Assembly (NCBI GenBank): GCA_963775685.1
Contig: CAVZJV010000014.1
Location: 1,376,001-1,440,000, forward strand
Length of the DNA: 64,000 bases
Source of the DNA: Candidatus Bathyarchaeota archaeon
GTDB taxonomy: Archaea; Thermoproteota; Bathyarchaeia; Bathyarchaeales; Bathycorpusculaceae
Direction of reading: 5' to 3'
The position numbers and the translations under genes are program-made. This document shows, in pieces, positions 1-64,000 of this stretch. A model generated the notes under the pieces. That model had not been told where the DNA came from and searched no databases. It was given only the letters and a program-made list of their open reading frames with translations. Positions within the stretch are counted from its first letter, which is position 1, and every line of letters starts with the position of its first letter.

Positions 1-1516
1 CAGTGGAAGAGCAGGCGTATGCATGGCAACAAGCGGTCCAGGAGCCACCAACCTTGTCACAGGCATCGCCAACGCCTACATGGACTCTTCCCCGATCATC
101 GCCTTAACAGGCCAAGTGCCCTCAGAAGGCGCCAACACAAGCTATATGATTGGGCGAGATGCCTTTCAGGAAGCAGACATAATCGGCATCGTAACAGCGG
201 TCACCAAATACAGTTACCAACCAAGAACAGTCGCAGAAATCCCAGTTGCAGTCAACAGCGCATTCCACATAGCAACCACAGGGAGACCAGGACCAGTGCT
301 CATCGACTTACCCAAGAACATTCAAGCCGGAGTCGCAGACATCGAAATCACAGATAAAATCGATGCAGCAGGCTACAAATTAATAACCGAACCTGACCTT
401 GCTAAAATCAGCGAAGCCTCCGACTTATTATCCAGAGCTGAATGCCCAATAATATTGGCAGGGGGCGGAGTCATAACCGCAGAGGCATCAAACGAAATAG
501 TACAAATGTCAGACTTACTAATGGCGCCTGTCGCAACAACGTTTATGGGCAAAGGAGCCTTCCCAGAAACCCACCCCTTATCGCTGGGTAGCATAGGAAT
601 GCATGGTAACCCGGCCGCCAACAAAATGATAAGCGAAGCAGATGTGCTACTGGCTGTAGGCACAAGATTCTCCGACCGAGCAACCGCAAATCTCGACACG
701 TTCGCCCCGAACGCCAAGAAAATCCACATCGAAATTGACAATGCCGAAATCAACAAAAACATAGAAGTTGACGTGCCAATTGTCGCCGACGCAAAAGTCG
801 CGTTGAAAATTTTGATCGCAGCAACCTCAAAGAAGCTTCAAAAAGGAGAAGGAAAGAACTGGTCTAAGCGTGTCAAAGAAGTCAAAGAACAGCTCAGCCC
901 ACTGTTGAAGGATTTGCCAAGAGACGTGGTTCCCAAAGCTCTGCTAAGTGAACTAAGAAAACTGTTACCGGGGAACGCAATAGTCACAACTGAGGTGGGT
1001 CAGAACCAAATGTGGTCAGCCTTATACTTTCAAGCATTAAAGCCCCGGACGTTCATCAGCTCTGGCGGGCTTGGCACGATGGGATTCGGGTTCCCAGCGG
1101 CCATCGGCGCTAAAGTTGCATGCCCCAGTCGGCCAGTTGTGGACATCGCAGGCGACGGCAGCTTTATTATGAGCGAGCAGGAATTAGCGTGCTCAGTTAA
1201 CGAAGACATTCCTGTTACCGTCATCGTCCTAAACAATTCCGTCTTAGGGATGGTGGCGCAGTGGCAGCGTATGCTCTATAATCGCCGCTACATGGCAGTC
1301 AACTTGGGCAAAACACCAAACTTCGTTAAACTAGCAGAAGCATACGGAGCACAAGGCATAAGAGCAACCTCCATTGAGGAGTTCCAAAAGGCAGTTAAGA
1401 TAGCACTAACCAGTAAAGTAACCACGGTAATCGATGTGCCTATAGGCTCAGAAACTGATGTGGTTCCCTTTGTGCCTCCAGGCTGCGGTTTACCCCAACA
1501 GAGAGGTGACTACTAA
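1..1516 (+). CDS. ilvB: Acetolactate synthase large subunit (5'-truncated by the window edge)
   Basis: Frame is open from base 2 (SGRAGVCMATSGPGATN). TPP-enzyme motifs TSGPGATN, SGGLGTMGFG and GDGSF...NN are present. Confidence 0.97.
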   Translation, partial: SGRAGVCMATSGPGATNLVTGIANAYMDSSPIIALTGQVPSEGANTSYMIGRDAFQEADIIGIVTAVTKYSYQPRTVAEIPVAVNSAFHIATTGRPGPVLIDLPKNIQAGVADIEITDKIDAAGYKLITEPDLAKISEASDLLSRAECPIILAGGGVITAEASNEIVQMSDLLMAPVATTFMGKGAFPETHPLSLGSIGMHGNPAANKMISEADVLLAVGTRFSDRATANLDTFAPNAKKIHIEIDNAEINKNIEVDVPIVADAKVALKILIAATSKKLQKGEGKNWSKRVKEVKEQLSPLLKDLPRDVVPKALLSELRKLLPGNAIVTTEVGQNQMWSALYFQALKPRTFISSGGLGTMGFGFPAAIGAKVACPSRPVVDIAGDGSFIMSEQELACSVNEDIPVTVIVLNNSVLGMVAQWQRMLYNRRYMAVNLGKTPNFVKLAEAYGAQGIRATSIEEFQKAVKIALTSKVTTVIDVPIGSETDVVPFVPPGCGLPQQRGDY

Positions 1517-2028
1517 TGGAAGCCGGAAAAACAAAAGTCATAAGCGTCCTGGTAGAAAACAAGCCGGGAGTTCTGCATCTCATCGCCAACCTATTCCGCC
1601 GCAGAAACTTTAACATCGAAAGCATCACCGTCGGACCCACCCAACAACCAACCATAGCTCGCATGACCATCACGGTCAACGAAGACGAAAAAACAATTGA
1701 CCAAGTCATCAAACAAGTCGCCAAACAAATCGATGTCCTCAAAGTAAGCGAACTCGAACAAGGCGGCTTTGTCATGCGTGAACTCGCACTCATAAAAGTC
1801 AAAGTCAACGACTCCAAAGAACGCAGCGACATCATCAACTTCGTAGAGGTTTTCCGCGGCAGAATCATCGACGTCTCAACCGACAGCTTAACCGTTGAAA
1901 TCACAGGAACCCCCGATAAAATCGATGCCTTCCTCAACCTCATGAAAACCTTCGGAATCATCGAATTAGCCAGAACAGGCATAACAGCCCTAGCCAGAGG
2001 AGCAAAATCAATAAAAATCGACCAATAA
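1516..2028 (+). CDS. ilvN: Acetolactate synthase small (regulatory, ACT) subunit
   Basis: ISVLVENKPGVL...RRNFNIESI and IIELARTG motifs; start overlaps the ilvB stop. Confidence 0.96.
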   Translation: MEAGKTKVISVLVENKPGVLHLIANLFRRRNFNIESITVGPTQQPTIARMTITVNEDEKTIDQVIKQVAKQIDVLKVSELEQGGFVMRELALIKVKVNDSKERSDIINFVEVFRGRIIDVSTDSLTVEITGTPDKIDAFLNLMKTFGIIELARTGITALARGAKSIKIDQ

Positions 2029-2127
2029 ATCGCATCAACAAAGCGGAAACCCTTAATTCCTTGTTCTTTTAAAAATCCCAATTATCACAAGTATCTTTAG
2101 ACTAATTTCGAGGATAAGCGACCAACA

Positions 2128-3396
2128 ATGAATATTACAGAAAAAATCTTGGCTAAAGCTTCAGGAAAAAAAGTCGTGCATCCAGGCGAAATCATCGATG
2201 CAAGCGTCGATATGGTTATGGTGCATGACTTAACTGGACCTTTGGCTGTCGAAGCTTTCAAAAAAATAGGCGTCCCAAAAGTGTGGGACAACAAAAAAGT
2301 AGTCGTAATTCTGGACCACCAGGTTCCTGCAGAATCTGTCAAAGCAGCAGAACTACACAAAACCATGAGGCAATTTACCAAAGACCAAAACCTCACATTA
2401 TACGATGTTGGTAGAGGCGGAATTTGCCACCAAGTTATGCCTGAAAAAGGACACGTGACCCCCGGCTCAGTCATCGTAGGAGCAGACAGCCACACCTGCA
2501 CCTACGGAGCATTCGGGGCGTTTGCGACAGGCATCGGCTCAACTGAAGCAGCAGCCGTTTTTGCTACGGGAAAAATCTGGTTCAAAGTTCCTCCAACAAT
2601 TAAAGTAAACGTAAAAGGCAGCTTCCCAAAGTATGTCACAGCAAAAGACCTAATCCTACACATTATTGGCAAACTAAGCGTGGATGGCGCCATATACAAA
2701 GCCGCCGAATTCACAGGGGCAACCATCAAAGACATGACCGTTGCAGGTCGAATGACTGTATGCAATATGGCTGTTGAGATGGGCGCCAAAAACGGCATAA
2801 TCGCACCCGATGAAACCACACACAAGTTCTTGGAGAGCAGAATCAAAGCCATGCCAGATTTCAAACCGTTGCAAAGCGACAAAGATGCGGTTTACGAGAA
2901 GATTGAAGAATTTGACGTTTCAAAGATGACGCCCCAAGTAGCTTGCCCATCGTCAGTGGACAATGTGAAGGCCGTCTCAGAAGTCGGCAACGTACCAATC
3001 GAGCAGGCATTCATCGGTTCCTGCACCAACGGCAGATTAGAAGATTTACGCTTAGCCGCCCAAGTCCTAAAAGGCAAAACCGTCAAGGAAGGCGTAAGGG
3101 CACTGGTGATTCCTGCTTCACAAGAAGTCTACCGCCAAGCCATGCAAGAAGGCTTACTGGAAATCTTCACCGATGCAGGCGCAATCGTTTGCGGGTCAGC
3201 GTGCGGACCCTGCCTAGGCGGGCACATTGGCTTGCTGGCAGCGGGCGAAACATGCGTCAGCAGTAGCAATCGCAACTTCATCGGCAGAATGGGCAGTACC
3301 CAAGCCAACGTCTACCTGGCTTCACCTGCAACGGTGGCAGCTTCAGCGGTTACAGGCAAATTAACCGACCCCACAACTCTGGAGGCAAAACCATGA
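2128..3396 (+). CDS. leuC: 3-isopropylmalate dehydratase large subunit (LeuC/HacA aconitase family)
   Basis: GADSHT, GSCTNGR, CGPCLG and SNRNFIGRMG motifs; operon context. Confidence 0.93.
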   Translation: MNITEKILAKASGKKVVHPGEIIDASVDMVMVHDLTGPLAVEAFKKIGVPKVWDNKKVVVILDHQVPAESVKAAELHKTMRQFTKDQNLTLYDVGRGGICHQVMPEKGHVTPGSVIVGADSHTCTYGAFGAFATGIGSTEAAAVFATGKIWFKVPPTIKVNVKGSFPKYVTAKDLILHIIGKLSVDGAIYKAAEFTGATIKDMTVAGRMTVCNMAVEMGAKNGIIAPDETTHKFLESRIKAMPDFKPLQSDKDAVYEKIEEFDVSKMTPQVACPSSVDNVKAVSEVGNVPIEQAFIGSCTNGRLEDLRLAAQVLKGKTVKEGVRALVIPASQEVYRQAMQEGLLEIFTDAGAIVCGSACGPCLGGHIGLLAAGETCVSSSNRNFIGRMGSTQANVYLASPATVAASAVTGKLTDPTTLEAKP

Positions 3397-3893
3397 ACAG
3401 CAAAATAAAAGCACCAGTTATAGTGTTCGGCAACAACATTGACACCGATGTCATCTTACCAGGCAAATACCTAATTCTAGTTGACCCCACCGAGTTGGGC
3501 AAACACGCATTAGAAAACTTAGACACCGAATTTGTAGCGAAGGCTAAAGGTGGCGTCATCTTAGTGGGCGGCAAAAACTTTGGCTGCGGGTCAAGCCGAG
3601 AACAAGCACCTCTGGCGCTGAAGTACTCAGGCGTAAAATGTGTCATCGCTGAATCGTTCGCCAGAATCTTCTTCCGAAACGCCATAAACATCGGCTTACC
3701 TGTCCTAGAATGCAAAGGCATATCCGACGCCGTTAAAACAGGTGACACCTTAGGCGTAGATTTTGAAGCAGGCAAGATAGAAAACACTTCCAACGGCAAA
3801 AAGTTTCAAGTAGACAAGCTTCCACCATTCATCTTAGAAATACTATCAGATGGCGGATTAATCGAAAATCTACGAAGGAAAATGAAAAAATGA
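3393..3893 (+). CDS. leuD: 3-isopropylmalate dehydratase small subunit
   Basis: NIDTDVILP, NFGCGSSREQA and SFARIFFRNAINIG motifs. Confidence 0.93.
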   Translation: MNSKIKAPVIVFGNNIDTDVILPGKYLILVDPTELGKHALENLDTEFVAKAKGGVILVGGKNFGCGSSREQAPLALKYSGVKCVIAESFARIFFRNAINIGLPVLECKGISDAVKTGDTLGVDFEAGKIENTSNGKKFQVDKLPPFILEILSDGGLIENLRRKMKK

Positions 3894-4927
3894 CAGAATA
3901 CAAAATATCCCTAATTCCAGGCGACGGCATCGGACCAGAATTAACCGAAGCCACCCTAAAAGTCCTATACTCAGTTCAGAAAAAATTCGGCCTAAAACTA
4001 AAAATCATCGATGCTCCAGCAGGAGACATCGCACTTGAAACGCTTGGAGCCGCTCTCCCAGCAGACACTGTGGAAAAAATCAAAGATTCCCACGTCTGCC
4101 TGAAAGGTCCAGTTGGCGAATCTGCAGCAGCCGTCATAGTTAAACTCCGAATCATGTTTGACCTCTACGCTAACCTGCGCCCCCTCAAAGCCTACCCTAA
4201 CGTCAAAGTCGCCCATCCAGACATCGACATGTACTTTGTCCGCGAAAATACTGAGGACGTTTACAAGGGTTTAGAATTCACAATAGGCAACGACACCACA
4301 CTTTGCCTTCGAGTTATCACACGCAAGAATTGCGAACGTATTGCCAAAAAAGCATTCGAAATCGCACGTCTACGTAACGGCAAAAAGAAAGTCACCGCCA
4401 TCCACAAAGCCAACGTCATGCGCGTAACCGATGGCTTATTTGCCAGCGTCTGCCGCGAAACCGCAAAACAGTATCCAGACATCGCGTTTAACGAACTCTA
4501 CGTTGACGCAGCATCAATGCGATTAATCAAGGAACCAGAAATATTCGATGTGTTCTGCACTTGCAACATGTTCGGCGACATACTCAGCGATGAAGCCGCA
4601 CAGCAAATCGGCGGCTTAGGCATGGCCCCAGGCGCAAACATAGGCGACAACTTCGGTCTCTTTGAACCTATCCACGGCTCCGCACCAAACAGAGCAGGAA
4701 AACACACAGCCAATCCAATCTCCATGATACTCTCCGCTAAAATGATGCTAGAGTGGTTAGGAGAAAAATATGGCGACAAGAAATGCTTACAAGCAGGTGC
4801 AGCCATAGAGAAAGGAGTAATATACGCTTTAAGTAATGGTCAATCTGTTCCAGACTGCGGCGGCAAAACCACGACTGTTGGGATGGCGGAAGCTATTGCT
4901 GAGGCGTTAACCGTTAAAAGTGGCTGA
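3890..4927 (+). CDS. leuB: 3-isopropylmalate dehydrogenase (beta-decarboxylating dehydrogenase family)
   Basis: PGDGIGPE, RENTED, NMFGDILSD and FEPIHGSAP motifs. Confidence 0.9.
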   Translation: MTEYKISLIPGDGIGPELTEATLKVLYSVQKKFGLKLKIIDAPAGDIALETLGAALPADTVEKIKDSHVCLKGPVGESAAAVIVKLRIMFDLYANLRPLKAYPNVKVAHPDIDMYFVRENTEDVYKGLEFTIGNDTTLCLRVITRKNCERIAKKAFEIARLRNGKKKVTAIHKANVMRVTDGLFASVCRETAKQYPDIAFNELYVDAASMRLIKEPEIFDVFCTCNMFGDILSDEAAQQIGGLGMAPGANIGDNFGLFEPIHGSAPNRAGKHTANPISMILSAKMMLEWLGEKYGDKKCLQAGAAIEKGVIYALSNGQSVPDCGGKTTTVGMAEAIAEALTVKSG

Positions 4928-6461
4928 AAGCATGACCTCAAATAAAGCACTTACCCATATCCGCATTTTAGATACAACCTTAAGAGATGGGGAACAAACC
5001 CCCGGAGTTTCTTTAACAGCTGACGACAAAATTGAGATTGCAGGCCAACTAAGCAAACTAGGCGTTGATGTTATAGAAGCTGGGTTTCCAAGCTCATCTG
5101 AAGGCGAAAAAAAAGTCGTTAAAGACATCGCCAAACTGGGCTTGACCTCGGAAATTTGCGCATTAGCCCGAGCAACAAAGGGTGACATCGATGCAGCCCT
5201 TTCCTGCGACGTTGATTTAATCCATGTTTTCATACCAACCTCACCAGTTCAGATGCAATATGCCGTCAACTTGACCCCCGAACAAGTATTAGCTTCAGCA
5301 GTGGACTCAATTGAATATGTTAAAAAACAAGGCGTAAAATGCGAGTTTTCACCCATGGACGCCACCCGCAGCGAATTGCAGTTCTTAAAAAAAGTCTGCA
5401 AAGCCGCCCAAGACGCAGGCATGGACACCCTAAACGTTCCCGACACCGTCGGTATCATGATTCCCAAAACCACCGCCAAACTAATCGAAGATCTAAAAAC
5501 CGTCGTCACAGTCCCCATAAGCATACACTGCCACGACGACTTCGGTTTGGCAGTTGCAAACTCGCTTGCTGCAGTTGAGGCAGGTGCCGCCCAAGTTCAC
5601 GTTGCTGTTAACGGCTTAGGCGAACGCGCAGGCAACGCTTCACTTGAAGAAGTTGTGATGGCGCTGGAAATTATTTACAAGTATAAAACAGGCGTCAACA
5701 CCCGATTGCTTTACAGCACTTCACGAATGGTTGCTTCCTTAACAGGCATTACTGTTCAGGCTAACAAGGCAATTGTCGGCGAAAACGCGTTTGCCCACGA
5801 ATCGGGCATTCATACACGCGGTGTAACTGAGAAACCATTAACCTTCGAACCCATAAACCCAGAATTGGTCGGTCGTACAAGGAAACTTGTGGCAGGTAAA
5901 CTGGCAGGAACGCGAGGTATCAAAGCTGAACTCGAAGAAATAGGCATCCACCCCACTGAAGAGCAAATCAAAGAAATCGTTCAGCGCGTCAAAGATTTAG
6001 GCGACAAAGGCAAAATGGTGACAGACGCTGATTTGATAGCATTAACATCAGCTGTTATGGGCGAAGTTATAGGGGAAGAAAAAATCGTTGACCTCTGCGA
6101 CATGGCAGTAGTTACAGGCATCAAAGTCATTCCCACCGCTTCCGTTCGCTTAGTTTTAAATGGAAAAGAATACGTTGCTGCTGAAACAGGCGTGGGACCA
6201 GTAGATGCTGTTCTAAAAGCAATCCAAAAATTAACCAGCAGTATAGAAAACATCAGACTAAGCGAATACCGCCTTGAGGCCATAACAGGAGGTTCAAACG
6301 CCGTTGCTGAAGTTGTTATAAAAGTAGAAGATGAAAAAGGCAACATTGTCTCAGCACGAGCAGCCAGAGAAGACATCGTAATGGCAAGCGTCGAAGCAAT
6401 GATAAACGGTATAAACAAACTCTTGCTTAAAAACCACAATAAGCAGGGAAACAAGAAGTGA
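4920..6461 (+). CDS. leuA: 2-isopropylmalate synthase (citramalate synthase paralogue not excluded)
   Basis: DTTLRDGEQ, HCHDDFG, GLGERAGN and HESGIH motifs; C-terminal regulatory domain with GVGPVDA. Confidence 0.88.
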   Translation: MAESMTSNKALTHIRILDTTLRDGEQTPGVSLTADDKIEIAGQLSKLGVDVIEAGFPSSSEGEKKVVKDIAKLGLTSEICALARATKGDIDAALSCDVDLIHVFIPTSPVQMQYAVNLTPEQVLASAVDSIEYVKKQGVKCEFSPMDATRSELQFLKKVCKAAQDAGMDTLNVPDTVGIMIPKTTAKLIEDLKTVVTVPISIHCHDDFGLAVANSLAAVEAGAAQVHVAVNGLGERAGNASLEEVVMALEIIYKYKTGVNTRLLYSTSRMVASLTGITVQANKAIVGENAFAHESGIHTRGVTEKPLTFEPINPELVGRTRKLVAGKLAGTRGIKAELEEIGIHPTEEQIKEIVQRVKDLGDKGKMVTDADLIALTSAVMGEVIGEEKIVDLCDMAVVTGIKVIPTASVRLVLNGKEYVAAETGVGPVDAVLKAIQKLTSSIENIRLSEYRLEAITGGSNAVAEVVIKVEDEKGNIVSARAAREDIVMASVEAMINGINKLLLKNHNKQGNKK

Positions 6462-7273
6462 CAACCGTAGCCTTCCAAGGCGAACCGGGCGCATATAGCG
6501 AATCGGCAGTATACCAGTTCTTTGGCTCAAAAGTTCAAGTTAAACCATGCATGGACTTCCGAGACGTTTTCGAGAGTGTAAAGAAGCATGAAGTTCAAGC
6601 TGGTATGGTACCAGTCGAGAATTCCCTTGAAGGCAGCGTCAATCAAAACTACGACTTATTCTTCAATTATGACCTTAAAGTTTTCGGCGAAGTAATAGTA
6701 AAAATAGCACATTGCCTAATCGTCAACCCTGGAACAAACATAGACCAAATCAGATTAGTGTACTCCCATCCGCAAGCTTTAGCGCAATGCCGAAGTTACT
6801 TGGAAAAATCAAAGTGGGAAATTATCCCAACCTACGACACTGCTGGAAGTGTAAAAATAATCAAGGAACAAAAGCTCATAAACGCCGCAGCCATAGCTAG
6901 CGAGAGAGCAGCCGAAATCTACAGCATGGAAATCCTTGCCAAAGACATTGCAGATAACAAAGAAAACTTCACCCGTTTCTTTGTCTTATCCAAAGAAGAT
7001 TCGGCTCCAACTGGAAAGGATAAAACCTCAGTTATCTTCTCAGCAAAACATGAGCCTGGCTCGCTCTACCATGCACTGGGAGAATTCGCAAAAAGAAAAA
7101 TCAATCTAACCAGAATCGAATCAAGACCAACCAAGAAAACTGCATGGGAATACAACTTTTACCTTGATTTTGAAGGACATAGAACTGAGCCTAAATGCGA
7201 TGAAGCCCTAAAAGCTCTTGAGAAATATGCGATTTTCGTCAAAATCTTGGGCTCATATCCTAAAGCTGTTTAG
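6458..7273 (+). CDS. pheA: Prephenate dehydratase with ACT domain
   Basis: AFQGEPGAYS, PVENSLEG, SHPQALAQC, NFTRF, IESRP and LGSYP motifs; GTG start overlaps the leuA stop. Confidence 0.96.
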   Translation: MTTVAFQGEPGAYSESAVYQFFGSKVQVKPCMDFRDVFESVKKHEVQAGMVPVENSLEGSVNQNYDLFFNYDLKVFGEVIVKIAHCLIVNPGTNIDQIRLVYSHPQALAQCRSYLEKSKWEIIPTYDTAGSVKIIKEQKLINAAAIASERAAEIYSMEILAKDIADNKENFTRFFVLSKEDSAPTGKDKTSVIFSAKHEPGSLYHALGEFAKRKINLTRIESRPTKKTAWEYNFYLDFEGHRTEPKCDEALKALEKYAIFVKILGSYPKAV

Positions 7274-7645
7274 TTATTTCCTTTTCCCTCTTTTAGACGG
7301 TATAGTTGAAACTTAATTTATTGATTTATCCAAGTACTAAATATTCCGCAAAAAGTCTATCGTCAGAGTAGATTGTTTTGGAAGAACAACGTAGCCTTTC
7401 ATCGCTTTTCCCGGCATATGCTCAAAAACACTAACTATAGGGCAATTTTTCATTATCTCTGTCATTTCAACATCAGATAGCCGTAGAAACAGTTTGTTGC
7501 CGTGAACCTCCACAAACATGTTGCCGTTAACAAAAAACGTAGAGTACCCTAACATCTTCTTGCAATCGCAGCTTTTATCCTTCATTTTTTCTATTATGAA
7601 GTCTACGAGTTCTTGTGGGGCTTTTTTGAATTCCTTAAAAATCAA
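7274..7645 (-). pseudogene. TfoX/Sxy N-terminal domain protein, frameshifted near the C-terminus
   Basis: KKMLGYSTFFVNGNMF...LFLRLS...PGKAMKGYVVLP is recognisable. The expected tail (TIYSDDRLFAEY...LDKSI) continues in other frames with a stop. Confidence 0.6.
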
Positions 7646-7714
7646 CCAATAATAAAAAATGATTTTAATTACTTTTGTCTTTCTGTCAGGCTTTATCTTC
7701 AGGCGAAAGAGTGA

Positions 7715-8431
7715 TTAATTTGTGAGCGATTTAATTCTTTCAAGGATGTCAACTGGTTTTATCGGGGCTCCGCAATGTTTACAAACTATGACTTTTCCAT
7801 TTTCAGGGAAATCAACCATAGCATTGCATTTTGGGCAGTTACAAGCAGACATTGCTAATCCTTTCTTAGTCAAAATATACTTTAGCGCAGAAAAGTCCTC
7901 TAAAACCAGAACAGGTTCGGGTGCGCTATCGACTTCTCCGCTGACGCGTTTCTTTTCGTATTCTGACAGAGTTACGTAGCTTGAGCAGTCTTCTGCAAAA
8001 TTTAAACGGTTGTTAATATCAAACTTTTTTGAGCATACCCAACGTTCCTTAGATGAATTGTCCATTGCTGCGTTACCAGTGATGAGCCCCATGATATTTG
8101 TTCCACGGTTTTTTTCAGGTTCTACTGTAGTCTTTGATGAAAAACCGCATTTAGAACATAGTTTTTTGGCTGCACTGGGGTTGCATTTGTGGCTTCCTCT
8201 TTTTCCGCATTCTGGACAGACTGCACCAAAGTTGAATAACTCGTACGCACAAGATTGGCAGATTTTTTTTCCAGTGAATTGTGGGAAATCCTTGCGTGAG
8301 CCAAATTGGGAGGACCCGATAACTATCCATTTTATGTAGCCTTTTTTGAGGTGTGAATTCCAAAATACAATATGTTGCTCGTGCCAATCAAGCTCTGCGC
8401 CACATTTTGCACAATTACCCATTAAAGTCAC
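7715..8431 (-). CDS. Hypothetical multi-zinc-ribbon protein
   Basis: 238-aa ORF with CAKC, CQSC, CPEC, CSKC, CPKC and CKHC motifs. Confidence 0.7.
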   Translation of the reverse strand: MTLMGNCAKCGAELDWHEQHIVFWNSHLKKGYIKWIVIGSSQFGSRKDFPQFTGKKICQSCAYELFNFGAVCPECGKRGSHKCNPSAAKKLCSKCGFSSKTTVEPEKNRGTNIMGLITGNAAMDNSSKERWVCSKKFDINNRLNFAEDCSSYVTLSEYEKKRVSGEVDSAPEPVLVLEDFSALKYILTKKGLAMSACNCPKCNAMVDFPENGKVIVCKHCGAPIKPVDILERIKSLTN

Positions 8432-8517
8432 GTTTGTTTAAGCTCTGTTGTTGGCACTAAATAGATTTTGCGTTTCAACCAAAAAACAATTCGCCAAACA
8501 ACTCGATAAGCCGAAGG

Positions 8518-9076
8518 TTACCGCTTAATTATCTGTTTGAAGAAATTCTCGATAACCATGTGGCCTTCAGGGTGCGTTTTGTTTCCAATTGTTGTGCGTT
8601 CCGGGTGGAATTGGACGCCGTAGAATGGTTTTGGTTTTATGTCTAACAGCCTCCACTCCGCATGAAACAGAACAGCCAACAAAACAAAACCAGCGCGCTC
8701 AAGGCTGTCTTTTAATATATAATCATAGTGGTTTTCTGCTAATGGTATTGTTTGCCCCTCTTTGAAGCCAGCGAAGATTTCATCTTGTTGAATGACTTTA
8801 ACGTCTTCAAATCGGCTTGAGATTTTCTGGGACAGCGAGCTTACTTCGGCGCCAAATGCCTACAGAGGAGCTCTGGTGGCCGAAGCATATACCAAATATG
8901 GGCAAACTGCGACCCACTGATGATGATAACGTCAGGGTCTTTGCCAAATTTTATAACTTGCATCAACATCTCCAAAAATTGACTACTTTGTACTCGCTAA
9001 ATTTTTCCACTGCCGTAGGCAAATCCGCGCTTACCTCACCTTTGAGAGAACAGTTAACAAGCAGGTTTTTTTTCAT
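8518..9076 (-). pseudogene. Class I glutamine amidotransferase remnant (GuaA-A/TrpG-like)
   Basis: Read by hand, not in the ORF track: MKKNLLVNCSL..., DPDVIIISGS, LPIFGICFGHQ (nucleophile elbow), PFYGVQFHPE...HMVIENFF. Several frameshifts and an apparent internal deletion. Confidence 0.8.
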
Positions 9077-9084
9077 TTGATTCC

Positions 9085-9957
9085 TTATTTTTCTGTGGAT
9101 TCCAGCATTTTATACATGGTTTCATAGGATTCGGCAAAGTCGCAGTCGAATTCTTTAAGCTTCTTTTTTAGCCGCTCCATTCGGTTGACGATTGCTTTCG
9201 TGTCTTTGTTTTTAATTAAGGTGAGCAGTTCTTGGGCTTTAGCCATGAAGGTATCTTCGATTTTGTCCAATTCCTGCAGGTTCGTTTGTACGGCAGCGTA
9301 GAGATCGGGGGTTTCCATCGCCGTTGCTTCTGCCAGCGTGAAGAGCATTCGGTAGGTGGTGCCTGCTACTTTTTTGGTTTCGTGCAAGTTTTTCTGTTCC
9401 AGCAAGGTTTCGCATGCTACTAAGCCTAAAAAGTGTGGCAGTCCCAAAACTACTGACATTAATTCATCATGCTTCTTGGGAGTCATAATGAAAACGTGTG
9501 CTTCTTCCTTCTCGAGCAACTGCTTGAATTTTTCCGCAAACTCATGTTCTTTCGCATTCGTTGGAGTCAAGACATATGCCTTGTGTTTGACGCCGTTACT
9601 TCCCGGACCAAAAACAGGGTGCGTACCCAACACCGTTGCTTCTTTGATGTATTGGTGCATGGTGTTAACGGGTGTTTCCTTTATCGAGGCTATGTCAATG
9701 ACAACCTGTCCTTTATGCAATACTGGGCTGATTGTTTTAACGACCTCTTCGATGGCGTTTATGGATACACAAAGGTAAATTTGGTCGGCCTCTTGGACGG
9801 CTTCTTGAAAGTTCGTGGTTAAATCAACAAGTAAGTCTTTCAGATTTTCGAGTTTCTCTTTTTTTCTATCCGCTAAAATTACATCGTAATCTTTTGAGAG
9901 GAAAAATTTGGCGAACCAAACGCCCATTTTCCCCGCGCCGATTACGGCAACCCTCAT
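9085..9957 (-). CDS. tyrA: Prephenate/arogenate dehydrogenase
   Basis: GAGKMG Rossmann motif, DIASIK, HPVFGP and HDELMSVVLGLPH. Confidence 0.94.
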   Translation of the reverse strand: MRVAVIGAGKMGVWFAKFFLSKDYDVILADRKKEKLENLKDLLVDLTTNFQEAVQEADQIYLCVSINAIEEVVKTISPVLHKGQVVIDIASIKETPVNTMHQYIKEATVLGTHPVFGPGSNGVKHKAYVLTPTNAKEHEFAEKFKQLLEKEEAHVFIMTPKKHDELMSVVLGLPHFLGLVACETLLEQKNLHETKKVAGTTYRMLFTLAEATAMETPDLYAAVQTNLQELDKIEDTFMAKAQELLTLIKNKDTKAIVNRMERLKKKLKEFDCDFAESYETMYKMLESTEK

Positions 9958-11033
9958 TTATTGACCTCGCAGATTTTATTCAGCCCTGTCTCGATTTGGT
10001 CGTCTGGAGCGGTTAGAGAAATGCGAAAGTGTTCAGGGTAGTTACCAAATGATGTGCCTGGAGCAACAGCAACGCCTTTGTCAAGTAGGTCTAGTGTGAA
10101 CTTTTCGCCGTCTAAACCTTCGAGCTTAGGAAACACATAAAATGGCGCGTCGGGTTTAGTGAATTTGAATCCTGCGGCGGAGAGTTTGGTACAGGCTAGG
10201 TCTGCGCGTTGTTTGTATTTTGCTTTGATGGCAGATGCAATTTGCTTGTGAAGTTCTAAGCCTTTAAGGGCGGCGTCCTGAATGAAGACTGGAATGTTGT
10301 TGATGGTGATTTGGTTGAGTTTGGTTATGTTATCTATGACCATTTTGTTTGCTACCAGGTAGCCGATGCGCCAACCAGTCATGGTGAAGGTCTTTGAGAA
10401 ACCGTTGGAGAGGATATGTTTGCATTCACCGTCGTAGTCGAGTATGCTTTTGGTTTTCACAAAGCTGATTGCTCCATAGACTTCGTCGGAGAGGATAGTA
10501 ACTCCTTTCTGGTTAGCTAATTCGACGACGCCGTCGAGAGTTTTGGAGTCCATGACTTTGCTTGTAGGATTGTTTGGGTTGTTGAGAATAATCATTTTTG
10601 TGTCTTTGTCAATTAAGCTCTCAAGCTTGTCGAGGTCAATTTTCCAACCTTCTGCCATTTCCGTCGGCAGCAGCTTGGTTTTCGCGCCAAGGCTCTTTGC
10701 GATTAAATCGTAAGCTGTCCAGTATGGCGTGGGGATGATAACGTTACCTCCGTTTTTGAGCATCAAAAACATCGTGGAGAATATTCCCCATTTAGAACCT
10801 GGCGTTATCACGACGTTTTCTGCTTCAACGCCGTGTACTTCAGCGATTTTCTGCCGTAGCCTAAGCTCACCATAAGAAGAGGCATACTTAGTTTTGCCTG
10901 CCTTCATTGAAGCGTATGCTGCTTCGACGATTTCAGGCGGCGTAGCCATATCTGGGTCACCAAGGTTTAGTCGAATGATTTTTTTTCCTTCACTTTCCAG
11001 TTTAAGGGCTTTCTCGTTTATCTCATAGAGCAT
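9954..11033 (-). CDS. PLP-dependent class I/II aminotransferase, probably the aromatic amino acid aminotransferase
   Basis: NNPNNPT, SDEVY and SKTFTMTGWRIG motifs. Start placed at ATG 11033 behind GGAGAG. Lies between chorismate mutase and tyrA. Confidence 0.88.
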   Translation of the reverse strand: MLYEINEKALKLESEGKKIIRLNLGDPDMATPPEIVEAAYASMKAGKTKYASSYGELRLRQKIAEVHGVEAENVVITPGSKWGIFSTMFLMLKNGGNVIIPTPYWTAYDLIAKSLGAKTKLLPTEMAEGWKIDLDKLESLIDKDTKMIILNNPNNPTSKVMDSKTLDGVVELANQKGVTILSDEVYGAISFVKTKSILDYDGECKHILSNGFSKTFTMTGWRIGYLVANKMVIDNITKLNQITINNIPVFIQDAALKGLELHKQIASAIKAKYKQRADLACTKLSAAGFKFTKPDAPFYVFPKLEGLDGEKFTLDLLDKGVAVAPGTSFGNYPEHFRISLTAPDDQIETGLNKICEVNK

Positions 11034-11061
11034 ACAGTTTGGACTCTCCGTTAGGAGCGCT

Positions 11062-11322
11062 TTATTCTTGAACGGCAATGCACATATTAACTATTTCGCG
11101 GTAAACCGCTTCTACTTGACTAGAATTAAGACCTAATTGGGAGGTTTTGTCTTTTACGCGCTTGTAAACATCATTTTCTCTAGACTTATCTCGAATGGGT
11201 TTACCCTGTTTTTTCTTGGCGGCCCCGATTGCTTTGCAAATCTTTACCCGTTCGCAGAGGGCAATTAGAATTTGGTTGTCGATTTCATCAACCTGTTTTC
11301 TTAGCAAGGGGATTTCGTTCAT
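11062..11322 (-). CDS. aroQ: Chorismate mutase (AroQ class)
   Basis: LRKQVDEIDNQILIALCER...IRDKSRE pattern; 86 aa; operon context. Confidence 0.92.
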   Translation of the reverse strand: MNEIPLLRKQVDEIDNQILIALCERVKICKAIGAAKKKQGKPIRDKSRENDVYKRVKDKTSQLGLNSSQVEAVYREIVNMCIAVQE

Positions 11323-11324
11323 GG

Positions 11325-12431
11325 TTAGTGCTCCTTGAGGACTTTTGGTATGTACCCAGCGCGGATGAGGTGGTCAGCTAAGGTTATGGCGGTTGCTGCT
11401 TCGATGGCGAGCACAGCTTTTGGAACCACACAAGGGTCGTGTCTACCTTTAACGCTTAGAGCGGAATTTTCCATCGTGCACATGTTAACGGTTTTCTGTT
11501 CCTTGGAAATGGAGGGTGTGGGTTTTATCGCTACTCTGATCAGGATTGGCATTCCGCTTGACAATCCGCCCAAGATGCCGCCTGCGTTCTCGGTTGAAGT
11601 GGCAACCTTGCCTTTTTTGATAAGGAAGGCGTCGTTGTTCTCTGACCCCCGCAACTTCGCAGCGTCAAAGCCAGCACCGAACTCGACACCTTTCACTGCA
11701 GGGACAGCAAACATCGCCTTTGCTAAATCTGCATCCAATGAGTCAAACGACGGCTCACCAATTCCAACAGGCATGTTGAGCGCTGCACATTCCACTATAC
11801 CGCCTAAACTGTCCCCTTCTTTTTTAGCTTCAACAATGGCTTCCTCCATCTTTCCTGCGCAAACTAAGTCAGGGCACCGAGTTGCAGCTAAATATCGATT
11901 TTTGCGGATTTCCGAAGTTCTAAACTTTCTATCAGTCTTGACGTTACCGATGGCTAAGGTGTATGCCAAAACATCAATGTTGTATCTTCCGAGCAGTTTT
12001 TTGGCTATTGTGCCAGCCATTATGAGTGCAACTGTGACTCTTCCTGAGAAGCGCCCTCCGCCACGGTGGTCGTTAAAGCCTCCGTATTTAATTCGCGCCG
12101 GATAATCAGAGTGCCCAGGTCTTGGCAAATCCTTTATTGCCTCATAATCGCTTGGCTGAGTTTCCTTATTCTCCACCATCAAGGCGATTGGAGCCCCAGT
12201 GGTGAATCCGTTGAAAAATCCACTTAGGATTTTGGCAACGTCTTTCTCGACTCGCTCAGAAACAATCTTGGACTCCGCTGGAATTCTGCGATCAAGGTCC
12301 TCCTGAAAATCAGCTTCCGAAAGCGGCAAGCCTGCTGGGCAGCCATCCACAACTACTCCGATTACTTTGCCATGGCTCTCCCCAAACGTGGCAACTGTGA
12401 ATTCTTTACCTATCGAATTTCCCGCCAACAA
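11325..12431 (-). CDS. aroC: Chorismate synthase
   Basis: TFGESHG, PRPGHSD, GGGRFSGR, KPTPSI and GRHDPC motifs. Confidence 0.97.
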   Translation of the reverse strand: MLAGNSIGKEFTVATFGESHGKVIGVVVDGCPAGLPLSEADFQEDLDRRIPAESKIVSERVEKDVAKILSGFFNGFTTGAPIALMVENKETQPSDYEAIKDLPRPGHSDYPARIKYGGFNDHRGGGRFSGRVTVALIMAGTIAKKLLGRYNIDVLAYTLAIGNVKTDRKFRTSEIRKNRYLAATRCPDLVCAGKMEEAIVEAKKEGDSLGGIVECAALNMPVGIGEPSFDSLDADLAKAMFAVPAVKGVEFGAGFDAAKLRGSENNDAFLIKKGKVATSTENAGGILGGLSSGMPILIRVAIKPTPSISKEQKTVNMCTMENSALSVKGRHDPCVVPKAVLAIEAATAITLADHLIRAGYIPKVLKEH

Positions 12432-13701
12432 CGTTAGCTCCTATTTGTCTTAGATGAGTGAAGAACTGCGGATAAGACTTTCTGACGCACTCTGCGTTTT
12501 GAATTGTGGTTTCTCCTTCGGCGCCTAAAGCGGCGATTGTGCATGCCATGGCGATTCGATGGTCGTTGTGTGGATCGATGGTTACTCCATGCAAGCGGTT
12601 GCTGCCCTCGATGAGTAAGCCGTCGTTTTCTAAGCCGATTTGAGCGCCCATCTTTGAGAGTTCAGCAAATAACGATTGGAGCCTATCTGACTCCTTGAAC
12701 CTAAGCCTTTGTGCGCCGAAAATGTGAGAAGTGCCTTTTGCGTAGCATGCGAGAGCGGCGATGGCTGGAACAAGGTCAGGAATGTTTTTGGCATCTACTT
12801 CTACGGGTGTAAGTGGAGTTCCTGAACCTTCAATTTCAACGTTGTCCACGCAGACTTTTCCGTTGACGCCCATGTGCTTTAAGGTGCCTATAATCGCTTT
12901 GTCTCCCTGAACGGTCTCGTAGTCAAGGTTGCTAATTTGAACATTCGAGGTAGTTATTGCTGCAGCGGCTAAGAGAAAAGCAGCGGAGGAGAAATCGCCT
13001 GGAACTCTGCCATCTTGGGGTGTGTAGGTTTGGTTCGCTGGGATATGAATGTGGTTTTCATGGGCAGGCACCCTAATTCCATGGTGAACAAGCACTGCCT
13101 CGGTCATTTTAACGTAATCTGCAGATTCCAACGGCGAAGTCAGCATTATTTCCGTGTCCACTTCGGCCATTGGACAAGCAAACATCAAGCCAGAAATAAA
13201 CTGTGAACTCACATCGCCCGCAACGGAAGTCTCGCCGCCAACAATGCCGCCGCCCTCCACAAAAACCGCGTCTTTGTCACCAAGTTTTCCAACGCGCACT
13301 TTGGCGCCGAGTTCTTTGAGGCTAGCTAAAAGTGGTTCCACAGGTCGCTTCTCAATAGAGCCCCTAAACACCAAAGTAGAAGAACCATCTGCCAGCGCAG
13401 CTACGGGAATCATGAAACGCAATGTTGCCCCTGACTCTCTGCAGTCAATTGGTTCTTTTGCGCTCTTAAGCGCTGTGCCTTCGATTGTCCAGCAACCTTC
13501 CGCAGTCTTGACTTTTGCCCCTAAAGCAGTGACTGCCCCAAGCGTGGCTTCGGTATCATCTGACAAAAGAGGATTAGAAACTTTTGAAACTCCATGGGAA
13601 AGTGCAGCGGCTATTACCATTCGTTGAGTATAAGACTTAGATGACGGCGCACAAACTTGCCCGCTTAACTTTTCAGTTTTTTTAATTGTTACATCTGTCA
13701 T
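12406..13701 (-). CDS. aroA: 3-phosphoshikimate 1-carboxyvinyltransferase (EPSP synthase)
   Basis: PSSKSYTQR, SSQFISG, RLRFKESDR, DHRIAM and KSYPQF motifs. Confidence 0.97.
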   Translation of the reverse strand: MTDVTIKKTEKLSGQVCAPSSKSYTQRMVIAAALSHGVSKVSNPLLSDDTEATLGAVTALGAKVKTAEGCWTIEGTALKSAKEPIDCRESGATLRFMIPVAALADGSSTLVFRGSIEKRPVEPLLASLKELGAKVRVGKLGDKDAVFVEGGGIVGGETSVAGDVSSQFISGLMFACPMAEVDTEIMLTSPLESADYVKMTEAVLVHHGIRVPAHENHIHIPANQTYTPQDGRVPGDFSSAAFLLAAAAITTSNVQISNLDYETVQGDKAIIGTLKHMGVNGKVCVDNVEIEGSGTPLTPVEVDAKNIPDLVPAIAALACYAKGTSHIFGAQRLRFKESDRLQSLFAELSKMGAQIGLENDGLLIEGSNRLHGVTIDPHNDHRIAMACTIAALGAEGETTIQNAECVRKSYPQFFTHLRQIGANVVGGKFDR

Positions 13702-13703
13702 TG

Positions 13704-14576
13704 TTAGAGCACCTTTGCTTTTTCACTGTTCAACTGTGCCTGAATTATTTCGCCGTCATACCTTTCCAAAGCAGCCTTCACTGCATCTAACTTGTCAGTT
13801 GGAACTACTGCGGAAACAGCAGGTCCTTTGCCGCAAAGCCCAGTCGCTACGGCTCCAGCAGCCAACGCATCTATCGCGATTGTGGTGTTGAGGTTTGAGG
13901 CTGAAGAGTAGATTAAACCGTTAAGCGTTAATGCCTCCCAAACTTTTCCTTCCAAAGCCTTGTCGAATGCGATTTGTACGAGCGGTTTAACAGTTTTGAG
14001 CCTGTTCACATTTGAGTCAGCCGTGTAGGCTTTTTGGGGTGGAACATGAAACAACACTGTTAAATCCTTAGGTAAGGGTAGCTGTTTGATGATTTCACGT
14101 TTGAAGTTATCGGTAATTACTATGCCGCCAAAATAGGATGCACACGCATCATCAAAAGCGCCAGTAACTGTGACCTTTGAATCAAAAGCAGCATCGACAC
14201 CCAACTTTACAATTTCCAAATCATCAAGAGGTTTGCCAAGTGCCGCCGTTGTTGCAAGTGCGGTGGCGTTTGCTGCTACGCTGCTGCTTTTAAGTCCTTT
14301 AGCGATTGGGATGTTTGATAGGGTTTTTATTTTTGCGCCAAAACTTTTGTCTAAACCAAACCTTTGCAGAACTCTTGCCGCGGTTTTTTCTATTAGGAGC
14401 GTGCTTTCTTTTGGGTCTGAAACTATCTCAGCCCTAATAACGCCTAGTTCATCCATTAAATTAACTTCAGCTCTGGTCCACAAATCAACCCCAAACGCTG
14501 CACCCTTACCCAGCGCAATCGCGTTCACGATGGTTGCAGCCCCATGAGCAATCGCTACACCTCTACCCGTTGCCAC
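13704..14576 (-). CDS. aroK: Archaeal shikimate kinase (GHMP family)
   Basis: GAATIVNAIA, PIAKGLKSSS and TVTGAFDDA motifs. Confidence 0.94.
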   Translation of the reverse strand: MATGRGVAIAHGAATIVNAIALGKGAAFGVDLWTRAEVNLMDELGVIRAEIVSDPKESTLLIEKTAARVLQRFGLDKSFGAKIKTLSNIPIAKGLKSSSVAANATALATTAALGKPLDDLEIVKLGVDAAFDSKVTVTGAFDDACASYFGGIVITDNFKREIIKQLPLPKDLTVLFHVPPQKAYTADSNVNRLKTVKPLVQIAFDKALEGKVWEALTLNGLIYSSASNLNTTIAIDALAAGAVATGLCGKGPAVSAVVPTDKLDAVKAALERYDGEIIQAQLNSEKAKVL

Positions 14577-14579
14577 AGT

Positions 14580-15437
14580 TTACACCTTCATCAAATAATT
14601 AAGCGCCGCCTGCCTCATAACTTCAACTGGAGCAGACTTACCTGTCCAAAGTTCAAACGACGCTGCACCTTGATAAATCAACATCTCAACCCCGCTGACC
14701 ACCTTAGCTCCCGCAGCTTTCGCCTCATTAACAAGTTTGGTCTCAAGCGGATTGTATACTATATCCATCACAGACAAATCCGGTCTTAAAAGTTTAGGAT
14801 TTACAAGGCTTTCGTCTGCTTTTGGTTTCATCCCAATTGAAGTAGCATTTATGAGAATGTCAGAGTCTTGGAGGTTCTGTTGGATTTCTTTTGGTGAAAG
14901 GGAACCTGCAACTATTTTTTTGTTCGCAGTCTTTTCAAGCAGTCTGGCTAATCCTTGAGCTTGTTTTACGGTTCGGTTCAGGACCGCGAGTTCATCGGCT
15001 TCTTTAGCCATCGTGTACGCTATGGCTCTTGCAGCTCCGCCTGCACCCAGCAACAGAACCTTTCTGCCCTTCGGCTCCACTCCATTTTCTCTTAGAGCTT
15101 TTAGGGCGCCTACGCCATCTGTGTTGAAGCCGAAAAGTTTGCTATCCTTATTTAGGATTGTATTGACCGAATTTATGATTTGAGCAGATAGGTCTGTTCG
15201 GTCTAAATACTTCAACACTGTACTTTTATGCGGCATAGTTACGTTTAAGCCCCGTAGGTTTAGGGCGCGCATGCCATTTACTGCGTTTTCCACTGCATTT
15301 AGCTTTACTTTGAAAGCTAAAAATGCATAGTCAAGGTTGAGAGCGTTAAAGGCTGCATTGTGTATAATGGGGCTCAAGGTATGCTCTATTGGGTCACCGA
15401 TGACTCCGCAAACCCTAGTTTTCCCCGTAATAGGCAT
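14580..15437 (-). CDS. aroE: Shikimate dehydrogenase
   Basis: HTLSP, NVTMPHK, NTDGVG, GAGGAARA, NATSIG and DIVYNP motifs. Confidence 0.97.
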   Translation of the reverse strand: MPITGKTRVCGVIGDPIEHTLSPIIHNAAFNALNLDYAFLAFKVKLNAVENAVNGMRALNLRGLNVTMPHKSTVLKYLDRTDLSAQIINSVNTILNKDSKLFGFNTDGVGALKALRENGVEPKGRKVLLLGAGGAARAIAYTMAKEADELAVLNRTVKQAQGLARLLEKTANKKIVAGSLSPKEIQQNLQDSDILINATSIGMKPKADESLVNPKLLRPDLSVMDIVYNPLETKLVNEAKAAGAKVVSGVEMLIYQGAASFELWTGKSAPVEVMRQAALNYLMKV

Positions 15438-16120
15438 TATTTTATCCCCAAAAGTCCATAAGCAGTGCGCATTTCGGTTATGCTCATCTGCCCAGCCGCG
15501 GTTTCACTGTCAGGCTCAACCGAGGCGAAAGTGAAGAAAGCGCCAAATGCAGGTGAAAGCAACCTTGAGATTTTGCCTTGATCGCCCATGCAGAAGCAAA
15601 CCAGCTTTGCCTTGGCTGAAGCAAAGGAAACAAAGTTCAGAATAGGCAGGTTGTCTTCAACTTGTTTTGCTGTGAGCACGATTTTGCAGACGCTCGCCCC
15701 GCTGGCAATCTCCTCGTCAAGGATCTTTTCCATGGTAGAAACTGCTAAAAGTCCATCATAATTATGATAAGAAACGATGGGTTTTGCCCCTAGAGCTCGT
15801 AGTTTTCCAATTGTTTCGTCCCGTTTAGGGCTGGAAAAATCAACATCCACATATTCGAAGCCATTTTTGGCCGCATCAATAAGGGTCTGTTGACGTTCAA
15901 TTTCGGTTCCTGAAAAGTAACCTTTTTCGTTTTTGAGTTTGTTTGTAGCGATAAAGGGCAGTTTTGTGCTTTTGGCGAAGTCTTGTAGGTTTCGTGATTC
16001 TTCGAGGTAATCGAGACGAACTTCTACGAGGTCTGCTTGGGAACTCTCTGCCTTCTCAATGAGCTTTAGCGCTTCCGCCATGTTTTTTGGGAGAATCGAA
16101 ACACAGATTCTCACAGTCAC
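15437..16120 (-). CDS. aroD: 3-dehydroquinate dehydratase type I
   Basis: EVRLD, SYHNY, KIV and CMGDQGKISRL motifs; position in the operon. Confidence 0.92.
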   Translation of the reverse strand: MTVRICVSILPKNMAEALKLIEKAESSQADLVEVRLDYLEESRNLQDFAKSTKLPFIATNKLKNEKGYFSGTEIERQQTLIDAAKNGFEYVDVDFSSPKRDETIGKLRALGAKPIVSYHNYDGLLAVSTMEKILDEEIASGASVCKIVLTAKQVEDNLPILNFVSFASAKAKLVCFCMGDQGKISRLLSPAFGAFFTFASVEPDSETAAGQMSITEMRTAYGLLGIK

Positions 16121-17157
16121 TTTTCAATCACCGTTTCTTCAGGCACAGATATGCCGAAGTGTCTTCCTCCCTTCGCAGCTAAATGCACAAGAACTTCATC
16201 GTTGGGTTTGAGTTCGGTAACTGGTTTTGAGCCTTTAGACGTGACTATGCGTATGGTTTCTGCATTCTGCAAGATAGTTTTAATTTTGGTGCCGTCGGCC
16301 TCGGCTTCGATGAGGATGAGTGGACGGAACTCGATTTTGGATCTACCCACGTTTGTGATTCGGACATTACCTTCTCGACTAACGATTAGAACTTCGTCAC
16401 CAGCTTTGAGTTCAGAGAGGTAGCGTGTACCCTGAATGGAGGTTAAGGTGTACTGAGATGCTGGTCCAGCGTTCACTCGGAAAGGCCTGGATTGCACGTA
16501 GGGGTTCTCGTTAACTTCAGCCTCAACAAGGAAGAACCCTGCGGATTGGCATCCGACAAGCATCCCTTCACCTGGAACCATCAAATCAACAGTGTCTACA
16601 CAGACGCGTGCACCTGAGCCGATGGGTTTAATGGACAAGATTTTGGCTGTGGTAATCGACATTTTGGGCATTTGATTCTTGACGAGCTTGATGGTTTTTT
16701 CCAGCTCAGCTACGTTTCTGGTCTTTAGCAAAACACCGTCTGTGCCCAATTCAAGAGCTTCCAAAACCAACTTAGCATCCTCAGCCGTGGTCACCTCTGC
16801 GATTAGGGTGCTTTTTCCTCTGCCTTTGGCTATGAGGTTTTCAAGCGGAATCACTCGCCAATCTTGACAGTTTATTATGACATAGTCAACGCCAAGTTCA
16901 GCGGCTTTGGCTGCCCTGTTTTCGTCTTCTTTACCTTGGATTATTACTTTTAAGGCTGTTTTTTTGCCCTCTACCTTTAGCTGGGCAATTTTTTTCTCGC
17001 TCAAGTCAGTGAGAAAAATAATTTCCATTTTGCCTTGGCGGTTGCTGGCTTGGTCGCCATCCAAGATCGCGTCTGCGTTTTCATGGGCAAGGCTAAGTAA
17101 ACCTTCCTTTTCTTGAGCGGAAGCATTTTGTGGAATTTCGAGCCAGAGTTCTTTCAA
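16117..17157 (-). CDS. aroB': 3-dehydroquinate synthase II (archaeal AroB')
   Basis: DWRVIPLENLIA, RVCVDT, RPFRVNAG, YLSELKAG, LQNAETI and GRHFG motifs. Confidence 0.95.
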   Translation of the reverse strand: MKELWLEIPQNASAQEKEGLLSLAHENADAILDGDQASNRQGKMEIIFLTDLSEKKIAQLKVEGKKTALKVIIQGKEDENRAAKAAELGVDYVIINCQDWRVIPLENLIAKGRGKSTLIAEVTTAEDAKLVLEALELGTDGVLLKTRNVAELEKTIKLVKNQMPKMSITTAKILSIKPIGSGARVCVDTVDLMVPGEGMLVGCQSAGFFLVEAEVNENPYVQSRPFRVNAGPASQYTLTSIQGTRYLSELKAGDEVLIVSREGNVRITNVGRSKIEFRPLILIEAEADGTKIKTILQNAETIRIVTSKGSKPVTELKPNDEVLVHLAAKGGRHFGISVPEETVIEK

Positions 17158-17945
17158 TATTTTTCACCAAAAATCTTTAGCGCTTGCTCAACAGATGCAC
17201 CTTTGTGGACAATGGCAGAGAGCGCTCTTGAAATTTGTGTTGGATTGTCGCATTGGAACATGTTACGTCCAATGGAAAGCCCTGCTGCACCTGCTTCCAA
17301 GGCGTCGCTGGTGGTTTGAAGCACTTCCTCTAGGGAATTGCATTTTGGTCCACCTGCAATAACAACTGGGATTGGGCAACTTTCGATGACTGCTTTGAAA
17401 GTTTCGATGCTTCCTGTGTAGTTTGTTTTGATTATGTCTGCGCCAAGTTCTGCGCCGATTCTCGCTGCATGCGCCACCAATTCGGGTGAATGTTCGTTTG
17501 GGATTTTTGGTCCACGCGGGTACATCATCGCTAAGAGAGGAACACCAAAGGCTTCGCATTCTTCGGCGACTTTGCCTAGGTTTTGTAGCATTTTATCTTC
17601 GTCTTGAGCGCCGACGTTGACATGAACGGATACTGCGTCTGCGCCGATGCGTATGGCTTCTTGCACGCTGCATACTTGGACCTTGCCGTTTACGTTGGGG
17701 CTAAGGTTTGACATGCCAGATAACATTACGATTAAGCCTGCGTCTCCGGTGTCGACTCGTTTGGCGATGCCTTTGTGGACAAGGATGGCATCAACTCCAC
17801 CTTTCACAAGCTGGTTGGTTATGGTTTGCATGTTAGTTATGCCTTGGATGGGCCCAACTGTTACACCATGATCCATAGGTACAATTACTGTGCGGTTGTC
17901 TTGCTGCATGATTTTTTTTAGTCTGCGGGTTTTGCCTTCATTCAT
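17154..17945 (-). CDS. aroA': 2-amino-3,7-dideoxy-D-threo-hept-6-ulosonate (ADH) synthase, DhnA-type aldolase
   Basis: VPMDHG, MMYPRG, ELGADIIKT, IAGGPK and GRN motifs; adjacent to DHQ synthase II. Confidence 0.92.
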   Translation of the reverse strand: MNEGKTRRLKKIMQQDNRTVIVPMDHGVTVGPIQGITNMQTITNQLVKGGVDAILVHKGIAKRVDTGDAGLIVMLSGMSNLSPNVNGKVQVCSVQEAIRIGADAVSVHVNVGAQDEDKMLQNLGKVAEECEAFGVPLLAMMYPRGPKIPNEHSPELVAHAARIGAELGADIIKTNYTGSIETFKAVIESCPIPVVIAGGPKCNSLEEVLQTTSDALEAGAAGLSIGRNMFQCDNPTQISRALSAIVHKGASVEQALKIFGEKY

Positions 17946-17957
17946 GTCTTTTCCACT

Positions 17958-19202
17958 CTAATGTTGTTTAAGTGAGTTTTTAATTAACTTTAATGCTTTC
18001 TCTTTCTCATTCCAATCTACAAACAGCAAAATGCTCGACGTAATAGTTAGGATGCCAGAGATGTTTATGCCGTTAAGGCGTAAATCCTCACTGATTTTGC
18101 CGATGATGCCATGCGTTTCCTCCAAGCCCACACCGCTGGTTTTGATGAAGACAAGGTCCTTTTTAACTGCCATAGCTATGGTTTCTTCGTTGCCGATAGT
18201 TATATTGTGGATTTGGTTGAAGAGGACATCGATATTTTTCACCTGCGGCACATAGAGAATGATTGAGTTTGTGTTCATAGACATGCCCAATAACATCGAG
18301 TTTTCCTTAACTCTCTCAACCATCTCGGTGATAACTTTAGTATTAGCAGACATACCGTTTCCGATAACGGTGATTTCCGCCACAGGGGTAGGATGAGCAA
18401 TTTCCGCGTCAAGTTCGGTGCCTAATCCACCGGTGATGATTGTCCCTGCACGACTCAAATCGCCATGAGCATTGCTGATGACTTTAACATCGATATCTTT
18501 TGGCTTGTATTTGAGAGCTTTACTGTGAATAAATTTTGCACCTGAATCTGCTAAGCCAACAAGCGTATTTACGTTGATTGTTGGGAGAAGTTTGGGCGAA
18601 GCAATTATTTTCGGGTCGCCAGACATTATGCCATCTGCATTCGTTACCAGCACAACTTGGTTTGCATTTAAGCCCTGTGCCAGCAAGAACGCAGTAGTGT
18701 CGCTTCCGCCTCTGCCAAGGGTAGTAATTTTGCCATCTTTCGTTTTGCCCACGAATCCAGCTATGACCGGTACGGTTCCTGCCTCAACAAGCGGAAGGAT
18801 GCATTCCTTAATATTTTTCTCGCATTCCTTGACAAGGGGGTTGGCGTTCTGGAACGAGTCATCAGTGATTATTGGCCACTTACTGTCCATGGGGTCAAAG
18901 TAACAAGCATCAACACCATTGTTCCGAAGAGCAGTCGCAAAGATTCGTACACTTGTGCGTTCACCCATCGACAAAATGTCATCTAACTCCTGTTTAGCTA
19001 ATTTTCCGTTCGAAGTGTTCTTTGCGGTAATCAATAGCACATCGGTTGTTTTCCCCATGGCTGAAACTGCTACAGCGATTTTTGTACCTTTTTTGGCTTC
19101 ATTCACCACTGCCTTGACCGCTTTTAGAAGTCTTTCGTGATCAGATAGGCTGGAGCCGCCAAATTTAACGACAATGGTTTGGTTAGAGGAATGTTTTGCC
19201 AT
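17958..19202 (-). CDS. Aspartate kinase, first gene of the aromatic operon, with divergent ACT domains
   Basis: VVKFGGSS, VSAMGKTTD, SMGER and TTLGRGGSD motifs. Start placed at ATG 19202 behind GGGTG; ATG 19217 is the alternative. Confidence 0.9.
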   Translation of the reverse strand: MAKHSSNQTIVVKFGGSSLSDHERLLKAVKAVVNEAKKGTKIAVAVSAMGKTTDVLLITAKNTSNGKLAKQELDDILSMGERTSVRIFATALRNNGVDACYFDPMDSKWPIITDDSFQNANPLVKECEKNIKECILPLVEAGTVPVIAGFVGKTKDGKITTLGRGGSDTTAFLLAQGLNANQVVLVTNADGIMSGDPKIIASPKLLPTINVNTLVGLADSGAKFIHSKALKYKPKDIDVKVISNAHGDLSRAGTIITGGLGTELDAEIAHPTPVAEITVIGNGMSANTKVITEMVERVKENSMLLGMSMNTNSIILYVPQVKNIDVLFNQIHNITIGNEETIAMAVKKDLVFIKTSGVGLEETHGIIGKISEDLRLNGINISGILTITSSILLFVDWNEKEKALKLIKNSLKQH

Positions 19203-19222
19203 ATGTTTTACACCCATGTTTT

Positions 19223-19260
19223 GCCCAGAACTTTTCTTAAAAATTTTTTCAGTTCTGGGC
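19223..19260 (-). promoter_or_regulatory. Leader RNA hairpin, 10-bp perfect stem
   Basis: GCCCAGAACT (N18, A/T-rich) AGTTCTGGGC. It starts at the base after the leader stop codon and ends 20 nt before the kinase ATG at 19202. Confidence 0.75.
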
Positions 19261-19347
19261 TTAAGGAAAATGGTAATAATAAAAGCAGTAATCGAAGCTC
19301 TGGAACGGCGCCGCATTGCCTGAGACTATGTTTTTTGCATTGAACAT
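19261..19347 (-). CDS. Phe/Tyr-rich leader peptide (candidate attenuator peptide), 28 aa
   Basis: ATG TTC AAT...TTC GAT TAC TGC TTT TAT TAT TAC CAT TTT CCT TAA gives MFNAKNIVSGNAAPFQSFDYCFYYYHFP. Eight of the last 14 codons are Phe or Tyr. It lies between the promoter and the aromatic operon. Confidence 0.78.
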   Translation of the reverse strand: MFNAKNIVSGNAAPFQSFDYCFYYYHFP

Positions 19348-19384
19348 TGTGCTTCGAAACCTGTTGAATGCTTCACCTCACAAA

Positions 19385-19400
19385 AAATATAAGCGTTTCG
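19385..19400 (-). promoter_or_regulatory. BRE/TATA promoter of the aromatic leader and operon
   Basis: Minus strand reads CGAAACGC-TTATATTT, ending 37 nt before the leader ATG. Confidence 0.6.
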
Positions 19401-19515
19401 GATTTGGACTCACCAAATATAGGATCACTCTATCTCTTGAAAAAGCCAATAGCCAATAAATTCAAAATCTCAACAACTATGATTATGTTATTTTTTGTAA
19501 TTTAATTGAAGTAGC

Positions 19516-21171
19516 TTAACTTTGAGGGACGGCTTCAGTGCTCTTTTCACCCGCGGAGGATACAATGGCTGGAGGCAAGATTTTTCTTTGGATAAGGGCT
19601 TTTACTGCTTCTGAAAGAACGTTACACGCCTGTTTTCTTACCTCTGCGGAGTTGTCTACTTCCTTGTTTGCAATGGACGTCTCTAAATTCTGCATCTTAC
19701 CAATATTTGCCCGTTTGTTTCTCTCATAATCTTCATGGAGTTTTTGTAGTTCGGTACCTGAATTCTGCTCTGCTAACGCCAAGCTCCTTCTTGCATCATC
19801 TAATTTCTTGATAATTTCTATTTGTCTTTCTTCTTCGGCTACTTTCTTGAGGAAGTGAAGGCTACTTATTTTGGTTTGCCGAATTTGAGCAAGCTCTTCT
19901 TCAATTTACATACATTCTTGGTAAAGAAATCAATAGCAGAGTCTCTTTTTTCTTTGAGCTCGCTCGTCTGCGCTTCATACTCAGCGTCAATGTCCCCAAC
20001 TTTTCCTGAATCAATAGAAGAATTACCAACTGCCAAAGCCAACCTCTTCTCAGCAGCATTCAGTTTCTGAGTAAGCTCGGCTTGTTTTTGTTCTTTTGCC
20101 CTTTTCTTGAGTGGATGCCGATAACTCGTTTTTATCTGCTCCACCTCGGCAAGTTCTTCTTTTAAAATGTGCACGTTTCTGAACAAGTAATCTATAGCGC
20201 TCTTTCCTCTAACTACAAAGTCTTTAGTTTGGGCAGCATATCCAGCGTCAATCTCGCCTAGTAAATATCTATTCTCTACAAGTGTCCTTGCTGAGACTTC
20301 AATTTCTGCTTCGTTTGTCAGTCGCTTGGCTAGTTCATCTTCGATTTCGCTGAAAATGTGGTTACATGCTTCGGTAAAAGTTTCGTCTGACCCTATGACG
20401 TCGCTTGATTCAAAGGATAGAATAATCTGCCTAACGTTAACCATCCAATCGTCAAAGTATTTGCTAACAGGCGACTGCTCAAAGACTTCCCCCCCAAGCA
20501 TTTCTAAATAATTCAAAGTCTCAGCACTAATTGCCTCAATCTTCGCGTTCTGCTCCCCTAAGTCAATGGGCGCTCGGGCTTTCTTGCGGTATTTCTTCTT
20601 CTATCTCTTCAGTGACAATAGATTCTGGTAAGTTAACTGGAATTTCAACTGAAATAACTAAAAGGGGTTCGGGTGCTACAGGTGCTTGAAGTTTTGGAAT
20701 TTCCGCAATCGCTTGAATCTCTTTTGGCGTCTCAACTTTATGTTGGTTTTGGACCATTAAGCTATTAAGTTTTGGAATAATGTCCTCAACTACTATCATC
20801 AAGAGATCGCGGTTTTCGCTTTCATTTAACTCCCAAACTTCTCGACGACCACCCTCAAAGGTTAAAGTGAGGTGCCCTGTGAGGTCGATGTATGCTTGGG
20901 AGGCTTCCTTCAATTTGAATGGAAGCACAGATGTGGAAACCGAAATTGAAGAAAACATCGGCGCCAAATACCTCAGCGACTCAAAAAATTTAGCCACCAA
21001 AACCTTCTCCTCAGACAATAACTTCCCGATCTGCTCAATATCCTCTTCTACAAACGCGAAGGTCTCAGCGATTTCTTGGACACTGATTGACTTTCCGCTT
21101 ACAACATGTGGACTTATGACTAAAGCATCTGCTGGAGATGTTGTTACCGGCACCTGAGTCATGACATTCAA
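19516..21171 (-). pseudogene. Roughly 550-aa coiled-coil protein split by two frameshifts
   Basis: Three tandem ORFs (20563-21171, 19866-20516, 19516-19782) join by frame changes. An internal repeat (AIDY/FF...LKK...KL...LALA.NS) spans the second break. Confidence 0.65.
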
Positions 21172-21231
21172 TTCCGCAATAGCCTATTCGCGGAGAAAAG
21201 TACTTGCATGTCACAAAACTTGCATACACTA

Positions 21232-21936
21232 CTAATGGTCAATCTTTATTATCTGTGGTATCTTTCCCGCTGTTCCAACCTGCCCCTTGTAGATTATCAT
21301 TACCCCAATAACTCCCTCAATCGACAACCCCTTGCTGATGCCTGCCTGAATTCCAGCTTGAGCGTCTTCACCTTTGACCTCATTACCTACGGATGTTGCC
21401 GCCGCATCTGCTAAAGCGGCGTTTTTACAGAAAACAACAGCTGCCTCTGCATCGCCGAAACTGAATGCGTGACTGAAGCGTCCCGAGCTGGTAGCGACAC
21501 CACTTGGGAATTCCATGAGCCGAAAGCCGAAACGATTGGAGAGGGGTTCTTCTCCTGCCGCCACTGCCACATCCAATGGCTGGTTTGAGGTTGCCGATAT
21601 TTCGCCGCCATCCTCCACAACCGCTACCTCGCAGCCTGTCTGGAGCATATCTTCTACAGCTAAATCAGCAATTGCACCCGCAACCGCCGCCATGGGACCT
21701 ACAACCGCCTTTTGAGCAGCTTCTGCCATCAGTTTCGCGACAATTGGCTTTTCTGGCGCTGCAACTGGAGTTAAGGTATGCAAAAATTTTGGGTTAGCCC
21801 GAACGTAAACTTCAAGCTCTATGTAGTTACGTTTGATGGATTCTTTGCCCACTTGGATTGCTGGCTGCTGGTCAGAAATGATTGTGCACTGGGACTCTAA
21901 ATGGGCAAAGTACTCTTTGAACAGGTACTTGGTCAA
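21232..21936 (-). CDS. UPF0280/ApbE-like protein (COG2122) of the sulfide-dependent homocysteine cluster
   Basis: VGPMAAVAGAIAD, EDGGEI, ATSSG and SFGDA...ALADAAAT motifs. Confidence 0.9.
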   Translation of the reverse strand: MTKYLFKEYFAHLESQCTIISDQQPAIQVGKESIKRNYIELEVYVRANPKFLHTLTPVAAPEKPIVAKLMAEAAQKAVVGPMAAVAGAIADLAVEDMLQTGCEVAVVEDGGEISATSNQPLDVAVAAGEEPLSNRFGFRLMEFPSGVATSSGRFSHAFSFGDAEAAVVFCKNAALADAAATSVGNEVKGEDAQAGIQAGISKGLSIEGVIGVMIIYKGQVGTAGKIPQIIKIDH

Positions 21937-22370
21937 CTTTTCTTAACCTTATCTTTCGTTGAGCGGTCGACACCGTTTGGCTTGATGGATTTTATGGCTC
22001 GGGCTGGGCACGCATCAACGCAGATACTGCAAGTGCTGCCAAGGCACCGCTCCTTATCAAACTGTACTGTTGAATCGTTGGTTAAGCTAATAGCTTCTAC
22101 GGGGCAAAGGGCAATGCAACTGCCGCAGCTGAAACATTTGTCACTGTCGACTTCGATTAGTTTGGGCACTGTTACTGAGACGCCTCTTTGGCGGAAGGCG
22201 TTCACCACTTTTTCGAGTATCGCGTCGGGAACTTCAGCGAGAATTTCGCCCCCCTTTGAGTTAACATGTGCGGACAATATTGCCATTGGTACTTTGTATT
22301 CGATGATGATTTGGGATGCTATAGGCTCTGAAACTTGTTCTTCGTTGAACCTTATGAGAATTCTTGCCAT
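21933..22370 (-). CDS. NIL-domain 4Fe-4S ferredoxin (aspartate-semialdehyde sulfurtransferase Fe-S subunit, MA1822-like)
   Basis: N-terminal NIL domain; CFSCGSC...CP and CLGSTCSIC...CP clusters. Confidence 0.88.
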   Translation of the reverse strand: MARILIRFNEEQVSEPIASQIIIEYKVPMAILSAHVNSKGGEILAEVPDAILEKVVNAFRQRGVSVTVPKLIEVDSDKCFSCGSCIALCPVEAISLTNDSTVQFDKERCLGSTCSICVDACPARAIKSIKPNGVDRSTKDKVKKS

Positions 22371-22373
22371 GTT

Positions 22374-23876
22374 TTACCGTCCTAACAGCTTAGATACATC
22401 TTCGGCAGTGATTATACCGAGCACCTTACGTTCAATATCAATCACGGGCAACGCGGATATGTTGTTTTGTGCCATGCGTTTGGAAGCAGTCTCCAGAGGT
22501 TCGTCTGGTTTTGCGGTCACTACGTTATGGGATTCTATATCGGCTAATGCTGTTTTACCTTCAGCCATCGCCCTTGTAACATCCCAAGACGTTACAATAC
22601 CCCTTAGCTTGCCAGCTTCATCCACCACAACTATGTGGTTAACTGATCTGGTAACGATACGTTTTGCAATGGCACTAATCGGCTCATCTTCGGTACAAGT
22701 GACTGCTGGATGCATAACACTAACAACAAAAGGAATTTCCTCAGTCTGCCTCATCGCCTTAAAGACTGCGGTTGTGGGCAACCGCTCAACGGGCGCAGTT
22801 AAGAAGAAGCGGCCCTCATCAATCCACGACTTAAGCGTCTGGGAAACCTTCTTTGCCATCTTTAGACTTGAAAGTGAGCTGACGCGAACTTTTTTGCCTT
22901 TAATCATTATTGAGCCAGATTTTAGTTCTTTGTAGCTGACTTGCCCAAACTTGGGGCGATCGCGACGTGGCACGCTGTAGTCCACAATGTCGGTAAGGAT
23001 GTCTTTGTCTTGAATCGAGGTTTTCTTGGCTAATCCCTCGTTTAGAATAGGAATCGGAACACCTAAACCCACATACAATGAAGTGCCATATCCTGTAAAC
23101 GCGGCGCCCTGCAGGAATTCAGGCGACATATTCTTTGCATTACCCTTAACCATCAGAGTCCCGTTGAGGTTTTTGGGGTTATGCTGCGTGCCTTCGCCGA
23201 TAATGTAGCCTTGTGCGCCACCAAGGAATATGCGGGTTCCCATACCCAACGTCTCGTAGTCAGGGTCATTCATTAGCGGGTTGAGTTCACCTGCCCCCGA
23301 AAACGTAGCATTCCTAAACCTTGGCAATAGTTTACTCATATACGTGTAAATAGTTTCGTCGCTACTGTTCACGGCACAATTGTAGCGCTGGTAGCAGTTG
23401 CGAAAATTCAAAAGATAAAACTGGTTCAAATCATCCTTCGTAAGAGTTGTCTTGACCGATGTTCTTGGGTAACAATCTGTCCCATAAGAGGTCGCTCGAA
23501 GTTCAACATCGTTTCCCGCCACCAAATCCTGTATAACATGGCCGCCGCCATACTCAAAAGGAAGCTTCTCTGACATATTCGTCGCGCCAATAAACAGGTC
23601 CACTGCTGCTCCCGGGTGACAGACTTCCACATTGTTCATCCATGCCTTCTCAATCTTAATCGGAGGATCAGAATGCCCAAGATTAACAACAGCACCAGAA
23701 GAGCACATAGCTCCAAAGGTGCCTGTAGTAACAACATCAACTTCATTGAACGCAACTTCGACACCGCTGCTCCCAACCAGCTTCTTCATCTCTTCCGCCG
23801 TTAAAACTTGAGCATCGCCCTTGCGGATTTTCTCATTAATCTCTTCTATTGTGCGAGTCTTCGTAGGTTTGGACAA
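22374..23876 (-). CDS. L-aspartate semialdehyde sulfurtransferase (DUF39 + CBS pair, MA1821-like; homocysteine synthesis)
   Basis: RTIEEINEKI, DVVTTGTFGAMCSSG, RNCYQRY and NDPDYET motifs; two C-terminal CBS domains. Confidence 0.92.
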   Translation of the reverse strand: MSKPTKTRTIEEINEKIRKGDAQVLTAEEMKKLVGSSGVEVAFNEVDVVTTGTFGAMCSSGAVVNLGHSDPPIKIEKAWMNNVEVCHPGAAVDLFIGATNMSEKLPFEYGGGHVIQDLVAGNDVELRATSYGTDCYPRTSVKTTLTKDDLNQFYLLNFRNCYQRYNCAVNSSDETIYTYMSKLLPRFRNATFSGAGELNPLMNDPDYETLGMGTRIFLGGAQGYIIGEGTQHNPKNLNGTLMVKGNAKNMSPEFLQGAAFTGYGTSLYVGLGVPIPILNEGLAKKTSIQDKDILTDIVDYSVPRRDRPKFGQVSYKELKSGSIMIKGKKVRVSSLSSLKMAKKVSQTLKSWIDEGRFFLTAPVERLPTTAVFKAMRQTEEIPFVVSVMHPAVTCTEDEPISAIAKRIVTRSVNHIVVVDEAGKLRGIVTSWDVTRAMAEGKTALADIESHNVVTAKPDEPLETASKRMAQNNISALPVIDIERKVLGIITAEDVSKLLGR

Positions 23877-23939
23877 AGAGCCTTACCTTGATGCAATCGA
23901 GAAGGCGTTTCGCAGTTAATATTTTTTGCGTAAATAACT

Positions 23940-24430
23940 AATTTAATTGGAAATTTTCTTTTTGCCAATTGCAACCGGACAAAAGGAACAAGCACCGCTG
24001 CCACCGCTGAAATGAAAACTGCACCGCCGACCTCTGGCACAGTTGGAACAGGTGATGCAGACTGGAATAGGCATCAGATAGGACAGAAAAACTGCTGTAA
24101 TCGATATTGTTTACAAAACGTCTCCTTGCCAGAATCATACATTAAGGCGATAGCTCCGTCCTCCACGATTACGTTTGCCATCTCAGAACTATTTGTGTCA
24201 GAAATAGCTGAAAAGAGATGAAAATGTAGATTTGCATGCCCATTTCATAACGGTTGGAACATAATTAGTTGCTCATATTTTACCTGTTCCCGAATAATAA
24301 ATCATCATCCCTTCCTTTAGCGGAATAGTGGCTGTTACTTCAACAGTTTTAACAATATTATTAGCGGATAGGGCAAGAATCGATATTATTAGAATAGGCA
24401 AGGGAGTGTTGTGTTTGAGATTTTCATCAT
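23940..24430 (-). pseudogene. Decayed paralogue of the adjacent YVTN beta-propeller surface protein
   Basis: Fragments ILIISILALSANNIVKTVEVTATIPL, AISDTNS...ALMYDSGK and C-terminal PTVPEVGGAVFISAVAAV...KRK lie in shifting frames with stops. Its ATG overlaps the upstream stop. Confidence 0.6.
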
Positions 24431-25518
24431 TTTGCTTTACTTTTAGATTTTAGGTGAACCAAATTTACAACAATAAACCCTGCCGCTGTCACCAGTAAGA
24501 TGAGTGCTATAGTGCTAAACTCGGATAAAGTCTGCCCTTGCGGTATAGCAGAGGAATCGGCTATTACCGAGACTTTGTTGCTTTCAGAATAGGTCACGAA
24601 CAATTCGCCATTGCCAGAATCAAACACCATGCCTTGGGGTTGCTTTTGCAGAGGTAGATTTGAAATAACGGTGTTTGTGCTGTCTGACACTATGGAGAGC
24701 AAAGTTGAATTGTAATTCAATACAAAAACGCGATCATTGAATGAATCATACGCCACGCAGTTAGGGCTGGCTCCTACAGTCACGGTTGCAACAATGAGGT
24801 TTGTCTCGTCAGATATAATTGAGACCGTACTGGAATTGTAGTTGGCTACAAAGATTTCTCCTAAACCAGAATCATAAGCTAAACTTAAGGGTTGATTTTC
24901 CACTGTTATGTTTGTAACAATGACGTTTGTGTTATCTGATAATACCAAGACTTGATTGCTTCCTGCATGGCCAACAAATATCTCACCTTTGCCAGAATCG
25001 TAGGCTAAAGCACATGGCTGGTTTCCTACTGTTATGTTCGCTATAACAATATTGTTACTATCCGAAACCACTGAGACAGAACTAGAATTATAGTTTGCCA
25101 CGAATACTTCGCCTTTGCCAGAATCATAAGCAATGGCAGAAGGAGCACTTCCCACCTTTATGGTCGCAACCACAGTATTATTACTGTCGGATATCACGGA
25201 AACTGAATCTGCACCGTGGTTAGCAACAAAGACTTCACTTTTGCCCCAATCGTAAGCAACGCCATACGGCACCTTTCCCACGGGCACAGTTGCAACTACC
25301 TTGTTAGAACTGTCCGAGATTACATAGACCGAATCGGTATCCCCATTTGCAATGAATATCTCGCCCTTTTGGGGATCGTAAGCTAATCCATAACAGCCGC
25401 CTGAATGCATAAGAGAAATCGTTGCGACTACTTCAACCGTGTGAACCAAACTAGCTGCTGACGCAGCGAATAATATGATAATTATTGAGGCACAAGAGAT
25501 TATACTCATTTGTTTCAT
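24427..25518 (-). CDS. Secreted YVTN/YncE beta-propeller surface protein with C-terminal membrane anchor
   Basis: Signal peptide; about 7 repeats of AYDSGKGEVFVAN...SVSVISDSNN.VVATI.VG; tail SEF + transmembrane segment + KSKSKAK. Confidence 0.9.
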   Translation of the reverse strand: MKQMSIISCASIIIILFAASAASLVHTVEVVATISLMHSGGCYGLAYDPQKGEIFIANGDTDSVYVISDSSNKVVATVPVGKVPYGVAYDWGKSEVFVANHGADSVSVISDSNNTVVATIKVGSAPSAIAYDSGKGEVFVANYNSSSVSVVSDSNNIVIANITVGNQPCALAYDSGKGEIFVGHAGSNQVLVLSDNTNVIVTNITVENQPLSLAYDSGLGEIFVANYNSSTVSIISDETNLIVATVTVGASPNCVAYDSFNDRVFVLNYNSTLLSIVSDSTNTVISNLPLQKQPQGMVFDSGNGELFVTYSESNKVSVIADSSAIPQGQTLSEFSTIALILLVTAAGFIVVNLVHLKSKSKAK

Positions 25519-26783
25519 AGGGTTGACTCCGTTTCGCAAACTTTGCGTTTTTGCCTGCCTTTGCCTGTCTTTGCAGCAACCAGAACCGTTGCAACCACAG
25601 CTACAATCAGCGCTACCTCAACATAGGGCAATAGCGAAAGCGGGATTGGTGCACCGTACTGAGAGTCAAGTTTTGCAAGCCACACTGAACCGTTCTTTGA
25701 ACCCACCATGACGTAGCTGCCGTCCTTGGAGCTGATTATGGAGTTGAAGTTTGCCTCCAACCCCACAGGCAACCTAACATCTGGAAAAGTTGTGTTCCAC
25801 ACCTGATTGCCCTGTGTGTCTGTCATAATTAAACCTATATCGGTCAAGTTCGAAATCGACGTGAGCAAGTATCCGCTGGGGGTTTCAATCGCGCAGGTTA
25901 TAGAGCTGTGTTTGGCGCCGTAGGTTTGATTCCACTGCATGTTACCCTCCTGGTCAGTTTTAACTGCCCAAGCGCTCTTTTCCCAGAGGTATCCCGCCAT
26001 CAGGTATCCGCCGTCCCTAGTAGCGATGGCGAAGTTACATTCTGGTTGATAGTAATAGCCATCGCCGCCGTAAACCGTGGACCCTAGCACGTTTCCCACC
26101 GAATTCAATTTTAAAAGCCTAAAGAACGCCTGGTCTGGAACAAAAGAGTAGCTGACCTCAGAGAGAACGTAACCGCCGTCGGCCGTTTGAAAGATGCTTG
26201 AGGGGCAATCCGACAGGGGGCCCAAAATTGTTTTGTTCCACTCCATGTTTCCTTGCAAATCGGTTTTGGCAAACCAAATCCATCCCAAGCTTTCTTCAAC
26301 TGGCTCGCCAAAACCCGCAACTGCAAAGCCACCGTCTTTGGTTTGAATAATGGACATGAAGTAGTTTATGGGCGCTCCCGAGCTCAGTGTTTTGGTCCAT
26401 TCGATATTACCCTCCGAATCGGTTTTAACTATTGTATACAAGTTATCGACAATGCCAGCCAAAACAAAGCCACCTTCAGCTGTTGGCAAGAGACGAGGAA
26501 GGACGGTAATTGTTGGGTTAATTTGGATTGGCTTTGCCCACAATAGCTGGTTTGAAGAGTCAAGTTTGACAAGGAAAGTGCAGGTTGAGTTGGCAGTGTT
26601 GAGGACTAAGCTGCCGTCGGTTAACTGATAAACCGAGTAGCCAAACTCGCCAGGCAAATCAGTCTGCAACTCGATAGGTGAAGACAAAGGAGAACTAGCT
26701 GCAAAGGAAAGCCAAACTACGCTTAACGCTAAGAAAACTAAAACAATGACTGCCAACAGCACAATTACCTTTCGGATCATCAT
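25515..26783 (-). CDS. Secreted beta-propeller repeat protein with C-terminal transmembrane anchor
   Basis: Signal peptide; repeats (SIIQTKDGGF...KTD..GN..W.KT); C-terminal hydrophobic helix and basic tail. Confidence 0.85.
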   Translation of the reverse strand: MMIRKVIVLLAVIVLVFLALSVVWLSFAASSPLSSPIELQTDLPGEFGYSVYQLTDGSLVLNTANSTCTFLVKLDSSNQLLWAKPIQINPTITVLPRLLPTAEGGFVLAGIVDNLYTIVKTDSEGNIEWTKTLSSGAPINYFMSIIQTKDGGFAVAGFGEPVEESLGWIWFAKTDLQGNMEWNKTILGPLSDCPSSIFQTADGGYVLSEVSYSFVPDQAFFRLLKLNSVGNVLGSTVYGGDGYYYQPECNFAIATRDGGYLMAGYLWEKSAWAVKTDQEGNMQWNQTYGAKHSSITCAIETPSGYLLTSISNLTDIGLIMTDTQGNQVWNTTFPDVRLPVGLEANFNSIISSKDGSYVMVGSKNGSVWLAKLDSQYGAPIPLSLLPYVEVALIVAVVATVLVAAKTGKGRQKRKVCETESTL

Positions 26784-26940
26784 ACCTGCAATATGGGAAA
26801 ATGACGCTTTTAATTCTATTCAAGGAACACCATGTTCCAAAGCTGGAACACTTATTCGCAGCCCAAAATCCAAGCAACTTAAGAAGATAAAATTTGTTGA
26901 TTAAATAAAGTTTGAAAAGTATCGCATATAACTCGCGAGG

Positions 26941-29900
26941 TCACCATTGTTTCCAGGGCAACTCATCCATGTACTCGTTTAGACTCCGTATGCTGTTGCC
27001 GTTTTGTCCTTTCTGTTTTAACACTTCCACAAGCGCCGCTGCCAATTGAAGGTTAGTGATGACTGGTACGTTGAATTCTACTGCTTGGCGCCGTATGATG
27101 TAGCCGTCGGTTATGATGTCTGATATACTTGAGCGACGGTTTGCCATGGGAACGTTGATGACTAGGTCGATTTTGCGTTCTTGCAGGTAATCCATAATGT
27201 TAGGGCTAACCTGGGCATCTTTGACCTTGTAGAGAACGGTCGTGGCAACGCCGTATGCGTTGAGCACGTCGGCTGTATGTTGGGTCGCATAGATCTTGAA
27301 GCCCATCTCAGCGAGAGCTTGAGCAATTGGGACAACCCGCTTCTTGCGTTCCTCGTCACCGCCGACGCTTATGAACACTTTGCCGTCTTTAGGCGGGATG
27401 GTGAATTCGGCAGCCTGCAGCGCTTTGCTGAAGGCATCAGAGAAGTTTGCGCCCAAACAAGCCACTTCGCCAGTGCTGAGCATCTCTACTCCGAGAACTG
27501 GATCGGCACCGCTAAGACGCATAAAGCTGAACTGTGGAACTTTCACTCCAACGTGAGGGGCAACAGTCATTGGTGAGAGTTTGATGCCATCGATTTTTTT
27601 GCCCAGCATCGCCAAAGTCGCCAGCTCAATCATGTTTACGCCACGGGTTTTACTGACAAAGGGCATTGAGCGAGAGGCCCTCAGGTTGCATTCGATAACG
27701 TTGACAACATCATCTTTGACGAGATACTGGATGTTGTAGGGTCCATGGATTTTAAGTGCCTTTACTATGCTGATGGTGCATTCTTCGATTTTCTTCTGCA
27801 CCTCAACTTTGAGCGCTTGGGGCGGAATTGTCATGGTCGCATCGCCGCTGTGCACACCTGCGTTCTCAACGTGTTCCATTATGGCGCCGATGAATACGTT
27901 TTCGCCGTCAGAAACGCCGTCGACCTCGACTTCTTTGGCGCGGTTAATGAATTTGCTGATAACAACTGGGTGGTCGCGGCCAACTTTCGCTGCCAAGTTA
28001 AGGAAGTTCTCCAAGGAGGCCTCATTGTAGGCGACGCGCATGGCTGAGCCTGAGAGCACGTAGCTGGGGCGTACTATAACTGGGTAACCGATTTTATGTG
28101 CAAACCGTTTGGCTTCCTCGATGGATTGCAGTTTGCTCCAAGGTGGCTGAGAAATGCACAGTTGGTCAAGCAAAGCACTAAATTTGGAACGGTCCTCTGC
28201 CAAGTCCACGTCTTGAGCGGATGTGCCCAAAATATTTGCGCCTGCCTCACACAACGATAGAGAGAGGTTGTTTGGGATTTGCCCGCCAACGCTTGTGATT
28301 ATGCCCAAGGGGTTTTCTTTCTCGTAAATGTCTAGGATACGTTCGGTAGTTAATTCTTCAAAGTACAATTTGTCTGAAACATCATAGTCAGTAGAGACGG
28401 TTTCAGGGTTGTAGTTAACCATGATGGCTTCTTGTATGCCGTTCTTCTTGAGCGCCCAAATCGTGTTGACCCCGCACCAGTCAAACTCGACACTGGAACC
28501 GATGCGAAACACGCCAGCGCCCAAAACGATAACTTTGCTTTGGGTAGAGCTGAGCTCAATATCGTCTTCATCTCCGCCATAGGTCATGTATAGGTAGTTG
28601 GTTTTTGCAGGCCATTCAGCTGCCATGGTGTCAATCTGTTTCACCGCTGGAATGATGCCTGCGTTCTTTCGGAAGACTCGAATGGTTACTTCGTCCGTTT
28701 TTTGACATGTAGCAATTTGCTCATCTGAAAAGCCGATGCGTTTTGCTTCACGAATAACCTCAAGCGAGGATTCTTCAGCGAGGTTTATTGTGCAGAGCTG
28801 GGCTTCCATATCAATAATGTTTTGTATTTTATGCAGGAAGAAGGGGTCAACACCGCTTAGGCGGTAGATTTCCATGACGGGTATACCTATTTTGAGAGCT
28901 TTTGCAATCTTGAAGAGCCGCTCGTCTGTGGGATGTTCCATCTCATCTCTTAGCCGCTCTTCAGATTCAGGCTCCGAGTCTTCGGGGTTGCAAACGAGTC
29001 CAATCTTGCCCGTATCGAGCATCCGTACAGCTTTTTGCAAGGCTTCTTCGAAGCAGCGTCCAATCGCCATGACTTCGCCAACGGAACGCATTTGGGGACC
29101 AACGTGACGATCGGCATTCTTGAATTTCTGCAGGTCCCAGCGAGGAATTTTAACGGTTATGTAGTCCAGAGCGGGTTCGAAACAGGCGGTAGTGACTTCC
29201 GTAACTTTGTTGATGAGTTCAGGCAATGTGTAGCCCAAGGTGAGTTTAGTTGCGATGTAGGCAAGGGGGTAACCTGTGACTTTGCTGGCGAGAGCAGAGC
29301 TACGGGACATTCTTGAGTTAACTTCGATAACCCTGCACTCTTCAGTTTTAGGGTACAGAGCCCATTGGATGTTGCATTCACCCACTATGCCAAGGCTGCG
29401 TATCGCGTTTATTGAGATTGTGCGGATTTGGTGGTATTCGCGGTTAGTCATAGTCTGCGAAGGTGCAACTACTATGCTGTCTCCTGTATGGATGCCCATG
29501 GGATCAAAGTTTTCCATGTTGCAGACTGTTATGCAGTTGTCTGAATAGTCACGCATGACTTCGTATTCAACTTCTTTCCAATGCCCCACGTACTCTTCAA
29601 CAAGAACCTGGTTAATGCGGCTCTGCGCTATGCCGATGGTAACTATTTCTTTTAGCTCTTTAGGATTATGAGCAACACCTGCGCCTTTCCCGCCTAAAGT
29701 ATAAGCCACACGAACCATAACAGGGTAATTGATTTCGTCAGCAATCTCCAAGGCTTGTTTAACGCTTGTGGCGGCTCGGCTTTTCAGGTATGGAACCCCT
29801 GCTTTTTGCATTGCTTGCCGGAAGCGCTCTCTGTCACCAGTATCTTCGATAGCTTGGACAGGTGTACCTAAAACTTTAACGTTGTACTTTTGCAGAATAC

Positions 29901-30216
29901 CTGTTTTCTCGAGTTCTAAGCCGCAGTTAAGCGCGGTTTGTCCTCCAAACCCCAAGAGGATGCCATCTGGGCGTTCTTTGGCAATCACTTTCTCGACGAA
30001 TTCGGGGGTAACTGGCAGAAGGTAAACTTTGCCTGATAGTCGTGGGTCGGTTTGGATGGTGGCGATGTTTGGGTTAATCAGAACGGTTTCTACGCCTTCT
30101 TCGCGCAGAGCCTTCAAGCATTGGCTGCCGGAGTAATCGAATTCAGCGGCTTCACCGATTTTGATGGCGCCGCTTCCGAGAACCAGAACTTTCTTTATCC
30201 AATCAAACTTTGGCAT
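26941..30216 (-). CDS. carB: Carbamoyl-phosphate synthase large subunit
   Basis: GSGAIKIGEAAEFDYSG, HTGDS, NPETVSTDYD and GVHSGD motifs plus MGS domain. Start is MPKF at 30216. Confidence 0.97.
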   Translation of the reverse strand: MPKFDWIKKVLVLGSGAIKIGEAAEFDYSGSQCLKALREEGVETVLINPNIATIQTDPRLSGKVYLLPVTPEFVEKVIAKERPDGILLGFGGQTALNCGLELEKTGILQKYNVKVLGTPVQAIEDTGDRERFRQAMQKAGVPYLKSRAATSVKQALEIADEINYPVMVRVAYTLGGKGAGVAHNPKELKEIVTIGIAQSRINQVLVEEYVGHWKEVEYEVMRDYSDNCITVCNMENFDPMGIHTGDSIVVAPSQTMTNREYHQIRTISINAIRSLGIVGECNIQWALYPKTEECRVIEVNSRMSRSSALASKVTGYPLAYIATKLTLGYTLPELINKVTEVTTACFEPALDYITVKIPRWDLQKFKNADRHVGPQMRSVGEVMAIGRCFEEALQKAVRMLDTGKIGLVCNPEDSEPESEERLRDEMEHPTDERLFKIAKALKIGIPVMEIYRLSGVDPFFLHKIQNIIDMEAQLCTINLAEESSLEVIREAKRIGFSDEQIATCQKTDEVTIRVFRKNAGIIPAVKQIDTMAAEWPAKTNYLYMTYGGDEDDIELSSTQSKVIVLGAGVFRIGSSVEFDWCGVNTIWALKKNGIQEAIMVNYNPETVSTDYDVSDKLYFEELTTERILDIYEKENPLGIITSVGGQIPNNLSLSLCEAGANILGTSAQDVDLAEDRSKFSALLDQLCISQPPWSKLQSIEEAKRFAHKIGYPVIVRPSYVLSGSAMRVAYNEASLENFLNLAAKVGRDHPVVISKFINRAKEVEVDGVSDGENVFIGAIMEHVENAGVHSGDATMTIPPQALKVEVQKKIEECTISIVKALKIHGPYNIQYLVKDDVVNVIECNLRASRSMPFVSKTRGVNMIELATLAMLGKKIDGIKLSPMTVAPHVGVKVPQFSFMRLSGADPVLGVEMLSTGEVACLGANFSDAFSKALQAAEFTIPPKDGKVFISVGGDEERKKRVVPIAQALAEMGFKIYATQHTADVLNAYGVATTVLYKVKDAQVSPNIMDYLQERKIDLVINVPMANRRSSISDIITDGYIIRRQAVEFNVPVITNLQLAAALVEVLKQKGQNGNSIRSLNEYMDELPWKQW

Positions 30217-30217
30217 C

Positions 30218-31375
30218 CTACTTAACCTCCAATGTTTTAGCGAACTTGTCAAACAACATTTCAGTGTCATAGGGTCCCGGTGACGCTTCAGGGTGCCACT
30301 GAACTGCAAAGACGGGTTTGGATTTGTGTTTGATGCCTTCAGTTGTTTTATCGTTGGGATTCACAAACCAGGGTACAAGCGGCGTCTTCTTTAATGAATC
30401 CAAGTTTACCGCATAACCATGATTCTGAGTGGTGATATAGCAGCGGCTGTTGTTGAGATCAAGAGCCGGCTGGTTTTGGGCGCGGTGACCGAACTTGAGT
30501 TTGTAAGTGTCGCCGCCCAATGCTAAAGATAAGATTTGGGCGCCAAGACAGATGCCCATAAGTGGAACTTTTTCGGAGAGTTCACGGATTGACTCGATGG
30601 TTTTGACGCATTTTTTGGGGTCGCCTGGACCGTTGCTCAGAAACACGCCATCAGGGTTGTAAGCTAAGACTTCGCTGGCTGAGGTGTCATAGGGCACTCG
30701 GACAACGTTTATGCCCCGTTTAAGTAGATTGCGAATGATGCTGTATTTGACTCCACAGTCGATTAGGACAACGGTTCTTTTGCCTTCGACACTGTAGATA
30801 ACGGGCTTTTTAACGGAAACTTCTTTAACCAAATCAGTCATGTTAGGGTCCGCGATGTTTTTGCCGTTCTTTAAGATTGCATCTAAATCTGGATCTTCGC
30901 CTGCTTCAAAAACCTGCAATATCCCAAGCATGACTCCATGAGTTCGAAGTTTTTTTGTTAGGCGTCGTGTGTCTACGCCATAGATGCCTGGGACGCCTTC
31001 GTCGGATAGCCATTTATCAAGGGTTCGTGTGGATGCCCAATGGAACGGTTCATGGCAAAGTTCGTGAATGATTAAGCCTTGAACTTGAATGTGGTCGGAC
31101 TCGAAATAGAGCGGCATTCCTAGGTTTTGTTCGTTGGATGGAACACCGTAGTTGCCCACCATTGGGTAAGTGAAAGTTAAAACCTGTCCCTTGAACGACG
31201 GATCAGTAAGCGCTTCTGGGTAACCAACCATCTGGGTTGAGAAAACAACTTCTCCCGAGATTTTTCCTGTTGCACCAAAACCTTTACCGATAAATGGCGT
31301 TCCGTCTTCAAGAAGCAGTATTGCTTTTTTATTTTTGTTGGACGTGCTATGTTGTGGGACCAAAGCCCTATTCAA
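30218..31375 (-). CDS. carA: Carbamoyl-phosphate synthase small subunit
   Basis: LLLEDG, LTDPS, SNGPGDP, GICLGAQ, TQNHGY and QWHPE motifs. Confidence 0.97.
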   Translation of the reverse strand: MNRALVPQHSTSNKNKKAILLLEDGTPFIGKGFGATGKISGEVVFSTQMVGYPEALTDPSFKGQVLTFTYPMVGNYGVPSNEQNLGMPLYFESDHIQVQGLIIHELCHEPFHWASTRTLDKWLSDEGVPGIYGVDTRRLTKKLRTHGVMLGILQVFEAGEDPDLDAILKNGKNIADPNMTDLVKEVSVKKPVIYSVEGKRTVVLIDCGVKYSIIRNLLKRGINVVRVPYDTSASEVLAYNPDGVFLSNGPGDPKKCVKTIESIRELSEKVPLMGICLGAQILSLALGGDTYKLKFGHRAQNQPALDLNNSRCYITTQNHGYAVNLDSLKKTPLVPWFVNPNDKTTEGIKHKSKPVFAVQWHPEASPGPYDTEMLFDKFAKTLEVK

Positions 31376-31379
31376 CCAA

Positions 31380-32876
31380 TCAGTTTAAATTTTTAAGTCT
31401 TCCGTTTTTGGAAGATTTTGAAATATATGATTCCACGGTTAAGTTAAGGGTGTTTTCTGCATTGGCAAGATTCTGTTGGAGTTTAGCAATGAATGTTTTG
31501 GAGTGAGATAGGATTTTGTTTTCGGTTGTGATTGATTTTTCAACCTCTGCGGGTGATGGACCTCCTTGTACTTTATAGGTTTCGATTAATTTGCGAAGAT
31601 TTGTGCATTCAATTATATCCAGTTTTTTAACGGTTAATTTTACGCCAGTTGATTCTTGGGCAACTTTCTGGAGCAATTCAGGTGTCGCATCCAGCAGAGT
31701 CTGTTTTGAATCAACTAAGGCTTTAACAAGTGCTCCAACTATCTTGTGGGAAGTTCGGAAAGCAACCTTGTACTTTCTTACCAGCATGTTTGCTAGTTCA
31801 GTTGCCCCAACAAAACCCGCTGCAGCCTTGCTTTCAACATTATCAGAAACTCTAATGTCGGGTATTAGTTTGGCAAATATACTCAGAGACCCTGAAAGGT
31901 TATCTGTCGATGCCCAAAGCTTTGGAGTTAGCTCTTGGAAATCAAGGTTGTAGGTTGAGGGCAGGCTTTTGAGGACAGCCGCTGAAGCTAAAAAATCCCC
32001 AAGTGCGTAGCTGGCTCTTGCACGTATAACCTCGAGAACTTCAGGGTTCTTTTTCTGTGGCATTATGCTGCTGGTTGAGGTGAACTCGTCAGGTAATTCG
32101 ACTGTGCCGAATTCGGGCGAACTCCAAATTATTAGGTCTTCAGCTAAGCGGCTTAAATTCACCGCAAGCAGAGCCAGAGCTGATTGAGTTTCCAAGATGA
32201 AATCTCGGCTACCGACTGCATCAATCGAGTTCTCCAGGACCGAGTTAAAACCTAAGAGTTGGGCAGTTGTTCTGCGATTTATAGGAAAACTCGTAGTCGC
32301 TAGAGCACCAGCTCCAAGAGGGCACAGGTTAACGTGTCCATAAGCAGCTTGAAGCCGCTCAAAGTCACGTCCTAAAGCTTCCGCATATGAGAGCAGGTAG
32401 TGGGCAAAGGTGACGGGCTGAGCTGGTTGCAGATGAGTGTATTCTAAGATGATGGTTAGGGAGTGTTTGCTGGCTGTTTCCAGGAGGCTTTGTTGCATTT
32501 CGATGACTTTCTGCATTATGTTGATTAGTTCGCTACGAAGTGCCATGCGAATGGCGGTCGTGACTTGGTCGTTTCTGCTCTTAGCTATGTGTAGGTTTCC
32601 GCCAACTTCTGGATCTGTCTCAGCTAAGACCGCTTCTTCCACCGCCATGTGTACATCTTCGGCGGCTGGGTCGAGTTTTTCGTTGTCTTGTTTTTGGAGG
32701 GCTTCGAGGATTTTTGCGCCGTCTGACCGCTGTATGATTTTTTGCTCTATCAGCATTGCGACGTGTGCTTTGTTGATTGCCAAAACAGCGCCAGCTAACC
32801 GAGCATCATCCTTACGTGAGGAACAGAATTTAGCGACGTCTTCGCGGACGTTGCCCAGCCGTCCCCCATGCAGCAT
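31380..32876 (-). CDS. argH: Argininosuccinate lyase
   Basis: SRNDQ, YTHLQPAQP and SSIMPQKKNP motifs. Confidence 0.96.
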   Translation of the reverse strand: MLHGGRLGNVREDVAKFCSSRKDDARLAGAVLAINKAHVAMLIEQKIIQRSDGAKILEALQKQDNEKLDPAAEDVHMAVEEAVLAETDPEVGGNLHIAKSRNDQVTTAIRMALRSELINIMQKVIEMQQSLLETASKHSLTIILEYTHLQPAQPVTFAHYLLSYAEALGRDFERLQAAYGHVNLCPLGAGALATTSFPINRRTTAQLLGFNSVLENSIDAVGSRDFILETQSALALLAVNLSRLAEDLIIWSSPEFGTVELPDEFTSTSSIMPQKKNPEVLEVIRARASYALGDFLASAAVLKSLPSTYNLDFQELTPKLWASTDNLSGSLSIFAKLIPDIRVSDNVESKAAAGFVGATELANMLVRKYKVAFRTSHKIVGALVKALVDSKQTLLDATPELLQKVAQESTGVKLTVKKLDIIECTNLRKLIETYKVQGGPSPAEVEKSITTENKILSHSKTFIAKLQQNLANAENTLNLTVESYISKSSKNGRLKNLN

Positions 32877-32924
32877 CTTTGACGTGTTTCCTTTCCCCTC
32901 CCGTTTATTCCTGTTAAAGAAAAA

Positions 32925-34142
32925 TTAGGCTTTCTTTGCTTTGGGCTTCTTGCCTGCCTTCTTTAGCGAGTTGTACATGCGTGTTTGCAGTCCCCAGAGT
33001 TCGATGAAGCCTTTGCTGTAGGATTGGTTGAAGCTTGTTTTTATGTTGTAATTGGCTAAGTTTTTGTCGTAGAGAGAATTGGGCGAGCTGCGTCCAATTA
33101 CTATGAGGCTGCCTTTGTAGAGTTTGAGTTTGACTTCGCCAGTGACGTTTTCTTGGGACTTGTTGATGAATGCATCCAAGTCTTCTTTGAGTGGGTCAAC
33201 CCATAAACCAGCGTAAGCTAAGAACACCCATTGGGCATCGACTTGTTGCTTGAAGAGTACTTCATGCCGGGTCATAACCATTTTTTCGAGGTCTTTGTGG
33301 GCTTCCAAAATCACAGTGGCAGCTGGGCACTCATAGACCTCACGGGATTTGATGCCGACTAAGCGGTCTTCGATATGGTCTATTCGTCCGACACCGTTTC
33401 TTCCGGCAATTTTGTTAACTTCCTCAACGAGGGCGAGAGGAGCCATTTTTTTGCCGTTAACTGCAATTGGAACACCTGCTTCAAATTTTATTGTAACAAT
33501 TTCTGGTTTGTCAGGGGCTTTTTCAGGTGAAGTTGTCCATTCGTAAGCGTCATCTGGGGGCGCTTGACTTGCATCTTCGAGCAATCCGCATTCGATGGCC
33601 CTTCCCCATACACTTGCGTCGATGCTATATTTTTTGGCTGAGTCAGAGACGGGAATTCCTTTGGTTTTGGCGTATGCGATTTCTTCATCGCGTGTCATGC
33701 CCCACTCGCGCACCGGTGCAATAATTTTCATGTCTGGAGCAAACGAACCAAGGGTTATGTCAAAGCGGACTTGGTCATTGCCTCTTCCTGTGCAGCCATG
33801 TGCTAAGCCGGTTGCGCCTTCTTTTTCAGCGATTTCAACCATTTTTTTGGCGATTAATGGTCGAGATAACGTTGTGCTTATGGGGTATTTGCCTTCGTAG
33901 AGGGCGTTGGCTTTGATAGCTGGGAAAATGTATTCTTTGGCAAACTCGTCTTTGGCGTCGATTGAGAAATGTTTGAGGATGCCGAGTTTTTTGGCTTTGT
34001 CCTCAGCTGCTTTAATGTCCTCTTGCTGGCCAACGTCGACTGTGACTGTGATTACTTGGGCAGCGTATTTTTCTTGGAGGTACTTTATTAACACGGATGT
34101 GTCTAATCCGCCTGAGTACGCCAGTACAAATTTTTCTTTTAT
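32925..34142 (-). CDS. argG: Argininosuccinate synthase; start codon non-canonical or frameshifted
   Basis: Frame extends to (I)KEKFVLAYSGGLDTS; HGCTGRGNDQVRF and KSREVYE motifs. No ATG/GTG/TTG lies between an upstream in-frame TAA and the conserved N-terminus. Confidence 0.93.
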   Translation of the reverse strand: MKEKFVLAYSGGLDTSVLIKYLQEKYAAQVITVTVDVGQQEDIKAAEDKAKKLGILKHFSIDAKDEFAKEYIFPAIKANALYEGKYPISTTLSRPLIAKKMVEIAEKEGATGLAHGCTGRGNDQVRFDITLGSFAPDMKIIAPVREWGMTRDEEIAYAKTKGIPVSDSAKKYSIDASVWGRAIECGLLEDASQAPPDDAYEWTTSPEKAPDKPEIVTIKFEAGVPIAVNGKKMAPLALVEEVNKIAGRNGVGRIDHIEDRLVGIKSREVYECPAATVILEAHKDLEKMVMTRHEVLFKQQVDAQWVFLAYAGLWVDPLKEDLDAFINKSQENVTGEVKLKLYKGSLIVIGRSSPNSLYDKNLANYNIKTSFNQSYSKGFIELWGLQTRMYNSLKKAGKKPKAKKA

Positions 34143-34197
34143 GTGTTTGCTCCCCCATTTTTTGTTTTAAATTGTTCCCCTTACCTTGAGGGCTGTA

Positions 34198-34226
34198 TTT
34201 TTAAACCTTGTGACTTTTTTGTTACT
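34198..34226 (-). promoter_or_regulatory. argG TATA box with adjacent near-palindromic operator TGTGAC-N6-GTTACT
   Basis: Plus strand reads TTTTTAAA-cct-TGTGAC-tttttt-GTTACT. The same layout recurs at 61132-61160. Confidence 0.7.
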
Positions 34227-34269
34227 TAACAAGCTTTAAATGTCCCATTTGATACATTCAAAGAACACT

Positions 34270-34848
34270 ATGACAGTCGCCCAAAACGTCAGAAGCCACC
34301 TACGAAATAAACCCTACCTACTGGAAGCCCTCGAAAAAGGCATAGTCAACCTAAGCGAGCTTTCACGGCAAATCCAAAAAGAACTAAAAACCGACGACAC
34401 CAGCGCAATAAAAGCCGCCCTACGCCGCTACTCAGAAGAACTGCAAAAACACAAACAGAAAAGAGAAGAAAAAGTGCTGGCACTCCTTAAACGCAGCAAC
34501 ATAGCTGTTTACGACAGAAAATCCGTCATAATAACGGGAAAAGAATTACCAGCACAAGCAGGCATGAAAGTGGATTTGCTTGGCAAATTCGTCTATTTGC
34601 TTGACAGAAGCGATTTGCCAGAACGCATAAGCACCCTTGTTAAACATGACAACTGCACCATGATTGTTGTTCACTCACCCGAGGAACTTGAAGCCACACC
34701 GGGAGTTGTTGCTTTCCTTGCCACTTTGCTGGCAGAGCAGAATGTGAACATTATCGAGTTCATCTCTTGCTGGACAGAAACCATTATGGTTGTTGAGAAA
34801 AAAGACAGCCTCAAAACCTACGAGGTCTTGTCCAATTTGGTTGGCTAA
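34270..34848 (+). CDS. Archaeal ACT-domain protein with helical N-terminal domain (putative amino-acid-sensing regulator)
   Basis: N-terminal GIVNLSELSRQIQ...AIKAALRRY helix pattern; C-terminal ACT (TPGVVAFLATLLAEQNVNIIEFISC). Divergent from argG, with TTTAAAT about 30 nt upstream. Confidence 0.75.
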   Translation: MTVAQNVRSHLRNKPYLLEALEKGIVNLSELSRQIQKELKTDDTSAIKAALRRYSEELQKHKQKREEKVLALLKRSNIAVYDRKSVIITGKELPAQAGMKVDLLGKFVYLLDRSDLPERISTLVKHDNCTMIVVHSPEELEATPGVVAFLATLLAEQNVNIIEFISCWTETIMVVEKKDSLKTYEVLSNLVG

Positions 34849-34922
34849 CCTTCAGCAGTGCCAGCAAAATTAATAACTCTTTAATCAATACTTCCATGAC
34901 TAGTTTGAACGGCGCTTGCCAA

Positions 34923-36188
34923 ATGGAGAATGAGAAGATGACACATCAAGAATGCATAAACTGCAAAACAACCTACGGCATAGACGAGATTGTTTACTTC
35001 TGCAGAAAATGCGGAGATATTTTGGAGATAAAGTTTGATTTCAAAGAGTTAGCGGAAACGCTCAAAGAAAGCGGCTGGATGAGCAAACCGCTCTCGGTTT
35101 GGCGCTACCGCGATTTCATGCCCATTCACGAAACCACAAAAGTGGTTACATTAAACGAGGGCGGCACAGGATTGCACCGCTCGGAACGCTTAGGCGCAGA
35201 ACTTGGACTCAAAAACCTCTACGTCAAAAACGAGGGCGAAAACCCTACAGGCAGCTTCAAAGACCGCGGCATGACCGTCGGCGTTACCAAAGCCGTGGAA
35301 CTGGGCGCGAGACACGTTATTTGTGCATCTACAGGAAACACCTCTGCAAGCTTAGCCGCTTACGCCGCCCGTGCAGGAATAAAATGCACCGTCCTAATTC
35401 CCTCAGGTAAAATCGCATACGGCAAACTCTCTCAAGCCATGATTCACGGCGCCAAAGTCTTGCAAGTCAAAGGCAACTTTGACCAAGCCTTAGAATTCGT
35501 TCTTAAACTTGCCGAGAAACACAAAGATATCTACTTACTCAACTCAATTAATCCCTTCCGAATTGAAGGACAAAAATCGCTCGGCTACGAAATCTGCGAG
35601 CAATTAAACAACGATGCCCCAGATCGCATCATCGTACCGGTAGGTAACGCTGGAAACATCAGCGCCATCTGGAAAGGATTAACTGAATTCTACCAACTGG
35701 GATACATAAAGAAACTGCCCAAAATGACAGGCATTCAAGCCGCAGGTTCCGCACCAATCGTACAAGCCATCAAAACTAACAGCGACAAAATCATCCCCAT
35801 AGAAAACCCTGAAACCGTCGCCACAGCCATCCGTATCGGCGCACCCGTCAGCTGGAAAAAAGCCGTCAACGCCATCCGAGAATCCCACGGAACAGCCGAA
35901 ACCGTAACCGACGACGAAATTCTTCATGCACAGAAAATCCTCGCTCGAATAGAGGGCATCTTCGTGGAGCCCGCAAGCGCCTCATCAATCGCAGGCTTAA
36001 ATAAACTAATCAAAAACGGAATCATATGCGAAGACGAACGTGTAGTCTGTGTAACTACGGGTCATGGACTAAAAGATCCTGAAACCGCAATCAAGCAAAG
36101 CGAAAAACCAGTCGAAGTGGAAGCGGACATCTCAGCCATCGAGGATTCATTAGGTTTAAAGCATCAAGTGGCAATTCTAGCACGGTGA
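34923..36188 (+). CDS. thrC: Threonine synthase
   Basis: N-terminal Zn ribbon; NPTGSFKDRG, ASTGNTS, PVGNAGN and TGHGLKD motifs. Start could be 34896, 34923 or 34938. Confidence 0.95.
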   Translation: MENEKMTHQECINCKTTYGIDEIVYFCRKCGDILEIKFDFKELAETLKESGWMSKPLSVWRYRDFMPIHETTKVVTLNEGGTGLHRSERLGAELGLKNLYVKNEGENPTGSFKDRGMTVGVTKAVELGARHVICASTGNTSASLAAYAARAGIKCTVLIPSGKIAYGKLSQAMIHGAKVLQVKGNFDQALEFVLKLAEKHKDIYLLNSINPFRIEGQKSLGYEICEQLNNDAPDRIIVPVGNAGNISAIWKGLTEFYQLGYIKKLPKMTGIQAAGSAPIVQAIKTNSDKIIPIENPETVATAIRIGAPVSWKKAVNAIRESHGTAETVTDDEILHAQKILARIEGIFVEPASASSIAGLNKLIKNGIICEDERVVCVTTGHGLKDPETAIKQSEKPVEVEADISAIEDSLGLKHQVAILAR

Positions 36189-36195
36189 AGCTTAC

Positions 36196-37224
36196 ATGCG
36201 AATTATTTTAGTTGGTTATGGCGTAGTCGGCAAGGGCGTAACAACTATTCTTGCCCGCCGATACAACGAGAAAATTAAGGATTATGGGTTTAACCCAAAA
36301 ATAGTTGCCATCGCAGACATAGACGGCGCAGTAATTAACCCACGGGGTTTAAGCCCTGAAAAGCTCGAAGCAATTAAACAAAAAGGTTACCCAATATCTG
36401 CAGACCCCGATTTCGGTCGTCCGGGAATTTCAGCGTTAGATGTTATTGAATCGGTTGAAGCAGAAGTAGTTGTTGAAGTCACTCCTGTCAACATCAAAAA
36501 TGGCGAGCCAGCCCTATCACATATCACCAAAGCATTCAAAACAGGCAAACACGTCGTCACAACAAACAAAGGACCCTTAGCATTAGCTATGCCAGCACTC
36601 ACCGAACTCGCCGAGTACAACAACGTTTACCTACGTTTCAGCGGCACAGTTGGAGGCGGAACACCTATGCTTGAATTTGCGAAGCGATGCCTCGCAGGAG
36701 ACCGAATACTTTCCATCCAAGGCATACTAAACGGCACCACCAACTATATTTTAACTGAAATGTCTCAAAATCATGTGACCTTCCAAGATGCGCTTGCAAA
36801 TGCACAAAAGTTGGGTTATGCTGAACGCGAGCCATCTATGGATATTGATGGGTATGACTCTGCCTGCAAAGTTGTTATTTTGGCTAATTGGGTAATGAAT
36901 AAAAAAATCACGTTGAAAGACGTTGATATAACAGGCATCCGAGACATCTCATTGCAGGCCCTTGAAGAAGCCACAAAGAGGAACAACACCATCAAGCTTA
37001 TCGGTTCGATAGAGAACGAGAAAGCAACAGTTAAACCCACAGAAGTCCCAAAAACCAATCCCTTATGCGTCAGTGGAGTTTTAAACGCCATAACATTCTT
37101 TACCGAATACGCGGCAGACCAAACGCTCATCGGCAGAGGGGCAGGCGGCATCGAAACCGCCAGTGCAGTTTTAAGGGACCTTTTAGATATAAGACGTAAA
37201 TTAGCAACCAAACTACTAACTTGA
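36196..37224 (+). CDS. hom: Homoserine dehydrogenase
   Basis: GYGVVG, VVTTNKGP, GILNGTTNYIL and GRGAGGIETA motifs. Confidence 0.95.
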   Translation: MRIILVGYGVVGKGVTTILARRYNEKIKDYGFNPKIVAIADIDGAVINPRGLSPEKLEAIKQKGYPISADPDFGRPGISALDVIESVEAEVVVEVTPVNIKNGEPALSHITKAFKTGKHVVTTNKGPLALAMPALTELAEYNNVYLRFSGTVGGGTPMLEFAKRCLAGDRILSIQGILNGTTNYILTEMSQNHVTFQDALANAQKLGYAEREPSMDIDGYDSACKVVILANWVMNKKITLKDVDITGIRDISLQALEEATKRNNTIKLIGSIENEKATVKPTEVPKTNPLCVSGVLNAITFFTEYAADQTLIGRGAGGIETASAVLRDLLDIRRKLATKLLT

Positions 37225-37236
37225 GAGCGATAGATT

Positions 37237-38646
37237 ATGAAGATAGTGATGAAGTTCGGCGGAACAAGTGTAGGCACGGGCGAAAACATTCGTCACGTAG
37301 CCGACTCAGTATCCCAGTACGCTAAGAACGACTGCAAAGTCGCAGTTGTGGTTTCAGCGTTGGCAGGTGTCACCAACAGTTTGTTTGAGGTTGCATGCCA
37401 AGCTAAGAAAAGAGAAGAAAAACAAATCGAAACCTTCACAAAGCATTTGCTCAAAAAACACCAAGAGGCAATCGCAACCGCAATTTCGAGCAAACAAATC
37501 CAAAAAGAAGTTACCGAAATCACCGAAAAAACAATCTCAGAACTAGAAAAAGTATTAACTGGCATATGTTACGTGGGCGAACTCACCCCTAAATCCATAG
37601 ACTACGTTGCCTCGTTCGGTGAACGCCTCTCAGCACCCATCGTTTGGGGAGCCCTAAAAGACCACAAACTTGAAACTCAGTTCTTCACAGGCAAAGAAGC
37701 AGGGATAGTCACCGACTCAAATTTTGGCGAAGCCAACCCACTGATGAACTTTACCACTCACCTAATCCGAGAAAGAATAGGACCACTATTTGAAAAGGGC
37801 ACGATTCCAGTGGTCACAGGTTTCATCGCAGCAAACCAAGACGGCGTCATAACAACTGTTGGGCGAGGCGGCTCAGACTACACCGCAACCATATTGGGCG
37901 TTGCCTTGCAGGTTGATGAGGTCTGGATATGGACCGACGTCGAAGGCATAATGACCACCGACCCCAAAATTGTCCCTGCCGCGAGAATGTTGCCACAGCT
38001 GAGTTATCAGGAAGCGGCGGAAATGGCGATTTTCGGCGCCAAAGCTATGCACCCACGTGCGCTAGGACCAGTCATAAAAGAAAACATTCCTGTACGAATC
38101 CGAAGCGTATTCCACCCTGAAAACGACGGCACACTTATAACCAAAGACTCAGCCGCTAACGAAACCAAACCAGTCAAGGCAGTAGCCATGATAAAGGACG
38201 TTGCCATGTTAAACGTTAACGGAGCCACCATGGTGGGCGCACCGGGAAGTTACGCCAAAGTTTTCGACATTTTGGGCAGAAACAGCATAAACGTCATGAT
38301 GATTTCCACAGCCATCTCAGAAGCAAACATCTCCATGATAATCAAACGCGCACTTTTAGGCAGGGCAATCAGCAATCTAGAAATTGCATTGCAGGAAAGG
38401 GGAGGCTTAGTGAACGAAGTTAGCGCAGAAGACGACGTTGCAGTCATCGCAGTCATGGGTGCCAACATGAAAGGCACACTGGGCGTTGCATCACACATCT
38501 TTAGCATTGTTGCCAAAAAAGGCATAAACATCCGTATGATTGCTCAGGGCAGTTCAGAGCTGAACATTTCGTTTGTAGTTAAAGAGAAAGATGGTATAGC
38601 TGTGGTTCGGGCTATTCACGAGGAGTTTAGTTTAGACAAAAATTAA
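37237..38646 (+). CDS. lysC: Aspartate kinase with two ACT domains
   Basis: MKFGGTSV, SFGERLS, GRGGSDYTA, WTDVEG and QGSSELNIS motifs. Confidence 0.95.
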   Translation: MKIVMKFGGTSVGTGENIRHVADSVSQYAKNDCKVAVVVSALAGVTNSLFEVACQAKKREEKQIETFTKHLLKKHQEAIATAISSKQIQKEVTEITEKTISELEKVLTGICYVGELTPKSIDYVASFGERLSAPIVWGALKDHKLETQFFTGKEAGIVTDSNFGEANPLMNFTTHLIRERIGPLFEKGTIPVVTGFIAANQDGVITTVGRGGSDYTATILGVALQVDEVWIWTDVEGIMTTDPKIVPAARMLPQLSYQEAAEMAIFGAKAMHPRALGPVIKENIPVRIRSVFHPENDGTLITKDSAANETKPVKAVAMIKDVAMLNVNGATMVGAPGSYAKVFDILGRNSINVMMISTAISEANISMIIKRALLGRAISNLEIALQERGGLVNEVSAEDDVAVIAVMGANMKGTLGVASHIFSIVAKKGINIRMIAQGSSELNISFVVKEKDGIAVVRAIHEEFSLDKN

Positions 38647-38730
38647 GTTCAACGCTTCAACCTTTTCTATTTTATTAAGATTAATTAACTGTTGCTTACT
38701 TAACAAACTGGTCAGAAATGAAGGGTTCCT

Positions 38731-39042
38731 ATGGAAACAAAATACAAAAAATTTTATTTCCAAGAATTGGATTGGATAATCTGTTTCGCAAACGAAGGAA
38801 ATGAGGGAAGAAAATACCTTTTCTACTCAGTGCAGTTCATCGACCAAAAAAAAATGAACAGCCAAGTCATTTTGACCGATATTGTCGATAGCCCGATATT
38901 TGAAAATGGGTACCCTCATACAGTTGGACTCTTCAGGGGGCCTGTTGATAAAGAGGGTAATTTTGAAGCTAACTTTTTGGAACTGAGGATTATCAGGTGC
39001 CTTGAGGATTTCTGGAAGTTCTTAAACGATCTAAACATCTAA
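38731..39042 (+). CDS. Hypothetical protein (103 aa)
   Basis: Isolated ORF with ATG filling the intergenic space; no recognised motif. Confidence 0.55.
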   Translation: METKYKKFYFQELDWIICFANEGNEGRKYLFYSVQFIDQKKMNSQVILTDIVDSPIFENGYPHTVGLFRGPVDKEGNFEANFLELRIIRCLEDFWKFLNDLNI

Positions 39043-41696
39043 GGTGGCAAAGTCTTAGACATGAAAACTGAATATTCGTCTGCTGACTTAGAGGTAAATC
39101 CTTTTTTACCGCACAGATTAAGCATCTTTTCATTTTCGGGACTAACATCACTATAAATGGTTTCTAACTTAAGGTCGGTACCTATGTCTAGTAGGTAGTC
39201 CATAAGTTTTGAACCTAACCCTAACCCATGCCAAGAATCGCTCACCATAACTGCGAATTCCCCATTCTTCCTCTCACTGTCAAGAATTAACCGCACCACA
39301 CCGATAAGCCTACTATCCTCAAGCTGGGCAACTATCGCGACTTCTCGGTCATAGTCAAGATTGCAGTACCTAGAGAGCGTATCATGTGACATTTCGTTAA
39401 TGGCTTCAAAAAACCGGAACCTCACACTCTGGGCAGATAGGGATTTGAAGAGCGCGTTGAATCGGTTCTCGTCCTCGGGCTTTATGGGTCGAAGAGTCAC
39501 CTGAACGCCATTTTTCAAAGTTCTCTTTGTTATATATTTTTTCGGGTAAGATGCTATGACCAGATTTTCGGGGTGCTCAGCGCCCTGGCATAAAAATCGC
39601 GACATATCTATTGATATTTGGGCATCAGCTGCGTATGCCTTGTTGTCCTTAACAATTATTGGATTTATGTCGATTTTTTTTATCTCCGGAAAATCCACGA
39701 CAAGCTGAGAAAACCTGATTATAATTTCTTCAATTGGTCCATTTTCAAACTGGTCAGCACATGCATCTTTGCAGTATTGCAGCGCCTTGGTGTTTTCCAT
39801 AATTTGCCGGGAAAGAACCTGATTTAAAGGAGGAAAACCAACGCTTAACTCCCTGTCTTTTTCTATTAAGGCGCCTCCTGTTCCTAAACAGACAATTGAA
39901 CCAAACTGAGGGTCCTTTCTTGAACCTAAAAACAGGCGACAGGGGGCATTGAGCACTTTTGGTTGAATCGCTACTCCATGAAATTCAGCCGTTTCACTTG
40001 ATGCCTTGGCCTCATCAAACAATTGATTGAACTGAAAACAAAGATGATCAGGAGAAAAAACATCAAAACCAAAACTTTGATTTTCATGTTTAGGGCTTAC
40101 ATGTGAATTGAGATTTTTCATTACTAACGGGTAGCCAAGTTGTAAAGCAAAAGCAGCGGATTCTTCGGCGTTTCTAGCTATAAGTGTTTTCACGGTAGGA
40201 ATCTTATACGCCTCTAAGAACTGGAAAGATTCAGGTAAATTTAGAATTTCTCTGCCTTCACTAAAAACACGCCGTAAAATTGCTCTCAGATGCATCGGTG
40301 AAGCTTGGTCTACAAAAACCTCTTCAGGTGTTTGATAGAGCAGCTCCAAGTTTTGAGTTCGAGCATAGATGTTCATAAATGTTCTTACGGCTTCCTGAGG
40401 ACTTCGGAAAGCTGGAATACCGTTGCTATGCAGTGTTCTTCTTGCTTCTTGGCATTGGGGGTCTTCACCCATTAGGCAAACGAAGATATTTTTTCTTGTT
40501 TGCTTAGCTGAAGCAACGATTAAATCGGCCAAGCTACTAGGGCTGGTTAAGCCGGTGGGGGCATATATCACTAGGAGGTTACTTCTTGTGTGATCATCTA
40601 TGCAGGTTTGTATTACCTTTCGGTATCTTTCCGGGGGTGCCTCTTCCAGAAGATCAATAGGGTTCTTTAAGCCACAATAGTAGGGTAAAATGTTTCTTAA
40701 AGCTTGAACAGTTGAATCGCTTATTTCTGCAAGTTTGCCGCCTCGTCTGTTTATTTGGTCCAAAGCCATTAGTGCCGGACCAGCAGCATTCGTTACTATA
40801 GTTAAATCTGGAACCTCGGGACTTGAATGCATAGCCAACGTTTTTGCACAATCAAAAAGCCCGTTAATGGTTTCAACCCGAACCACGCCGCTTCTTCTAA
40901 ACGCAGCATCATGAATTGCTTCTTTGAGTTGACCAGTGTCAGAGACTCCAAAATTTTGATATTCATCCTTTCGGCTGGGCTTAACTATGATGATCGGTTT
41001 GGTTTTGGCAAATCCTCGTGCTGCACTGATGAAGTTTCTCGCATTTTTAATAGACTCTACGTAAAGCATTATAATACGAGTACGAGGGTCATTTCCAAAA
41101 TATTCAATCAAATCACCTATGTTAACATCGATGGTTTGACCCAATGAGACGACCGCACTAAGTCCAACTTGTGTTTCCAAAGACCAATCCAGAGCTGCCC
41201 CGCAAAATGCTCCGCTTTGGGATATGAAGGCAATTTTTCCAGGCACTGCCTTCTTTTCCGCAAAGGTTGCATATAGGTTCGCATTTGGCCTTATAATGCC
41301 AAAACTGTTGGGGCCTATTATCCTCATTCCATAGGTTCTTTTGCAATCAAAAATTCTCCGTGAAAGCTCTTTGCCGATTATGTCGCATTCACGGAAACCA
41401 GCAGAAACAATCACAGCATTTAAAACTCCTGCCATTCCACATTCTTCCACAATCTGGGGAACCGTGTGGGCGGGGGTTGCTATAATTGCAAGATCTACTT
41501 TGGAGGGTACTCGATCTATGCTTGGAAATGCTGTAAGCCCCTGTACGGTTTGCCTAAAGACGTTAACGGGAAAAATTTTCCCCTCGTAACTTCCGAGGAG
41601 GTTGCGCAGAATCCTAGTTCCTATGGAATCTATGCGTTCGCTTGCCCCTATAACAGCGATGGCTTTGGGACTGAAAAAGCCTTTAAGATTACCCAT
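39039..41696 (-). CDS. Pat/PatZ-type protein lysine acetyltransferase (NDP-forming acyl-CoA ligase-like domains + GNAT)
   Basis: AVIGAS, IIGPNSFG, ISQSGA, NPIDL and DINP motifs, then GNAT (LRPIKPED, SVRFRFF, WHGLGLG). The ligase SHTG motif reads SDTG. Confidence 0.88.
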   Translation of the reverse strand: MGNLKGFFSPKAIAVIGASERIDSIGTRILRNLLGSYEGKIFPVNVFRQTVQGLTAFPSIDRVPSKVDLAIIATPAHTVPQIVEECGMAGVLNAVIVSAGFRECDIIGKELSRRIFDCKRTYGMRIIGPNSFGIIRPNANLYATFAEKKAVPGKIAFISQSGAFCGAALDWSLETQVGLSAVVSLGQTIDVNIGDLIEYFGNDPRTRIIMLYVESIKNARNFISAARGFAKTKPIIIVKPSRKDEYQNFGVSDTGQLKEAIHDAAFRRSGVVRVETINGLFDCAKTLAMHSSPEVPDLTIVTNAAGPALMALDQINRRGGKLAEISDSTVQALRNILPYYCGLKNPIDLLEEAPPERYRKVIQTCIDDHTRSNLLVIYAPTGLTSPSSLADLIVASAKQTRKNIFVCLMGEDPQCQEARRTLHSNGIPAFRSPQEAVRTFMNIYARTQNLELLYQTPEEVFVDQASPMHLRAILRRVFSEGREILNLPESFQFLEAYKIPTVKTLIARNAEESAAFALQLGYPLVMKNLNSHVSPKHENQSFGFDVFSPDHLCFQFNQLFDEAKASSETAEFHGVAIQPKVLNAPCRLFLGSRKDPQFGSIVCLGTGGALIEKDRELSVGFPPLNQVLSRQIMENTKALQYCKDACADQFENGPIEEIIIRFSQLVVDFPEIKKIDINPIIVKDNKAYAADAQISIDMSRFLCQGAEHPENLVIASYPKKYITKRTLKNGVQVTLRPIKPEDENRFNALFKSLSAQSVRFRFFEAINEMSHDTLSRYCNLDYDREVAIVAQLEDSRLIGVVRLILDSERKNGEFAVMVSDSWHGLGLGSKLMDYLLDIGTDLKLETIYSDVSPENEKMLNLCGKKGFTSKSADEYSVFMSKTLPP

Positions 41697-41743
41697 AACT
41701 TAAGGATCACCTGCTCATTAATTGGAAATTTTAGGGAAATAGG

Positions 41744-43057
41744 CTATGTTAGGTCAACTTTAACGATATGGGTTGAGCAAGAGATGCATGGATCGTAAGC
41801 CCGCACAAGCATTTCTAAAGCAAGTTCAATTTCTTTTTGCTGCTTATTTACAACCTGTGGCACCAGCGCTTTCATGTCTAGGGAAATGTTACCGTGGTTC
41901 TGGTTAGTGGGAATAACACAGTTTGCTTTTGTACACACCCCAGCATCGTTGTAGGTGTAATCATGGAACAAGATACCACGCGGCACCTCGACTGCACCAA
42001 CGCCTTTTCCTGCTTTAACTTTGATACTTGGATTGTTGTAGTCCGGCTGACCTTTAAGTCCCGCAGCCTCAAGCTCATTGATTAACCGCACAGAATCTTC
42101 CACACTATGCACCACCTCAACGAGTTGAGCAATACTGTTCATGAACGGGTCATGACACACTGGCTTGAGGTCGAACAGCTCAGCTGTTTTCTGAGCCATA
42201 GGCGACAGCATTCGATAGTTAAGGTTAAGTCTAGCCAAAGCGCCAACCATGTAGGAATCTCTGTTGTGTTTTGCCCATTTGGCGGTCGAATGTGGGACAA
42301 CGTATTCGTTGGTGTATGTTAGATATTCGTTTACTGGCGCTGTCCCTGTGTCTGTAGATGCTAACTGTCCATCGTAGAGGGCGTATTCGTTGGGATCAGA
42401 AAGAGCAATGAATTCAGTTTCACGCTCGAAGGTGGGGAAGTTGCCTGCTAAACTCTTAAACAGCCCTGCAACGGCTTGAAGGTTAGGAATCGAATCCTTC
42501 AGCTTCTTTCGCATAGCCACCAATTCCTTGATTGAAGGAATTTTAGAGAAGCCACCAGGGATTAATCTTTGCGGATGAGTGGTTCTGCCGCACAGCATGT
42601 TTGACATTTCGTTTGCGGTTCGGTGAAGTTGAAGGACAATTTTGACTTCTGCCAGATTTGTTGAGGCGAGGGGAATAACTGAGCCCACGTTCATCAAATC
42701 AGGAAGAACTAAAAAGCCTAGATGTAGAATGTGGCTTTGCATGTTTTCAGCGTGTAGGGCTAACTTGCGCAGTTTTAGGTCTTGTTCATTTATCTGTATT
42801 CCCATAGCAGCTTCCGTTGCTTTCAACGAAGCAAGCGTGTGGCCGATTGAACAGATACCACATATACGCGAGGTGATGTGGTGCAGCTCGTTCCATGATC
42901 GTCCTACAACCATAGCTTCGAAGTACCTTGGAGCTTCAGGGATGCTCCATTCGCATTTTTCTATGGCGCCATTCCTTATGGATACGTTAATGTTTCCATG
43001 GCCTTCAACCCTTGTTATGTGATGGACATTTACGTCGACATTTTTTTGTTCACTCAT
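41744..43057 (-). CDS. hydA: [NiFe] hydrogenase large (alpha) subunit, group 3b-like
   Basis: TRVEGH, L1 RICGIC, EVPRG and L2 DPCISCSTH motifs plus a short C-terminal extension. Confidence 0.93.
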   Translation of the reverse strand: MSEQKNVDVNVHHITRVEGHGNINVSIRNGAIEKCEWSIPEAPRYFEAMVVGRSWNELHHITSRICGICSIGHTLASLKATEAAMGIQINEQDLKLRKLALHAENMQSHILHLGFLVLPDLMNVGSVIPLASTNLAEVKIVLQLHRTANEMSNMLCGRTTHPQRLIPGGFSKIPSIKELVAMRKKLKDSIPNLQAVAGLFKSLAGNFPTFERETEFIALSDPNEYALYDGQLASTDTGTAPVNEYLTYTNEYVVPHSTAKWAKHNRDSYMVGALARLNLNYRMLSPMAQKTAELFDLKPVCHDPFMNSIAQLVEVVHSVEDSVRLINELEAAGLKGQPDYNNPSIKVKAGKGVGAVEVPRGILFHDYTYNDAGVCTKANCVIPTNQNHGNISLDMKALVPQVVNKQQKEIELALEMLVRAYDPCISCSTHIVKVDLT

Positions 43058-43791
43058 CTTTTTGCCTCCTGCCAACCAAAATATAACCTAAACTTGTTTA
43101 TTGCATCGTCAACTGTCTGACCGTATTTTATAAGAACTTCTTTTTGGGAGTTCTCATTGGGGTTATCGATTAAGCCCCGGCACCCCCAGCAAATTGTTCC
43201 CTCATTAACACAGCATGAGTTGCAGCCAGCTCTAGTGACTGTTCCAACACAGAATTGGCCGCGTTCAAAGGCACAAACGTTCTCGTTTTTCTTGCATTCA
43301 ACACAGACAGGATAGGTCGGTGTTTCAGGTTTCTTTCCCAAGAGAAGCGATTTGACCACCTGCAGGAAATCTTCACGGTCGATTGGGCAGCCATAAACAT
43401 ACGCGTCAACAGGGACAACAGCATCAATTGGTCTTGCAGCATAGGAGTCAAAGAGCCGCGCGTCTTCGCCATACACCATCTTTTTAACGCTATCTAAGTC
43501 CTTGTAGTTTCTAAGGGAATTAATACCGCCAATCGCAGCACAAGAGCCGATCGCTACCACAATTTTAGCATTTTTCCTGATTTGCTTTAGCCGGTCTTCA
43601 TCTTGCAGTCTTGTGCATGAGCCTTCGACAAAGGCGATATCGTAGTTGTCGCTTTGTTCTTTCATAACTTCTCTGAAGGTTACAACTTCAACTTGCCCAA
43701 GAAGAGCCAAAAGGTCCTCTTCGAGATTAGCGACTTGCAGTTGATCTCCTTCACAGCCTGCAAAATCAAAAAATGCAACTTTAGGTTTCAT
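43054..43791 (-). CDS. hydD: [NiFe] hydrogenase small (delta) subunit
   Basis: GCEGD, VEGS, GSCA, GCP, VCVEC, C.GTVTRAGC and CWGCRG motifs. Confidence 0.9.
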   Translation of the reverse strand: MKPKVAFFDFAGCEGDQLQVANLEEDLLALLGQVEVVTFREVMKEQSDNYDIAFVEGSCTRLQDEDRLKQIRKNAKIVVAIGSCAAIGGINSLRNYKDLDSVKKMVYGEDARLFDSYAARPIDAVVPVDAYVYGCPIDREDFLQVVKSLLLGKKPETPTYPVCVECKKNENVCAFERGQFCVGTVTRAGCNSCCVNEGTICWGCRGLIDNPNENSQKEVLIKYGQTVDDAINKFRLYFGWQEAKR

Positions 43792-43792
43792 T

Positions 43793-45709
43793 TTATAGCG
43801 CCTCCGGAACTCCTTTTATTTTTGCATAATTAAACACAGGCCCATCCTTGCATACGTATATCTGGTTAATTTGGCAGTGACCGCATTTACCGACACCACA
43901 CTTCATTCTGCGTTCAAGCGACATTATTATATGGTTATCCGGCATCTTTTTGGCTTTCAGGTCGGCGATTACGAATTTGTACATAACTGGAGGTCCGCAA
44001 AGTATGGCAAGGGTTTGTTCTGGGTCAAATGATACTTGTGGAATAAGAGTTGTGATTACACCGATATTGCCTGTCCAAACTTCATTTTCGGGGCACCAGT
44101 TGACAGTAGATTTCAATTCAACATCGTCTCTTAGAGCCAACGCAGCGATTTCTTCGCCGAAAAGCAACTCCTTTGGTTCTTTGCAGCCATATAGTAGAAG
44201 AACACGTCCGTAGTCTTTTCGGTTGTCAAGCACATAATTGAACAGGGATCGAAGAGGAGCAATTCCCAATCCGCCTGCAATGAACAAGAGGTCTTTGCTC
44301 TTAAGGTAATCAACATCAAAGCCATTGCCGAAGGGTCCCCGGATGCCCACTTTGTCGCCATCGTTTAGTTTGTGAAGTCTTGTGGTGACGTTTCCTAGCT
44401 TGCGGACGCAGATTTCAAACGTTCCCTTCTTTGTGGGCGAGGAAGACAAGGATATTGGAGCTTCACCTATGCCGAACGCAGATACTTCGACAAACTGGCC
44501 GGGTTTATGATTAAGCTCAGAACCATCGTCTAATTTTATCTCAAAGAGGGTTTCAAGGGCAGTCATTGGGGTCTTTTTGACTATGGTTGCTAGTTTGGGT
44601 ACGAAGTTGATGTTGCCTTCGGTTTGGATGTTTATGTCTGGGGCAGCGCCGGCTTTGATTTGGCTACCGCCATCTTGCAGTTCATGATACATATCATTGA
44701 ATAGGTCGACGGGATTGGCTATGTTTGGAAGACAGTTTGAGGAGCATCTACCGCAGCCAACGCAAGAGACAAAGCCGAAGCGGTCAAACAAGTATTTTCC
44801 TTTTTTGAAGTAACGGTGACGGTACCTTGAGGGTCTGGTTGCACGGAAATTCTCGCCTGAGGCAATCTTGGCAAAATCCTCCAGCAAACATCCATCCCAA
44901 GTTCTGATTCTTTCACCTGCTTCCAAAGTAAGGTCAGGGTTATCTTTAACGTCAAAGCAGTAGCAGGTTGGGCAAACTAGAACACACGAGCCGCAGGCCA
45001 AACATTTCTCCGAATGCTTTTCCCAAAAGCCACTTTTTCCGTAGCTGTCCTTTAGCAGTTCGGGAATCAATTCTGGAGAGAAGTCGAAATTTTGCTGAGA
45101 GACATCCATGATTTCTCTTTTTTTCTGCCCAGCAACCTGAATATCGCGAGCTAAGGCTGTTTCGACGTTTTTTGCGTATTTGGATAATAATTCTTCGCCT
45201 TTTTGTGATCCAATGTTGATCACGTATCTGTTGCCTAAATCTGTTAACATAAGGTCGAAGCCGTAGTCAACGGTGGACGAACCCATGTATGAAGAGAAAT
45301 TCCATTTTGACAGTTTCTGGATGTTGACGCCGATTATTACTGATGATTCACGTTTCTTGAAGTAGTATGGGTCTGATTTTGTTTCTCTAAAAATCTCATC
45401 CATGTGAAGAAGTGCGATGAGATCGTATGGGTGGACACCGATTAACACCATAGGTTTGGCCTCTTCGGGTTTTTTTGCGGAAAACCCACCGGCTAAATCA
45501 TAGGTAAACAAGGTTTCTCGCTGCGGAAAGAAATATTTTTTTGGAGGCAACAAAGTGACATCGTAGTCGAGTCGTAGCTCCTCGGCGGTTTGCAGGGGCG
45601 CAAAAGCAAATTTGTTGCCGCGGGATTTTACTCCGATAACATTCAAAGAGTCATCGTTTATCAAGTTATTTACAAAATCAGCAAAATCAGACTTTAAAAT
45701 GATCTTCAT
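43793..45709 (-). CDS. Fused sulfhydrogenase beta (4Fe-4S) and gamma (FAD/NAD(P)H, 2Fe-2S) subunits
   Basis: CLACGSC...CPTCYC and CVGCGRC...C in the N-terminal half; RGPFGNGF, AGGLGIAP, CGPP and CGVGKCGHC...C in the C-terminal half. Confidence 0.9.
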   Translation of the reverse strand: MKIILKSDFADFVNNLINDDSLNVIGVKSRGNKFAFAPLQTAEELRLDYDVTLLPPKKYFFPQRETLFTYDLAGGFSAKKPEEAKPMVLIGVHPYDLIALLHMDEIFRETKSDPYYFKKRESSVIIGVNIQKLSKWNFSSYMGSSTVDYGFDLMLTDLGNRYVINIGSQKGEELLSKYAKNVETALARDIQVAGQKKREIMDVSQQNFDFSPELIPELLKDSYGKSGFWEKHSEKCLACGSCVLVCPTCYCFDVKDNPDLTLEAGERIRTWDGCLLEDFAKIASGENFRATRPSRYRHRYFKKGKYLFDRFGFVSCVGCGRCSSNCLPNIANPVDLFNDMYHELQDGGSQIKAGAAPDINIQTEGNINFVPKLATIVKKTPMTALETLFEIKLDDGSELNHKPGQFVEVSAFGIGEAPISLSSSPTKKGTFEICVRKLGNVTTRLHKLNDGDKVGIRGPFGNGFDVDYLKSKDLLFIAGGLGIAPLRSLFNYVLDNRKDYGRVLLLYGCKEPKELLFGEEIAALALRDDVELKSTVNWCPENEVWTGNIGVITTLIPQVSFDPEQTLAILCGPPVMYKFVIADLKAKKMPDNHIIMSLERRMKCGVGKCGHCQINQIYVCKDGPVFNYAKIKGVPEAL

Positions 45710-45872
45710 ATGACCATTCTCTCTCCCAAATTGATGTTTAGGAATTGATATAAAGTTGTGAAAGATGAAATTTAAAGGTTTGTGGAATTACCTAAATATG
45801 CAAGGTCCAACAGGATGAAGAAAAATCAGAGCGTGGGATGGCGAAAAAGCTGTTCTTTAGCCTGCGTTTGCG

Positions 45873-46461
45873 CTATATTGTTCTCTTTGCACCGCAGTTA
45901 GGGCAAACCGTCAACGTCTGCTCCATTAAGCCTTGGCAGTACTTGCATCGAATCATAACAACTGTCCTTACCACTTCCCTTTGCACTGCTGACACTTGGC
46001 ATAGTTAGCACTATAACTTGGATTTCGCTTGTTTCAGTGATCCTATCCGGTCTATCATCCACGGCAAGAACGCCATATAAAAACACTTAACATAATGGTC
46101 AACATTGTAGGTGGTTTCTTTAGTCGCAAAAAGAACAATCAACGAAAATGGGTATGAAACAGCAAAACCTGCCGGAATCCGGGCGGCCCAAAAAAAGAAG
46201 TCTAATAAATCACCCCATTAGCCCATCACTCAACTTGTTGCGTCGAATATTGGTTGCCAACTATGAGTGTTTTCTTAAGACGTTCGTTACATGTAAACAA
46301 AGCCGCTGCTTTAGTCACATCAAACTCTTCATTTGAACAAATTTTAATTCCGCCAGTAACATTTCCCATAGAACGAAGGACAGTTTCTGTTCGTTTAACT
46401 CAATTTTCGCTTTCGGCGGGCCTGTTGTATTAAATATATCAGATAGCCATTTAGGGCTCAT
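45873..46461 (-). pseudogene. Decayed protein with a beta-rich (arrestin/SpoOM-like) body and C-terminal zinc ribbon
   Basis: Read by hand: MSPKWLSDIF...PKAKIEL / GGIKICSNEEFDV... / FLYGVLAVDDRPD...EIQV / EVVRTVVMIRCKYCQGLMEQTLTVCPNCGAKR*. Internal stops and frameshifts. Confidence 0.6.
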
Positions 46462-46606
46462 TTTTGTGTATCCCTAACTTGACTAAGTTCTGCTTGTTTT
46501 CTTTTATGCTTCTTAATAGTGGACAAGTTGGTGATGGAAAAAACCAATATGTTAAGGCAAAGCCCGGTGACAAAATCTAAAGTTTACGATAAAAAAATTC
46601 GTCGAT

Positions 46607-46996
46607 CTAATCTTGGTTTTCTATTTCTTTTGTTCTTAATCGGTCTTTTACGGTAGCTATGAGTTCTTCAGCTTTGACTGGTTTAACCAAAAAGTCATCA
46701 GCTCCATAATCAGCAGCTTTTTCCCCAACCTCTTCGCTGGAAAAACCTGTAATGATAATTTTGATAGTTTCGGGTTCTCTGTTCAACTCAAGGAGAAGGT
46801 CTGTTCCTTCCATATCAGGGAGTTTGACGTCAATTAGGCATACATTGAATTTTTCATTTCTTATCTTTTCAAGGGCATCCTTGCCTGTCTCAGATGTCTC
46901 AACTATGTAGCCTTCTTTTTCCAAAATACTCTTAAAAACCCTAAGAATGTTCGTGTCATCATCAACTACAAGAATTCTCTTATTTTCCTCGTTCAT
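46607..46996 (-). CDS. Stand-alone response regulator receiver (CheY-like)
   Basis: ILVVDDD, IDVKLPDMEG, ITG and VKP motifs; GGAGG Shine-Dalgarno. Confidence 0.93.
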   Translation of the reverse strand: MNEENKRILVVDDDTNILRVFKSILEKEGYIVETSETGKDALEKIRNEKFNVCLIDVKLPDMEGTDLLLELNREPETIKIIITGFSSEEVGEKAADYGADDFLVKPVKAEELIATVKDRLRTKEIENQD

Positions 46997-47180
46997 TTAA
47001 CTCCTCCAATTTACAAATATGAATCCTAAATGTTTGGGGTTTTATTGATTGGCATAAAACAATGCAGAAAGCCAATCTAAAGACGAAAGTCATCTTACTC
47101 AAGTAATTACAACAATAGAACAATAGTAGCAACCATTTTAAGGGTATGTGGATGGCTAAGCACAACAACAATAGGGAATT

Positions 47181-48137
47181 TTAAAATTTTGTCAAGTCAA
47201 TACCCAGCCTTTTTGAAACCGGGGGCAAGTCGTTTAAGATATAGACAAACGCGTAACCGCTCCAGTTGCCCCATCGTTTCTGGCCAGCCTCTTTGATGGA
47301 GAGTATAACAGCTCTTGGTTTTTCGGGTACTTTGCCGTAGAATAGCACGCTAAAGATTTTGGAGCTCCAAACATCAAGCGGAAAACCCATCCGAGGCATA
47401 ACCAGTTCAGCCGAGTATTCGCCGATTCCCCTCAAAGTCAACAGCTTCTTTTTTGCATCCTCTGGCTTCATCGAATAGAGCTTATCCATGCTTGGGAAGC
47501 CTTGGGTTAGGGCTACTGCGATGGTTTTGAGGTTTTTTGCTCTGTATCCCAACTTAGCTTTAACCATCAATTCTTCGACTTGGGCATTAGCGATGGTTTG
47601 GGTTGAGGGCAATACCCTATTGTTTTTCCATTAAAACTGACTTTGTCCCCAAAATTAGCCATAAGCAAGTCCATCATTTGGTTGCTTCGCTTCATAGGCG
47701 CCATCTGCAAAAACACCGCCAGGAGTAACGCTGGGAACAGGTCTGGCCAACCGACTGTATGCATACCGAAGAGGTCCTTGAATGCACTTTGCAGGATGTC
47801 ATCTTTTTGCTGAGGTTGCAGAAGTCTGTCAGGTCTTCCTCGGCTTTTAGGGCGCGTTTTAGTATCTGTGTTATGGCTTGTTTGTGGGAATCGCCTATTT
47901 TGCCTGAGAGTAGACTTCGCATTTTATCTGGGGCTTCTGAATCGTCCTTGTAGAATGCCGCTTTAGACATAGAAGTTCATCATTAAATCTTGTAGCACTC
48001 CTGCAAATACCCTTTTTCAAAAATTTCGTCGGGTGTTGACCAGTACCATCCTATCCTACCAGCTTGTGGATAGTGAATTCAAAGTTGTAAGGTGGAACTG
48101 CTTTAAGCTCAAATGTAAATATGCTCTTTAGGTTCAA
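47181..48137 (-). pseudogene. HhH-GPD (OGG/AlkA-like) DNA glycosylase, multiply frameshifted
   Basis: MNLKSIFTFELKAVPPYNF start, LQMAPMKRS, LGYRAK, HhH LRGIGEYSAE and FPLDVW are spread over at least four frame segments. Confidence 0.8.
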
Positions 48138-48224
48138 GATGAAACCTAACTATACAGGTGACGTTTTAGGTATTTATAGTGGGAGGGCAGCTCTTGAGAG
48201 ACAGCCAAAACTGTTCGAAGGTTT

Positions 48225-51200
48225 CTAAAGTTCCTCATGTTTCTTATCCGACTTAACGTAGACTTCAACCTTTACTGTTGACGCACCTTGTCCAAGAAAC
48301 TCTGACAGAGACCCAGTCCACTCCGCGGTGGAATCTGCGGTGAATCCAACTGTCTGGGAAATGCCGCGCCACAATAGTGCTTTGTCATAGTCTTTGGCGT
48401 CTTGGGGCATGAATTCGAAAATTGATCGGCTGGCGATGATGATCAGCTTTTTCTTCATGCGTGAAATTGCGACATTGATTCGGTTCAGGTTAAGCAGGAA
48501 GTCGCTTTCGCTACGAACATAGTCTGGGTCGCTGACTGTGGAGGAGATGATGATACAGTCTGCTTCACCGCCTTGGTAGCGCTCCACGGTGTCGACTCGA
48601 GCGTTTTGGCCGCCCTGTGAAAACATGTTTTTTAGCAGACCTTTCTGGGCATTATGAGGTGTAATTACGCCTATGCTGTCGGTTTGGGTGTTACGCACCA
48701 ACGCCTCTACAATCGACGCTTCTACCAGATTTGACTGGAAACTCTCCGCCTCATCATGCACAACTAAAACAAATATGTTCTGGGGGTCCAAAACAACTCC
48801 AAGTCCATCCGTCTTTGGCTCCGAAGCCGCCAACATCTGTTTCTGGTCGGAGTGAAAATCAATCTTGTCCTTCTCATACACCCATTCCCTCAAAAATTCT
48901 GCAACAACTGAGTGGCACCTGTGGCTTTCACATAGACGCTCAGCTGGAATATCCGCAGCATGTTTACAACTGATACGTTCAATGCCGAGATCTTCTTGGC
49001 GAAGCAACCGCAGAAAATCCATAGCGGAGAGAAAGGAAGCCATTTCTTCAAGTGTTCGGCGATCTTCTTTTTCCCAATTATGCGCTTGGATGGGGGGCAG
49101 TTGGCGATGGTCTCCGGCCACTAGAATTTGGCTGTTCTTGGTGAGGAAACTGCCTGAAAGGATAAGTTCAGGCAGCCGCATCATGCTGGCTTCATCGACC
49201 ACAAGTAAGTCAAAGAAGCCTTCGCCCCATGGCGGCTCAGAGCCACCGATTTTCTTCATTAGACCGTAGAGGCCAGGTGGGGTAAGACATAGAATCAGCG
49301 GGGATGAATCTGAAGCGTCAGGCGTTAGGGTTGCCTGGTTCATTATGCAATCCTTGAGTTCTTGAACGGTTTCTTCATCTTCGTTATAATTGAGATATTT
49401 TACGCCTTCAAGGGGCTTAACTGAGGAAACATCACTACTCAAGACGCGGTAGATGTTTAGATCTTTTAGGTCGTTGCCGCCTTCTCGGCAATATTCCTGC
49501 AAACAACGAGCAAGTTTACTGACAAACTCATGAATCGCTTTATGAGTAGGGGCAACCATCAGAACTCTGCATCGGGATTTGACGCTGTGCGCTGCTACAT
49601 GAGCTAGAACTGCCAGCTGCAAAGTCTCGGTTTTTCCCGTGCCGGGAGGGCCTTGCAGCATCACAATTTGCTCTTTTCCGAAAACGCGGTTTATGAAACG
49701 TTGCTGCTCAGCTTTAGGAGGAAAACGCCTGTCCTCAACCCAACGTAGAAATGAAGCCGACGAATCTGTCGTCAGAGCCGTATGCAGAGAGCATGCAGAT
49801 TTGCCAGCTAAGAACCCTGCCAACAAACCGTAGAGCACATTGTTGGCGGCAAAGTCAAGCGATTTGGCAGCCCTATCTGAAATGATGTCGTCAACTAACT
49901 CATCAAGGATGTAAAGTCGTCCAGCCTCAAAGAGCTGCATGTACTTACTATTTTGTGCTTTTTCTCGGTCATTCGTTGGAAGGTTATGCCAGGCGGTGTA
50001 TTTTCTGCCCTTTCCGCTTGGCCAGCTAACCACGTTGATAACGATATCGCCCTTTCGGACATCAACTTTTTCGACGATTGCTCTGGCAGATTTTTCAACC
50101 TCCGAAGGGGACCGCCTCTGGGTTTCCTCAAACTGACCCTGTTCATTGCACCTCAGCTCAGTGACAACCATCCAGTCGCCCGAACTTGACCCATCCGCAC
50201 CTTTAACTCTGCATGCGTTAGCAACGCAATCAGCCTTGGGCAAACCAATGCCCTCGTAAACAAGTTTCCCGCGCACCACGAACTCCTTATCAGATTCAAC
50301 GACACCTGTGCATTCAAAAATGAGCGATCTGCCCGAAGCCACACGCTGATAGGGAAGCAAAGCATAATGCTGGTACATTTCTTGGCGCTTGGAAAAATAC
50401 TCCAAATCAAGAAACTCACGGCAGCTACGTTCTAGAGTTGCAACGCCAAGGGAAAATTCTGAAATTTTGGGAATTGCTATAGGTTTCTTTCCCATCCTCC
50501 TGTTGCGAATATTCAAAGACCGCTCTATAAACTCCAGAGCAGAACAAAGTTTCAACCCCATCAAACTGAGTTCTTCATCGCCAATCCGCCTCGTCTTCTG
50601 GGTGTAATCGCACCATTTGCGTTTCTCAAGCAGAATTTTGGCGGTACCTTTTTCCCGATAATTATCCAATCGACCCTTGGCAGCCCAAAAATACTCGATA
50701 GGGATTTGGTCGCCGAACCGAGCACGCGCAGGATAATACCCTTCTTTCTTTCTATATTCTTCCCCGAGAAAAGAAATGGATCCATCGGGATTTCTATGGT
50801 AAGGCAACGAATAATTAAACATCCCATCACGGAAAACCAGGCGCAAATCAACTGTGGAACCATCTTGACGCTTGACTATCCATATTTTATTGTCGAAAAA
50901 GCCAGCTTGATCAAGAATAGGCAAAAGCCCAGAACTATGAAATCTTAGGGCTTTCCTGTGCAAGACTTCGTCTTGCAGGATTGAGAACATGGGTTGGTCA
51001 ATGGCTTGTCTTAGTCCCAAAAGGTCCCTGACTGCCCGGGCACTAATCAGCGACGGCTGGCGGCGAACAGCCTCCATTAGTGCATCGCGTTCTCCTCGGC
51101 TGAAGAAGTAAAGATGAATGGGTGCCTCATCTGGGGTGTTTACTTCGTTGGCTACTTTGGTTATTGCTTGGGTGAGCCCTTGGAAGAAGGCTTCCAGCAT

Positions 51201-52589
51201 CTTCTTTTCTTCATCTAGGCATAATTCGCGTTCATCTGGAAGACTGCTGATAACTCGGGAAATATTCAAGGGCTCTCCTCTGTAGCGGGTGCAGTTTACC
51301 CTTGCGCTAATCATCGAAATAACATCCAGCATATAATCGCGTTCAACGAAGAGGTAAACGCGGATCATGCCGTCTGGGCTAAACAGAAGCGCTGAATCCA
51401 TTCCGTTTGAAGGGCTATCCTCCGGCAAGCCGCCATAACCCGTTCCAGTTAGCCAGGGCATCCACCTGTTTTTGTTTGCGAAGAGACTGATGGGGCGAAT
51501 GCCCCCCAACATGTACTGAGAACGTTGAATCAACCAATCCAGCTTGGCTCCAATTACAGGGTCAGTTGCCAATGCATGAACCTTCTCGGCAGCCCTAAAG
51601 GGAATAGCTGTAAAATCATAGGGGCGTAAATTGGTATTATCTACCACAGGCTTTAACTTTGCCAGGTCCTCTAAACGTTTAACTCCATGATGCCCAAGTG
51701 CCTTCTGTTCACCCCTGCTCAAATTAAGCAAAGCGATACTTTCGTTTTCGACCGCGGTAACTATGCAGCATTCGTTAAAGCCGCAGTTGTCACATCTCCA
51801 ACAAAGCTGAAACTCGACTTTCGCCAAAGGTGTCTGGTGGATTCGGTTTAGCTCGCCATTTTTAGCAAGCAGACGCTCAACATCTTGTATTAGGGGACCA
51901 AGCTTGAATTTAGGCAAGCATGCTGGGTCAAGACTGTGCAAATCACTCTCTCGGTTGATTACTCCGCCTTCTATTTCGACCTTTGAAGACAAGTTTCCTA
52001 ATTCTTGGTTGAGAAGCAAAACGTAAATCGCCACCTGTATTCGATGAGCAGTCTGCTCCTTCCAGGAAGATTTAAGCTCAAAAATCCTAATTTTCACTTT
52101 TTCATTTTTGCTTGGCCAGATAGAGATTAAATCAGCAATTCCTTTAACGTTCCAAACACCAATGTGACCACGCATTGGGACCTGGTAGAGCAAGATGGGT
52201 TTGTAAGATACAGTTTCCTTGGAGGAAATTTGCGCCTCAATTAAATCACGTAAATTTTTTAGAGATTTTTTTCCGGCAACTTCCCAGCCGTAGAGATGTG
52301 GGTCGTATATGTTAAAATCGTGGTATTCGAAGGCTTGAGATTTGAGTTCTGATACTTTTTTCTCTTCAAGCGCTTTGCCTGCACCGTATAGAAGAGGACT
52401 GATGGGTTTGAAGGCTTCGGGCCATTGGCGGCTTTTGGCTTCTTTGCCTTCGAATTTTAGTTTGAAGAACCGTGGGCAACAGTTGAAGCGGATGTACTCT
52501 GCTATTCCTGAAGCATCCAAGGTGGGTGGATCTTCGTTCTGCTCATATTGCTCACCTGAATAGTCTAAGCTGAAATCATCGTCGCTCAA
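48225..52589 (-). CDS. Cas4/RecB-like PD-(D/E)XK nuclease fused to an SF1 (Dna2/UPF1-like) helicase, 1454 aa
   Basis: N-terminal CCPR and CWRCDNCGFNECC Cys set; ADLI...ELKS...QVAIY nuclease motifs; GPPGTGKT, DEAS, GDHRQLPP, TVERYQG and NRINVAISR helicase motifs. Confidence 0.9.
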   Translation of the reverse strand: MSDDDFSLDYSGEQYEQNEDPPTLDASGIAEYIRFNCCPRFFKLKFEGKEAKSRQWPEAFKPISPLLYGAGKALEEKKVSELKSQAFEYHDFNIYDPHLYGWEVAGKKSLKNLRDLIEAQISSKETVSYKPILLYQVPMRGHIGVWNVKGIADLISIWPSKNEKVKIRIFELKSSWKEQTAHRIQVAIYVLLLNQELGNLSSKVEIEGGVINRESDLHSLDPACLPKFKLGPLIQDVERLLAKNGELNRIHQTPLAKVEFQLCWRCDNCGFNECCIVTAVENESIALLNLSRGEQKALGHHGVKRLEDLAKLKPVVDNTNLRPYDFTAIPFRAAEKVHALATDPVIGAKLDWLIQRSQYMLGGIRPISLFANKNRWMPWLTGTGYGGLPEDSPSNGMDSALLFSPDGMIRVYLFVERDYMLDVISMISARVNCTRYRGEPLNISRVISSLPDERELCLDEEKKMLEAFFQGLTQAITKVANEVNTPDEAPIHLYFFSRGERDALMEAVRRQPSLISARAVRDLLGLRQAIDQPMFSILQDEVLHRKALRFHSSGLLPILDQAGFFDNKIWIVKRQDGSTVDLRLVFRDGMFNYSLPYHRNPDGSISFLGEEYRKKEGYYPARARFGDQIPIEYFWAAKGRLDNYREKGTAKILLEKRKWCDYTQKTRRIGDEELSLMGLKLCSALEFIERSLNIRNRRMGKKPIAIPKISEFSLGVATLERSCREFLDLEYFSKRQEMYQHYALLPYQRVASGRSLIFECTGVVESDKEFVVRGKLVYEGIGLPKADCVANACRVKGADGSSSGDWMVVTELRCNEQGQFEETQRRSPSEVEKSARAIVEKVDVRKGDIVINVVSWPSGKGRKYTAWHNLPTNDREKAQNSKYMQLFEAGRLYILDELVDDIISDRAAKSLDFAANNVLYGLLAGFLAGKSACSLHTALTTDSSASFLRWVEDRRFPPKAEQQRFINRVFGKEQIVMLQGPPGTGKTETLQLAVLAHVAAHSVKSRCRVLMVAPTHKAIHEFVSKLARCLQEYCREGGNDLKDLNIYRVLSSDVSSVKPLEGVKYLNYNEDEETVQELKDCIMNQATLTPDASDSSPLILCLTPPGLYGLMKKIGGSEPPWGEGFFDLLVVDEASMMRLPELILSGSFLTKNSQILVAGDHRQLPPIQAHNWEKEDRRTLEEMASFLSAMDFLRLLRQEDLGIERISCKHAADIPAERLCESHRCHSVVAEFLREWVYEKDKIDFHSDQKQMLAASEPKTDGLGVVLDPQNIFVLVVHDEAESFQSNLVEASIVEALVRNTQTDSIGVITPHNAQKGLLKNMFSQGGQNARVDTVERYQGGEADCIIISSTVSDPDYVRSESDFLLNLNRINVAISRMKKKLIIIASRSIFEFMPQDAKDYDKALLWRGISQTVGFTADSTAEWTGSLSEFLGQGASTVKVEVYVKSDKKHEEL

Positions 52590-52679
52590 CTAGTTCTCTG
52601 CCTCTTAAGTTAATCGATGGATTATTGTATTTACCATTGCTTATGTTTAAATCATTACTGAAAACCAAACTCTATCAAG

Positions 52680-52973
52680 TTACATTCGCATTAGCAGCAT
52701 AGGAACCAGTAAACTTGGCGTGGACTCTTCCAGCTTCATTGTTTTTGTTTTGTCATTTAACTCCATCCGGAGATGGCATTTTTCTTTTACTATACAGTAC
52801 TCGCAACTTACAGTTTCTTTTTGGGTTTGGCAATCAATTACTATTTGAGTATACAAACTTCTCTTAACCTCGGGAAGCAACACATAGATCAGAGCCCGCT
52901 TATAGACAATGTCAACTACGCAAAGGCATTTTCGGCAGGAGCCTTTGGGGGATCTCTTGGTTGTCTTGTACAT
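52680..52973 (-). CDS. Small Cys-rich hypothetical protein
   Basis: MYKTTKRS...CRKC...CEYC...C, about 97 aa; the upstream AT-rich extension was discounted. Confidence 0.45.
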   Translation of the reverse strand: MYKTTKRSPKGSCRKCLCVVDIVYKRALIYVLLPEVKRSLYTQIVIDCQTQKETVSCEYCIVKEKCHLRMELNDKTKTMKLEESTPSLLVPMLLMRM

Positions 52974-53160
52974 AAAAATGTTCAAAAAAATTTTGTTTTG
53001 GTGTAGAAGGTCAATAGTTAACATAATAATCCTTTGGTAAATGGATTTTTTCAATGTTTCAGTTGAAGAACAACACCAGTTGTTTTTGCGAAGTTGGGAG
53101 GGGTTGTTTTGGGTTGGTTTTGTTGTTTGGGCTTTGAAAAGGCTTCAGGTTGCGGTTTAA

Positions 53161-53190
53161 AATGGCTAGGAATGGCTAGACATGGCTAGG
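53161..53190. repeat. Three-copy 10-bp tandem repeat
   Basis: aatggctagg aatggctaga catggctagg. Confidence 0.8.
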
Positions 53191-53242
53191 AAAGGTGTGT
53201 GTTCTAGTTGCCTCTACCTGGATGTTAAGATTTAATAGTTTT

Positions 53243-53575
53243 TTAATCTGAGATTACTTGAGCTTTTTGATCTCTGAATATTTTTCGGTTTTCGATTTTG
53301 CATCTATAAGTCTCCAATGCAGTTTGTGGATTTTTAGTGTACTGCCCACTGCGTATATCAAATTTCCATCCGTGACAAGGACACATAAAAAGGCAACCAG
53401 TTAAAATCCCCTTCTCAAAGGTGCAGCCCATATGTGGACAACGATTAAAAACCCCAAAAACTTCATTGCCCTAGCTTGCAAACAAAACAGGCTTTCCCTT
53501 AATCCACATAGCCTTCATTTGGCCTTCTTTGAGTTCAGTTTTTTTATCGAGTAAACAAACCCGTCTTTGTTTATA
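53243..53575 (-). pseudogene. Rieske [2Fe-2S] ferredoxin remnant
   Basis: ELKEGQMKAMWIKGKPVLFAS*GNEVFGVFNRCPHMGC...CPCHGWKFDIRSG, with an in-frame TAG at 53471-53473 and a disrupted 5' end. Confidence 0.8.
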
Positions 53576-53647
53576 ATTCCACTTCCAAAACTATTCTAGC
53601 TATATTATCGCTTTCGTTTTCATAACTCTTGAGCATTTTTTAGTTCG

Positions 53648-55186
53648 TTACTTCTTTTTTTTGGTTTTGGTTTTTGTTTTGGGTTTTTTTCTAACGATCG
53701 AAGAAAGCATGGAAACTCTTTCTTGAATGATTTCTTTAGTCTCAAGCATTACGGAGGATTCACGGATGGTTTCGTCTAGCATGTCTTTATTTTCTTCTAA
53801 TTTAGCTGCGAACTCGTCTGCTGAAATTCTTCCCTCTTTTCTGGACTGGACTAATTCTTCGATAGAAGCACTTAGATCAGAGAGTTTTTCCTCAACTTTA
53901 AATTCTTCTTGCGTTACTAGCTGGTCTTTAAATCTCCTTCGAACATAACGGAACAATATTGGCACCTGGAAGGTGATTGATACGAAAGCGACACCTAAAG
54001 CCATCGTCCTTATAATCGTTACATCGGTTACAGAAATAACTGCAGATGCAGTTACTGTTGCAGCAAGCACAATTGACAATGCCCCTCTAACACCGCCAAG
54101 CCAGGCAATGTTGCTCCACTCTCTTGGAATCTTTTCGCCTCTTCTGCTAAAGAAAGCAAATATGGGATATACTGTGGCGGCCCGAGCAATGGTGACTGCT
54201 ATGAAAGCTACTGCAATAAACCCTATAGACTCCCAAAGAGTAAGCAGGTCAGTTTGGAAGCCAATAAACAAGAATGCAATAGAGTTTGCAAGAAAAGCAA
54301 TCACTTCCCAAAACATCTTTATCGTGTTTCGAGTCGCAGATTCCATCGCTGTGCGAACAGTGAAATTTCCAAAGTATAATCCAGTCACGGCAACTGCTAT
54401 GATTCCTGATGCGCCTATACCTGTAGCTAACGCAAAGGAACCGTAAACTGCTGAAACGGTAAGTATGCATTCTGCAATTCGGTCTTCAATTAAGCTAGAA
54501 AGCAATTCAGCTACAAAGCCTATTCCTAATCCAACTAAGAGACCGCCTACAAGTGTGAAACCGAAATTTGCTGTGGCATTAAGTAATCCCACTTGTGTTA
54601 TTGCAGCAGACGATAGTATGATTGTGAAGACAACTATGGCTGTTGCATCGTTAAAGGCAGCCTCAGTATTTAGGAGAATAGTGAGTTTTGGTGGAACTTT
54701 TACTCTTCGAAAAACTTCCAGTATCGTGACAACGTCGGTTGGTGCAATTAATGCGCCAAATAAAAACGCAACGTAGAAAGGAACGCCAGCAAACTGCCAC
54801 AGCACTAAGCCTCCTACTAGAGTGGCTATGACAACTCCCACGGTTGCTAATGTGAGCGAGGGTCGAATGACTGCCCGTAAGTCTCCGGCTCGTATGTGCA
54901 TCATGGATTCGAAGACAAGTGGAGGCACAACTATTCCCACAAAAAAGCCCTCTCCGCCCCCTTCAAGTAGCAGATTATCAAAAGAGCGTATCTGATCAAC
55001 TATTGATTGGGCAAAAGTGTGTAAAGGACTAGCTCCAAATGAGAGCAGGGTTGCTATGCCGGTTATTCCCACACCCATAAGAACTAACACGAGGGTGTAG
55101 GGAGTTTTGAGGCGCAACGATATAATGGCAGCTATAAAGGTTATGAGTAGGAACACTGCTATGATTAACTCAATATTTGCCGCCAA
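53648..55186 (-). CDS. CPA1 (NhaP-type) Na+/H+ antiporter
   Basis: PPLVFE, APTDVV, EAAFNDATAIV, SGIIA and GGVRGALS motifs; TTG start behind GGAGG. Confidence 0.92.
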   Translation of the reverse strand: MAANIELIIAVFLLITFIAAIISLRLKTPYTLVLVLMGVGITGIATLLSFGASPLHTFAQSIVDQIRSFDNLLLEGGGEGFFVGIVVPPLVFESMMHIRAGDLRAVIRPSLTLATVGVVIATLVGGLVLWQFAGVPFYVAFLFGALIAPTDVVTILEVFRRVKVPPKLTILLNTEAAFNDATAIVVFTIILSSAAITQVGLLNATANFGFTLVGGLLVGLGIGFVAELLSSLIEDRIAECILTVSAVYGSFALATGIGASGIIAVAVTGLYFGNFTVRTAMESATRNTIKMFWEVIAFLANSIAFLFIGFQTDLLTLWESIGFIAVAFIAVTIARAATVYPIFAFFSRRGEKIPREWSNIAWLGGVRGALSIVLAATVTASAVISVTDVTIIRTMALGVAFVSITFQVPILFRYVRRRFKDQLVTQEEFKVEEKLSDLSASIEELVQSRKEGRISADEFAAKLEENKDMLDETIRESSVMLETKEIIQERVSMLSSIVRKKPKTKTKTKKKK

Positions 55187-55414
55187 TTGTTTTTCTCCTC
55201 CCTGCTTTGCGCTCGCTTCGAGGTTTGCTTGCGCCGTCTTTGAATTGTATATTAACCAAAAAAGCTTTTCCCTACCGATTTCTAATTTAACAACAAAATA
55301 GGCGCCAGACAAAAACAATGCAACATAAACAGAAAACAGCTGCGTTAACTAACTATTTAAACAGTTAATCCTTAAAAATATTGAATACTCATTTCCGCAT
55401 AATCGTAGCCTAAT

Positions 55415-56545
55415 TTAACTTGCCTTTTGCGCGTTCTTGCTGTTATGAAGCTCAGATAGCCGCTGGATTGCTTCTTTGTAGACTTCAATGGCACTTAGAT
55501 ACTCGTTTATCTTTATGTGCTCATCTAAGGTGTGGTCTAGGTGTGAGTCGCCTGGCCCATAGGTTACTATCGGTAGATTCATGGCTTTACCCAGGATGTT
55601 CATATCGCCTGTTCCGGTTTTGTGCAGAAGCGTTGCAGGTTTGTTTAAAACTTTCCGCACAGAAGAGGATAGGACATGGACAAGCGGCGAAGCTTTGTTA
55701 ACTTCAAAAGGCTCAACGGTATCAAGCACGGTTGCTTTAACCGACACTGTTGGGTTAGCAGTTTTATACTTTGTAATTATCTTGGTTATCTGTTCATAAA
55801 CCTTGGCTGTCGAGAACTGTATGGGCACTCGAATATCAAGGTTCATTTCTGCCTCAAAGGGAATAACTGAAGTTGCTCTGCCGCCCACAAGTCTAACTAA
55901 ACAGGCAGTAACTGCGTTGTATGGGCTTGCCGAGGGATCAAGAGATGGATACGATGAAGCGTTTTTGATCTGTTCCCAAAGTTCATAGGCTTTCTCCAAG
56001 GAATTATCGTACAGCCAGGGCGTAGAGGCATGCCCTGTTTCGGTTTTGAGAACGACTTTTAGTTGGATTTGCCCTTTGTAGCCGATTGTTACGTTTTCGA
56101 CACCGCTGGGTTCTCCGAAGATAGCATAGTCAGCCGTGATTCCTTGCGTGATCAGGTGCTTGACTCCCCGGCTGGTAGCTTCTTCTTCGACAACAGCGGC
56201 AACCAAGATTTTGCCCTGAAAACCAGACTCCTTGCTAGCAGCAATTGCAGCCATAATCATGGCGGCCAGCGGACCCTTCGCGTCCACGGCACCTCGAGCG
56301 TAGATTTTGCCTTCGTCAATTCGAAGCGGCAGAACCCCAGCAACCGTATCCATATGACCGCACAATAAGATGACTGGTTCACCCTCTCCTACAACACCTA
56401 TAACGTTGCCTATGTCGTCTTTGCCAACTTCAAAACCCATCTTGTTCATTTCAGTTTCTAGGAAGTTAGATGCATCATCTTCTTTGCCTGATGGGCTGTA
56501 GATGCCAAGGAGGTTAGTTAGAAATCGTACTGCTTGTTCGCTCAT
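55415..56545 (-). CDS. lysK: [LysW]-ornithine/lysine hydrolase (M20 family, LysK/ArgE)
   Basis: CGHMDTV, RGAVDAKG, VEEE, GEPS, GDMN and YGPGDS..DH motifs. Confidence 0.92.
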   Translation of the reverse strand: MSEQAVRFLTNLLGIYSPSGKEDDASNFLETEMNKMGFEVGKDDIGNVIGVVGEGEPVILLCGHMDTVAGVLPLRIDEGKIYARGAVDAKGPLAAMIMAAIAASKESGFQGKILVAAVVEEEATSRGVKHLITQGITADYAIFGEPSGVENVTIGYKGQIQLKVVLKTETGHASTPWLYDNSLEKAYELWEQIKNASSYPSLDPSASPYNAVTACLVRLVGGRATSVIPFEAEMNLDIRVPIQFSTAKVYEQITKIITKYKTANPTVSVKATVLDTVEPFEVNKASPLVHVLSSSVRKVLNKPATLLHKTGTGDMNILGKAMNLPIVTYGPGDSHLDHTLDEHIKINEYLSAIEVYKEAIQRLSELHNSKNAQKAS

Positions 56546-57726
56546 CTCCCTCTTCCTCCAAAACGGTATCTAGAACTGTGATTGCTTTATCGATTTGTGT
56601 CTTCTCTATCACAAGTGGCGGCAGTAAACGAACAACCGTTCTTCCTGCATCCAGCACCAAAACGCCCTTACTTAACGCTTTTAAGATAATGTTGTAAACA
56701 TCGTACCGAAGTTCCATCCCGAGCATTAAACCTAAGCCTCGCACTTCCTTGACGATTTTATGCTTAGCCTGCAACCCTTCAAGTTTCGTCTTGAAATATT
56801 TGCCATTAGCGGCGGCTTTTTCAGTCAGTTTCTCTTCCAAGAGCGCATCAATGGCAGCGCATCCAGCTGCACAAACTATTGGACTTCCGCTAAAAGTTGT
56901 TGAGTGCTCCCCCACCTTCAGCGAAGACATAATGTTTTCTTTAGCCACAGTTATGCCAATCGGTAAACCCCCTGCGAAAGGCTTTGCTAAACACATCACG
57001 TCTGGGGTGACATCCCAGTTTTGGCAACCGAAAAGTTTGCCCGTTCGCCCAAAGCTAGTTTGGACTTCATCGAAAATCAACAAGACTCTTCTTTTCGTCA
57101 CAGATTTCCCGAACTGCCCGTAGATAACCATCTGGAGGTACGCGGACACCACCTTCGCCGCGAATCGGCTCCATCAAAACTGCAGCGGTTTTATCTGTTA
57201 TAGCTTCGCGGAGTTTGTCAGCATTGTCTGGACCAACGTGTTTTACATCTGGAATCAGGGGCATGAATGGCTCGCGGTACTTTTTGTCCCATGTGGCGGA
57301 TAAGGCTCCCATGGTTTTGCCGTGAAAAGACCCCATTAAGGCAATAATCTCTGTTTTTCCTGTGTATTTGCGGGCAAGCTTTATGGCGCATTCAACTGAT
57401 TCGGCTCCGCTGTTTGAGAGAAAAGATTTGTCTAAGCCTTTAGGCGTTATCTGGACGAGTTTTTCTATGAATTCGGCTCGTTTATCGTTATAGTAACAGC
57501 TGTGGCAGGTGATAAGTTCTTCAGCTTGAGCTTTTACTGCTGCCACAACTTTTGGGTGACAATGCCCCAGTGCTGCAACGCCGTAGCTACTCGCGCAGTC
57601 AACGTATTCTTTGCCGTTAATATCCCATAGAAGCGCGCCTTTGCCGCGTGTGATGACGACGGGTTTTTTGGAGAAAACATTCGCCATATAACGAGTTTCA
57701 ATGTCCATTATTTCTTTTTCATTCAC
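56514..57726 (-). pseudogene. lysJ: [LysW]-semialdehyde aminotransferase (LysJ/ArgD, class III) split by one extra base near 57090
   Basis: The N-terminal half (NSGAES, SFHGKT, EPIRGEGG) and C-terminal half (LIFDEVQT, AKPFAGG, HSTTF) are in different frames at GAA AAG AAG AGT C; otherwise intact. Confidence 0.85.
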
Positions 57727-58528
57727 TAGTTATCACTGTACCAACCTGATGATTCAAAGCTGACGTTATGGGTTGTTTTGCTATCCCCGATGTTACTATG
57801 ACTTCTTTGACACCCTGATTTAGGGCTTCCAGCCCAGCGTGGACTTTGGTGCTCATGCCTCCGCCAATTTTGGAGAGAACCTCTTTGACTTCGGTTGCCG
57901 CAATCTTGGGAACCCGCTCGCCTTTGAGAATTAAGCCTTCAACATCCGTTAGTAGGATAAGTTTGTCGGCTTTGAGGGTACCTGCGATTATGGCTGCGGT
58001 TCGGTCGCCGTCGACGTTTAAGGGTTCGGCGTCTTGGCTTAGCGCAATCGGGGTAACGATTGGCAGGTAGCCTTTTTCGAGCAATAAGGTGAGCAATTCA
58101 GTTTTCACGTGGGTGATTTTGCCGGTGTAGCCACCGTCGATTACTTTTTTGCGTCCCCGTTCGTCTACAGCGATGAGTTTGGTTTTGCGTTCAGCCTGCA
58201 GAATCGACGCGTCAAGCCCGCTTAATCCAACAGCTTGGATTCCTTGGCTTTGAAGAGCCAGCACGATTTGCTTATTGATTTTGCCTGCCATAACCATGGT
58301 GTAGATTTCTATAGTTTCTTTGTCGGTGTAGCGGCTACGGAAACCTTCAGGAGAAATTATGAATTTTTGTTCTTTGCCCAACTTTGAAGCGATTTCGGAG
58401 ACTTCTACTCCTCCACCGTGAACAAGGACAATTTGGTGTTGTTTAGCAACTTCCTTTAGGTCACAGACCAACTCATTTGAGGCACCTTCTTTTAGGATGC
58501 TTCCACCCATCTTAATAACAAGTAACAT
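57719..58528 (-). CDS. lysZ: [LysW]-glutamate/aminoadipate kinase (LysZ/ArgB)
   Basis: IKMGGS, VHGGG, SRYTD, LNVDGDR and GGM..K motifs. Confidence 0.94.
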   Translation of the reverse strand: MLLVIKMGGSILKEGASNELVCDLKEVAKQHQIVLVHGGGVEVSEIASKLGKEQKFIISPEGFRSRYTDKETIEIYTMVMAGKINKQIVLALQSQGIQAVGLSGLDASILQAERKTKLIAVDERGRKKVIDGGYTGKITHVKTELLTLLLEKGYLPIVTPIALSQDAEPLNVDGDRTAAIIAGTLKADKLILLTDVEGLILKGERVPKIAATEVKEVLSKIGGGMSTKVHAGLEALNQGVKEVIVTSGIAKQPITSALNHQVGTVITSE

Positions 58529-58533
58529 GGCAA

Positions 58534-59586
58534 TCAGACCGGATGGAACCCAGTGCTCTTGAGGCCGGTGGTTTCGTCAATACCCATTAGCAAGTTGAGA
58601 CATTGGACCCCTTGTCCTGCGGCGCCCTTGGTCATGTTGTCGATTGCTGAGAAGAGCAGGAGACGGTTAGCGTGTTCGTCTATTTCGAAACCGACATCGC
58701 AGAAGTTTGTGCCAATGACAATTTTTGGGTCAGGTAGTTGGTATGGTCCCTTCTGGTACTTGACTATGCGGACGAATGGTTCGGTGCCATACATGCCGCG
58801 GAGGGCTTTCCAGAGGTCTTTGCTGGATAGGGGCTGTTTGGGGAAAGCGTGGATAGTTGCAAGTATGCCTCGTACCATGTTGACTGCGTGTGGGGTGAAG
58901 CCGATTTTGACGGGTTCAGTAGCAAGAGCGGTTAGTTCTTGTTCTACTTCAGCGGTGTGGCGATGCCCTGCGACTTGGTAAGGACGGACTCCGCTGAAGC
59001 GTTCTGGGTGGTGTGAGGCAAGGTTTGGTTTGCTGCCGCCGCCAGAGGATCCAACTTTTAGGTCAACAATTATCTTGCTGTTGTCAACTAAGCCCGCATC
59101 TACTATGGGGGCTAAACCGAGGATGGCTGATGTTGCCATGCAGCCTGGGCAAGCAACAAGTTTTGCTTTTTTGATTTCTTCCCGGTGAAGCTCAGGCAAA
59201 CCGTAAGCGGCTTCTTTTAGCATTTCGGGATGAGCATGTTTCCAACCATAGTAAGATTCATAATCTGCCGGGTTTTTGAGGCGGAAGTCGGCGCTCATGT
59301 CGATGACTTTCAAGCCTGCCTCAAGCAGTTTGGGAACCAAGTTCACTGAGCCGCCGTGTGGGGTAGCTGTGAAGACTAAGTCGCAGCTTTTCTGTAGTTC
59401 ATCCATGTCTTGGGGAACAAATTTCAGTTGTGTCATTCCTCTGAGGTTTGGGTGAACATTAAATACATATTCTCCTGCGCTTTGCCGTGAAGTAACCATC
59501 GTTACCTCTACCTCTGGGTGCATAAGCAGCAGTCGAAGAAGTTCACTGCCAACGTATCCTGAACCGCCGATTATTCCAATTCGCAT
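58534..59586 (-). CDS. lysY: [LysW]-glutamyl/aminoadipyl-phosphate reductase (LysY/ArgC)
   Basis: GGSGYVG, DMSADFR, YGLPE, PGCMAT, HHPER and DN..KGAAGQ motifs. Confidence 0.95.
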   Translation of the reverse strand: MRIGIIGGSGYVGSELLRLLLMHPEVEVTMVTSRQSAGEYVFNVHPNLRGMTQLKFVPQDMDELQKSCDLVFTATPHGGSVNLVPKLLEAGLKVIDMSADFRLKNPADYESYYGWKHAHPEMLKEAAYGLPELHREEIKKAKLVACPGCMATSAILGLAPIVDAGLVDNSKIIVDLKVGSSGGGSKPNLASHHPERFSGVRPYQVAGHRHTAEVEQELTALATEPVKIGFTPHAVNMVRGILATIHAFPKQPLSSKDLWKALRGMYGTEPFVRIVKYQKGPYQLPDPKIVIGTNFCDVGFEIDEHANRLLLFSAIDNMTKGAAGQGVQCLNLLMGIDETTGLKSTGFHPV

Positions 59587-59610
59587 TTCTTTTTCCTCTT
59601 TTTTTGATTA

Positions 59611-60792
59611 TTAGTCTATTAGGCTTTGAGCGCCCTTTAGGAGCGGAATTGCCACGTTAAGCCCCGTTGCGAGTCTTGTGTTCTCCCAGAATTCTGGACA
59701 AGAATTCGACTCATGGAACACCAACGCACTCTTATTTTTTTCTACGCTTTCTTCAATTATATTCTTAATGTTTTCGTAAGCCTTACTGCTCTTGTAAACA
59801 CTGAAAGTTTTCTCTAACTTACCAGTCCAACCTTCAAAATCATTCAAGCGACTCTCGTCCGCCTTGACTTTCTGGACAGGACCAAACGCTTCCGCAGCTA
59901 AATCCAATTGACTCTTCAGGCAAGTCTCATCGGCATTCTTGTTATCGCCAACGTTCACCATTGCATCCAAAGCAAAAATCCAAGCGTCACTGCCTTTGCC
60001 AAGGGTTTTGCCGCATTTCACCGCCAACTCCTGAATACTCACGGGCAGTTTAGCGTGGAAAACCAAGTTGCCGAGAAAGGTATTAGTGCGAAAATCCTTA
60101 AAGCCTGCGCGTGCCATCGAGGTGTGATAGCAAACGGGGTGTTTTCCTTTCTCTTTAGAGACGATTATGCGTAGATCGTAGAACCATTTCTGAACAAGTT
60201 CTTGAGCCACTACGCCAATGGGATTAATGATTGAGGGTTTGGTTTCTTTGATATTTGCTTCAAGTTCTTCGCGATTTTGGGAGAGCATTATCATTTTGCC
60301 GTGTGTGCCAGCATCCGCCTTGATTACGATGCCGTCGTCAAGGGGGATTTCTTGCTCGAAGAGGTCAGCTATATCTTTTTCGTTGTGGATTTCTCTGCCG
60401 TTCTTCATAGTGTCGGTGGCGTCGCAGGGCACAAAGACGGTTTTGGGAATAGGGATGCCTTCTTTGTGAAGATTTAGAAGAGTCCGGAGTTTGCTATAAC
60501 AGACGAATTCAATTTGTGAGGAGTTTAGTGTTTTTTTGCCGAGCATCTCCATGAGGTAGGAGGCTTGTAACCGGCGGTTTTTGCTTTGCGCCCGGTTAAG
60601 CACCACTTTGGTGTTTTCAATGATGTCTAAATAGTCTTTGCCTTTGGTTTTTGCGCTAAAGCCGTCTTTGGAGATAGATAAAGCGATTTTGCGGAAGGGA
60701 ATAAAGCTTAGATCGATGCCGAGTTGCTGAGCGGTGAGCTTTATGCCGTTCTCATCATTTTCCGATCGCTCATAAAGAAGGGCAATGCTCAT
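59611..60792 (-). CDS. Divergent ATP-grasp ligase of the LysX/ArgX/RimK family
   Basis: NR, SKLRT..L....IPIPKT, K...GTHG, QE, DLR, FRTN and ESN..PEF motifs. Directly follows lysW; about 75-aa insertion. Confidence 0.78.
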   Translation of the reverse strand: MSIALLYERSENDENGIKLTAQQLGIDLSFIPFRKIALSISKDGFSAKTKGKDYLDIIENTKVVLNRAQSKNRRLQASYLMEMLGKKTLNSSQIEFVCYSKLRTLLNLHKEGIPIPKTVFVPCDATDTMKNGREIHNEKDIADLFEQEIPLDDGIVIKADAGTHGKMIMLSQNREELEANIKETKPSIINPIGVVAQELVQKWFYDLRIIVSKEKGKHPVCYHTSMARAGFKDFRTNTFLGNLVFHAKLPVSIQELAVKCGKTLGKGSDAWIFALDAMVNVGDNKNADETCLKSQLDLAAEAFGPVQKVKADESRLNDFEGWTGKLEKTFSVYKSSKAYENIKNIIEESVEKNKSALVFHESNSCPEFWENTRLATGLNVAIPLLKGAQSLID

Positions 60793-60868
60793 CGCTTTCA
60801 GCTTCCGTTAAAAAATATTTTCCTTAAAAAGGTGATTTAAAACAAGAGATTTGGTTGTTGGATACTGC

Positions 60869-61075
60869 TTATTCGCCCCAGTCTTCGCCTTCAATGGTTA
60901 ACTCTTGAAGGTCAACGCAACCGCATTTTATCTGTTTGACTTCGAGCTCAAGTCCACAGCCAGGGCAACTTACGATTTCTCCTTTTTCTGTGTCGGCTGG
61001 AACATCAAGGTCTGCGTCACAGTCTGGGCATTTTGCTTTTGCGTTTGGTTGGTTTGAGTTTACGGGTTTAATCAT
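60869..61075 (-). CDS. lysW: Amino-group carrier protein LysW
   Basis: CPDC and CPGC Zn ribbon; C-terminal EDWGE. Confidence 0.96.
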   Translation of the reverse strand: MIKPVNSNQPNAKAKCPDCDADLDVPADTEKGEIVSCPGCGLELEVKQIKCGCVDLQELTIEGEDWGE

Positions 61076-61131
61076 TTTTTATTCGTCACTTTATTTTTTT
61101 TGGAAATGTCTTTTTGATAAATTCAGTATTC

Positions 61132-61160
61132 TTTTTAAATGTTGTGACCAATTTGTTACA
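61132..61160 (-). promoter_or_regulatory. lysW operon TATA box with adjacent near-palindromic operator TGTGAC-N6-GTTACA
   Basis: Plus strand reads TTTTTAAA-tgt-TGTGAC-caattt-GTTACA, with spacing identical to the argG site. Confidence 0.7.
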
Positions 61161-61322
61161 AGTTAGACTTTTAATGTTCCATTTGGTACAGCTCTTTCAG
61201 TCGTTTAAACAAATTAGAACGTACTGTTACTGCGCAGAAACAACGAATTCCGCATTGTCTTATTAAACAACGTAATGGAAAGCGTTAAATTTTTCTATAA
61301 CAATAGATGCCTGGGTAAAAAA

Positions 61323-61733
61323 ATGGATGAAAAAGACAAACAGATCATCAAGCTCCTAAAAGACGACGCAAGGTCAGGCTACGGCGACATAGGCGCCAAA
61401 GTAGGTTTATCTGAAGGAGCAGTGAGGAAGAGAATCAAAACATTAATTGATGAAAACGTCATAAGAAAATTCACAGTAAAAATCGGAGTTGCTGAAGGCG
61501 CCCAAGCCATAACACTGCTTGCCACAAACCCAACGCACCCAACCCAGGAAGTATCCAAGAAAATCCAAGAAATCCCCAACGTTGAAACCATCTACGAAGT
61601 TACAGGAGAATACGACATCGTTGCAGTCATCACTGGAATGAACGTGACAGAAGTTAACGAGTGTATAGAGAAAATCCGCCGAGTCGAAGGCATCATGAAA
61701 ACCAACACCATGATTGTCTTGAGAAGCTGGTAG
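61323..61733 (+). CDS. Lrp/AsnC family regulator (LysM-like)
   Basis: MDEKDKQII..L..DAR...GLSEGAVRKRI helix-turn-helix; EVTGEYDI RAM domain; divergent from lysW. Confidence 0.93.
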   Translation: MDEKDKQIIKLLKDDARSGYGDIGAKVGLSEGAVRKRIKTLIDENVIRKFTVKIGVAEGAQAITLLATNPTHPTQEVSKKIQEIPNVETIYEVTGEYDIVAVITGMNVTEVNECIEKIRRVEGIMKTNTMIVLRSW

Positions 61734-61833
61734 CCAACCTGCAAGAAGCGAACTCGCAATCTACAACCTCAGCAACTGGAAGATATCAAAGATTCTCCGA
61801 AGAATCAGCGAATTTTTTACAGACCTGAGTTCT

Positions 61834-62045
61834 TCAATATGCAGGTGGAAAGATTTTGTCTTCGCCTTCTATATAATTAGCAGCACTTTATTCATCTCTT
61901 TGAAGGGCTCAAGAAAGGTTATTCCACGAGCAGTGCGTGGATCTGTGGCTAATATTTGCCTTGTACAAGATATGAGTCAACTTTAAGGGACCTCTTTGTG
62001 CTAGAACATTCGCAAAAGGCTTAAAATGCTTTCTAAACGTCTCAA
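61834..62045 (-). pseudogene. Winged-helix DNA-binding protein remnant
   Basis: Read by hand: LAQRGPLKLTHILYKANI / TARGITFLEPFKEMNKVL / EDKIFPPAY*. The central helix is missing and there are frameshifts. Confidence 0.65.
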
Positions 62046-62203
62046 TGTGTTCACTCAAACCTTAAAGCAATACGATAGGCTGGACCAACCCTGTCGAACG
62101 ACCTATGTTCGATACGTGCGATCACGTGGTACTTGAAAAAGAGTCTTTTCACCTTGAATACTGTGGCTATGAATTTGCAAGCGCAGGCATTATATTAAAA
62201 TGC

Positions 62204-62917
62204 TTACTTTCGTGGCTTCTCAATTTTTTCAACTTTATCAACTAGGCCTATGTAGGCTAAGTCAGTTAAGTCTATGAAAAAACCTGTCTCAACTACTCCC
62301 GGAATCATTTTTACTTTAACTGCTAACTCAGCAGGACTCTGTATCTCGCCAAAAAATACATCTATAACTGCGTTGCCGTTGTCGGTTATCACTGGACCCA
62401 ACTTGCCTTTTCCCTCGCGAACCACAGGCTTTGCGCCCAAACCGACGATTTTATGCTTAACTAACGCAATAGCGAATGGCAGAACTTCGATGGGAACAAA
62501 CTGGTTGTTTTCGCCTAGTAGTTTAACTTTCTTGGACTGGTCAGCTATGATTACGTTAAGTTTTGAGGATGCCGCAACAATTTTTTCCCGTGCCAAAGCT
62601 GCACCGCCTCCCTTGATTAGGAACAAATCGAGTGTTAATTGGTCTGCGCCGTCTATGGTTACATCGATTACTGGATGCTCATCTAAAGTCGTGATTGGGA
62701 TACCGCATTCAACCGCCAACAGAAATGCTTGGTAAGAAGTTGGGATACCCATGATGCTGATTTTTTCTTTTTTAATTCGTTCGCCCAATGCTTTGATGGC
62801 AAATGCAGCAGTGCTTCCGCTGCCTAAACCCACAATGAAGCCATCTCTAACATGTTTAATTGCTTCTAAAGCGGCGTTTTGTTTTGACTGTTGGATTGGA
62901 TCAAGGTTAGCTTTCAA
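62204..62917 (-). CDS. rpiA: Ribose-5-phosphate isomerase A
   Basis: GLGSGST, DGAD, KGGGAALAREK, PIEV, TDNGN and GVVETG motifs. Confidence 0.97.
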   Translation of the reverse strand: MKANLDPIQQSKQNAALEAIKHVRDGFIVGLGSGSTAAFAIKALGERIKKEKISIMGIPTSYQAFLLAVECGIPITTLDEHPVIDVTIDGADQLTLDLFLIKGGGAALAREKIVAASSKLNVIIADQSKKVKLLGENNQFVPIEVLPFAIALVKHKIVGLGAKPVVREGKGKLGPVITDNGNAVIDVFFGEIQSPAELAVKVKMIPGVVETGFFIDLTDLAYIGLVDKVEKIEKPRK

Positions 62918-63656
62918 TTTCCATCTGTCCTAACTTATCTAGTACTTTCTCGACTTCGCTTCTGATTGATTCTATGCGTCTTTCAGCTTCGGTTTTAGCA
63001 TCTGGTTTGGCTTCTGGTGGTTTGCGTTTCTTCTTAGGTTTCTCTTCTCCCGCAACCACTTCTGGTGTTTCTTCTTCCTCGTCTTCCTCATCGTTCTCCA
63101 TTTGAACTGGAGTTTGCGAGGGCAATTTTATTGGGATTTCACGGATTGGTTTAACGTCAATTCTTGTTCTGAGCTCTTCTACTTTACTGGTTAATTCTCC
63201 GAAGCGCTCACTGAATAGTTTCATGAGGTCTTCCTGCATGCCTTCAAGCTCATGCAAGGCGACAATGCTTTCGTCCTTAGAAATCGATTCTTTTATGGTG
63301 TTCATCCTGCTTTTGTAGGTGATAGCCATCTTGTCTCTTTCTTGCTCAGTAATTTTGCCCTCAGCGTGAGCTTCGTAAAGCCTTCTTAACGCGTCCCCTA
63401 AAATGTCGCGTTCTAAATCAAGCATGCGCAACTCATTTTTTGCGTCTGATGCCATTGTTGTTTGAACGCTTTTAGAAACCTTAAACGGTAGAGGGGAATA
63501 TTCAGGATCCAAGTTTGCGGTTTGTTTTTGCGACTGTTTTTTTGGTACAGGTTTTCTTCCGCCCAATTTTCTCATGGCAAAAATTACTGATCCAGAGGCG
63601 ATGATTACCACTAACAACACTACCGTCACAATTATGGGGTCATCGTACCAAACCAA
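62907..63656 (-). CDS. Membrane-anchored coiled-coil hypothetical protein
   Basis: N-terminal transmembrane helix, helical core, acidic then basic linker, C-terminal helix; overlaps the rpiA start. Confidence 0.8.
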   Translation of the reverse strand: MVWYDDPIIVTVVLLVVIIASGSVIFAMRKLGGRKPVPKKQSQKQTANLDPEYSPLPFKVSKSVQTTMASDAKNELRMLDLERDILGDALRRLYEAHAEGKITEQERDKMAITYKSRMNTIKESISKDESIVALHELEGMQEDLMKLFSERFGELTSKVEELRTRIDVKPIREIPIKLPSQTPVQMENDEEDEEEETPEVVAGEEKPKKKRKPPEAKPDAKTEAERRIESIRSEVEKVLDKLGQMEIES

Positions 63657-63840
63657 GCCATGACATCCTCAATATCTTCATTGCACACCATGCATATATT
63701 AATTAATATAATGCCTATCTTTGGCGCTTCAAGTTTAAATAAATATTGCAAGCTTCTTGTCGTTCGCTTTTTTGTGGGCACCAAGCTTTTTGGTTATTTT
63801 GTGATTTTTTGTTTTTGCCTCTTTATGTGGTGTGGGCTTT

Positions 63841-64000
63841 TCAGGGCTGCCACACATCAGGTTGTGGATTGGGTTGCATTTTGGGGTTAGGTTGCTTTTC
63901 AACGTCTGTTTCGATTCGAGAAATCCGATTTCCTCCACACGCCAAACATAATTTCGTGCAAAAACCGCCATCATGTGGATGTGGAGGATGTTGCGTTTGC
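63841..64000 (-). CDS. Possible 3' end of a Cys-containing protein running off the window
   Basis: Open frame ...HDGGFCTKLCLACGGNRISRIETDVEKQPNPKMQPNPQPDVWQP*. Confidence 0.3.
   Translation of the reverse strand, partial: QTQHPPHPHDGGFCTKLCLACGGNRISRIETDVEKQPNPKMQPNPQPDVWQP

Follow-up and report, generated by a model that had tools for sequence, protein, structure and literature searches.

Organization of the operon and its leader

The window (i.e. the whole stretch of 64 000 nt that was analysed) carries an aro/tyrA operon of 11 genes on the minus strand, headed by an aspartate-kinase-like gene and leading to chorismate, prephenate and the tyrosine branch. Based on Pfam, genes 2 to 6 encode a DeoC-type aldolase, DHQ synthase II, DHquinase I, shikimate dehydrogenase and a GHMP kinase, followed by EPSP synthase, chorismate synthase, chorismate mutase, an aminotransferase and prephenate dehydrogenase as genes 7 to 11. 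The start of the aspartate kinase gene was set at the ATG at 19202 and not at 19316 as given by the ORF finder, since the relatives align from residue 1–8 and many of them have stop codons just upstream. As read from the sequence, a BRE/TATA promoter, a short upstream ORF (uORF) and the start of the first gene follow each other in this order, which is the same in all aligned relatives; the transcription start is predicted.

19385..19400, minus strand: leader promoter from sequence, BRE CGAAAC and TATA box TTATATTT (block CGAAAC GCTTATATTTT)
19360..19364, minus strand: predicted transcription start at around 19362, a C/A step about 24–26 nt after the TATA box, placed by TATA distance alone
19261..19347, minus strand: leader ORF (uORF) of 28 codons plus TAA, with ATG at 19347–19345 and TAA at 19263–19261; peptide MFNAKNIVSGNAAPFQSFDYCFYYYHFP
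19267..19296, minus strand: aromatic codon run F18, Y20, F22, Y23, Y24, Y25 and F27, the proposed sensor
17958..19202, minus strand: aspartate-kinase-like first gene (Pfam AA_kinase and ACT), start set from relatives
9085..17945, minus strand: ten more operon genes downstream of the aspartate kinase gene, from ORFs and Pfam

In the same-genus alignment (A1), at least 90 % of the sequences agree at most positions of the BRE/TATA block, and across the 46 sequences of a second alignment (A3) the promoter core GAAA.(G)CTT.TAT varies little or not at all. In both alignments, a conserved block, CAGGTTCGAAGC, starts at the predicted transcription start. A scan of positions 9000–21000 for sigma-70 promoters and hairpin terminators, which is ill-suited to archaea, gave counts no higher than those of shuffled sequences.

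A leader ORF rich in phenylalanine and tyrosine codons

The 28-codon, Phe/Tyr-rich ORF that had been predicted between the BRE/TATA and the aro operon was confirmed in the sequence, with eight Phe or Tyr codons among the last 14, including TTT TAT TAT TAC, and not a single Trp codon. Both synonymous codons of Phe and of Tyr are used, at genome-like ratios, and such free use is what would be expected for codon or tRNA sensing. Ranked by best single-window enrichment, the uORF falls in a tied group starting around the 24th of the 7801 short ORFs of this genome; aromatic composition by itself, in one genome, is not decisive. Among 1400 other upstream regions of the genome, ATG-started ORFs with at least eight aromatic residues in the last 14 codons were found in none, seven occurred in one and at least six in eight.

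The lack of Trp codons had been taken to match an operon without intact trp genes. While the uORF itself indeed has none, the remark fails in relatives, where several leaders carry Trp (e.g. L011, L041, L056 and L067), and the genome harbours an intact-looking trpEGD..BA cluster on another contig. Analogous Trp, His or branched-chain leaders, for which the original prediction had suggested a search, were not seen in this genome, the regions ahead of trpE, hisG and ilvC having been inspected. As a separate observation, the short ORFs with the strongest compositional skew in the genome are rich in Cys, Arg or His, and the genes that follow them encode an antitoxin-like protein, two proteins without a Pfam match, a P-type ATPase and an ABCE1-like protein.

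Conservation of the leader among relatives

The original prediction passed its own check against relatives: the upstream ORF and its Phe/Tyr bias are conserved within the genus, in many other Bathyarchaeia families and in several further classes of the phylum, and the reading frame is preserved throughout. All 35 same-genus genomes fetched contain the uORF (30/30 plus 5/5 loci), and its ATG never varies in A1 and hardly does in A3. The distance between the ATG and the segment R2 (see below) is 42, 45 or 48 nt and that between R2 and the stop codon 30, 33, 36 or 39 nt, all being multiples of three in 43/43 leaders, so that the reading frame is kept.

For a broader comparison, aromatic codons were counted per 12-codon window in 120 distinct Bathyarchaeia leaders located upstream of an aro-type aspartate kinase gene. 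At least five aromatic codons were present in 97 leaders, at least seven in 81 and at least eight in 61; by the identical procedure, 1397 control upstream regions of this genome yielded 191, 12 and 2, respectively. Of 18 loci fetched from other classes of the phylum, 10 have at least five aromatic codons and four have eight, and these short ORFs end 39–88 nt before the N-terminal motif of a first gene resembling either aspartate kinase or aspartate-semialdehyde dehydrogenase. Two families (f26 and f35) possess different conserved short peptides with only 2–5 aromatic codons and without a strong hairpin. An equivalent of the uORF is absent from the paralogous aspartate kinase genes located after dapB or lysA (five loci examined in one set and two in another).

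Among same-genus loci (A1), the N-terminal half of the peptide is variable and the C-terminal half aromatic, with the motif SFDY.FYYY..(F/Y)(P/T/N) well conserved within the family. Between families the peptides differ, e.g. SFDYYFYYY, PYYYYYYYCFF, FFDFFYYYFYFE and FGYFYFYYFK, and the enrichment recurs in more than 10 families as well as in other classes on unrelated nucleotide sequences. Since aromatic composition alone, and not the peptide sequence, is kept across families, sensing at the codon level, i.e. of tRNA charging, is favoured.

Two conserved helices flank the aromatic codons

The minimum free energy (MFE) fold of the whole leader consists of a helix P1, a single-stranded linker formed by the aromatic run and a hairpin P2. 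In P1, the region of the uORF's own start and ribosome-binding site pairs with codons 17–19.

19351..19361, minus strand: R1, 5' arm of P1, GGTTTCGAAGC, in the short 5' UTR beside the uORF start
19292..19299, minus strand: R2, 3' arm of P1, AGCTTCGA, codons 17–19 (Ser-Phe-Asp), from the pair table

P1 is the best duplex between 5' UTR and uORF in 46/46 leaders, and its 7 bp core is paired in 51–54 of 54 distinct sequences, as counted with an anchored script of our own because the MAFFT alignment of R1 was inconsistent. One-sided changes are mostly G-U compatible (11 cases at one pair, 8 at a second and a few elsewhere), a single change is compensatory (C-G to U-A in L040), and the pairing is broken in a few rows, including L038. 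The R2 core AGCTTCG is invariant at the nucleotide level in A1, synonymous sites included, and the palindrome TTCGAA is common to R1 and R2. Of note, the 30–39 nt between R2 and the stop codon are about the size of a ribosome footprint.

The second helix starts at the end of the uORF and lies just ahead of a Shine-Dalgarno-like site.

19251..19260, minus strand: 5' arm of P2, GCCCAGAACT, beginning with the first base after the uORF stop codon
19233..19250, minus strand: A/U-rich loop of P2 with a T5 run at 19243–19239, from sequence and A1
19223..19232, minus strand: 3' arm of P2, AGTTCTGGGC, from the pairing in 46 sequences
19211..19215, minus strand: Shine-Dalgarno-like site GGGTG, separated by 7 nt from P2 and by 8 nt from the aspartate kinase start

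P2 is single-copy in the genome. In 46 sequences, 94.6 % of its 460 cells are paired, the changes in well-aligned rows are mostly G-U compatible, and three pairs have changed on both sides, a number reached by 4 of 500 shuffles. Because both helices are mostly invariant within the family, covariation support is modest, i.e. three pairs for P2 and one for P1. The position of the hairpin is shared far more widely: in 91 of the 97 aromatic leaders it begins between –3 and +2 nt from the stop codon, and the hairpins of other families occupy the same position with wholly different sequences. Across these leaders, the median hairpin energy is –17.2 kcal/mol, with z<–2 in 77/97.

As to the GGGTG site, four of its five positions are G in at least 90 % of A1, and GGAG, GAGG and AGGT are enriched 2.4–3.2 times before predicted starts in this genome. 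A motif search for the 3' end of the 16S rRNA, which carries the anti-Shine-Dalgarno sequence, gave no match.

Search for a switch between leader and operon

The original prediction had termed the element a candidate ribosome-mediated attenuator. Conservation supports its sensing part, which on this comparative evidence is probable; the bacterial terminator/antiterminator layout was not found. A search of the leader for mutually exclusive pairs, either terminator/antiterminator or sequestor/antisequestor, found none, and the MFE fold accommodates both P1 and P2. RNAalifold on the leader alignment predicted P2 as the sole helix. Pairing of the 5' UTR with anything past the uORF stop was no better than in shuffles (z around 0), and duplexes between the U-rich aromatic linker and the region around the aspartate kinase start gave a median z of 0.2, with z<–2 in 2/97 leaders. 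A uORF segment, CCAGAGCTT, that can pair with the P2 3' arm in L001 was rejected, the segment not being conserved in A3. By inspection only, three-region schemes appear possible in some other families (L066; L199/L200). An Rfam scan of 19000–19600 on both strands gave no match at E≤0.1, and one unrelated sRNA model appeared at chance level (E 0.65).

In this window, T5 lies inside the P2 loop and no T-run follows P2. Runs of at least five T between the uORF stop and the gene start are present in 49 of 97 leaders and absent in 48. After genes of this genome such runs are enriched (45.5 % vs 17.2 %). The T-run of the P2 loop occurs in most of the genus and is missing in a subclade (L037, L038, L040, L041, L054 and L056), for which reason it was set aside, by inspection, as a core effector; an internal promoter in the A/T-rich loop was likewise discarded, given the GC-rich loops of other families. 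With no terminator pair and a T-run located in the loop rather than after the hairpin, the term attenuator fits the sensing part, and the read-out may act on translation instead of transcription.

The Shine-Dalgarno site lies outside P2, unlike in sequestration of the ermC or secM type, where it is held within the helix. The computed accessibility of the site is the same whether the ribosome stalls within the aromatic run or has reached the stop codon (median difference 0.01; above 0.2 in 9 and below –0.2 in 6 of 84 leaders), e.g. in L001 the unpaired probability is 0.50 in both states. As the site is unpaired in P2 and its accessibility unchanged, the proposed inhibition by P2 would have to be steric.

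A probable leader-peptide sensor of aromatic tRNA charging

Taken together, we consider it probable, at roughly 75 %, that the uORF encodes a leader peptide which acts in cis on the aromatic amino acid operon and senses how much charged tRNA-Phe and tRNA-Tyr is available, a reading drawn from comparative sequence data.

If this sensor reading is correct, slowed ribosomes that unfold P2 offer a tentative read-out, to which we would give somewhat less than an even chance. With plentiful Phe- and Tyr-tRNA, a single ribosome would traverse the uORF and P1 would close behind it, thereby locking the uORF start; P2 would stay folded beside the ribosome-binding site of the aspartate kinase gene, keeping its translation low, and the RNA left untranslated would invite factor-dependent polarity on the 11-gene transcript. 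Slow aromatic codons would instead lead to a queue, in which a trailing ribosome on R2 prevents the closure of P1, while the leading one would linger at the last of the aromatic codons, which lies two codons ahead of the stop, as well as at the Pro-stop end. The lingering ribosome would keep the base of P2 unwound and thus open the region upstream of the Shine-Dalgarno site. By geometry, a stall on most of the aromatic codons leaves P2 folded, with only the last aromatic codon and the stop codon reaching it. That stalling switches the operon on is inferred from physiological logic, and simple coupling models predict the opposite sign.

As regards the components of this model, one study ascribes polarity in archaea to FttA and describes a hairpin ending just before a downstream start as the basis of translational coupling (PMC12548453). 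A second read-out, in which the ribosome position modulates premature termination at the T-run of the P2 loop or by FttA, is conceivable and rather unlikely.

Alternative explanations

Several features of the leader would also be expected if the nascent peptide itself arrested the ribosome, i.e. if its aromatic C-terminus in the tunnel, together with free Phe or Tyr, held the ribosome at or near the stop codon. Within the family, the C-terminal motif is well conserved as a peptide sequence, many of the leaders terminate with Pro-stop, a context in which termination is slow in bacteria, and with the stop codon abutting P2 in 91/97 leaders, a ribosome located there would melt the hairpin. Such a parked ribosome would mask the 5' arm of P2, and the operon would be off when the amino acids are abundant; however, no partner structure that would switch the operon off with P2 open was found in this genus, where it was searched for. 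Moreover, families share aromatic composition without any peptide motif, synonymous Phe and Tyr codons are both used freely, and known arrest peptides are, to our knowledge, not enriched in the amino acid that they sense. Arrest by the peptide therefore appears improbable.

Slightly less probable still is an element acting at the RNA or DNA level, with a protein or ligand bound to P1/P2, or a transcription factor bound to the two TTCGAA-containing sites, and the reading frame being incidental. R1 lies at the predicted transcription start, a usual place for archaeal repressor sites, and the TTCGAA palindromes of R1 and R2 could be protein-binding DNA sites. In addition, AGCTTCG, TTTTATTAT and the P2 arms show conservation both at synonymous sites and of their sequence between two families, and P2 is unique in the genome. 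An incidental frame is difficult to reconcile with length changes in multiples of three in 43/43 leaders, a conserved start codon, a stop codon that stays at the hairpin base despite a wholly different hairpin sequence, and an aromatic enrichment that more than 10 families, and other classes too, show on nucleotide sequences unrelated to each other. Where only one side of a pair in P1 or P2 has changed, G-U pairing is mostly retained, a constraint relevant to RNA of this strand and not to DNA sites, and no Rfam family matched at E≤0.1. Regardless, an element of this kind and a leader-peptide sensor can co-exist.

A free-standing small protein of 24–29 residues with a function of its own, e.g. 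a membrane or enzyme-associated micropeptide, is very improbable: although the ORF is conserved and looks translated, with a C-terminal motif conserved within the family, and although two archaeal Ribo-seq studies describe small proteins as common (PMC11456600, PMC10117724), it is invariably found, in every lineage, downstream of the promoter and 45–90 nt upstream of the gene that opens the aro cluster, even where that gene encodes a different enzyme, and never beside paralogous aspartate kinases, its N-terminal half is free to evolve, and between families nothing beyond the aromatic content is conserved.

Novelty and significance

Leader-peptide attenuation is a textbook example of coupled transcription and translation. 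The original prediction held that leader-peptide attenuators are essentially undocumented in archaea, and a search of full-text literature agreed in finding no precedent; as far as that search reached, such attenuation has been described for Bacteria alone. Passages from two archaeal Ribo-seq papers treat upstream ORFs in general terms only (PMC11456600, PMC10117724), and the supplementary tables of such papers may contain uORFs ahead of amino acid genes. Judging from sequence conservation, the element makes a strong candidate for what would be the first leader peptide in Archaea known to sense amino acids. We lean slightly towards an even broader view, in which aromatic leaders with a stop-abutting hairpin are ancient and span much of the phylum Thermoproteota (the Bathyarchaeia plus at least six families from other classes), are read out through the ribosome queue, P1, P2 and FttA polarity, and represent the first ribosome-mediated amino acid sensing to be described in Archaea.

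If so, the read-out would depart from the bacterial terminator/antiterminator switch, and a conserved archaeal example would show that tRNA charging can be read via the speed of the ribosome on a leader. The leader would offer a mutable sequence for the interplay of the archaeal ribosome, RNA polymerase and FttA, and would explain the control of the aspartate-derived, 11-gene aromatic pathway in uncultured Bathyarchaeia. It would also provide a searchable rule for other archaeal operons and amino acids, i.e. an aromatic uORF, followed by a hairpin at its stop codon and then a Shine-Dalgarno site.

Comparison with known systems

Like pheL-pheA, trpL, hisL and thrL of the Enterobacteria, the leader is a short ORF between a promoter and a biosynthetic operon with a run of codons for the end product, is conserved in relatives and has RNA helices that overlap or flank the ORF. 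The trp leader transcript has been reported to sequester the ribosome-binding site of the leader itself, as P1 would here. Unlike those attenuators, the element resides in an archaeal host behind a BRE/TATA promoter, no mutually exclusive 1:2, 2:3 and 3:4 pairing was found in it, and its hairpin begins at the stop codon, without a subsequent U-run in this window. According to two papers, archaeal termination relies on oligo-T and FttA and not on hairpin terminators (PMC8716108, PMC11616081). The leader also differs from the bacterial Phe_leader, Trp_leader and His_leader in having no match to an Rfam leader family.

In ermC, the cat leaders and secM-secA, a ribosome stopped close to where a short upstream ORF ends reshapes a hairpin beside the ribosome-binding site of the next gene. 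Of the read-outs considered for the present leader, we regard one of this kind as the most likely. The trigger would differ, being hungry Phe/Tyr codons and not an antibiotic or a secretion signal, and the Shine-Dalgarno site adjoins the hairpin instead of lying within it, the computed accessibility giving no support.

The leader also resembles the fungal arginine attenuator peptide and TnaC, in which a uORF of around 24 codons controls a metabolic gene and a ribosome held at or near the stop codon, in the presence of arginine and tryptophan, respectively, is the effector. In contrast to the specific conserved peptides of these two systems, composition and not sequence is kept across families here.

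Finally, polycysteine-encoding leaderless short ORFs of mycobacteria are presented as amino-acid-responsive operon attenuators (bioRxiv 10.1101/834739). They share with the leader described here a short upstream ORF that is rich in one kind of amino acid and lies outside the classical enterobacterial scheme. While the mycobacterial system is bacterial, cysteine-specific and leaderless, the present one is archaeal and aromatic, and combines two conserved helices with a hairpin that abuts the stop codon.

Organization of the leader and operon

The 28-codon leader ORF (uORF) lies, as the original prediction had it, between a BRE/TATA element and the operon, and its codon list confirms that 8 of the 14 final codons encode Phe or Tyr. 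Two helices accompany it, i.e. P1, which joins a 5' UTR block (R1) to uORF codons 17-19 (R2), and P2, a perfect 10-bp hairpin at the stop codon.

Features of the leader and operon in the window
19400-19385, minus strand: BRE/TATA element
about 25 nt past the BRE/TATA element, minus strand: conserved block CAGGTTTCGAAGC
19361-19351, minus strand: R1, 5' UTR block GGTT(T)CGAAGC, pairing with R2
19347 (ATG) to 19263-19261 (TAA), minus strand: uORF, 28 codons, peptide MFNAKNIVSGNAAPFQSFDYCFYYYHFP
19299-19292, minus strand: R2, AGCTTCGA, codons 17-19 (Ser-Phe-Asp)
19260-19251, minus strand: P2 5' arm GCCCAGAACT, directly after the uORF stop codon
18 nt, minus strand: P2 loop, A/U-rich, with a T5 run at 19243-19239
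19232-19223, minus strand: P2 3' arm AGTTCTGGGC
7 bases past P2 and 8 bases before ATG 19202, minus strand: Shine-Dalgarno-like GGGTG
17958-19202, minus strand: first operon gene, aspartate-kinase-like
Operon genes 2-6: DeoC-type aldolase, 3-dehydroquinate (DHQ) synthase II, type I dehydroquinase, shikimate dehydrogenase, GHMP kinase
Operon genes 7-11: EPSP synthase, chorismate synthase, chorismate mutase, aminotransferase, prephenate dehydrogenase

The first gene is described as aspartate-kinase-like because it encodes amino acid kinase and ACT domains, and its real start, judged by alignment, is 19202 as opposed to the 19316 of the ORF finder, since relatives align from residues 1-8, often with stops just upstream. 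The archaeal aromatic amino acid route from aspartate semialdehyde uses the aldolase together with DHQ synthase II, a use with which PMC4162585 is consistent, and it is therefore metabolically sensible that an aspartate kinase leads the operon. The operon-head kinase is distinct from the two other amino-acid-kinase matches of the genome (window 37573-38568, plus strand, and G000:C14:681234-681686, on contig C14, which also carries the window, of this 3.06-Mb genome of 14 contigs; 32% and 35% identity), and a dedicated kinase suggests a supply of aspartate semialdehyde specific to the aromatic pathway. Prephenate dehydratase (PDT and ACT domains; 6458-7270, plus strand) is found outside the leader-controlled operon, as the last member of a separate plus-strand gene row preceded by the apparent end of a putative acetolactate synthase small subunit, as read from the translation.

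Conservation of the aromatic uORF

Within this genome, composition is suggestive and not decisive: by best single-window amino acid enrichment the uORF ranks among a set of ties that begins near the 24th of 7801 short ORFs, while counting aromatic residues over the last 14 codons of ATG-started short ORFs in 1400 other upstream regions gave none with eight, one with seven and eight with at least six. It is the comparison with relatives that decides the matter against a chance origin. An ORF of 24-29 codons occupies the same position in all 30 same-genus loci retrieved, with a freely varying N-terminal half and the C-terminal motif SFDY(Y/G)FYYY.., and the uORF recurs in five additional same-genus genomes. 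Three other families of the order, whose kinases are 50-60% identical, carry aromatic uORFs of differing sequence, e.g. MNSQSMTTLTYSSMFYSFSYYFYN and ..PFFGSFGYFGYRG. No aromatic uORF was found before the paralogous aspartate kinases behind dapB (five loci) or lysA (two Hadarchaeota loci).

At a cut-off of E<=1e-90, the aro-type aspartate kinase was present in 79 of the 251 Bathyarchaeia genomes sampled, its orthologues heading the aro cluster. Sixty further upstream regions, pooled with the earlier loci, gave 120 distinct leaders, and an identical 'best short ORF' procedure was run on 1397 upstream regions of this genome as a control. The Phe/Tyr bias first noted in the window proved to be kept among these relatives.

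Aromatic codons in the best 12-codon window; the 120 leaders come from related genomes and are not independent trials
At least 5: 97/120 aro leaders, 191/1397 controls
At least 7: 81/120 aro leaders, 12/1397 controls
At least 8: 61/120 aro leaders, 2/1397 controls

Leaders with at least seven aromatic codons and unrelated nucleotide and peptide sequences occur in at least eight families (f1, f7, f14, f19, f27, f30, f32 and f34); the feature is weaker in f5, f11, f16 and f37.

Other conserved short ORFs stand upstream of the kinase in family f26 (loci L142-L148, L152, L158, L161 and L164) and in two groups of family f35, g97 (L149-L151, L160, L162 and L163) and g71 (L177, L179, L182 and L185). 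These read MGD.LFGDGVY.., ..FGGHIYGD.YW.. and MGGHLYWH(K/R)PAPETL.QV, with only two to five aromatic codons, often one Phe, one Tyr and one Trp, and no strong hairpin was found after their stop codons (z about 0). They may represent a different leader design.

Leaders outside Bathyarchaeia

Across the phylum, 112 of 221 genomes proved to have DHQ synthase II, and 18 loci were fetched from its other classes, where the cluster runs from the kinase through a gene of about 350 aa to the aldolase and DHQ synthase II. A short ORF with at least five aromatic codons per 12 was found at 10 of the 18 (families f43, f45, f46, f51, f56 and f60); it stops 39-88 nt upstream of a conserved N-terminal motif in the first cluster gene, which is aspartate-kinase-like or aspartate-semialdehyde-dehydrogenase-like; four of them (L193, L198, L199 and L202) reach eight per 12. 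Three loci of family f39 showed neither such a first gene nor a leader, and the script found no aromatic short ORF at L194, L196 and L203. At L197, where the script overlooked the kinase motif, an ORF that starts with GTG and contains five aromatic codons was seen by eye only. In f60 (L201 and L202, from genomes G377 and G413) the aromatic-rich uORF precedes an aspartate-semialdehyde-dehydrogenase-like first gene (..GATGMVG..) and not a kinase; the leader therefore tracks the head of the operon, not one particular enzyme.

Reading frame

The uORF ATG is invariant in the same-genus alignment and nearly so in the 46-sequence alignment. The distance from ATG to the AGCTTCG block is 42, 45 or 48 nt, and from this block to the stop codon 30, 33, 36 or 39 nt, both being divisible by three in all 43 leaders anchored by pattern. 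Of the 97 aromatic leaders, 68 have stops within the uORF span in one of the alternative frames and 89 in the other. Both Phe and both Tyr codons are used, at ratios close to the genome's own, and between families conservation extends to the aromatic richness of the final dozen codons but not to a peptide motif. Such a pattern is predicted if tRNA charging is sensed at the level of codons, and it fits less well with an arrest peptide of specific sequence or with a micropeptide acting on its own.

Helices P1 and P2

P1 is the top duplex between 5' UTR and uORF in 46 of 46 leaders (-11 to -18 kcal/mol), and in an anchored pair table each of its seven core pairs is kept in 51-54 of the 54 distinct sequences. 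Where only one side changes, G-U pairing is mostly retained (11 cases of A-U to G-U at one pair, eight of U-A to U-G at another, a few elsewhere), a single compensatory change, C-G to U-A in L040, comes at the cost of Ser-to-Asn, and a few rows, including L038, are broken. Ser-Phe-Asp is fixed at synonymous sites because R2 pairs in P1. The helix is extended in a clade-dependent manner, e.g. by GCTATA with TATAGC. In family f14 (L154-L156) the stop-abutting hairpin is GCTTCGAAACC / GGTTTCGAAGC, whose 3' arm is identical to the R1 block of the window (GGTTTCGAAGC), an identity that may reflect chance or a shared partner; GGTTCGAA also resembles the tRNA T-arm.

P2 is the sole helix returned by RNAalifold for the whole leader, and the genome has a single copy of it. 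Most of it is invariant within the family, with 94.6% of 460 alignment cells paired; changes in well-aligned rows are mostly G-U compatible, and both-sided change at three pairs was equalled in 4 of 500 shuffles. Stronger support comes from other families, which also have a hairpin in precisely this position although its sequence is wholly different. In 91 of the 97 aromatic leaders, base pairing past the uORF begins between -3 and +2 nt from the end of the stop codon. Over the 97 leaders, the stop-hairpin has a median energy of -17.2 kcal/mol and a median z against shuffles of -3.4 (z<-2 in 77/97). Example leaders have a Shine-Dalgarno-like GGAGG, GGGG or GGTG 2-10 nt past the hairpin, and GGAG, GAGG and AGGT are enriched 2.4-3.2 times before predicted starts of this genome. 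The whole-leader minimum free energy fold in the window consists of P1, a 26-nt single-stranded aromatic linker and P2.

Proposed read-out of the leader

The uORF had been proposed as a ribosome-mediated attenuator of the whole operon. Its sensing element is supported by the conserved, in-frame Phe/Tyr ORF; for the read-out, mutually exclusive helices of the bacterial type were sought and not found in this genus. The 5' UTR has no better-than-random partner downstream of the stop codon, nor has the U-rich linker one in the kinase start region, and computed Shine-Dalgarno accessibility is equal with a ribosome on the aromatic run and on the stop codon. Elsewhere, the uORF of L066 (PIYB01000007.1) has a segment, GTTTCTTCAGC, that includes two Phe codons and is complementary to the hairpin 5' arm, as are the last two uORF codons, GGTCCC, of L199 and L200 (genomes G355 and G376). 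From folds inspected by eye, a three-region switch nearer to the bacterial scheme is possible at these loci.

If the sensor reading is right, a rather unlikely option is a transcriptional read-out, in which ribosome position would modulate a T-run or FttA access. Runs of at least five T follow 45.5% of 938 genes of this genome within 100 nt, compared with 17.2% inside genes, and no marked hairpin was found before the post-gene runs; oligo-T runs are probably termination signals here, in agreement with the oligo-T termination described for other archaea (PMC8716108 and PMC7515710). The T5-7 run of the leader lies inside the P2 loop and is absent in one subclade of the genus that retains all else, and a run of at least five T stands between stop codon and gene start in only 49 of 97 leaders. 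A few families (f14 and f11) have a U-run after the hairpin, resembling a bacterial terminator.

The anatomy of the leader is sensor-like, and its regulation is predicted. We prefer a read-out by ribosome queueing and P2 unwinding, with a probability of about 40% if the sensor reading is right. R2 lies 30-39 nt, about one ribosome footprint, upstream of the stop codon; the last aromatic codon precedes the stop by two codons in the window and, in other families, by one to three. On most of the aromatic codons, a waiting ribosome would cover R2, leaving P1 open and P2 still folded, and on the last aromatic codon or the stop codon it would reach into the P2 base. With fast decoding, a single ribosome would leave the uORF, P1 would close over the uORF's own start and block further rounds, and P2 would stay folded beside the kinase ribosome-binding site, keeping kinase translation low. 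With slow decoding, ribosomes would queue, the second one on R2 so that P1 could not close, while the leading ribosome would linger at the uORF end, unwinding the P2 base, so that the A/U-rich stretch ahead of the Shine-Dalgarno sequence would open. Translation of the first gene would then shield the long transcript from FttA-type polarity. The review PMC12548453 attributes archaeal polarity to FttA and describes a hairpin ending just before a downstream start as a basis of translational coupling by RNA unfolding. The assumption that starvation turns the operon on is a physiological one; from simple coupling arguments one would expect the opposite sign, against the preferred read-out.

Other short ORFs of the genome

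A trp gene row on contig C1 (G000:C1:16243-22620), with six co-oriented ORFs from a 476-aa to a 268-aa product, including a Glycos_transf_3 match, is preceded by a TATA-like element; no Trp leader was found before it, the sole short ORF there being MLLNYKEA, without Trp codons. The strongest composition outliers of the genome scan are two overlapping short frames at G000:C14:2219449-2219540 (plus strand), about 150 nt before an ABCE1-like gene (Fer4_RLI and ABC_tran), one very Arg-rich (MGRRRRRRMGRRRMVN) and the other very Glu-rich.

Comparison with known leader peptides

No amino-acid-sensing leader peptide of any archaeon was found in full-text searches of a literature set with few subscription journals, or in PMC1262725, PMC4833913, PMC2965389, PMC13681488 and PMC12548453. 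The archaeal Ribo-seq papers PMC11456600 and PMC10117724 treat upstream ORFs in generic terms only. No Rfam leader family matched this leader, whose distribution is wide and had not been noticed before. Its nearest functional relatives are the enterobacterial pheL, trpL and hisL, with which it has in common a short ORF, a run of cognate codons and conservation, and from which it differs in that no alternative terminator and antiterminator helices were found. It also resembles the translational attenuators ermC and secM-secA and the mycobacterial polycysteine short ORFs (preprint 10.1101/834739). Our data point to a variant of leader-peptide attenuation in a domain of life new to it and with another RNA architecture, in which the sensing element is supported and the read-out may follow the preferred scheme.

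Follow-up and report, generated by a model that had tools for sequence, protein, structure and literature searches.

The locus analysed here lies in a 64-kb window (the whole stretch of 64,000 nucleotides under analysis) of a 3.06-Mb Bathyarchaeia genome, the source of the leader and of the aromatic amino acid (aro) operon that follows it. All elements are on the minus strand, which is the mRNA strand, and are given below in the direction of transcription.

19384-19400, minus strand: predicted archaeal promoter, read from the sequence, with BRE CGAAA and TATA-like CTTATATTTT
19351-19357, minus strand: A box UCGAAGC in the 5'UTR, ending 3 nt before the leader AUG; 5' strand of a 7-bp helix, overlapping an AGGU Shine-Dalgarno (SD)-like motif for the leader
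19261-19347, minus strand: leader ORF, 28 codons plus UAA (19263-19261); Phe/Tyr at 7 of the last 12 codons
19295-19304, minus strand: segment UCCAGAGCUU, codons F15-F18, pairing with AAGUUCUGGG (19233-19224) over 10 bp, two of them G-U
19292-19298, minus strand: B box GCUUCGA, codons S17-F18-D19, 3' strand of the A-box helix
19267-19284, minus strand: U-rich codon tail with two U4 tracts, 19284-19281 (Phe22-Tyr23) and 19270-19267 (His26-Phe27)
19251-19260, minus strand: hairpin 5' arm GCCCAGAACU, its first base directly after the leader UAA
19233-19250, minus strand: hairpin loop, 18 nt, A/U-rich, A6 then U5 (19243-19239), with the palindrome AAAAATTTTT
19223-19232, minus strand: hairpin 3' arm AGUUCUGGGC, forming a perfect 10-bp stem with the 5' arm
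19211-19215, minus strand: SD-like GGGUG of the kinase, 7 nt past the hairpin; an anti-SD tail is present at the genome's 16S end
17958-19202, minus strand: aspartate kinase, first gene of the aro operon (NCBIfam NF005159, 383.5 bits against a cut-off of 379)
9085-17945, minus strand: rest of the aro operon, with ADH synthase, DHQ synthase II, AroD, AroE, archaeal shikimate kinase, AroA, AroC, an aminotransferase and prephenate dehydrogenase

The close packing of these same-strand ORFs suggests that the genes from aspartate kinase to prephenate dehydrogenase form one operon, which would make this an archaeal (aspartate-semialdehyde route) aro operon headed by a dedicated aspartate kinase and under predicted aromatic amino acid control. 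The kinase likely starts at the ATG at 19202, a position that matches its orthologues; another in-frame ATG lies at 19217. Promoter spacing places the putative transcript start near 19363-19360, and the predicted 5'UTR of the leader is roughly 12-15 nt long. In 50 of 52 family sequences, those in which both motifs were found, GCTT(A/T)TAT precedes the A box by 34-38 nt.

Orthologous leader ORFs have 24-30 codons and end in a Phe/Tyr run. Among 85 leaders, which are related and so do not give independent counts, and 20 of which were chosen by a filter demanding the hairpin, the last 12 codons hold between 5 and 9 Phe/Tyr codons (median 8), and the last aromatic codon stands 1-3 codons ahead of the stop in every case. 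An extreme case is the leader L204, with seven consecutive Tyr codons ending 4 codons before the stop. The aromatic enrichment holds in clades of differing nucleotide sequence, and in alignment A4 every one of the 62 gap runs within the ORF has a length divisible by three. The frame-keeping gaps and the placement of the last aromatic codon indicate that the leader ORF is coding.

Directly after the stop codon, the first-pass annotation had pointed to a perfect 10-bp stem, and this feature proved to be both real and widely kept. The hairpin has an energy of about -17.7 kcal/mol, and the 65 nt from the leader stop gave a fold of -20.3 (z = -5.05 against 100 dinucleotide shuffles). Among the 25 longest of the 37 inverted repeats of at least 10 nt in the window it alone has separated arms, and its motif occurs once in the 3.06-Mb genome. 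Of the 66 unique kinase-anchored upstream regions from the order, 64 have the leader ORF with its stop-abutting hairpin (all but L166 and L191), as do 12 of 20 upstream regions from ten families of other orders; the hairpin begins -3 to +6 nt relative to the leader stop. In families f26 and f35 no leader precedes the kinase. The outer nine stem pairs form 37 different series among 84 leaders, and the stems are unrelated between clades. Stem pairs were counted on per-clade alignments; in A3, three rows standing one column out were scored as broken. In alignment A2 (56 family sequences), 96.4% of the cells are paired, both sides change in 4 of the 10 pairs, and the covariation score was matched by none of 500 shuffles. 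The kinase-anchored subset (36 sequences) contained 323 Watson-Crick, 21 G-U, 2 A-C and 14 other cells; substitutions in the stem are of the wobble type, and the sense hairpin was more stable than its antisense counterpart in 53 of 65 comparisons. A 69-sequence MAFFT alignment gave no structure in RNAalifold, its columns having been broken by a register shift of 2 nt from one family to another. We conclude from these comparisons of sequences that the hairpin is a genuine RNA element, conserved and covarying, which is tied to the stop codon of the leader.

Over three families the six basal pairs, GCCCAG/CUGGGC, hardly vary, beyond what pairing requires, and the loop is A/T-rich. Both observations would suit a leader that is not sensed by the ribosome at all, the inverted repeat being a DNA operator or the hairpin binding a protein, with the small ORF incidental. 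We regard this explanation as very improbable. A DNA operator would show fixed half-site spacing and strand-symmetric conservation; here the arm spacing varies, loops in the family being about 12-21 nt long, the 21:2 ratio of G-U to A-C cells and the greater stability of the sense strand (53/65) are asymmetric, and unrelated stems occupy the same place in other clades. The in-frame ORF indels (62/62) and the persistence of aromatic enrichment in clades of different nucleotide sequence likewise speak against an incidental ORF. An internal promoter in the A/T-rich loop was also considered and seems less likely; the loops of other clades have no TATA-like sequence.

The element is single-copy: a covariance model gave one match per genome in 37 of 151 family genomes, and the match sits just upstream of the kinase wherever the kinase position is known. 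Two scans of the same genome for other leader and hairpin units found only the aro leader convincing, in searches that would miss leaders less rich in biased residues. Another small ORF, Tyr-rich and located at G000:C14:2131057, was judged spurious, as the gene that follows it is an unrelated, regulator-like one and a likely promoter lies downstream of the ORF. The trp operon of this genome has no Trp-rich leader. Rfam cmscan of 17000-21000 (E <= 10) produced five chance-level matches, none at gathering score and none to a leader family; RF02637, the sole match overlapping the leader element, scored 12.8 bits against a gathering score of 440 and was set aside as noise.

The first-pass annotation had also proposed a switch between competing pairings, in which the segment at codons F15-F18 would capture the hairpin 3' arm. 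In the source sequence this 10-bp pairing with two G-U pairs is present and exceeds composition (RNAduplex -13.8 kcal/mol; z = -3.42 against 100 leader shuffles), but it is not conserved. It depends on a Gln codon, CAG, found in 4 of 44 genus sequences, with CCAGAGC occurring in L001, L011, L023 and L041 only. Over 77 leaders, the best duplex of the 3' arm with the leader was no better than in 100 shuffles (mean z -0.11; z < -2 in 7), and the switch was abandoned; the same comparison for the 5' arm gave a mean z of -0.47, with z < -2 in 3 of 77. Because the pairing at F15-F18 is not conserved, the leader has no classical antiterminator.

The complementarity of UCGAAGC with GCUUCGA, noted in the first reading too, is a 7-bp helix kept across the family. 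GGTTCGAAGC or a one-base variant of this A box occurs in 56 of 56 family sequences, the helix is present in the minimum-free-energy fold of the 181-nt leader, and its seven pairs are paired in nearly all of 55 distinct family rows. Of the 56 family sequences, 55 encode Ser17 with AGC and all encode Phe18 with TTC, codons with a genome usage of 24% and 48%, respectively. Covariation across orthologous leaders, a check the first-pass annotation had suggested, was evident for the hairpin but not significant for this helix, whose score was reached by 176 of 500 shuffles. The helix had been weighed as a possible counterpart of the early, 1:2-like pause hairpin by which bacterial attenuators synchronise ribosome and polymerase. 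The helix between the 5'UTR and codons 17-19 would probably limit or time ribosome loading on the leader in this family. A pairing of the A box with the distal 5' arm (GGUUC/GAACU), usually its best partner in the genus, was rejected: it reaches only about -7.8 kcal/mol (mean z -0.47), and genus g18, whose distal stem covaries, has lost it.

Folding under ribosome-footprint constraints, likewise suggested beforehand, separated the ribosome positions clearly. Across 78 leaders, the mean hairpin probability was 0.90 in the free RNA and 0.88 when aromatic codons -9 to -4 occupied the A site, 0.53 with the A site at -3 to -1 (0.17 in the source sequence), and 0.06 with the ribosome on the stop codon. 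In these models a ribosome halted on Phe/Tyr at least four codons before the stop would leave the hairpin folded, and one at the last codons or the stop would hold the 5' arm in the mRNA channel and keep the hairpin open. Since neither arm has a conserved alternative partner, the ribosome itself would be the competitor. A starved ribosome on the Tyr run of L204 cannot touch the hairpin, so a biosynthetic operon would need the folded state to be ON; control that makes sense for such an operon would require a positively acting hairpin, the reverse of a bacterial terminator. We consider this very probably a ribosome-sensed regulatory leader of an archaeal aromatic amino acid operon.

The output of such a leader could be translational. 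The hairpin-to-SD spacing has a median of 4 nt (5th-95th percentile -5 to 7) across clades with unrelated stems, the hairpin-to-start-codon spacing has a median of 19 nt, and SD adjacency is also seen in other orders. Short ORFs of the cat and erm leaders control translation in bacteria by attenuation, with the ribosome-binding site sequestered in structure. By analogy with cat/cmlA, a folded hairpin 1-8 nt before the kinase SD would sterically hinder the 30S subunit, and a ribosome at -1 to -3 would melt the GC-rich foot of the stem and allow loading on the kinase. The close spacing, the aromatic codon no more than three codons from the stop in all 85 leaders and the fall of the hairpin probability at -3 to -1 are consistent with this model, which we nevertheless judge unlikely. 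The SD lies outside the stem, and its accessibility barely shifts in the models, from 0.355 free to 0.389 with a stalled ribosome and 0.398 with the ribosome on the stop (up in 22 and down in 11 of 77 leaders). Kinase SD accessibility is also ordinary for the genome (0.29 against a mean of 0.28 in 83 other SD-led genes). Most aromatic codons are too far upstream for a ribosome on them to reach the stem, and fast ribosomes in replete cells would also open it at every pass. The SD does pair with the Phe/Tyr tail, with a mean probability of 0.48 in the free ensemble of the genus; synonymous recoding of the tail does not support selection for this pairing, the figures being 0.348 for real and 0.299 for recoded tails, which we read as more pairing after recoding. 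Sequestration of the SD by the tail as a selected feature was rejected on these grounds of ordinary accessibility, insensitivity to the ribosome mask and better pairing of recoded tails. The leader differs here from the mycobacterial polycysteine leaderless sORFs, in which the ribosome-binding site is sequestered according to the available part of the source (bioRxiv 10.1101/834739), as the kinase SD is outside the stem, ordinarily accessible in prediction and insensitive to ribosome position. Gating of the kinase ribosome-binding site by pairing, which the first-pass annotation had offered as one outcome, is thus not supported, as none of four tests pointed to SD sequestration. Hopping or termination-reinitiation across the hairpin was not favoured either: there are no matching take-off and landing codons, and kinase translation would depend positively on leader translation.

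U tracts are a second feature of the leader. The codon tail carries on average 1.52 U4 tracts against 0.74 expected from synonymous recoding, with values above expectation in 74 of 84 leaders, and 35 of 44 genus leaders have at least two U4 tracts in the last nine codons plus stop. Over this nine-codon stretch of the leaders, Phe is encoded by TTT 146 times and by TTC 28 times (TTT is 52% genome-wide), and Tyr by TAT 226 times and by TAC 104 times (TAT is 42% genome-wide); Phe22 is TTT in 53 and Tyr23 is TAT in 52 of the 56 family sequences. The bias towards U-ending codons may have another cause, in that these could be the wobble-decoded, starvation-sensitive codons, and this counts against a reading in terms of U tracts. 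Beyond the stop, at least four consecutive U residues occur in the loop or the next 9 nt in 71 of 85 leaders and are absent in 14. In the source sequence AAAAC directly follows the stem, with no U tail and the U run in the loop. This arrangement, reported in the first-pass annotation, holds in the genus, where none of 44 sequences has three or more U within 9 nt after the stem, but not in related families: U4-U6 directly follows the hairpin, and is followed by the SD, in f11, in distant f1 genera and in L025, and f14 has U5(+U4).

Compared to intragenic controls (6%), 34% of 790 gene ends in the source genome have at least five T within 60 nt, and only 4% of the ends fold at or below -15 kcal/mol. 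Gene ends in this genome are thus oligo-T without hairpins, which makes a bacterial-type intrinsic terminator unlikely at the leader, in agreement with the first-pass annotation. Termination of bacterial style by direct occlusion, as in pyrBI, would have the hairpin (with a U tract in several clades) act as a terminator or pause, and a ribosome on the last aromatic codons cover the 5' arm and permit read-through. The U runs after the hairpin in f11, distant f1 genera, L025 and f14, the stem adjoining the stop codon and the reduced hairpin probability with stalls at -3 to -1 would agree with it. We find it improbable all the same, since the genus has no U tail, a consensus terminator scan of 18900-19800 returned 0 sites, and the genome's gene ends have no hairpins. 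Stalls at most Phe/Tyr codons (at least four upstream of the stop, as with the seven Tyr of L204) would leave the terminator free, so that starvation would shut off a biosynthetic operon, and there is no antiterminator to correct this logic.

The genome has an orthologue of the archaeal termination factor aCPSF1 (907 bits against a cut-off of 580). In the available part of PMC8716108, aCPSF1 needs about two U4 tracts in an RNA of at least 18 nt, and its terminators are defined by two or more U4 tracts in the roughly 30 nt that precede the 3' end. The leader carries such tracts (19284-19281 and 19270-19267, together with the U5 at 19243-19239), a likeness at the level of sequence. We prefer the other outcome raised in the first-pass annotation, in which U-rich RNA is exposed to aCPSF1/FttA or hidden from it: a ribosome-gated hairpin may control U-tract/aCPSF1-type termination, with folded meaning ON and open meaning OFF, a model we hold tentatively and at somewhat less than an even chance. 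In the folded state, the untranslated gap of 46-74 nt would be tied up in structure, and the U-rich RNA (the two codon U4 tracts and the U run that lies inside the hairpin or directly behind it) would be withheld as single strand from the oligo-U/aCPSF1/FttA machinery until the kinase SD, 1-8 nt behind the stem, has received a ribosome. When Phe/Tyr are abundant, the ribosome would reach the stop and unzip the hairpin; the loop, the 3' arm and the U tracts would then emerge single-stranded behind an uncoupled polymerase, and the transcript would be terminated or cut.

Several points count against this output. Genus sequences carry just one U run after the stop, and this sits in the loop, 5' of the 3' arm; the hairpin would therefore not yet have formed as the polymerase crosses it. 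In replete cells, close coupling should let the ribosome shield the polymerase, and the logic would then be reversed. In starved cells, too, a stretch of similar length would be exposed until the 3' arm has been transcribed, and the tight hairpin-to-SD spacing would fit a translational role equally well. Control of mRNA stability would need no alternative structures. The ermC 5' stabiliser of bacteria is the model for decay blocked by a ribosome, and a ribosome parked on the leader could similarly block 5'-to-3' exonucleolytic decay, with the A:B helix and the hairpin as general stabilisers or processing barriers, not switches. The A box at the predicted extreme 5' end, its conserved terminal helix and a logic right for a biosynthetic operon agree with this idea; it leaves the stop-abutting hairpin in 64 of 66 regions and the U-tract enrichment unexplained, and we consider it highly improbable.

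Factor-dependent attenuation is known from bacteria, where Rho acts with leaders of the tnaC and mgtL type. As in Rho attenuation and in termination by aCPSF1/FttA (available parts of PMC8716108 and PMC11616081), the state of the leader ribosome would decide whether an uncoupled polymerase trails exposed, single-stranded RNA that the factor can bind; the leader bears U4 tracts of the aCPSF1-bound kind in a genome with an aCPSF1 gene, and the FttA paper, in its available part, proposes steric exclusion between ribosome and FttA at Spt5 (PMC11616081). Unlike the known factor-dependent systems, the proposed factor signal would be built partly of the sensing codons themselves. Carried to the whole class, the preferred reading becomes a Bathyarchaeia attenuator without antiterminator, in which UUU/UAU sensing codons double as the aCPSF1/FttA signal and are hidden by the stalled ribosome, the hairpin shields the rest, and a ribosome arriving at the stop opens the hairpin and passes the transcript on to the factor. 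This wider form we regard as rather doubtful. Should it prove true, it would be the first description in Archaea of transcription-translation coupling and of factor-dependent termination put to regulatory use. The literature searched yielded no regulated, leader-peptide-dependent use of aCPSF1/FttA and, among the articles listed, no example of archaeal ribosome-mediated attenuation; a review of archaeal transcription-translation coupling (PMC8116511) contains no occurrence of 'attenuation', 'leader peptide' or 'polarity'. In the majority of families sampled across an entire archaeal class, the leader with its stop-abutting hairpin is conserved ahead of the aro operon. It offers a short, mutable sequence for asking whether archaea regulate via ribosome-RNA polymerase coupling. 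It also bears on whether aCPSF1/FttA or oligo-U termination is regulable and on how hairpins act upon the archaeal polymerase.

Ribosome-mediated attenuation is a textbook bacterial mechanism. Like the leader-peptide attenuators of Proteobacteria and Actinobacteria (trp, pheA, his, thr, leu), the archaeal leader has a short 5' ORF rich in pathway codons up to 1-3 codons before the stop and a hairpin between the leader and the first gene, and the sensed variable would be ribosome position. It departs from the bacterial rules in having no mutually exclusive antiterminator, no U tail in the genus and a hairpin that touches the stop codon, and in residing in an archaeal host whose ordinary terminators are oligo-T without a hairpin, with no match to an Rfam leader. 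The peptide of the source sequence ends in F-P-stop, which we take to resemble the end of the E. coli pheA leader.

The genes surrounding the leader and the hairpin all lie on the minus strand, arranged in the window as follows.

19400-19384 (-), BRE/TATA-like element, at a fixed, conserved distance
19357-19351 (-), A box, UCGAAGC, in the 5'UTR
19347-19261 (-), leader ORF of 28 codons, ending in ...SFDYCFYYYHFP-UAA
19298-19292 (-), B box, GCUUCGA, in leader codons 17-19
19260-19251 with 19232-19223 (-), perfect 10-bp stem directly 3' of the UAA
19215-19211 (-), Shine-Dalgarno (SD)-like GGGUG of the kinase
17958-19202 (-), aspartate kinase, start ATG at 19202; NCBIfam NF005159 above cut-off
9085-17945 (-), remaining aro operon, same strand, downstream of the kinase

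The remaining operon encodes ADH synthase, 3-dehydroquinate synthase II, AroD, AroE, an archaeal shikimate kinase, AroA, AroC, an aminotransferase and prephenate dehydrogenase. Judged by this gene content, the operon is a complete archaeal-type aromatic pathway with its own aspartate kinase at the head, an arrangement that fits the aspartate-semialdehyde/ADH-synthase route and apparently places an aspartate-family enzyme under Phe/Tyr control. Of 301 genomes sampled from the order, 162 have an orthologue of the kinase (E ≤ 1e-90). The BRE/TATA-like element predicts a transcript start about 12-15 nt 5' of the leader AUG. A second ORF of the aspartate kinase family in the window (37573-38568, +; open frame of about 470 aa; 32% identity over query residues 65-393) presumably encodes the general aspartate-pathway enzyme.

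The stop-abutting 10-bp stem described in the first-pass annotation is present exactly as noted, with an energy of about -17.7 kcal/mol and z = -5.05 against shuffles for the 65 nt from the leader stop. The window has 37 inverted repeats of 10 nt or longer, and of the 25 longest no other is of the stem-loop type. The hairpin motif is unique in the genome, and no credible match to the region was found in Rfam. The 18-nt loop contains A6U5, and the stem is followed by AAAAC, the SD-like GGGUG and the kinase start, in that order. Positions 19239-19248 of the loop form an exact palindrome, AAAAATTTTT; loops of the genus and its neighbours usually have an A-run followed by a U-run, which sometimes form an inner A-U helix. 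The same annotation was right that the hairpin lacks a U tail, no terminator-like site being detected in our scan, and probably also that it is not a bacterial intrinsic terminator: ordinary gene ends of this genome carry oligo-T without structure, so the hairpin is not the standard terminator here. By its sequence, the loop T5 is the standard kind of termination signal in the genome.

To assess conservation, we gathered the sequence upstream of the orthologous kinase at 27 loci in relatives and at 40 more in further genera and families of the same order; 20 further genus loci came from a motif scan filtered for the hairpin and were excluded from presence counts, giving 85 unique leaders in total. 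A Phe/Tyr-rich ORF with a hairpin -3 to +6 nt from its stop was found in 64 of the 66 unique kinase-anchored regions (62 when -10 kcal/mol was also demanded), locus L191, without a credible leader, being one of the two exceptions. The other, L166 (genus g47, family f1), retains the leader ORF with the hairpin reduced to a 5'-arm remnant, possibly a natural loss-of-hairpin variant useful for comparison. Across other orders of the class, with ten families sampled, leader and hairpin were present in 12 of 20 regions (families f14, f15, weakly, f16, f19, f27, f30, f32, f34 and f37) and were not found in f26 (0/4) or f35 (0/4). Named records with the same leader are Candidatus Bathyarchaeota/Bathyarchaeia MAGs. 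Three loci (L065, L081, L108) carry a Bathyarchaeial leader, hairpin and kinase on contigs binned into Sulfotelmatobacter, Methanocella and Nanoarchaeia MAGs, which are probably binning errors.

Stem sequence varies widely. The genus stem is GCCCAGAACU, neighbouring clades have GCCCAGGCGU/GCGUCUGGGC, GCCCAGAGACU/AGUUUCUGGGC and GCCCAGUAAGCU/AGCUUUCUGGGC, more distant clades have purine-rich/pyrimidine-rich stems, and the nine outer pairs occur as 37 different series among 84 leaders. In the family-level alignment A2, with 56 of the 85 leaders, 96.4% of cells were paired, with double changes at 4 of 10 pairs; in the covariation test that the first-pass annotation had proposed, the score was reached by 0 of 500 shuffles, and sliding the partner by one column lowered pairing to about 50%. 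A 13-sequence alignment of f7/f6 was 84.6% paired, three of its rows being misaligned by one column. One-sided changes in an unbiased subset of 36 sequences gave G-U 21 times versus A-C twice, in 53 of 65 cases the hairpin was more stable on the sense strand than on the antisense, and arm spacing was variable. These sequence patterns together argue for a helix in the mRNA rather than a DNA operator.

We then folded 78 leaders by partition function with a masked ribosome footprint (A site -15 to +12); L179, L191 and five leaders whose kinase start was not resolved were left out. Mean hairpin probability was 0.90 without a ribosome, 0.88 with the A site at an aromatic codon 4-9 codons ahead of the stop, 0.53 at codons 1-3 and 0.06 on the stop codon. 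In this model the hairpin's competitor is therefore the ribosome itself, and the hairpin would be opened only by a ribosome reaching the ORF end. We regard a hairpin or repeat not sensed by the ribosome at all as very improbable.

The footprint folding proposed earlier thus ties hairpin state to ribosome position; kinase SD accessibility hardly followed (0.355 without a ribosome, 0.389 when it is stalled and 0.398 when it sits on the stop; among 77 leaders, 22 rose and 11 fell). Translational attenuation, in which the hairpin controls kinase translation, draws on the tight spacing (hairpin to SD, median 4 nt; to the start codon, median 19 nt), but we consider it unlikely. Mean accessibility was 0.28 for 83 other SD-led genes of the genome versus 0.29 for the kinase SD, synonymous tail recodings paired with the SD more than the real tail did, and an earlier, coarser folding run agreed. 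These four modelling tests speak against the previously suggested gating of the kinase ribosome-binding site by pairing.

Two further pairings had been noted. The segment at 19304-19295 can pair with the hairpin 3' arm here (-13.8 kcal/mol, z = -3.42), but this was not conserved over 77 leaders. Within the same 77, neither the 3' arm (mean z -0.11; 7 below -2) nor the 5' arm (mean z -0.47; 3 below -2) found a better leader partner than in shuffled leaders, which rules out an antiterminator or anti-sequestor of the bacterial kind. Occlusion by a stalled ribosome, as in bacteria, is also improbable, since a ribosome stalled at most of the Phe/Tyr codons would not reach the stem; in L204, a run of seven consecutive Tyr codons ends four codons before the stop.

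The A and B boxes, as noted, form a perfect 7-bp complement within the minimum-free-energy fold. Both are conserved in 56/56 family sequences, with the seven core pairs almost always paired. Most changes still allow wobble pairing; there are 18 G-U cells and one compensatory C-G, and pair 9-76 has three mismatches. Since covariation did not exceed that of shuffles (176 of 500 reach the score), this conservation is compatible with pairing and is not proof of it. Independent support beside the pairing counts comes from position-specific codon choice, set against near-even genome usage: Ser17 AGC in 55/56, Phe18 UUC in 56/56, Phe22 UUU in 53/56 and Tyr23 UAU in 52/56.

Being biosynthetic, the operon would have to be raised by starvation; because Phe/Tyr stalls also lie mostly out of the stem's reach, the operon would be ON with the hairpin folded and OFF when a terminating ribosome has opened it. 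We tentatively favor, at rather less than even odds, a protective hairpin that, held open, would expose U-rich single-stranded RNA trailing a polymerase newly parted from its ribosome. The final nine codons of the leader strongly prefer U-ending Phe (146:28) and Tyr (226:104) in every clade and hold 1.52 U4 tracts versus 0.74 by synonymous recoding (74/84 above expectation), under a null of uniform codon choice applied to related sequences. In 71 of 85 leaders, four or more consecutive U residues occur within the loop or immediately after the stem; several clades have U4-U6 after the hairpin and then the SD, and f14 has a 14-bp stem followed by U5 and U4. The genome has an orthologue of the termination factor aCPSF1/FttA. 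According to passages of one study, aCPSF1 binds RNA of at least 18 nt that carries two U4 tracts, and termination efficacy tracks the number of U4 tracts (PMC8716108); the discussion of another proposes that FttA and a coupled ribosome are mutually exclusive at Spt5 (PMC11616081). Against the protective hairpin stand the U run within the loop in the window's genus, the 14 leaders without a U run, the protection expected from a closely following ribosome and an exposure window that would be comparable under starvation. Control of mRNA stability seems to us very doubtful as the output.

Of 151 family genomes, 37 (in 13 of 70 genera) each gave exactly one match to a covariance model of the genus hairpin, just upstream of the kinase wherever the kinase position is known. 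Two genome-wide scans found no second leader and hairpin unit in the window's genome, and no leader was found at its trp operon; by these searches the device is dedicated to the aro operon. One small ORF outside the window (...IIIYYYYFTYV; G000:C14:2131057-2131144, +; L192:259-345), with a short hairpin and U5 behind it and an AbrB/PhoU-like gene downstream, was rejected as spurious, lying upstream of a likely TATA box. The element probably works like a leader-peptide attenuator in a domain where the mechanism is not described in the literature searched; unlike bacterial attenuators, it lacks two defining features, the U-tailed terminator and the antiterminator. Our literature searches and a term search of one review returned no archaeal leader-peptide or uORF attenuation, which does not prove absence.

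Words resembling the boxes recur elsewhere. In f14, of another order, the post-stop hairpin (L204:374-410, L205:373-409) is built from the window's own words, with the B-box word (19299-19292) as 5' arm and the A-box word (19361-19351), which matches the window's A box over 11 nt, as 3' arm; U5(+U4) and GGAGG come next. It looks as if this helix had moved to a new place, or as if a common partner recognised it. Families f19 and f30 have GGUUCGA-like words 5' of the leader AUG. In f7 (L025, L172-L181), CUGGGCC/UUGGGCC just before the leader AUG copies the hairpin 3' arm and could, by complementarity, pair with the stop codon and 5' arm as a family-specific alternative.
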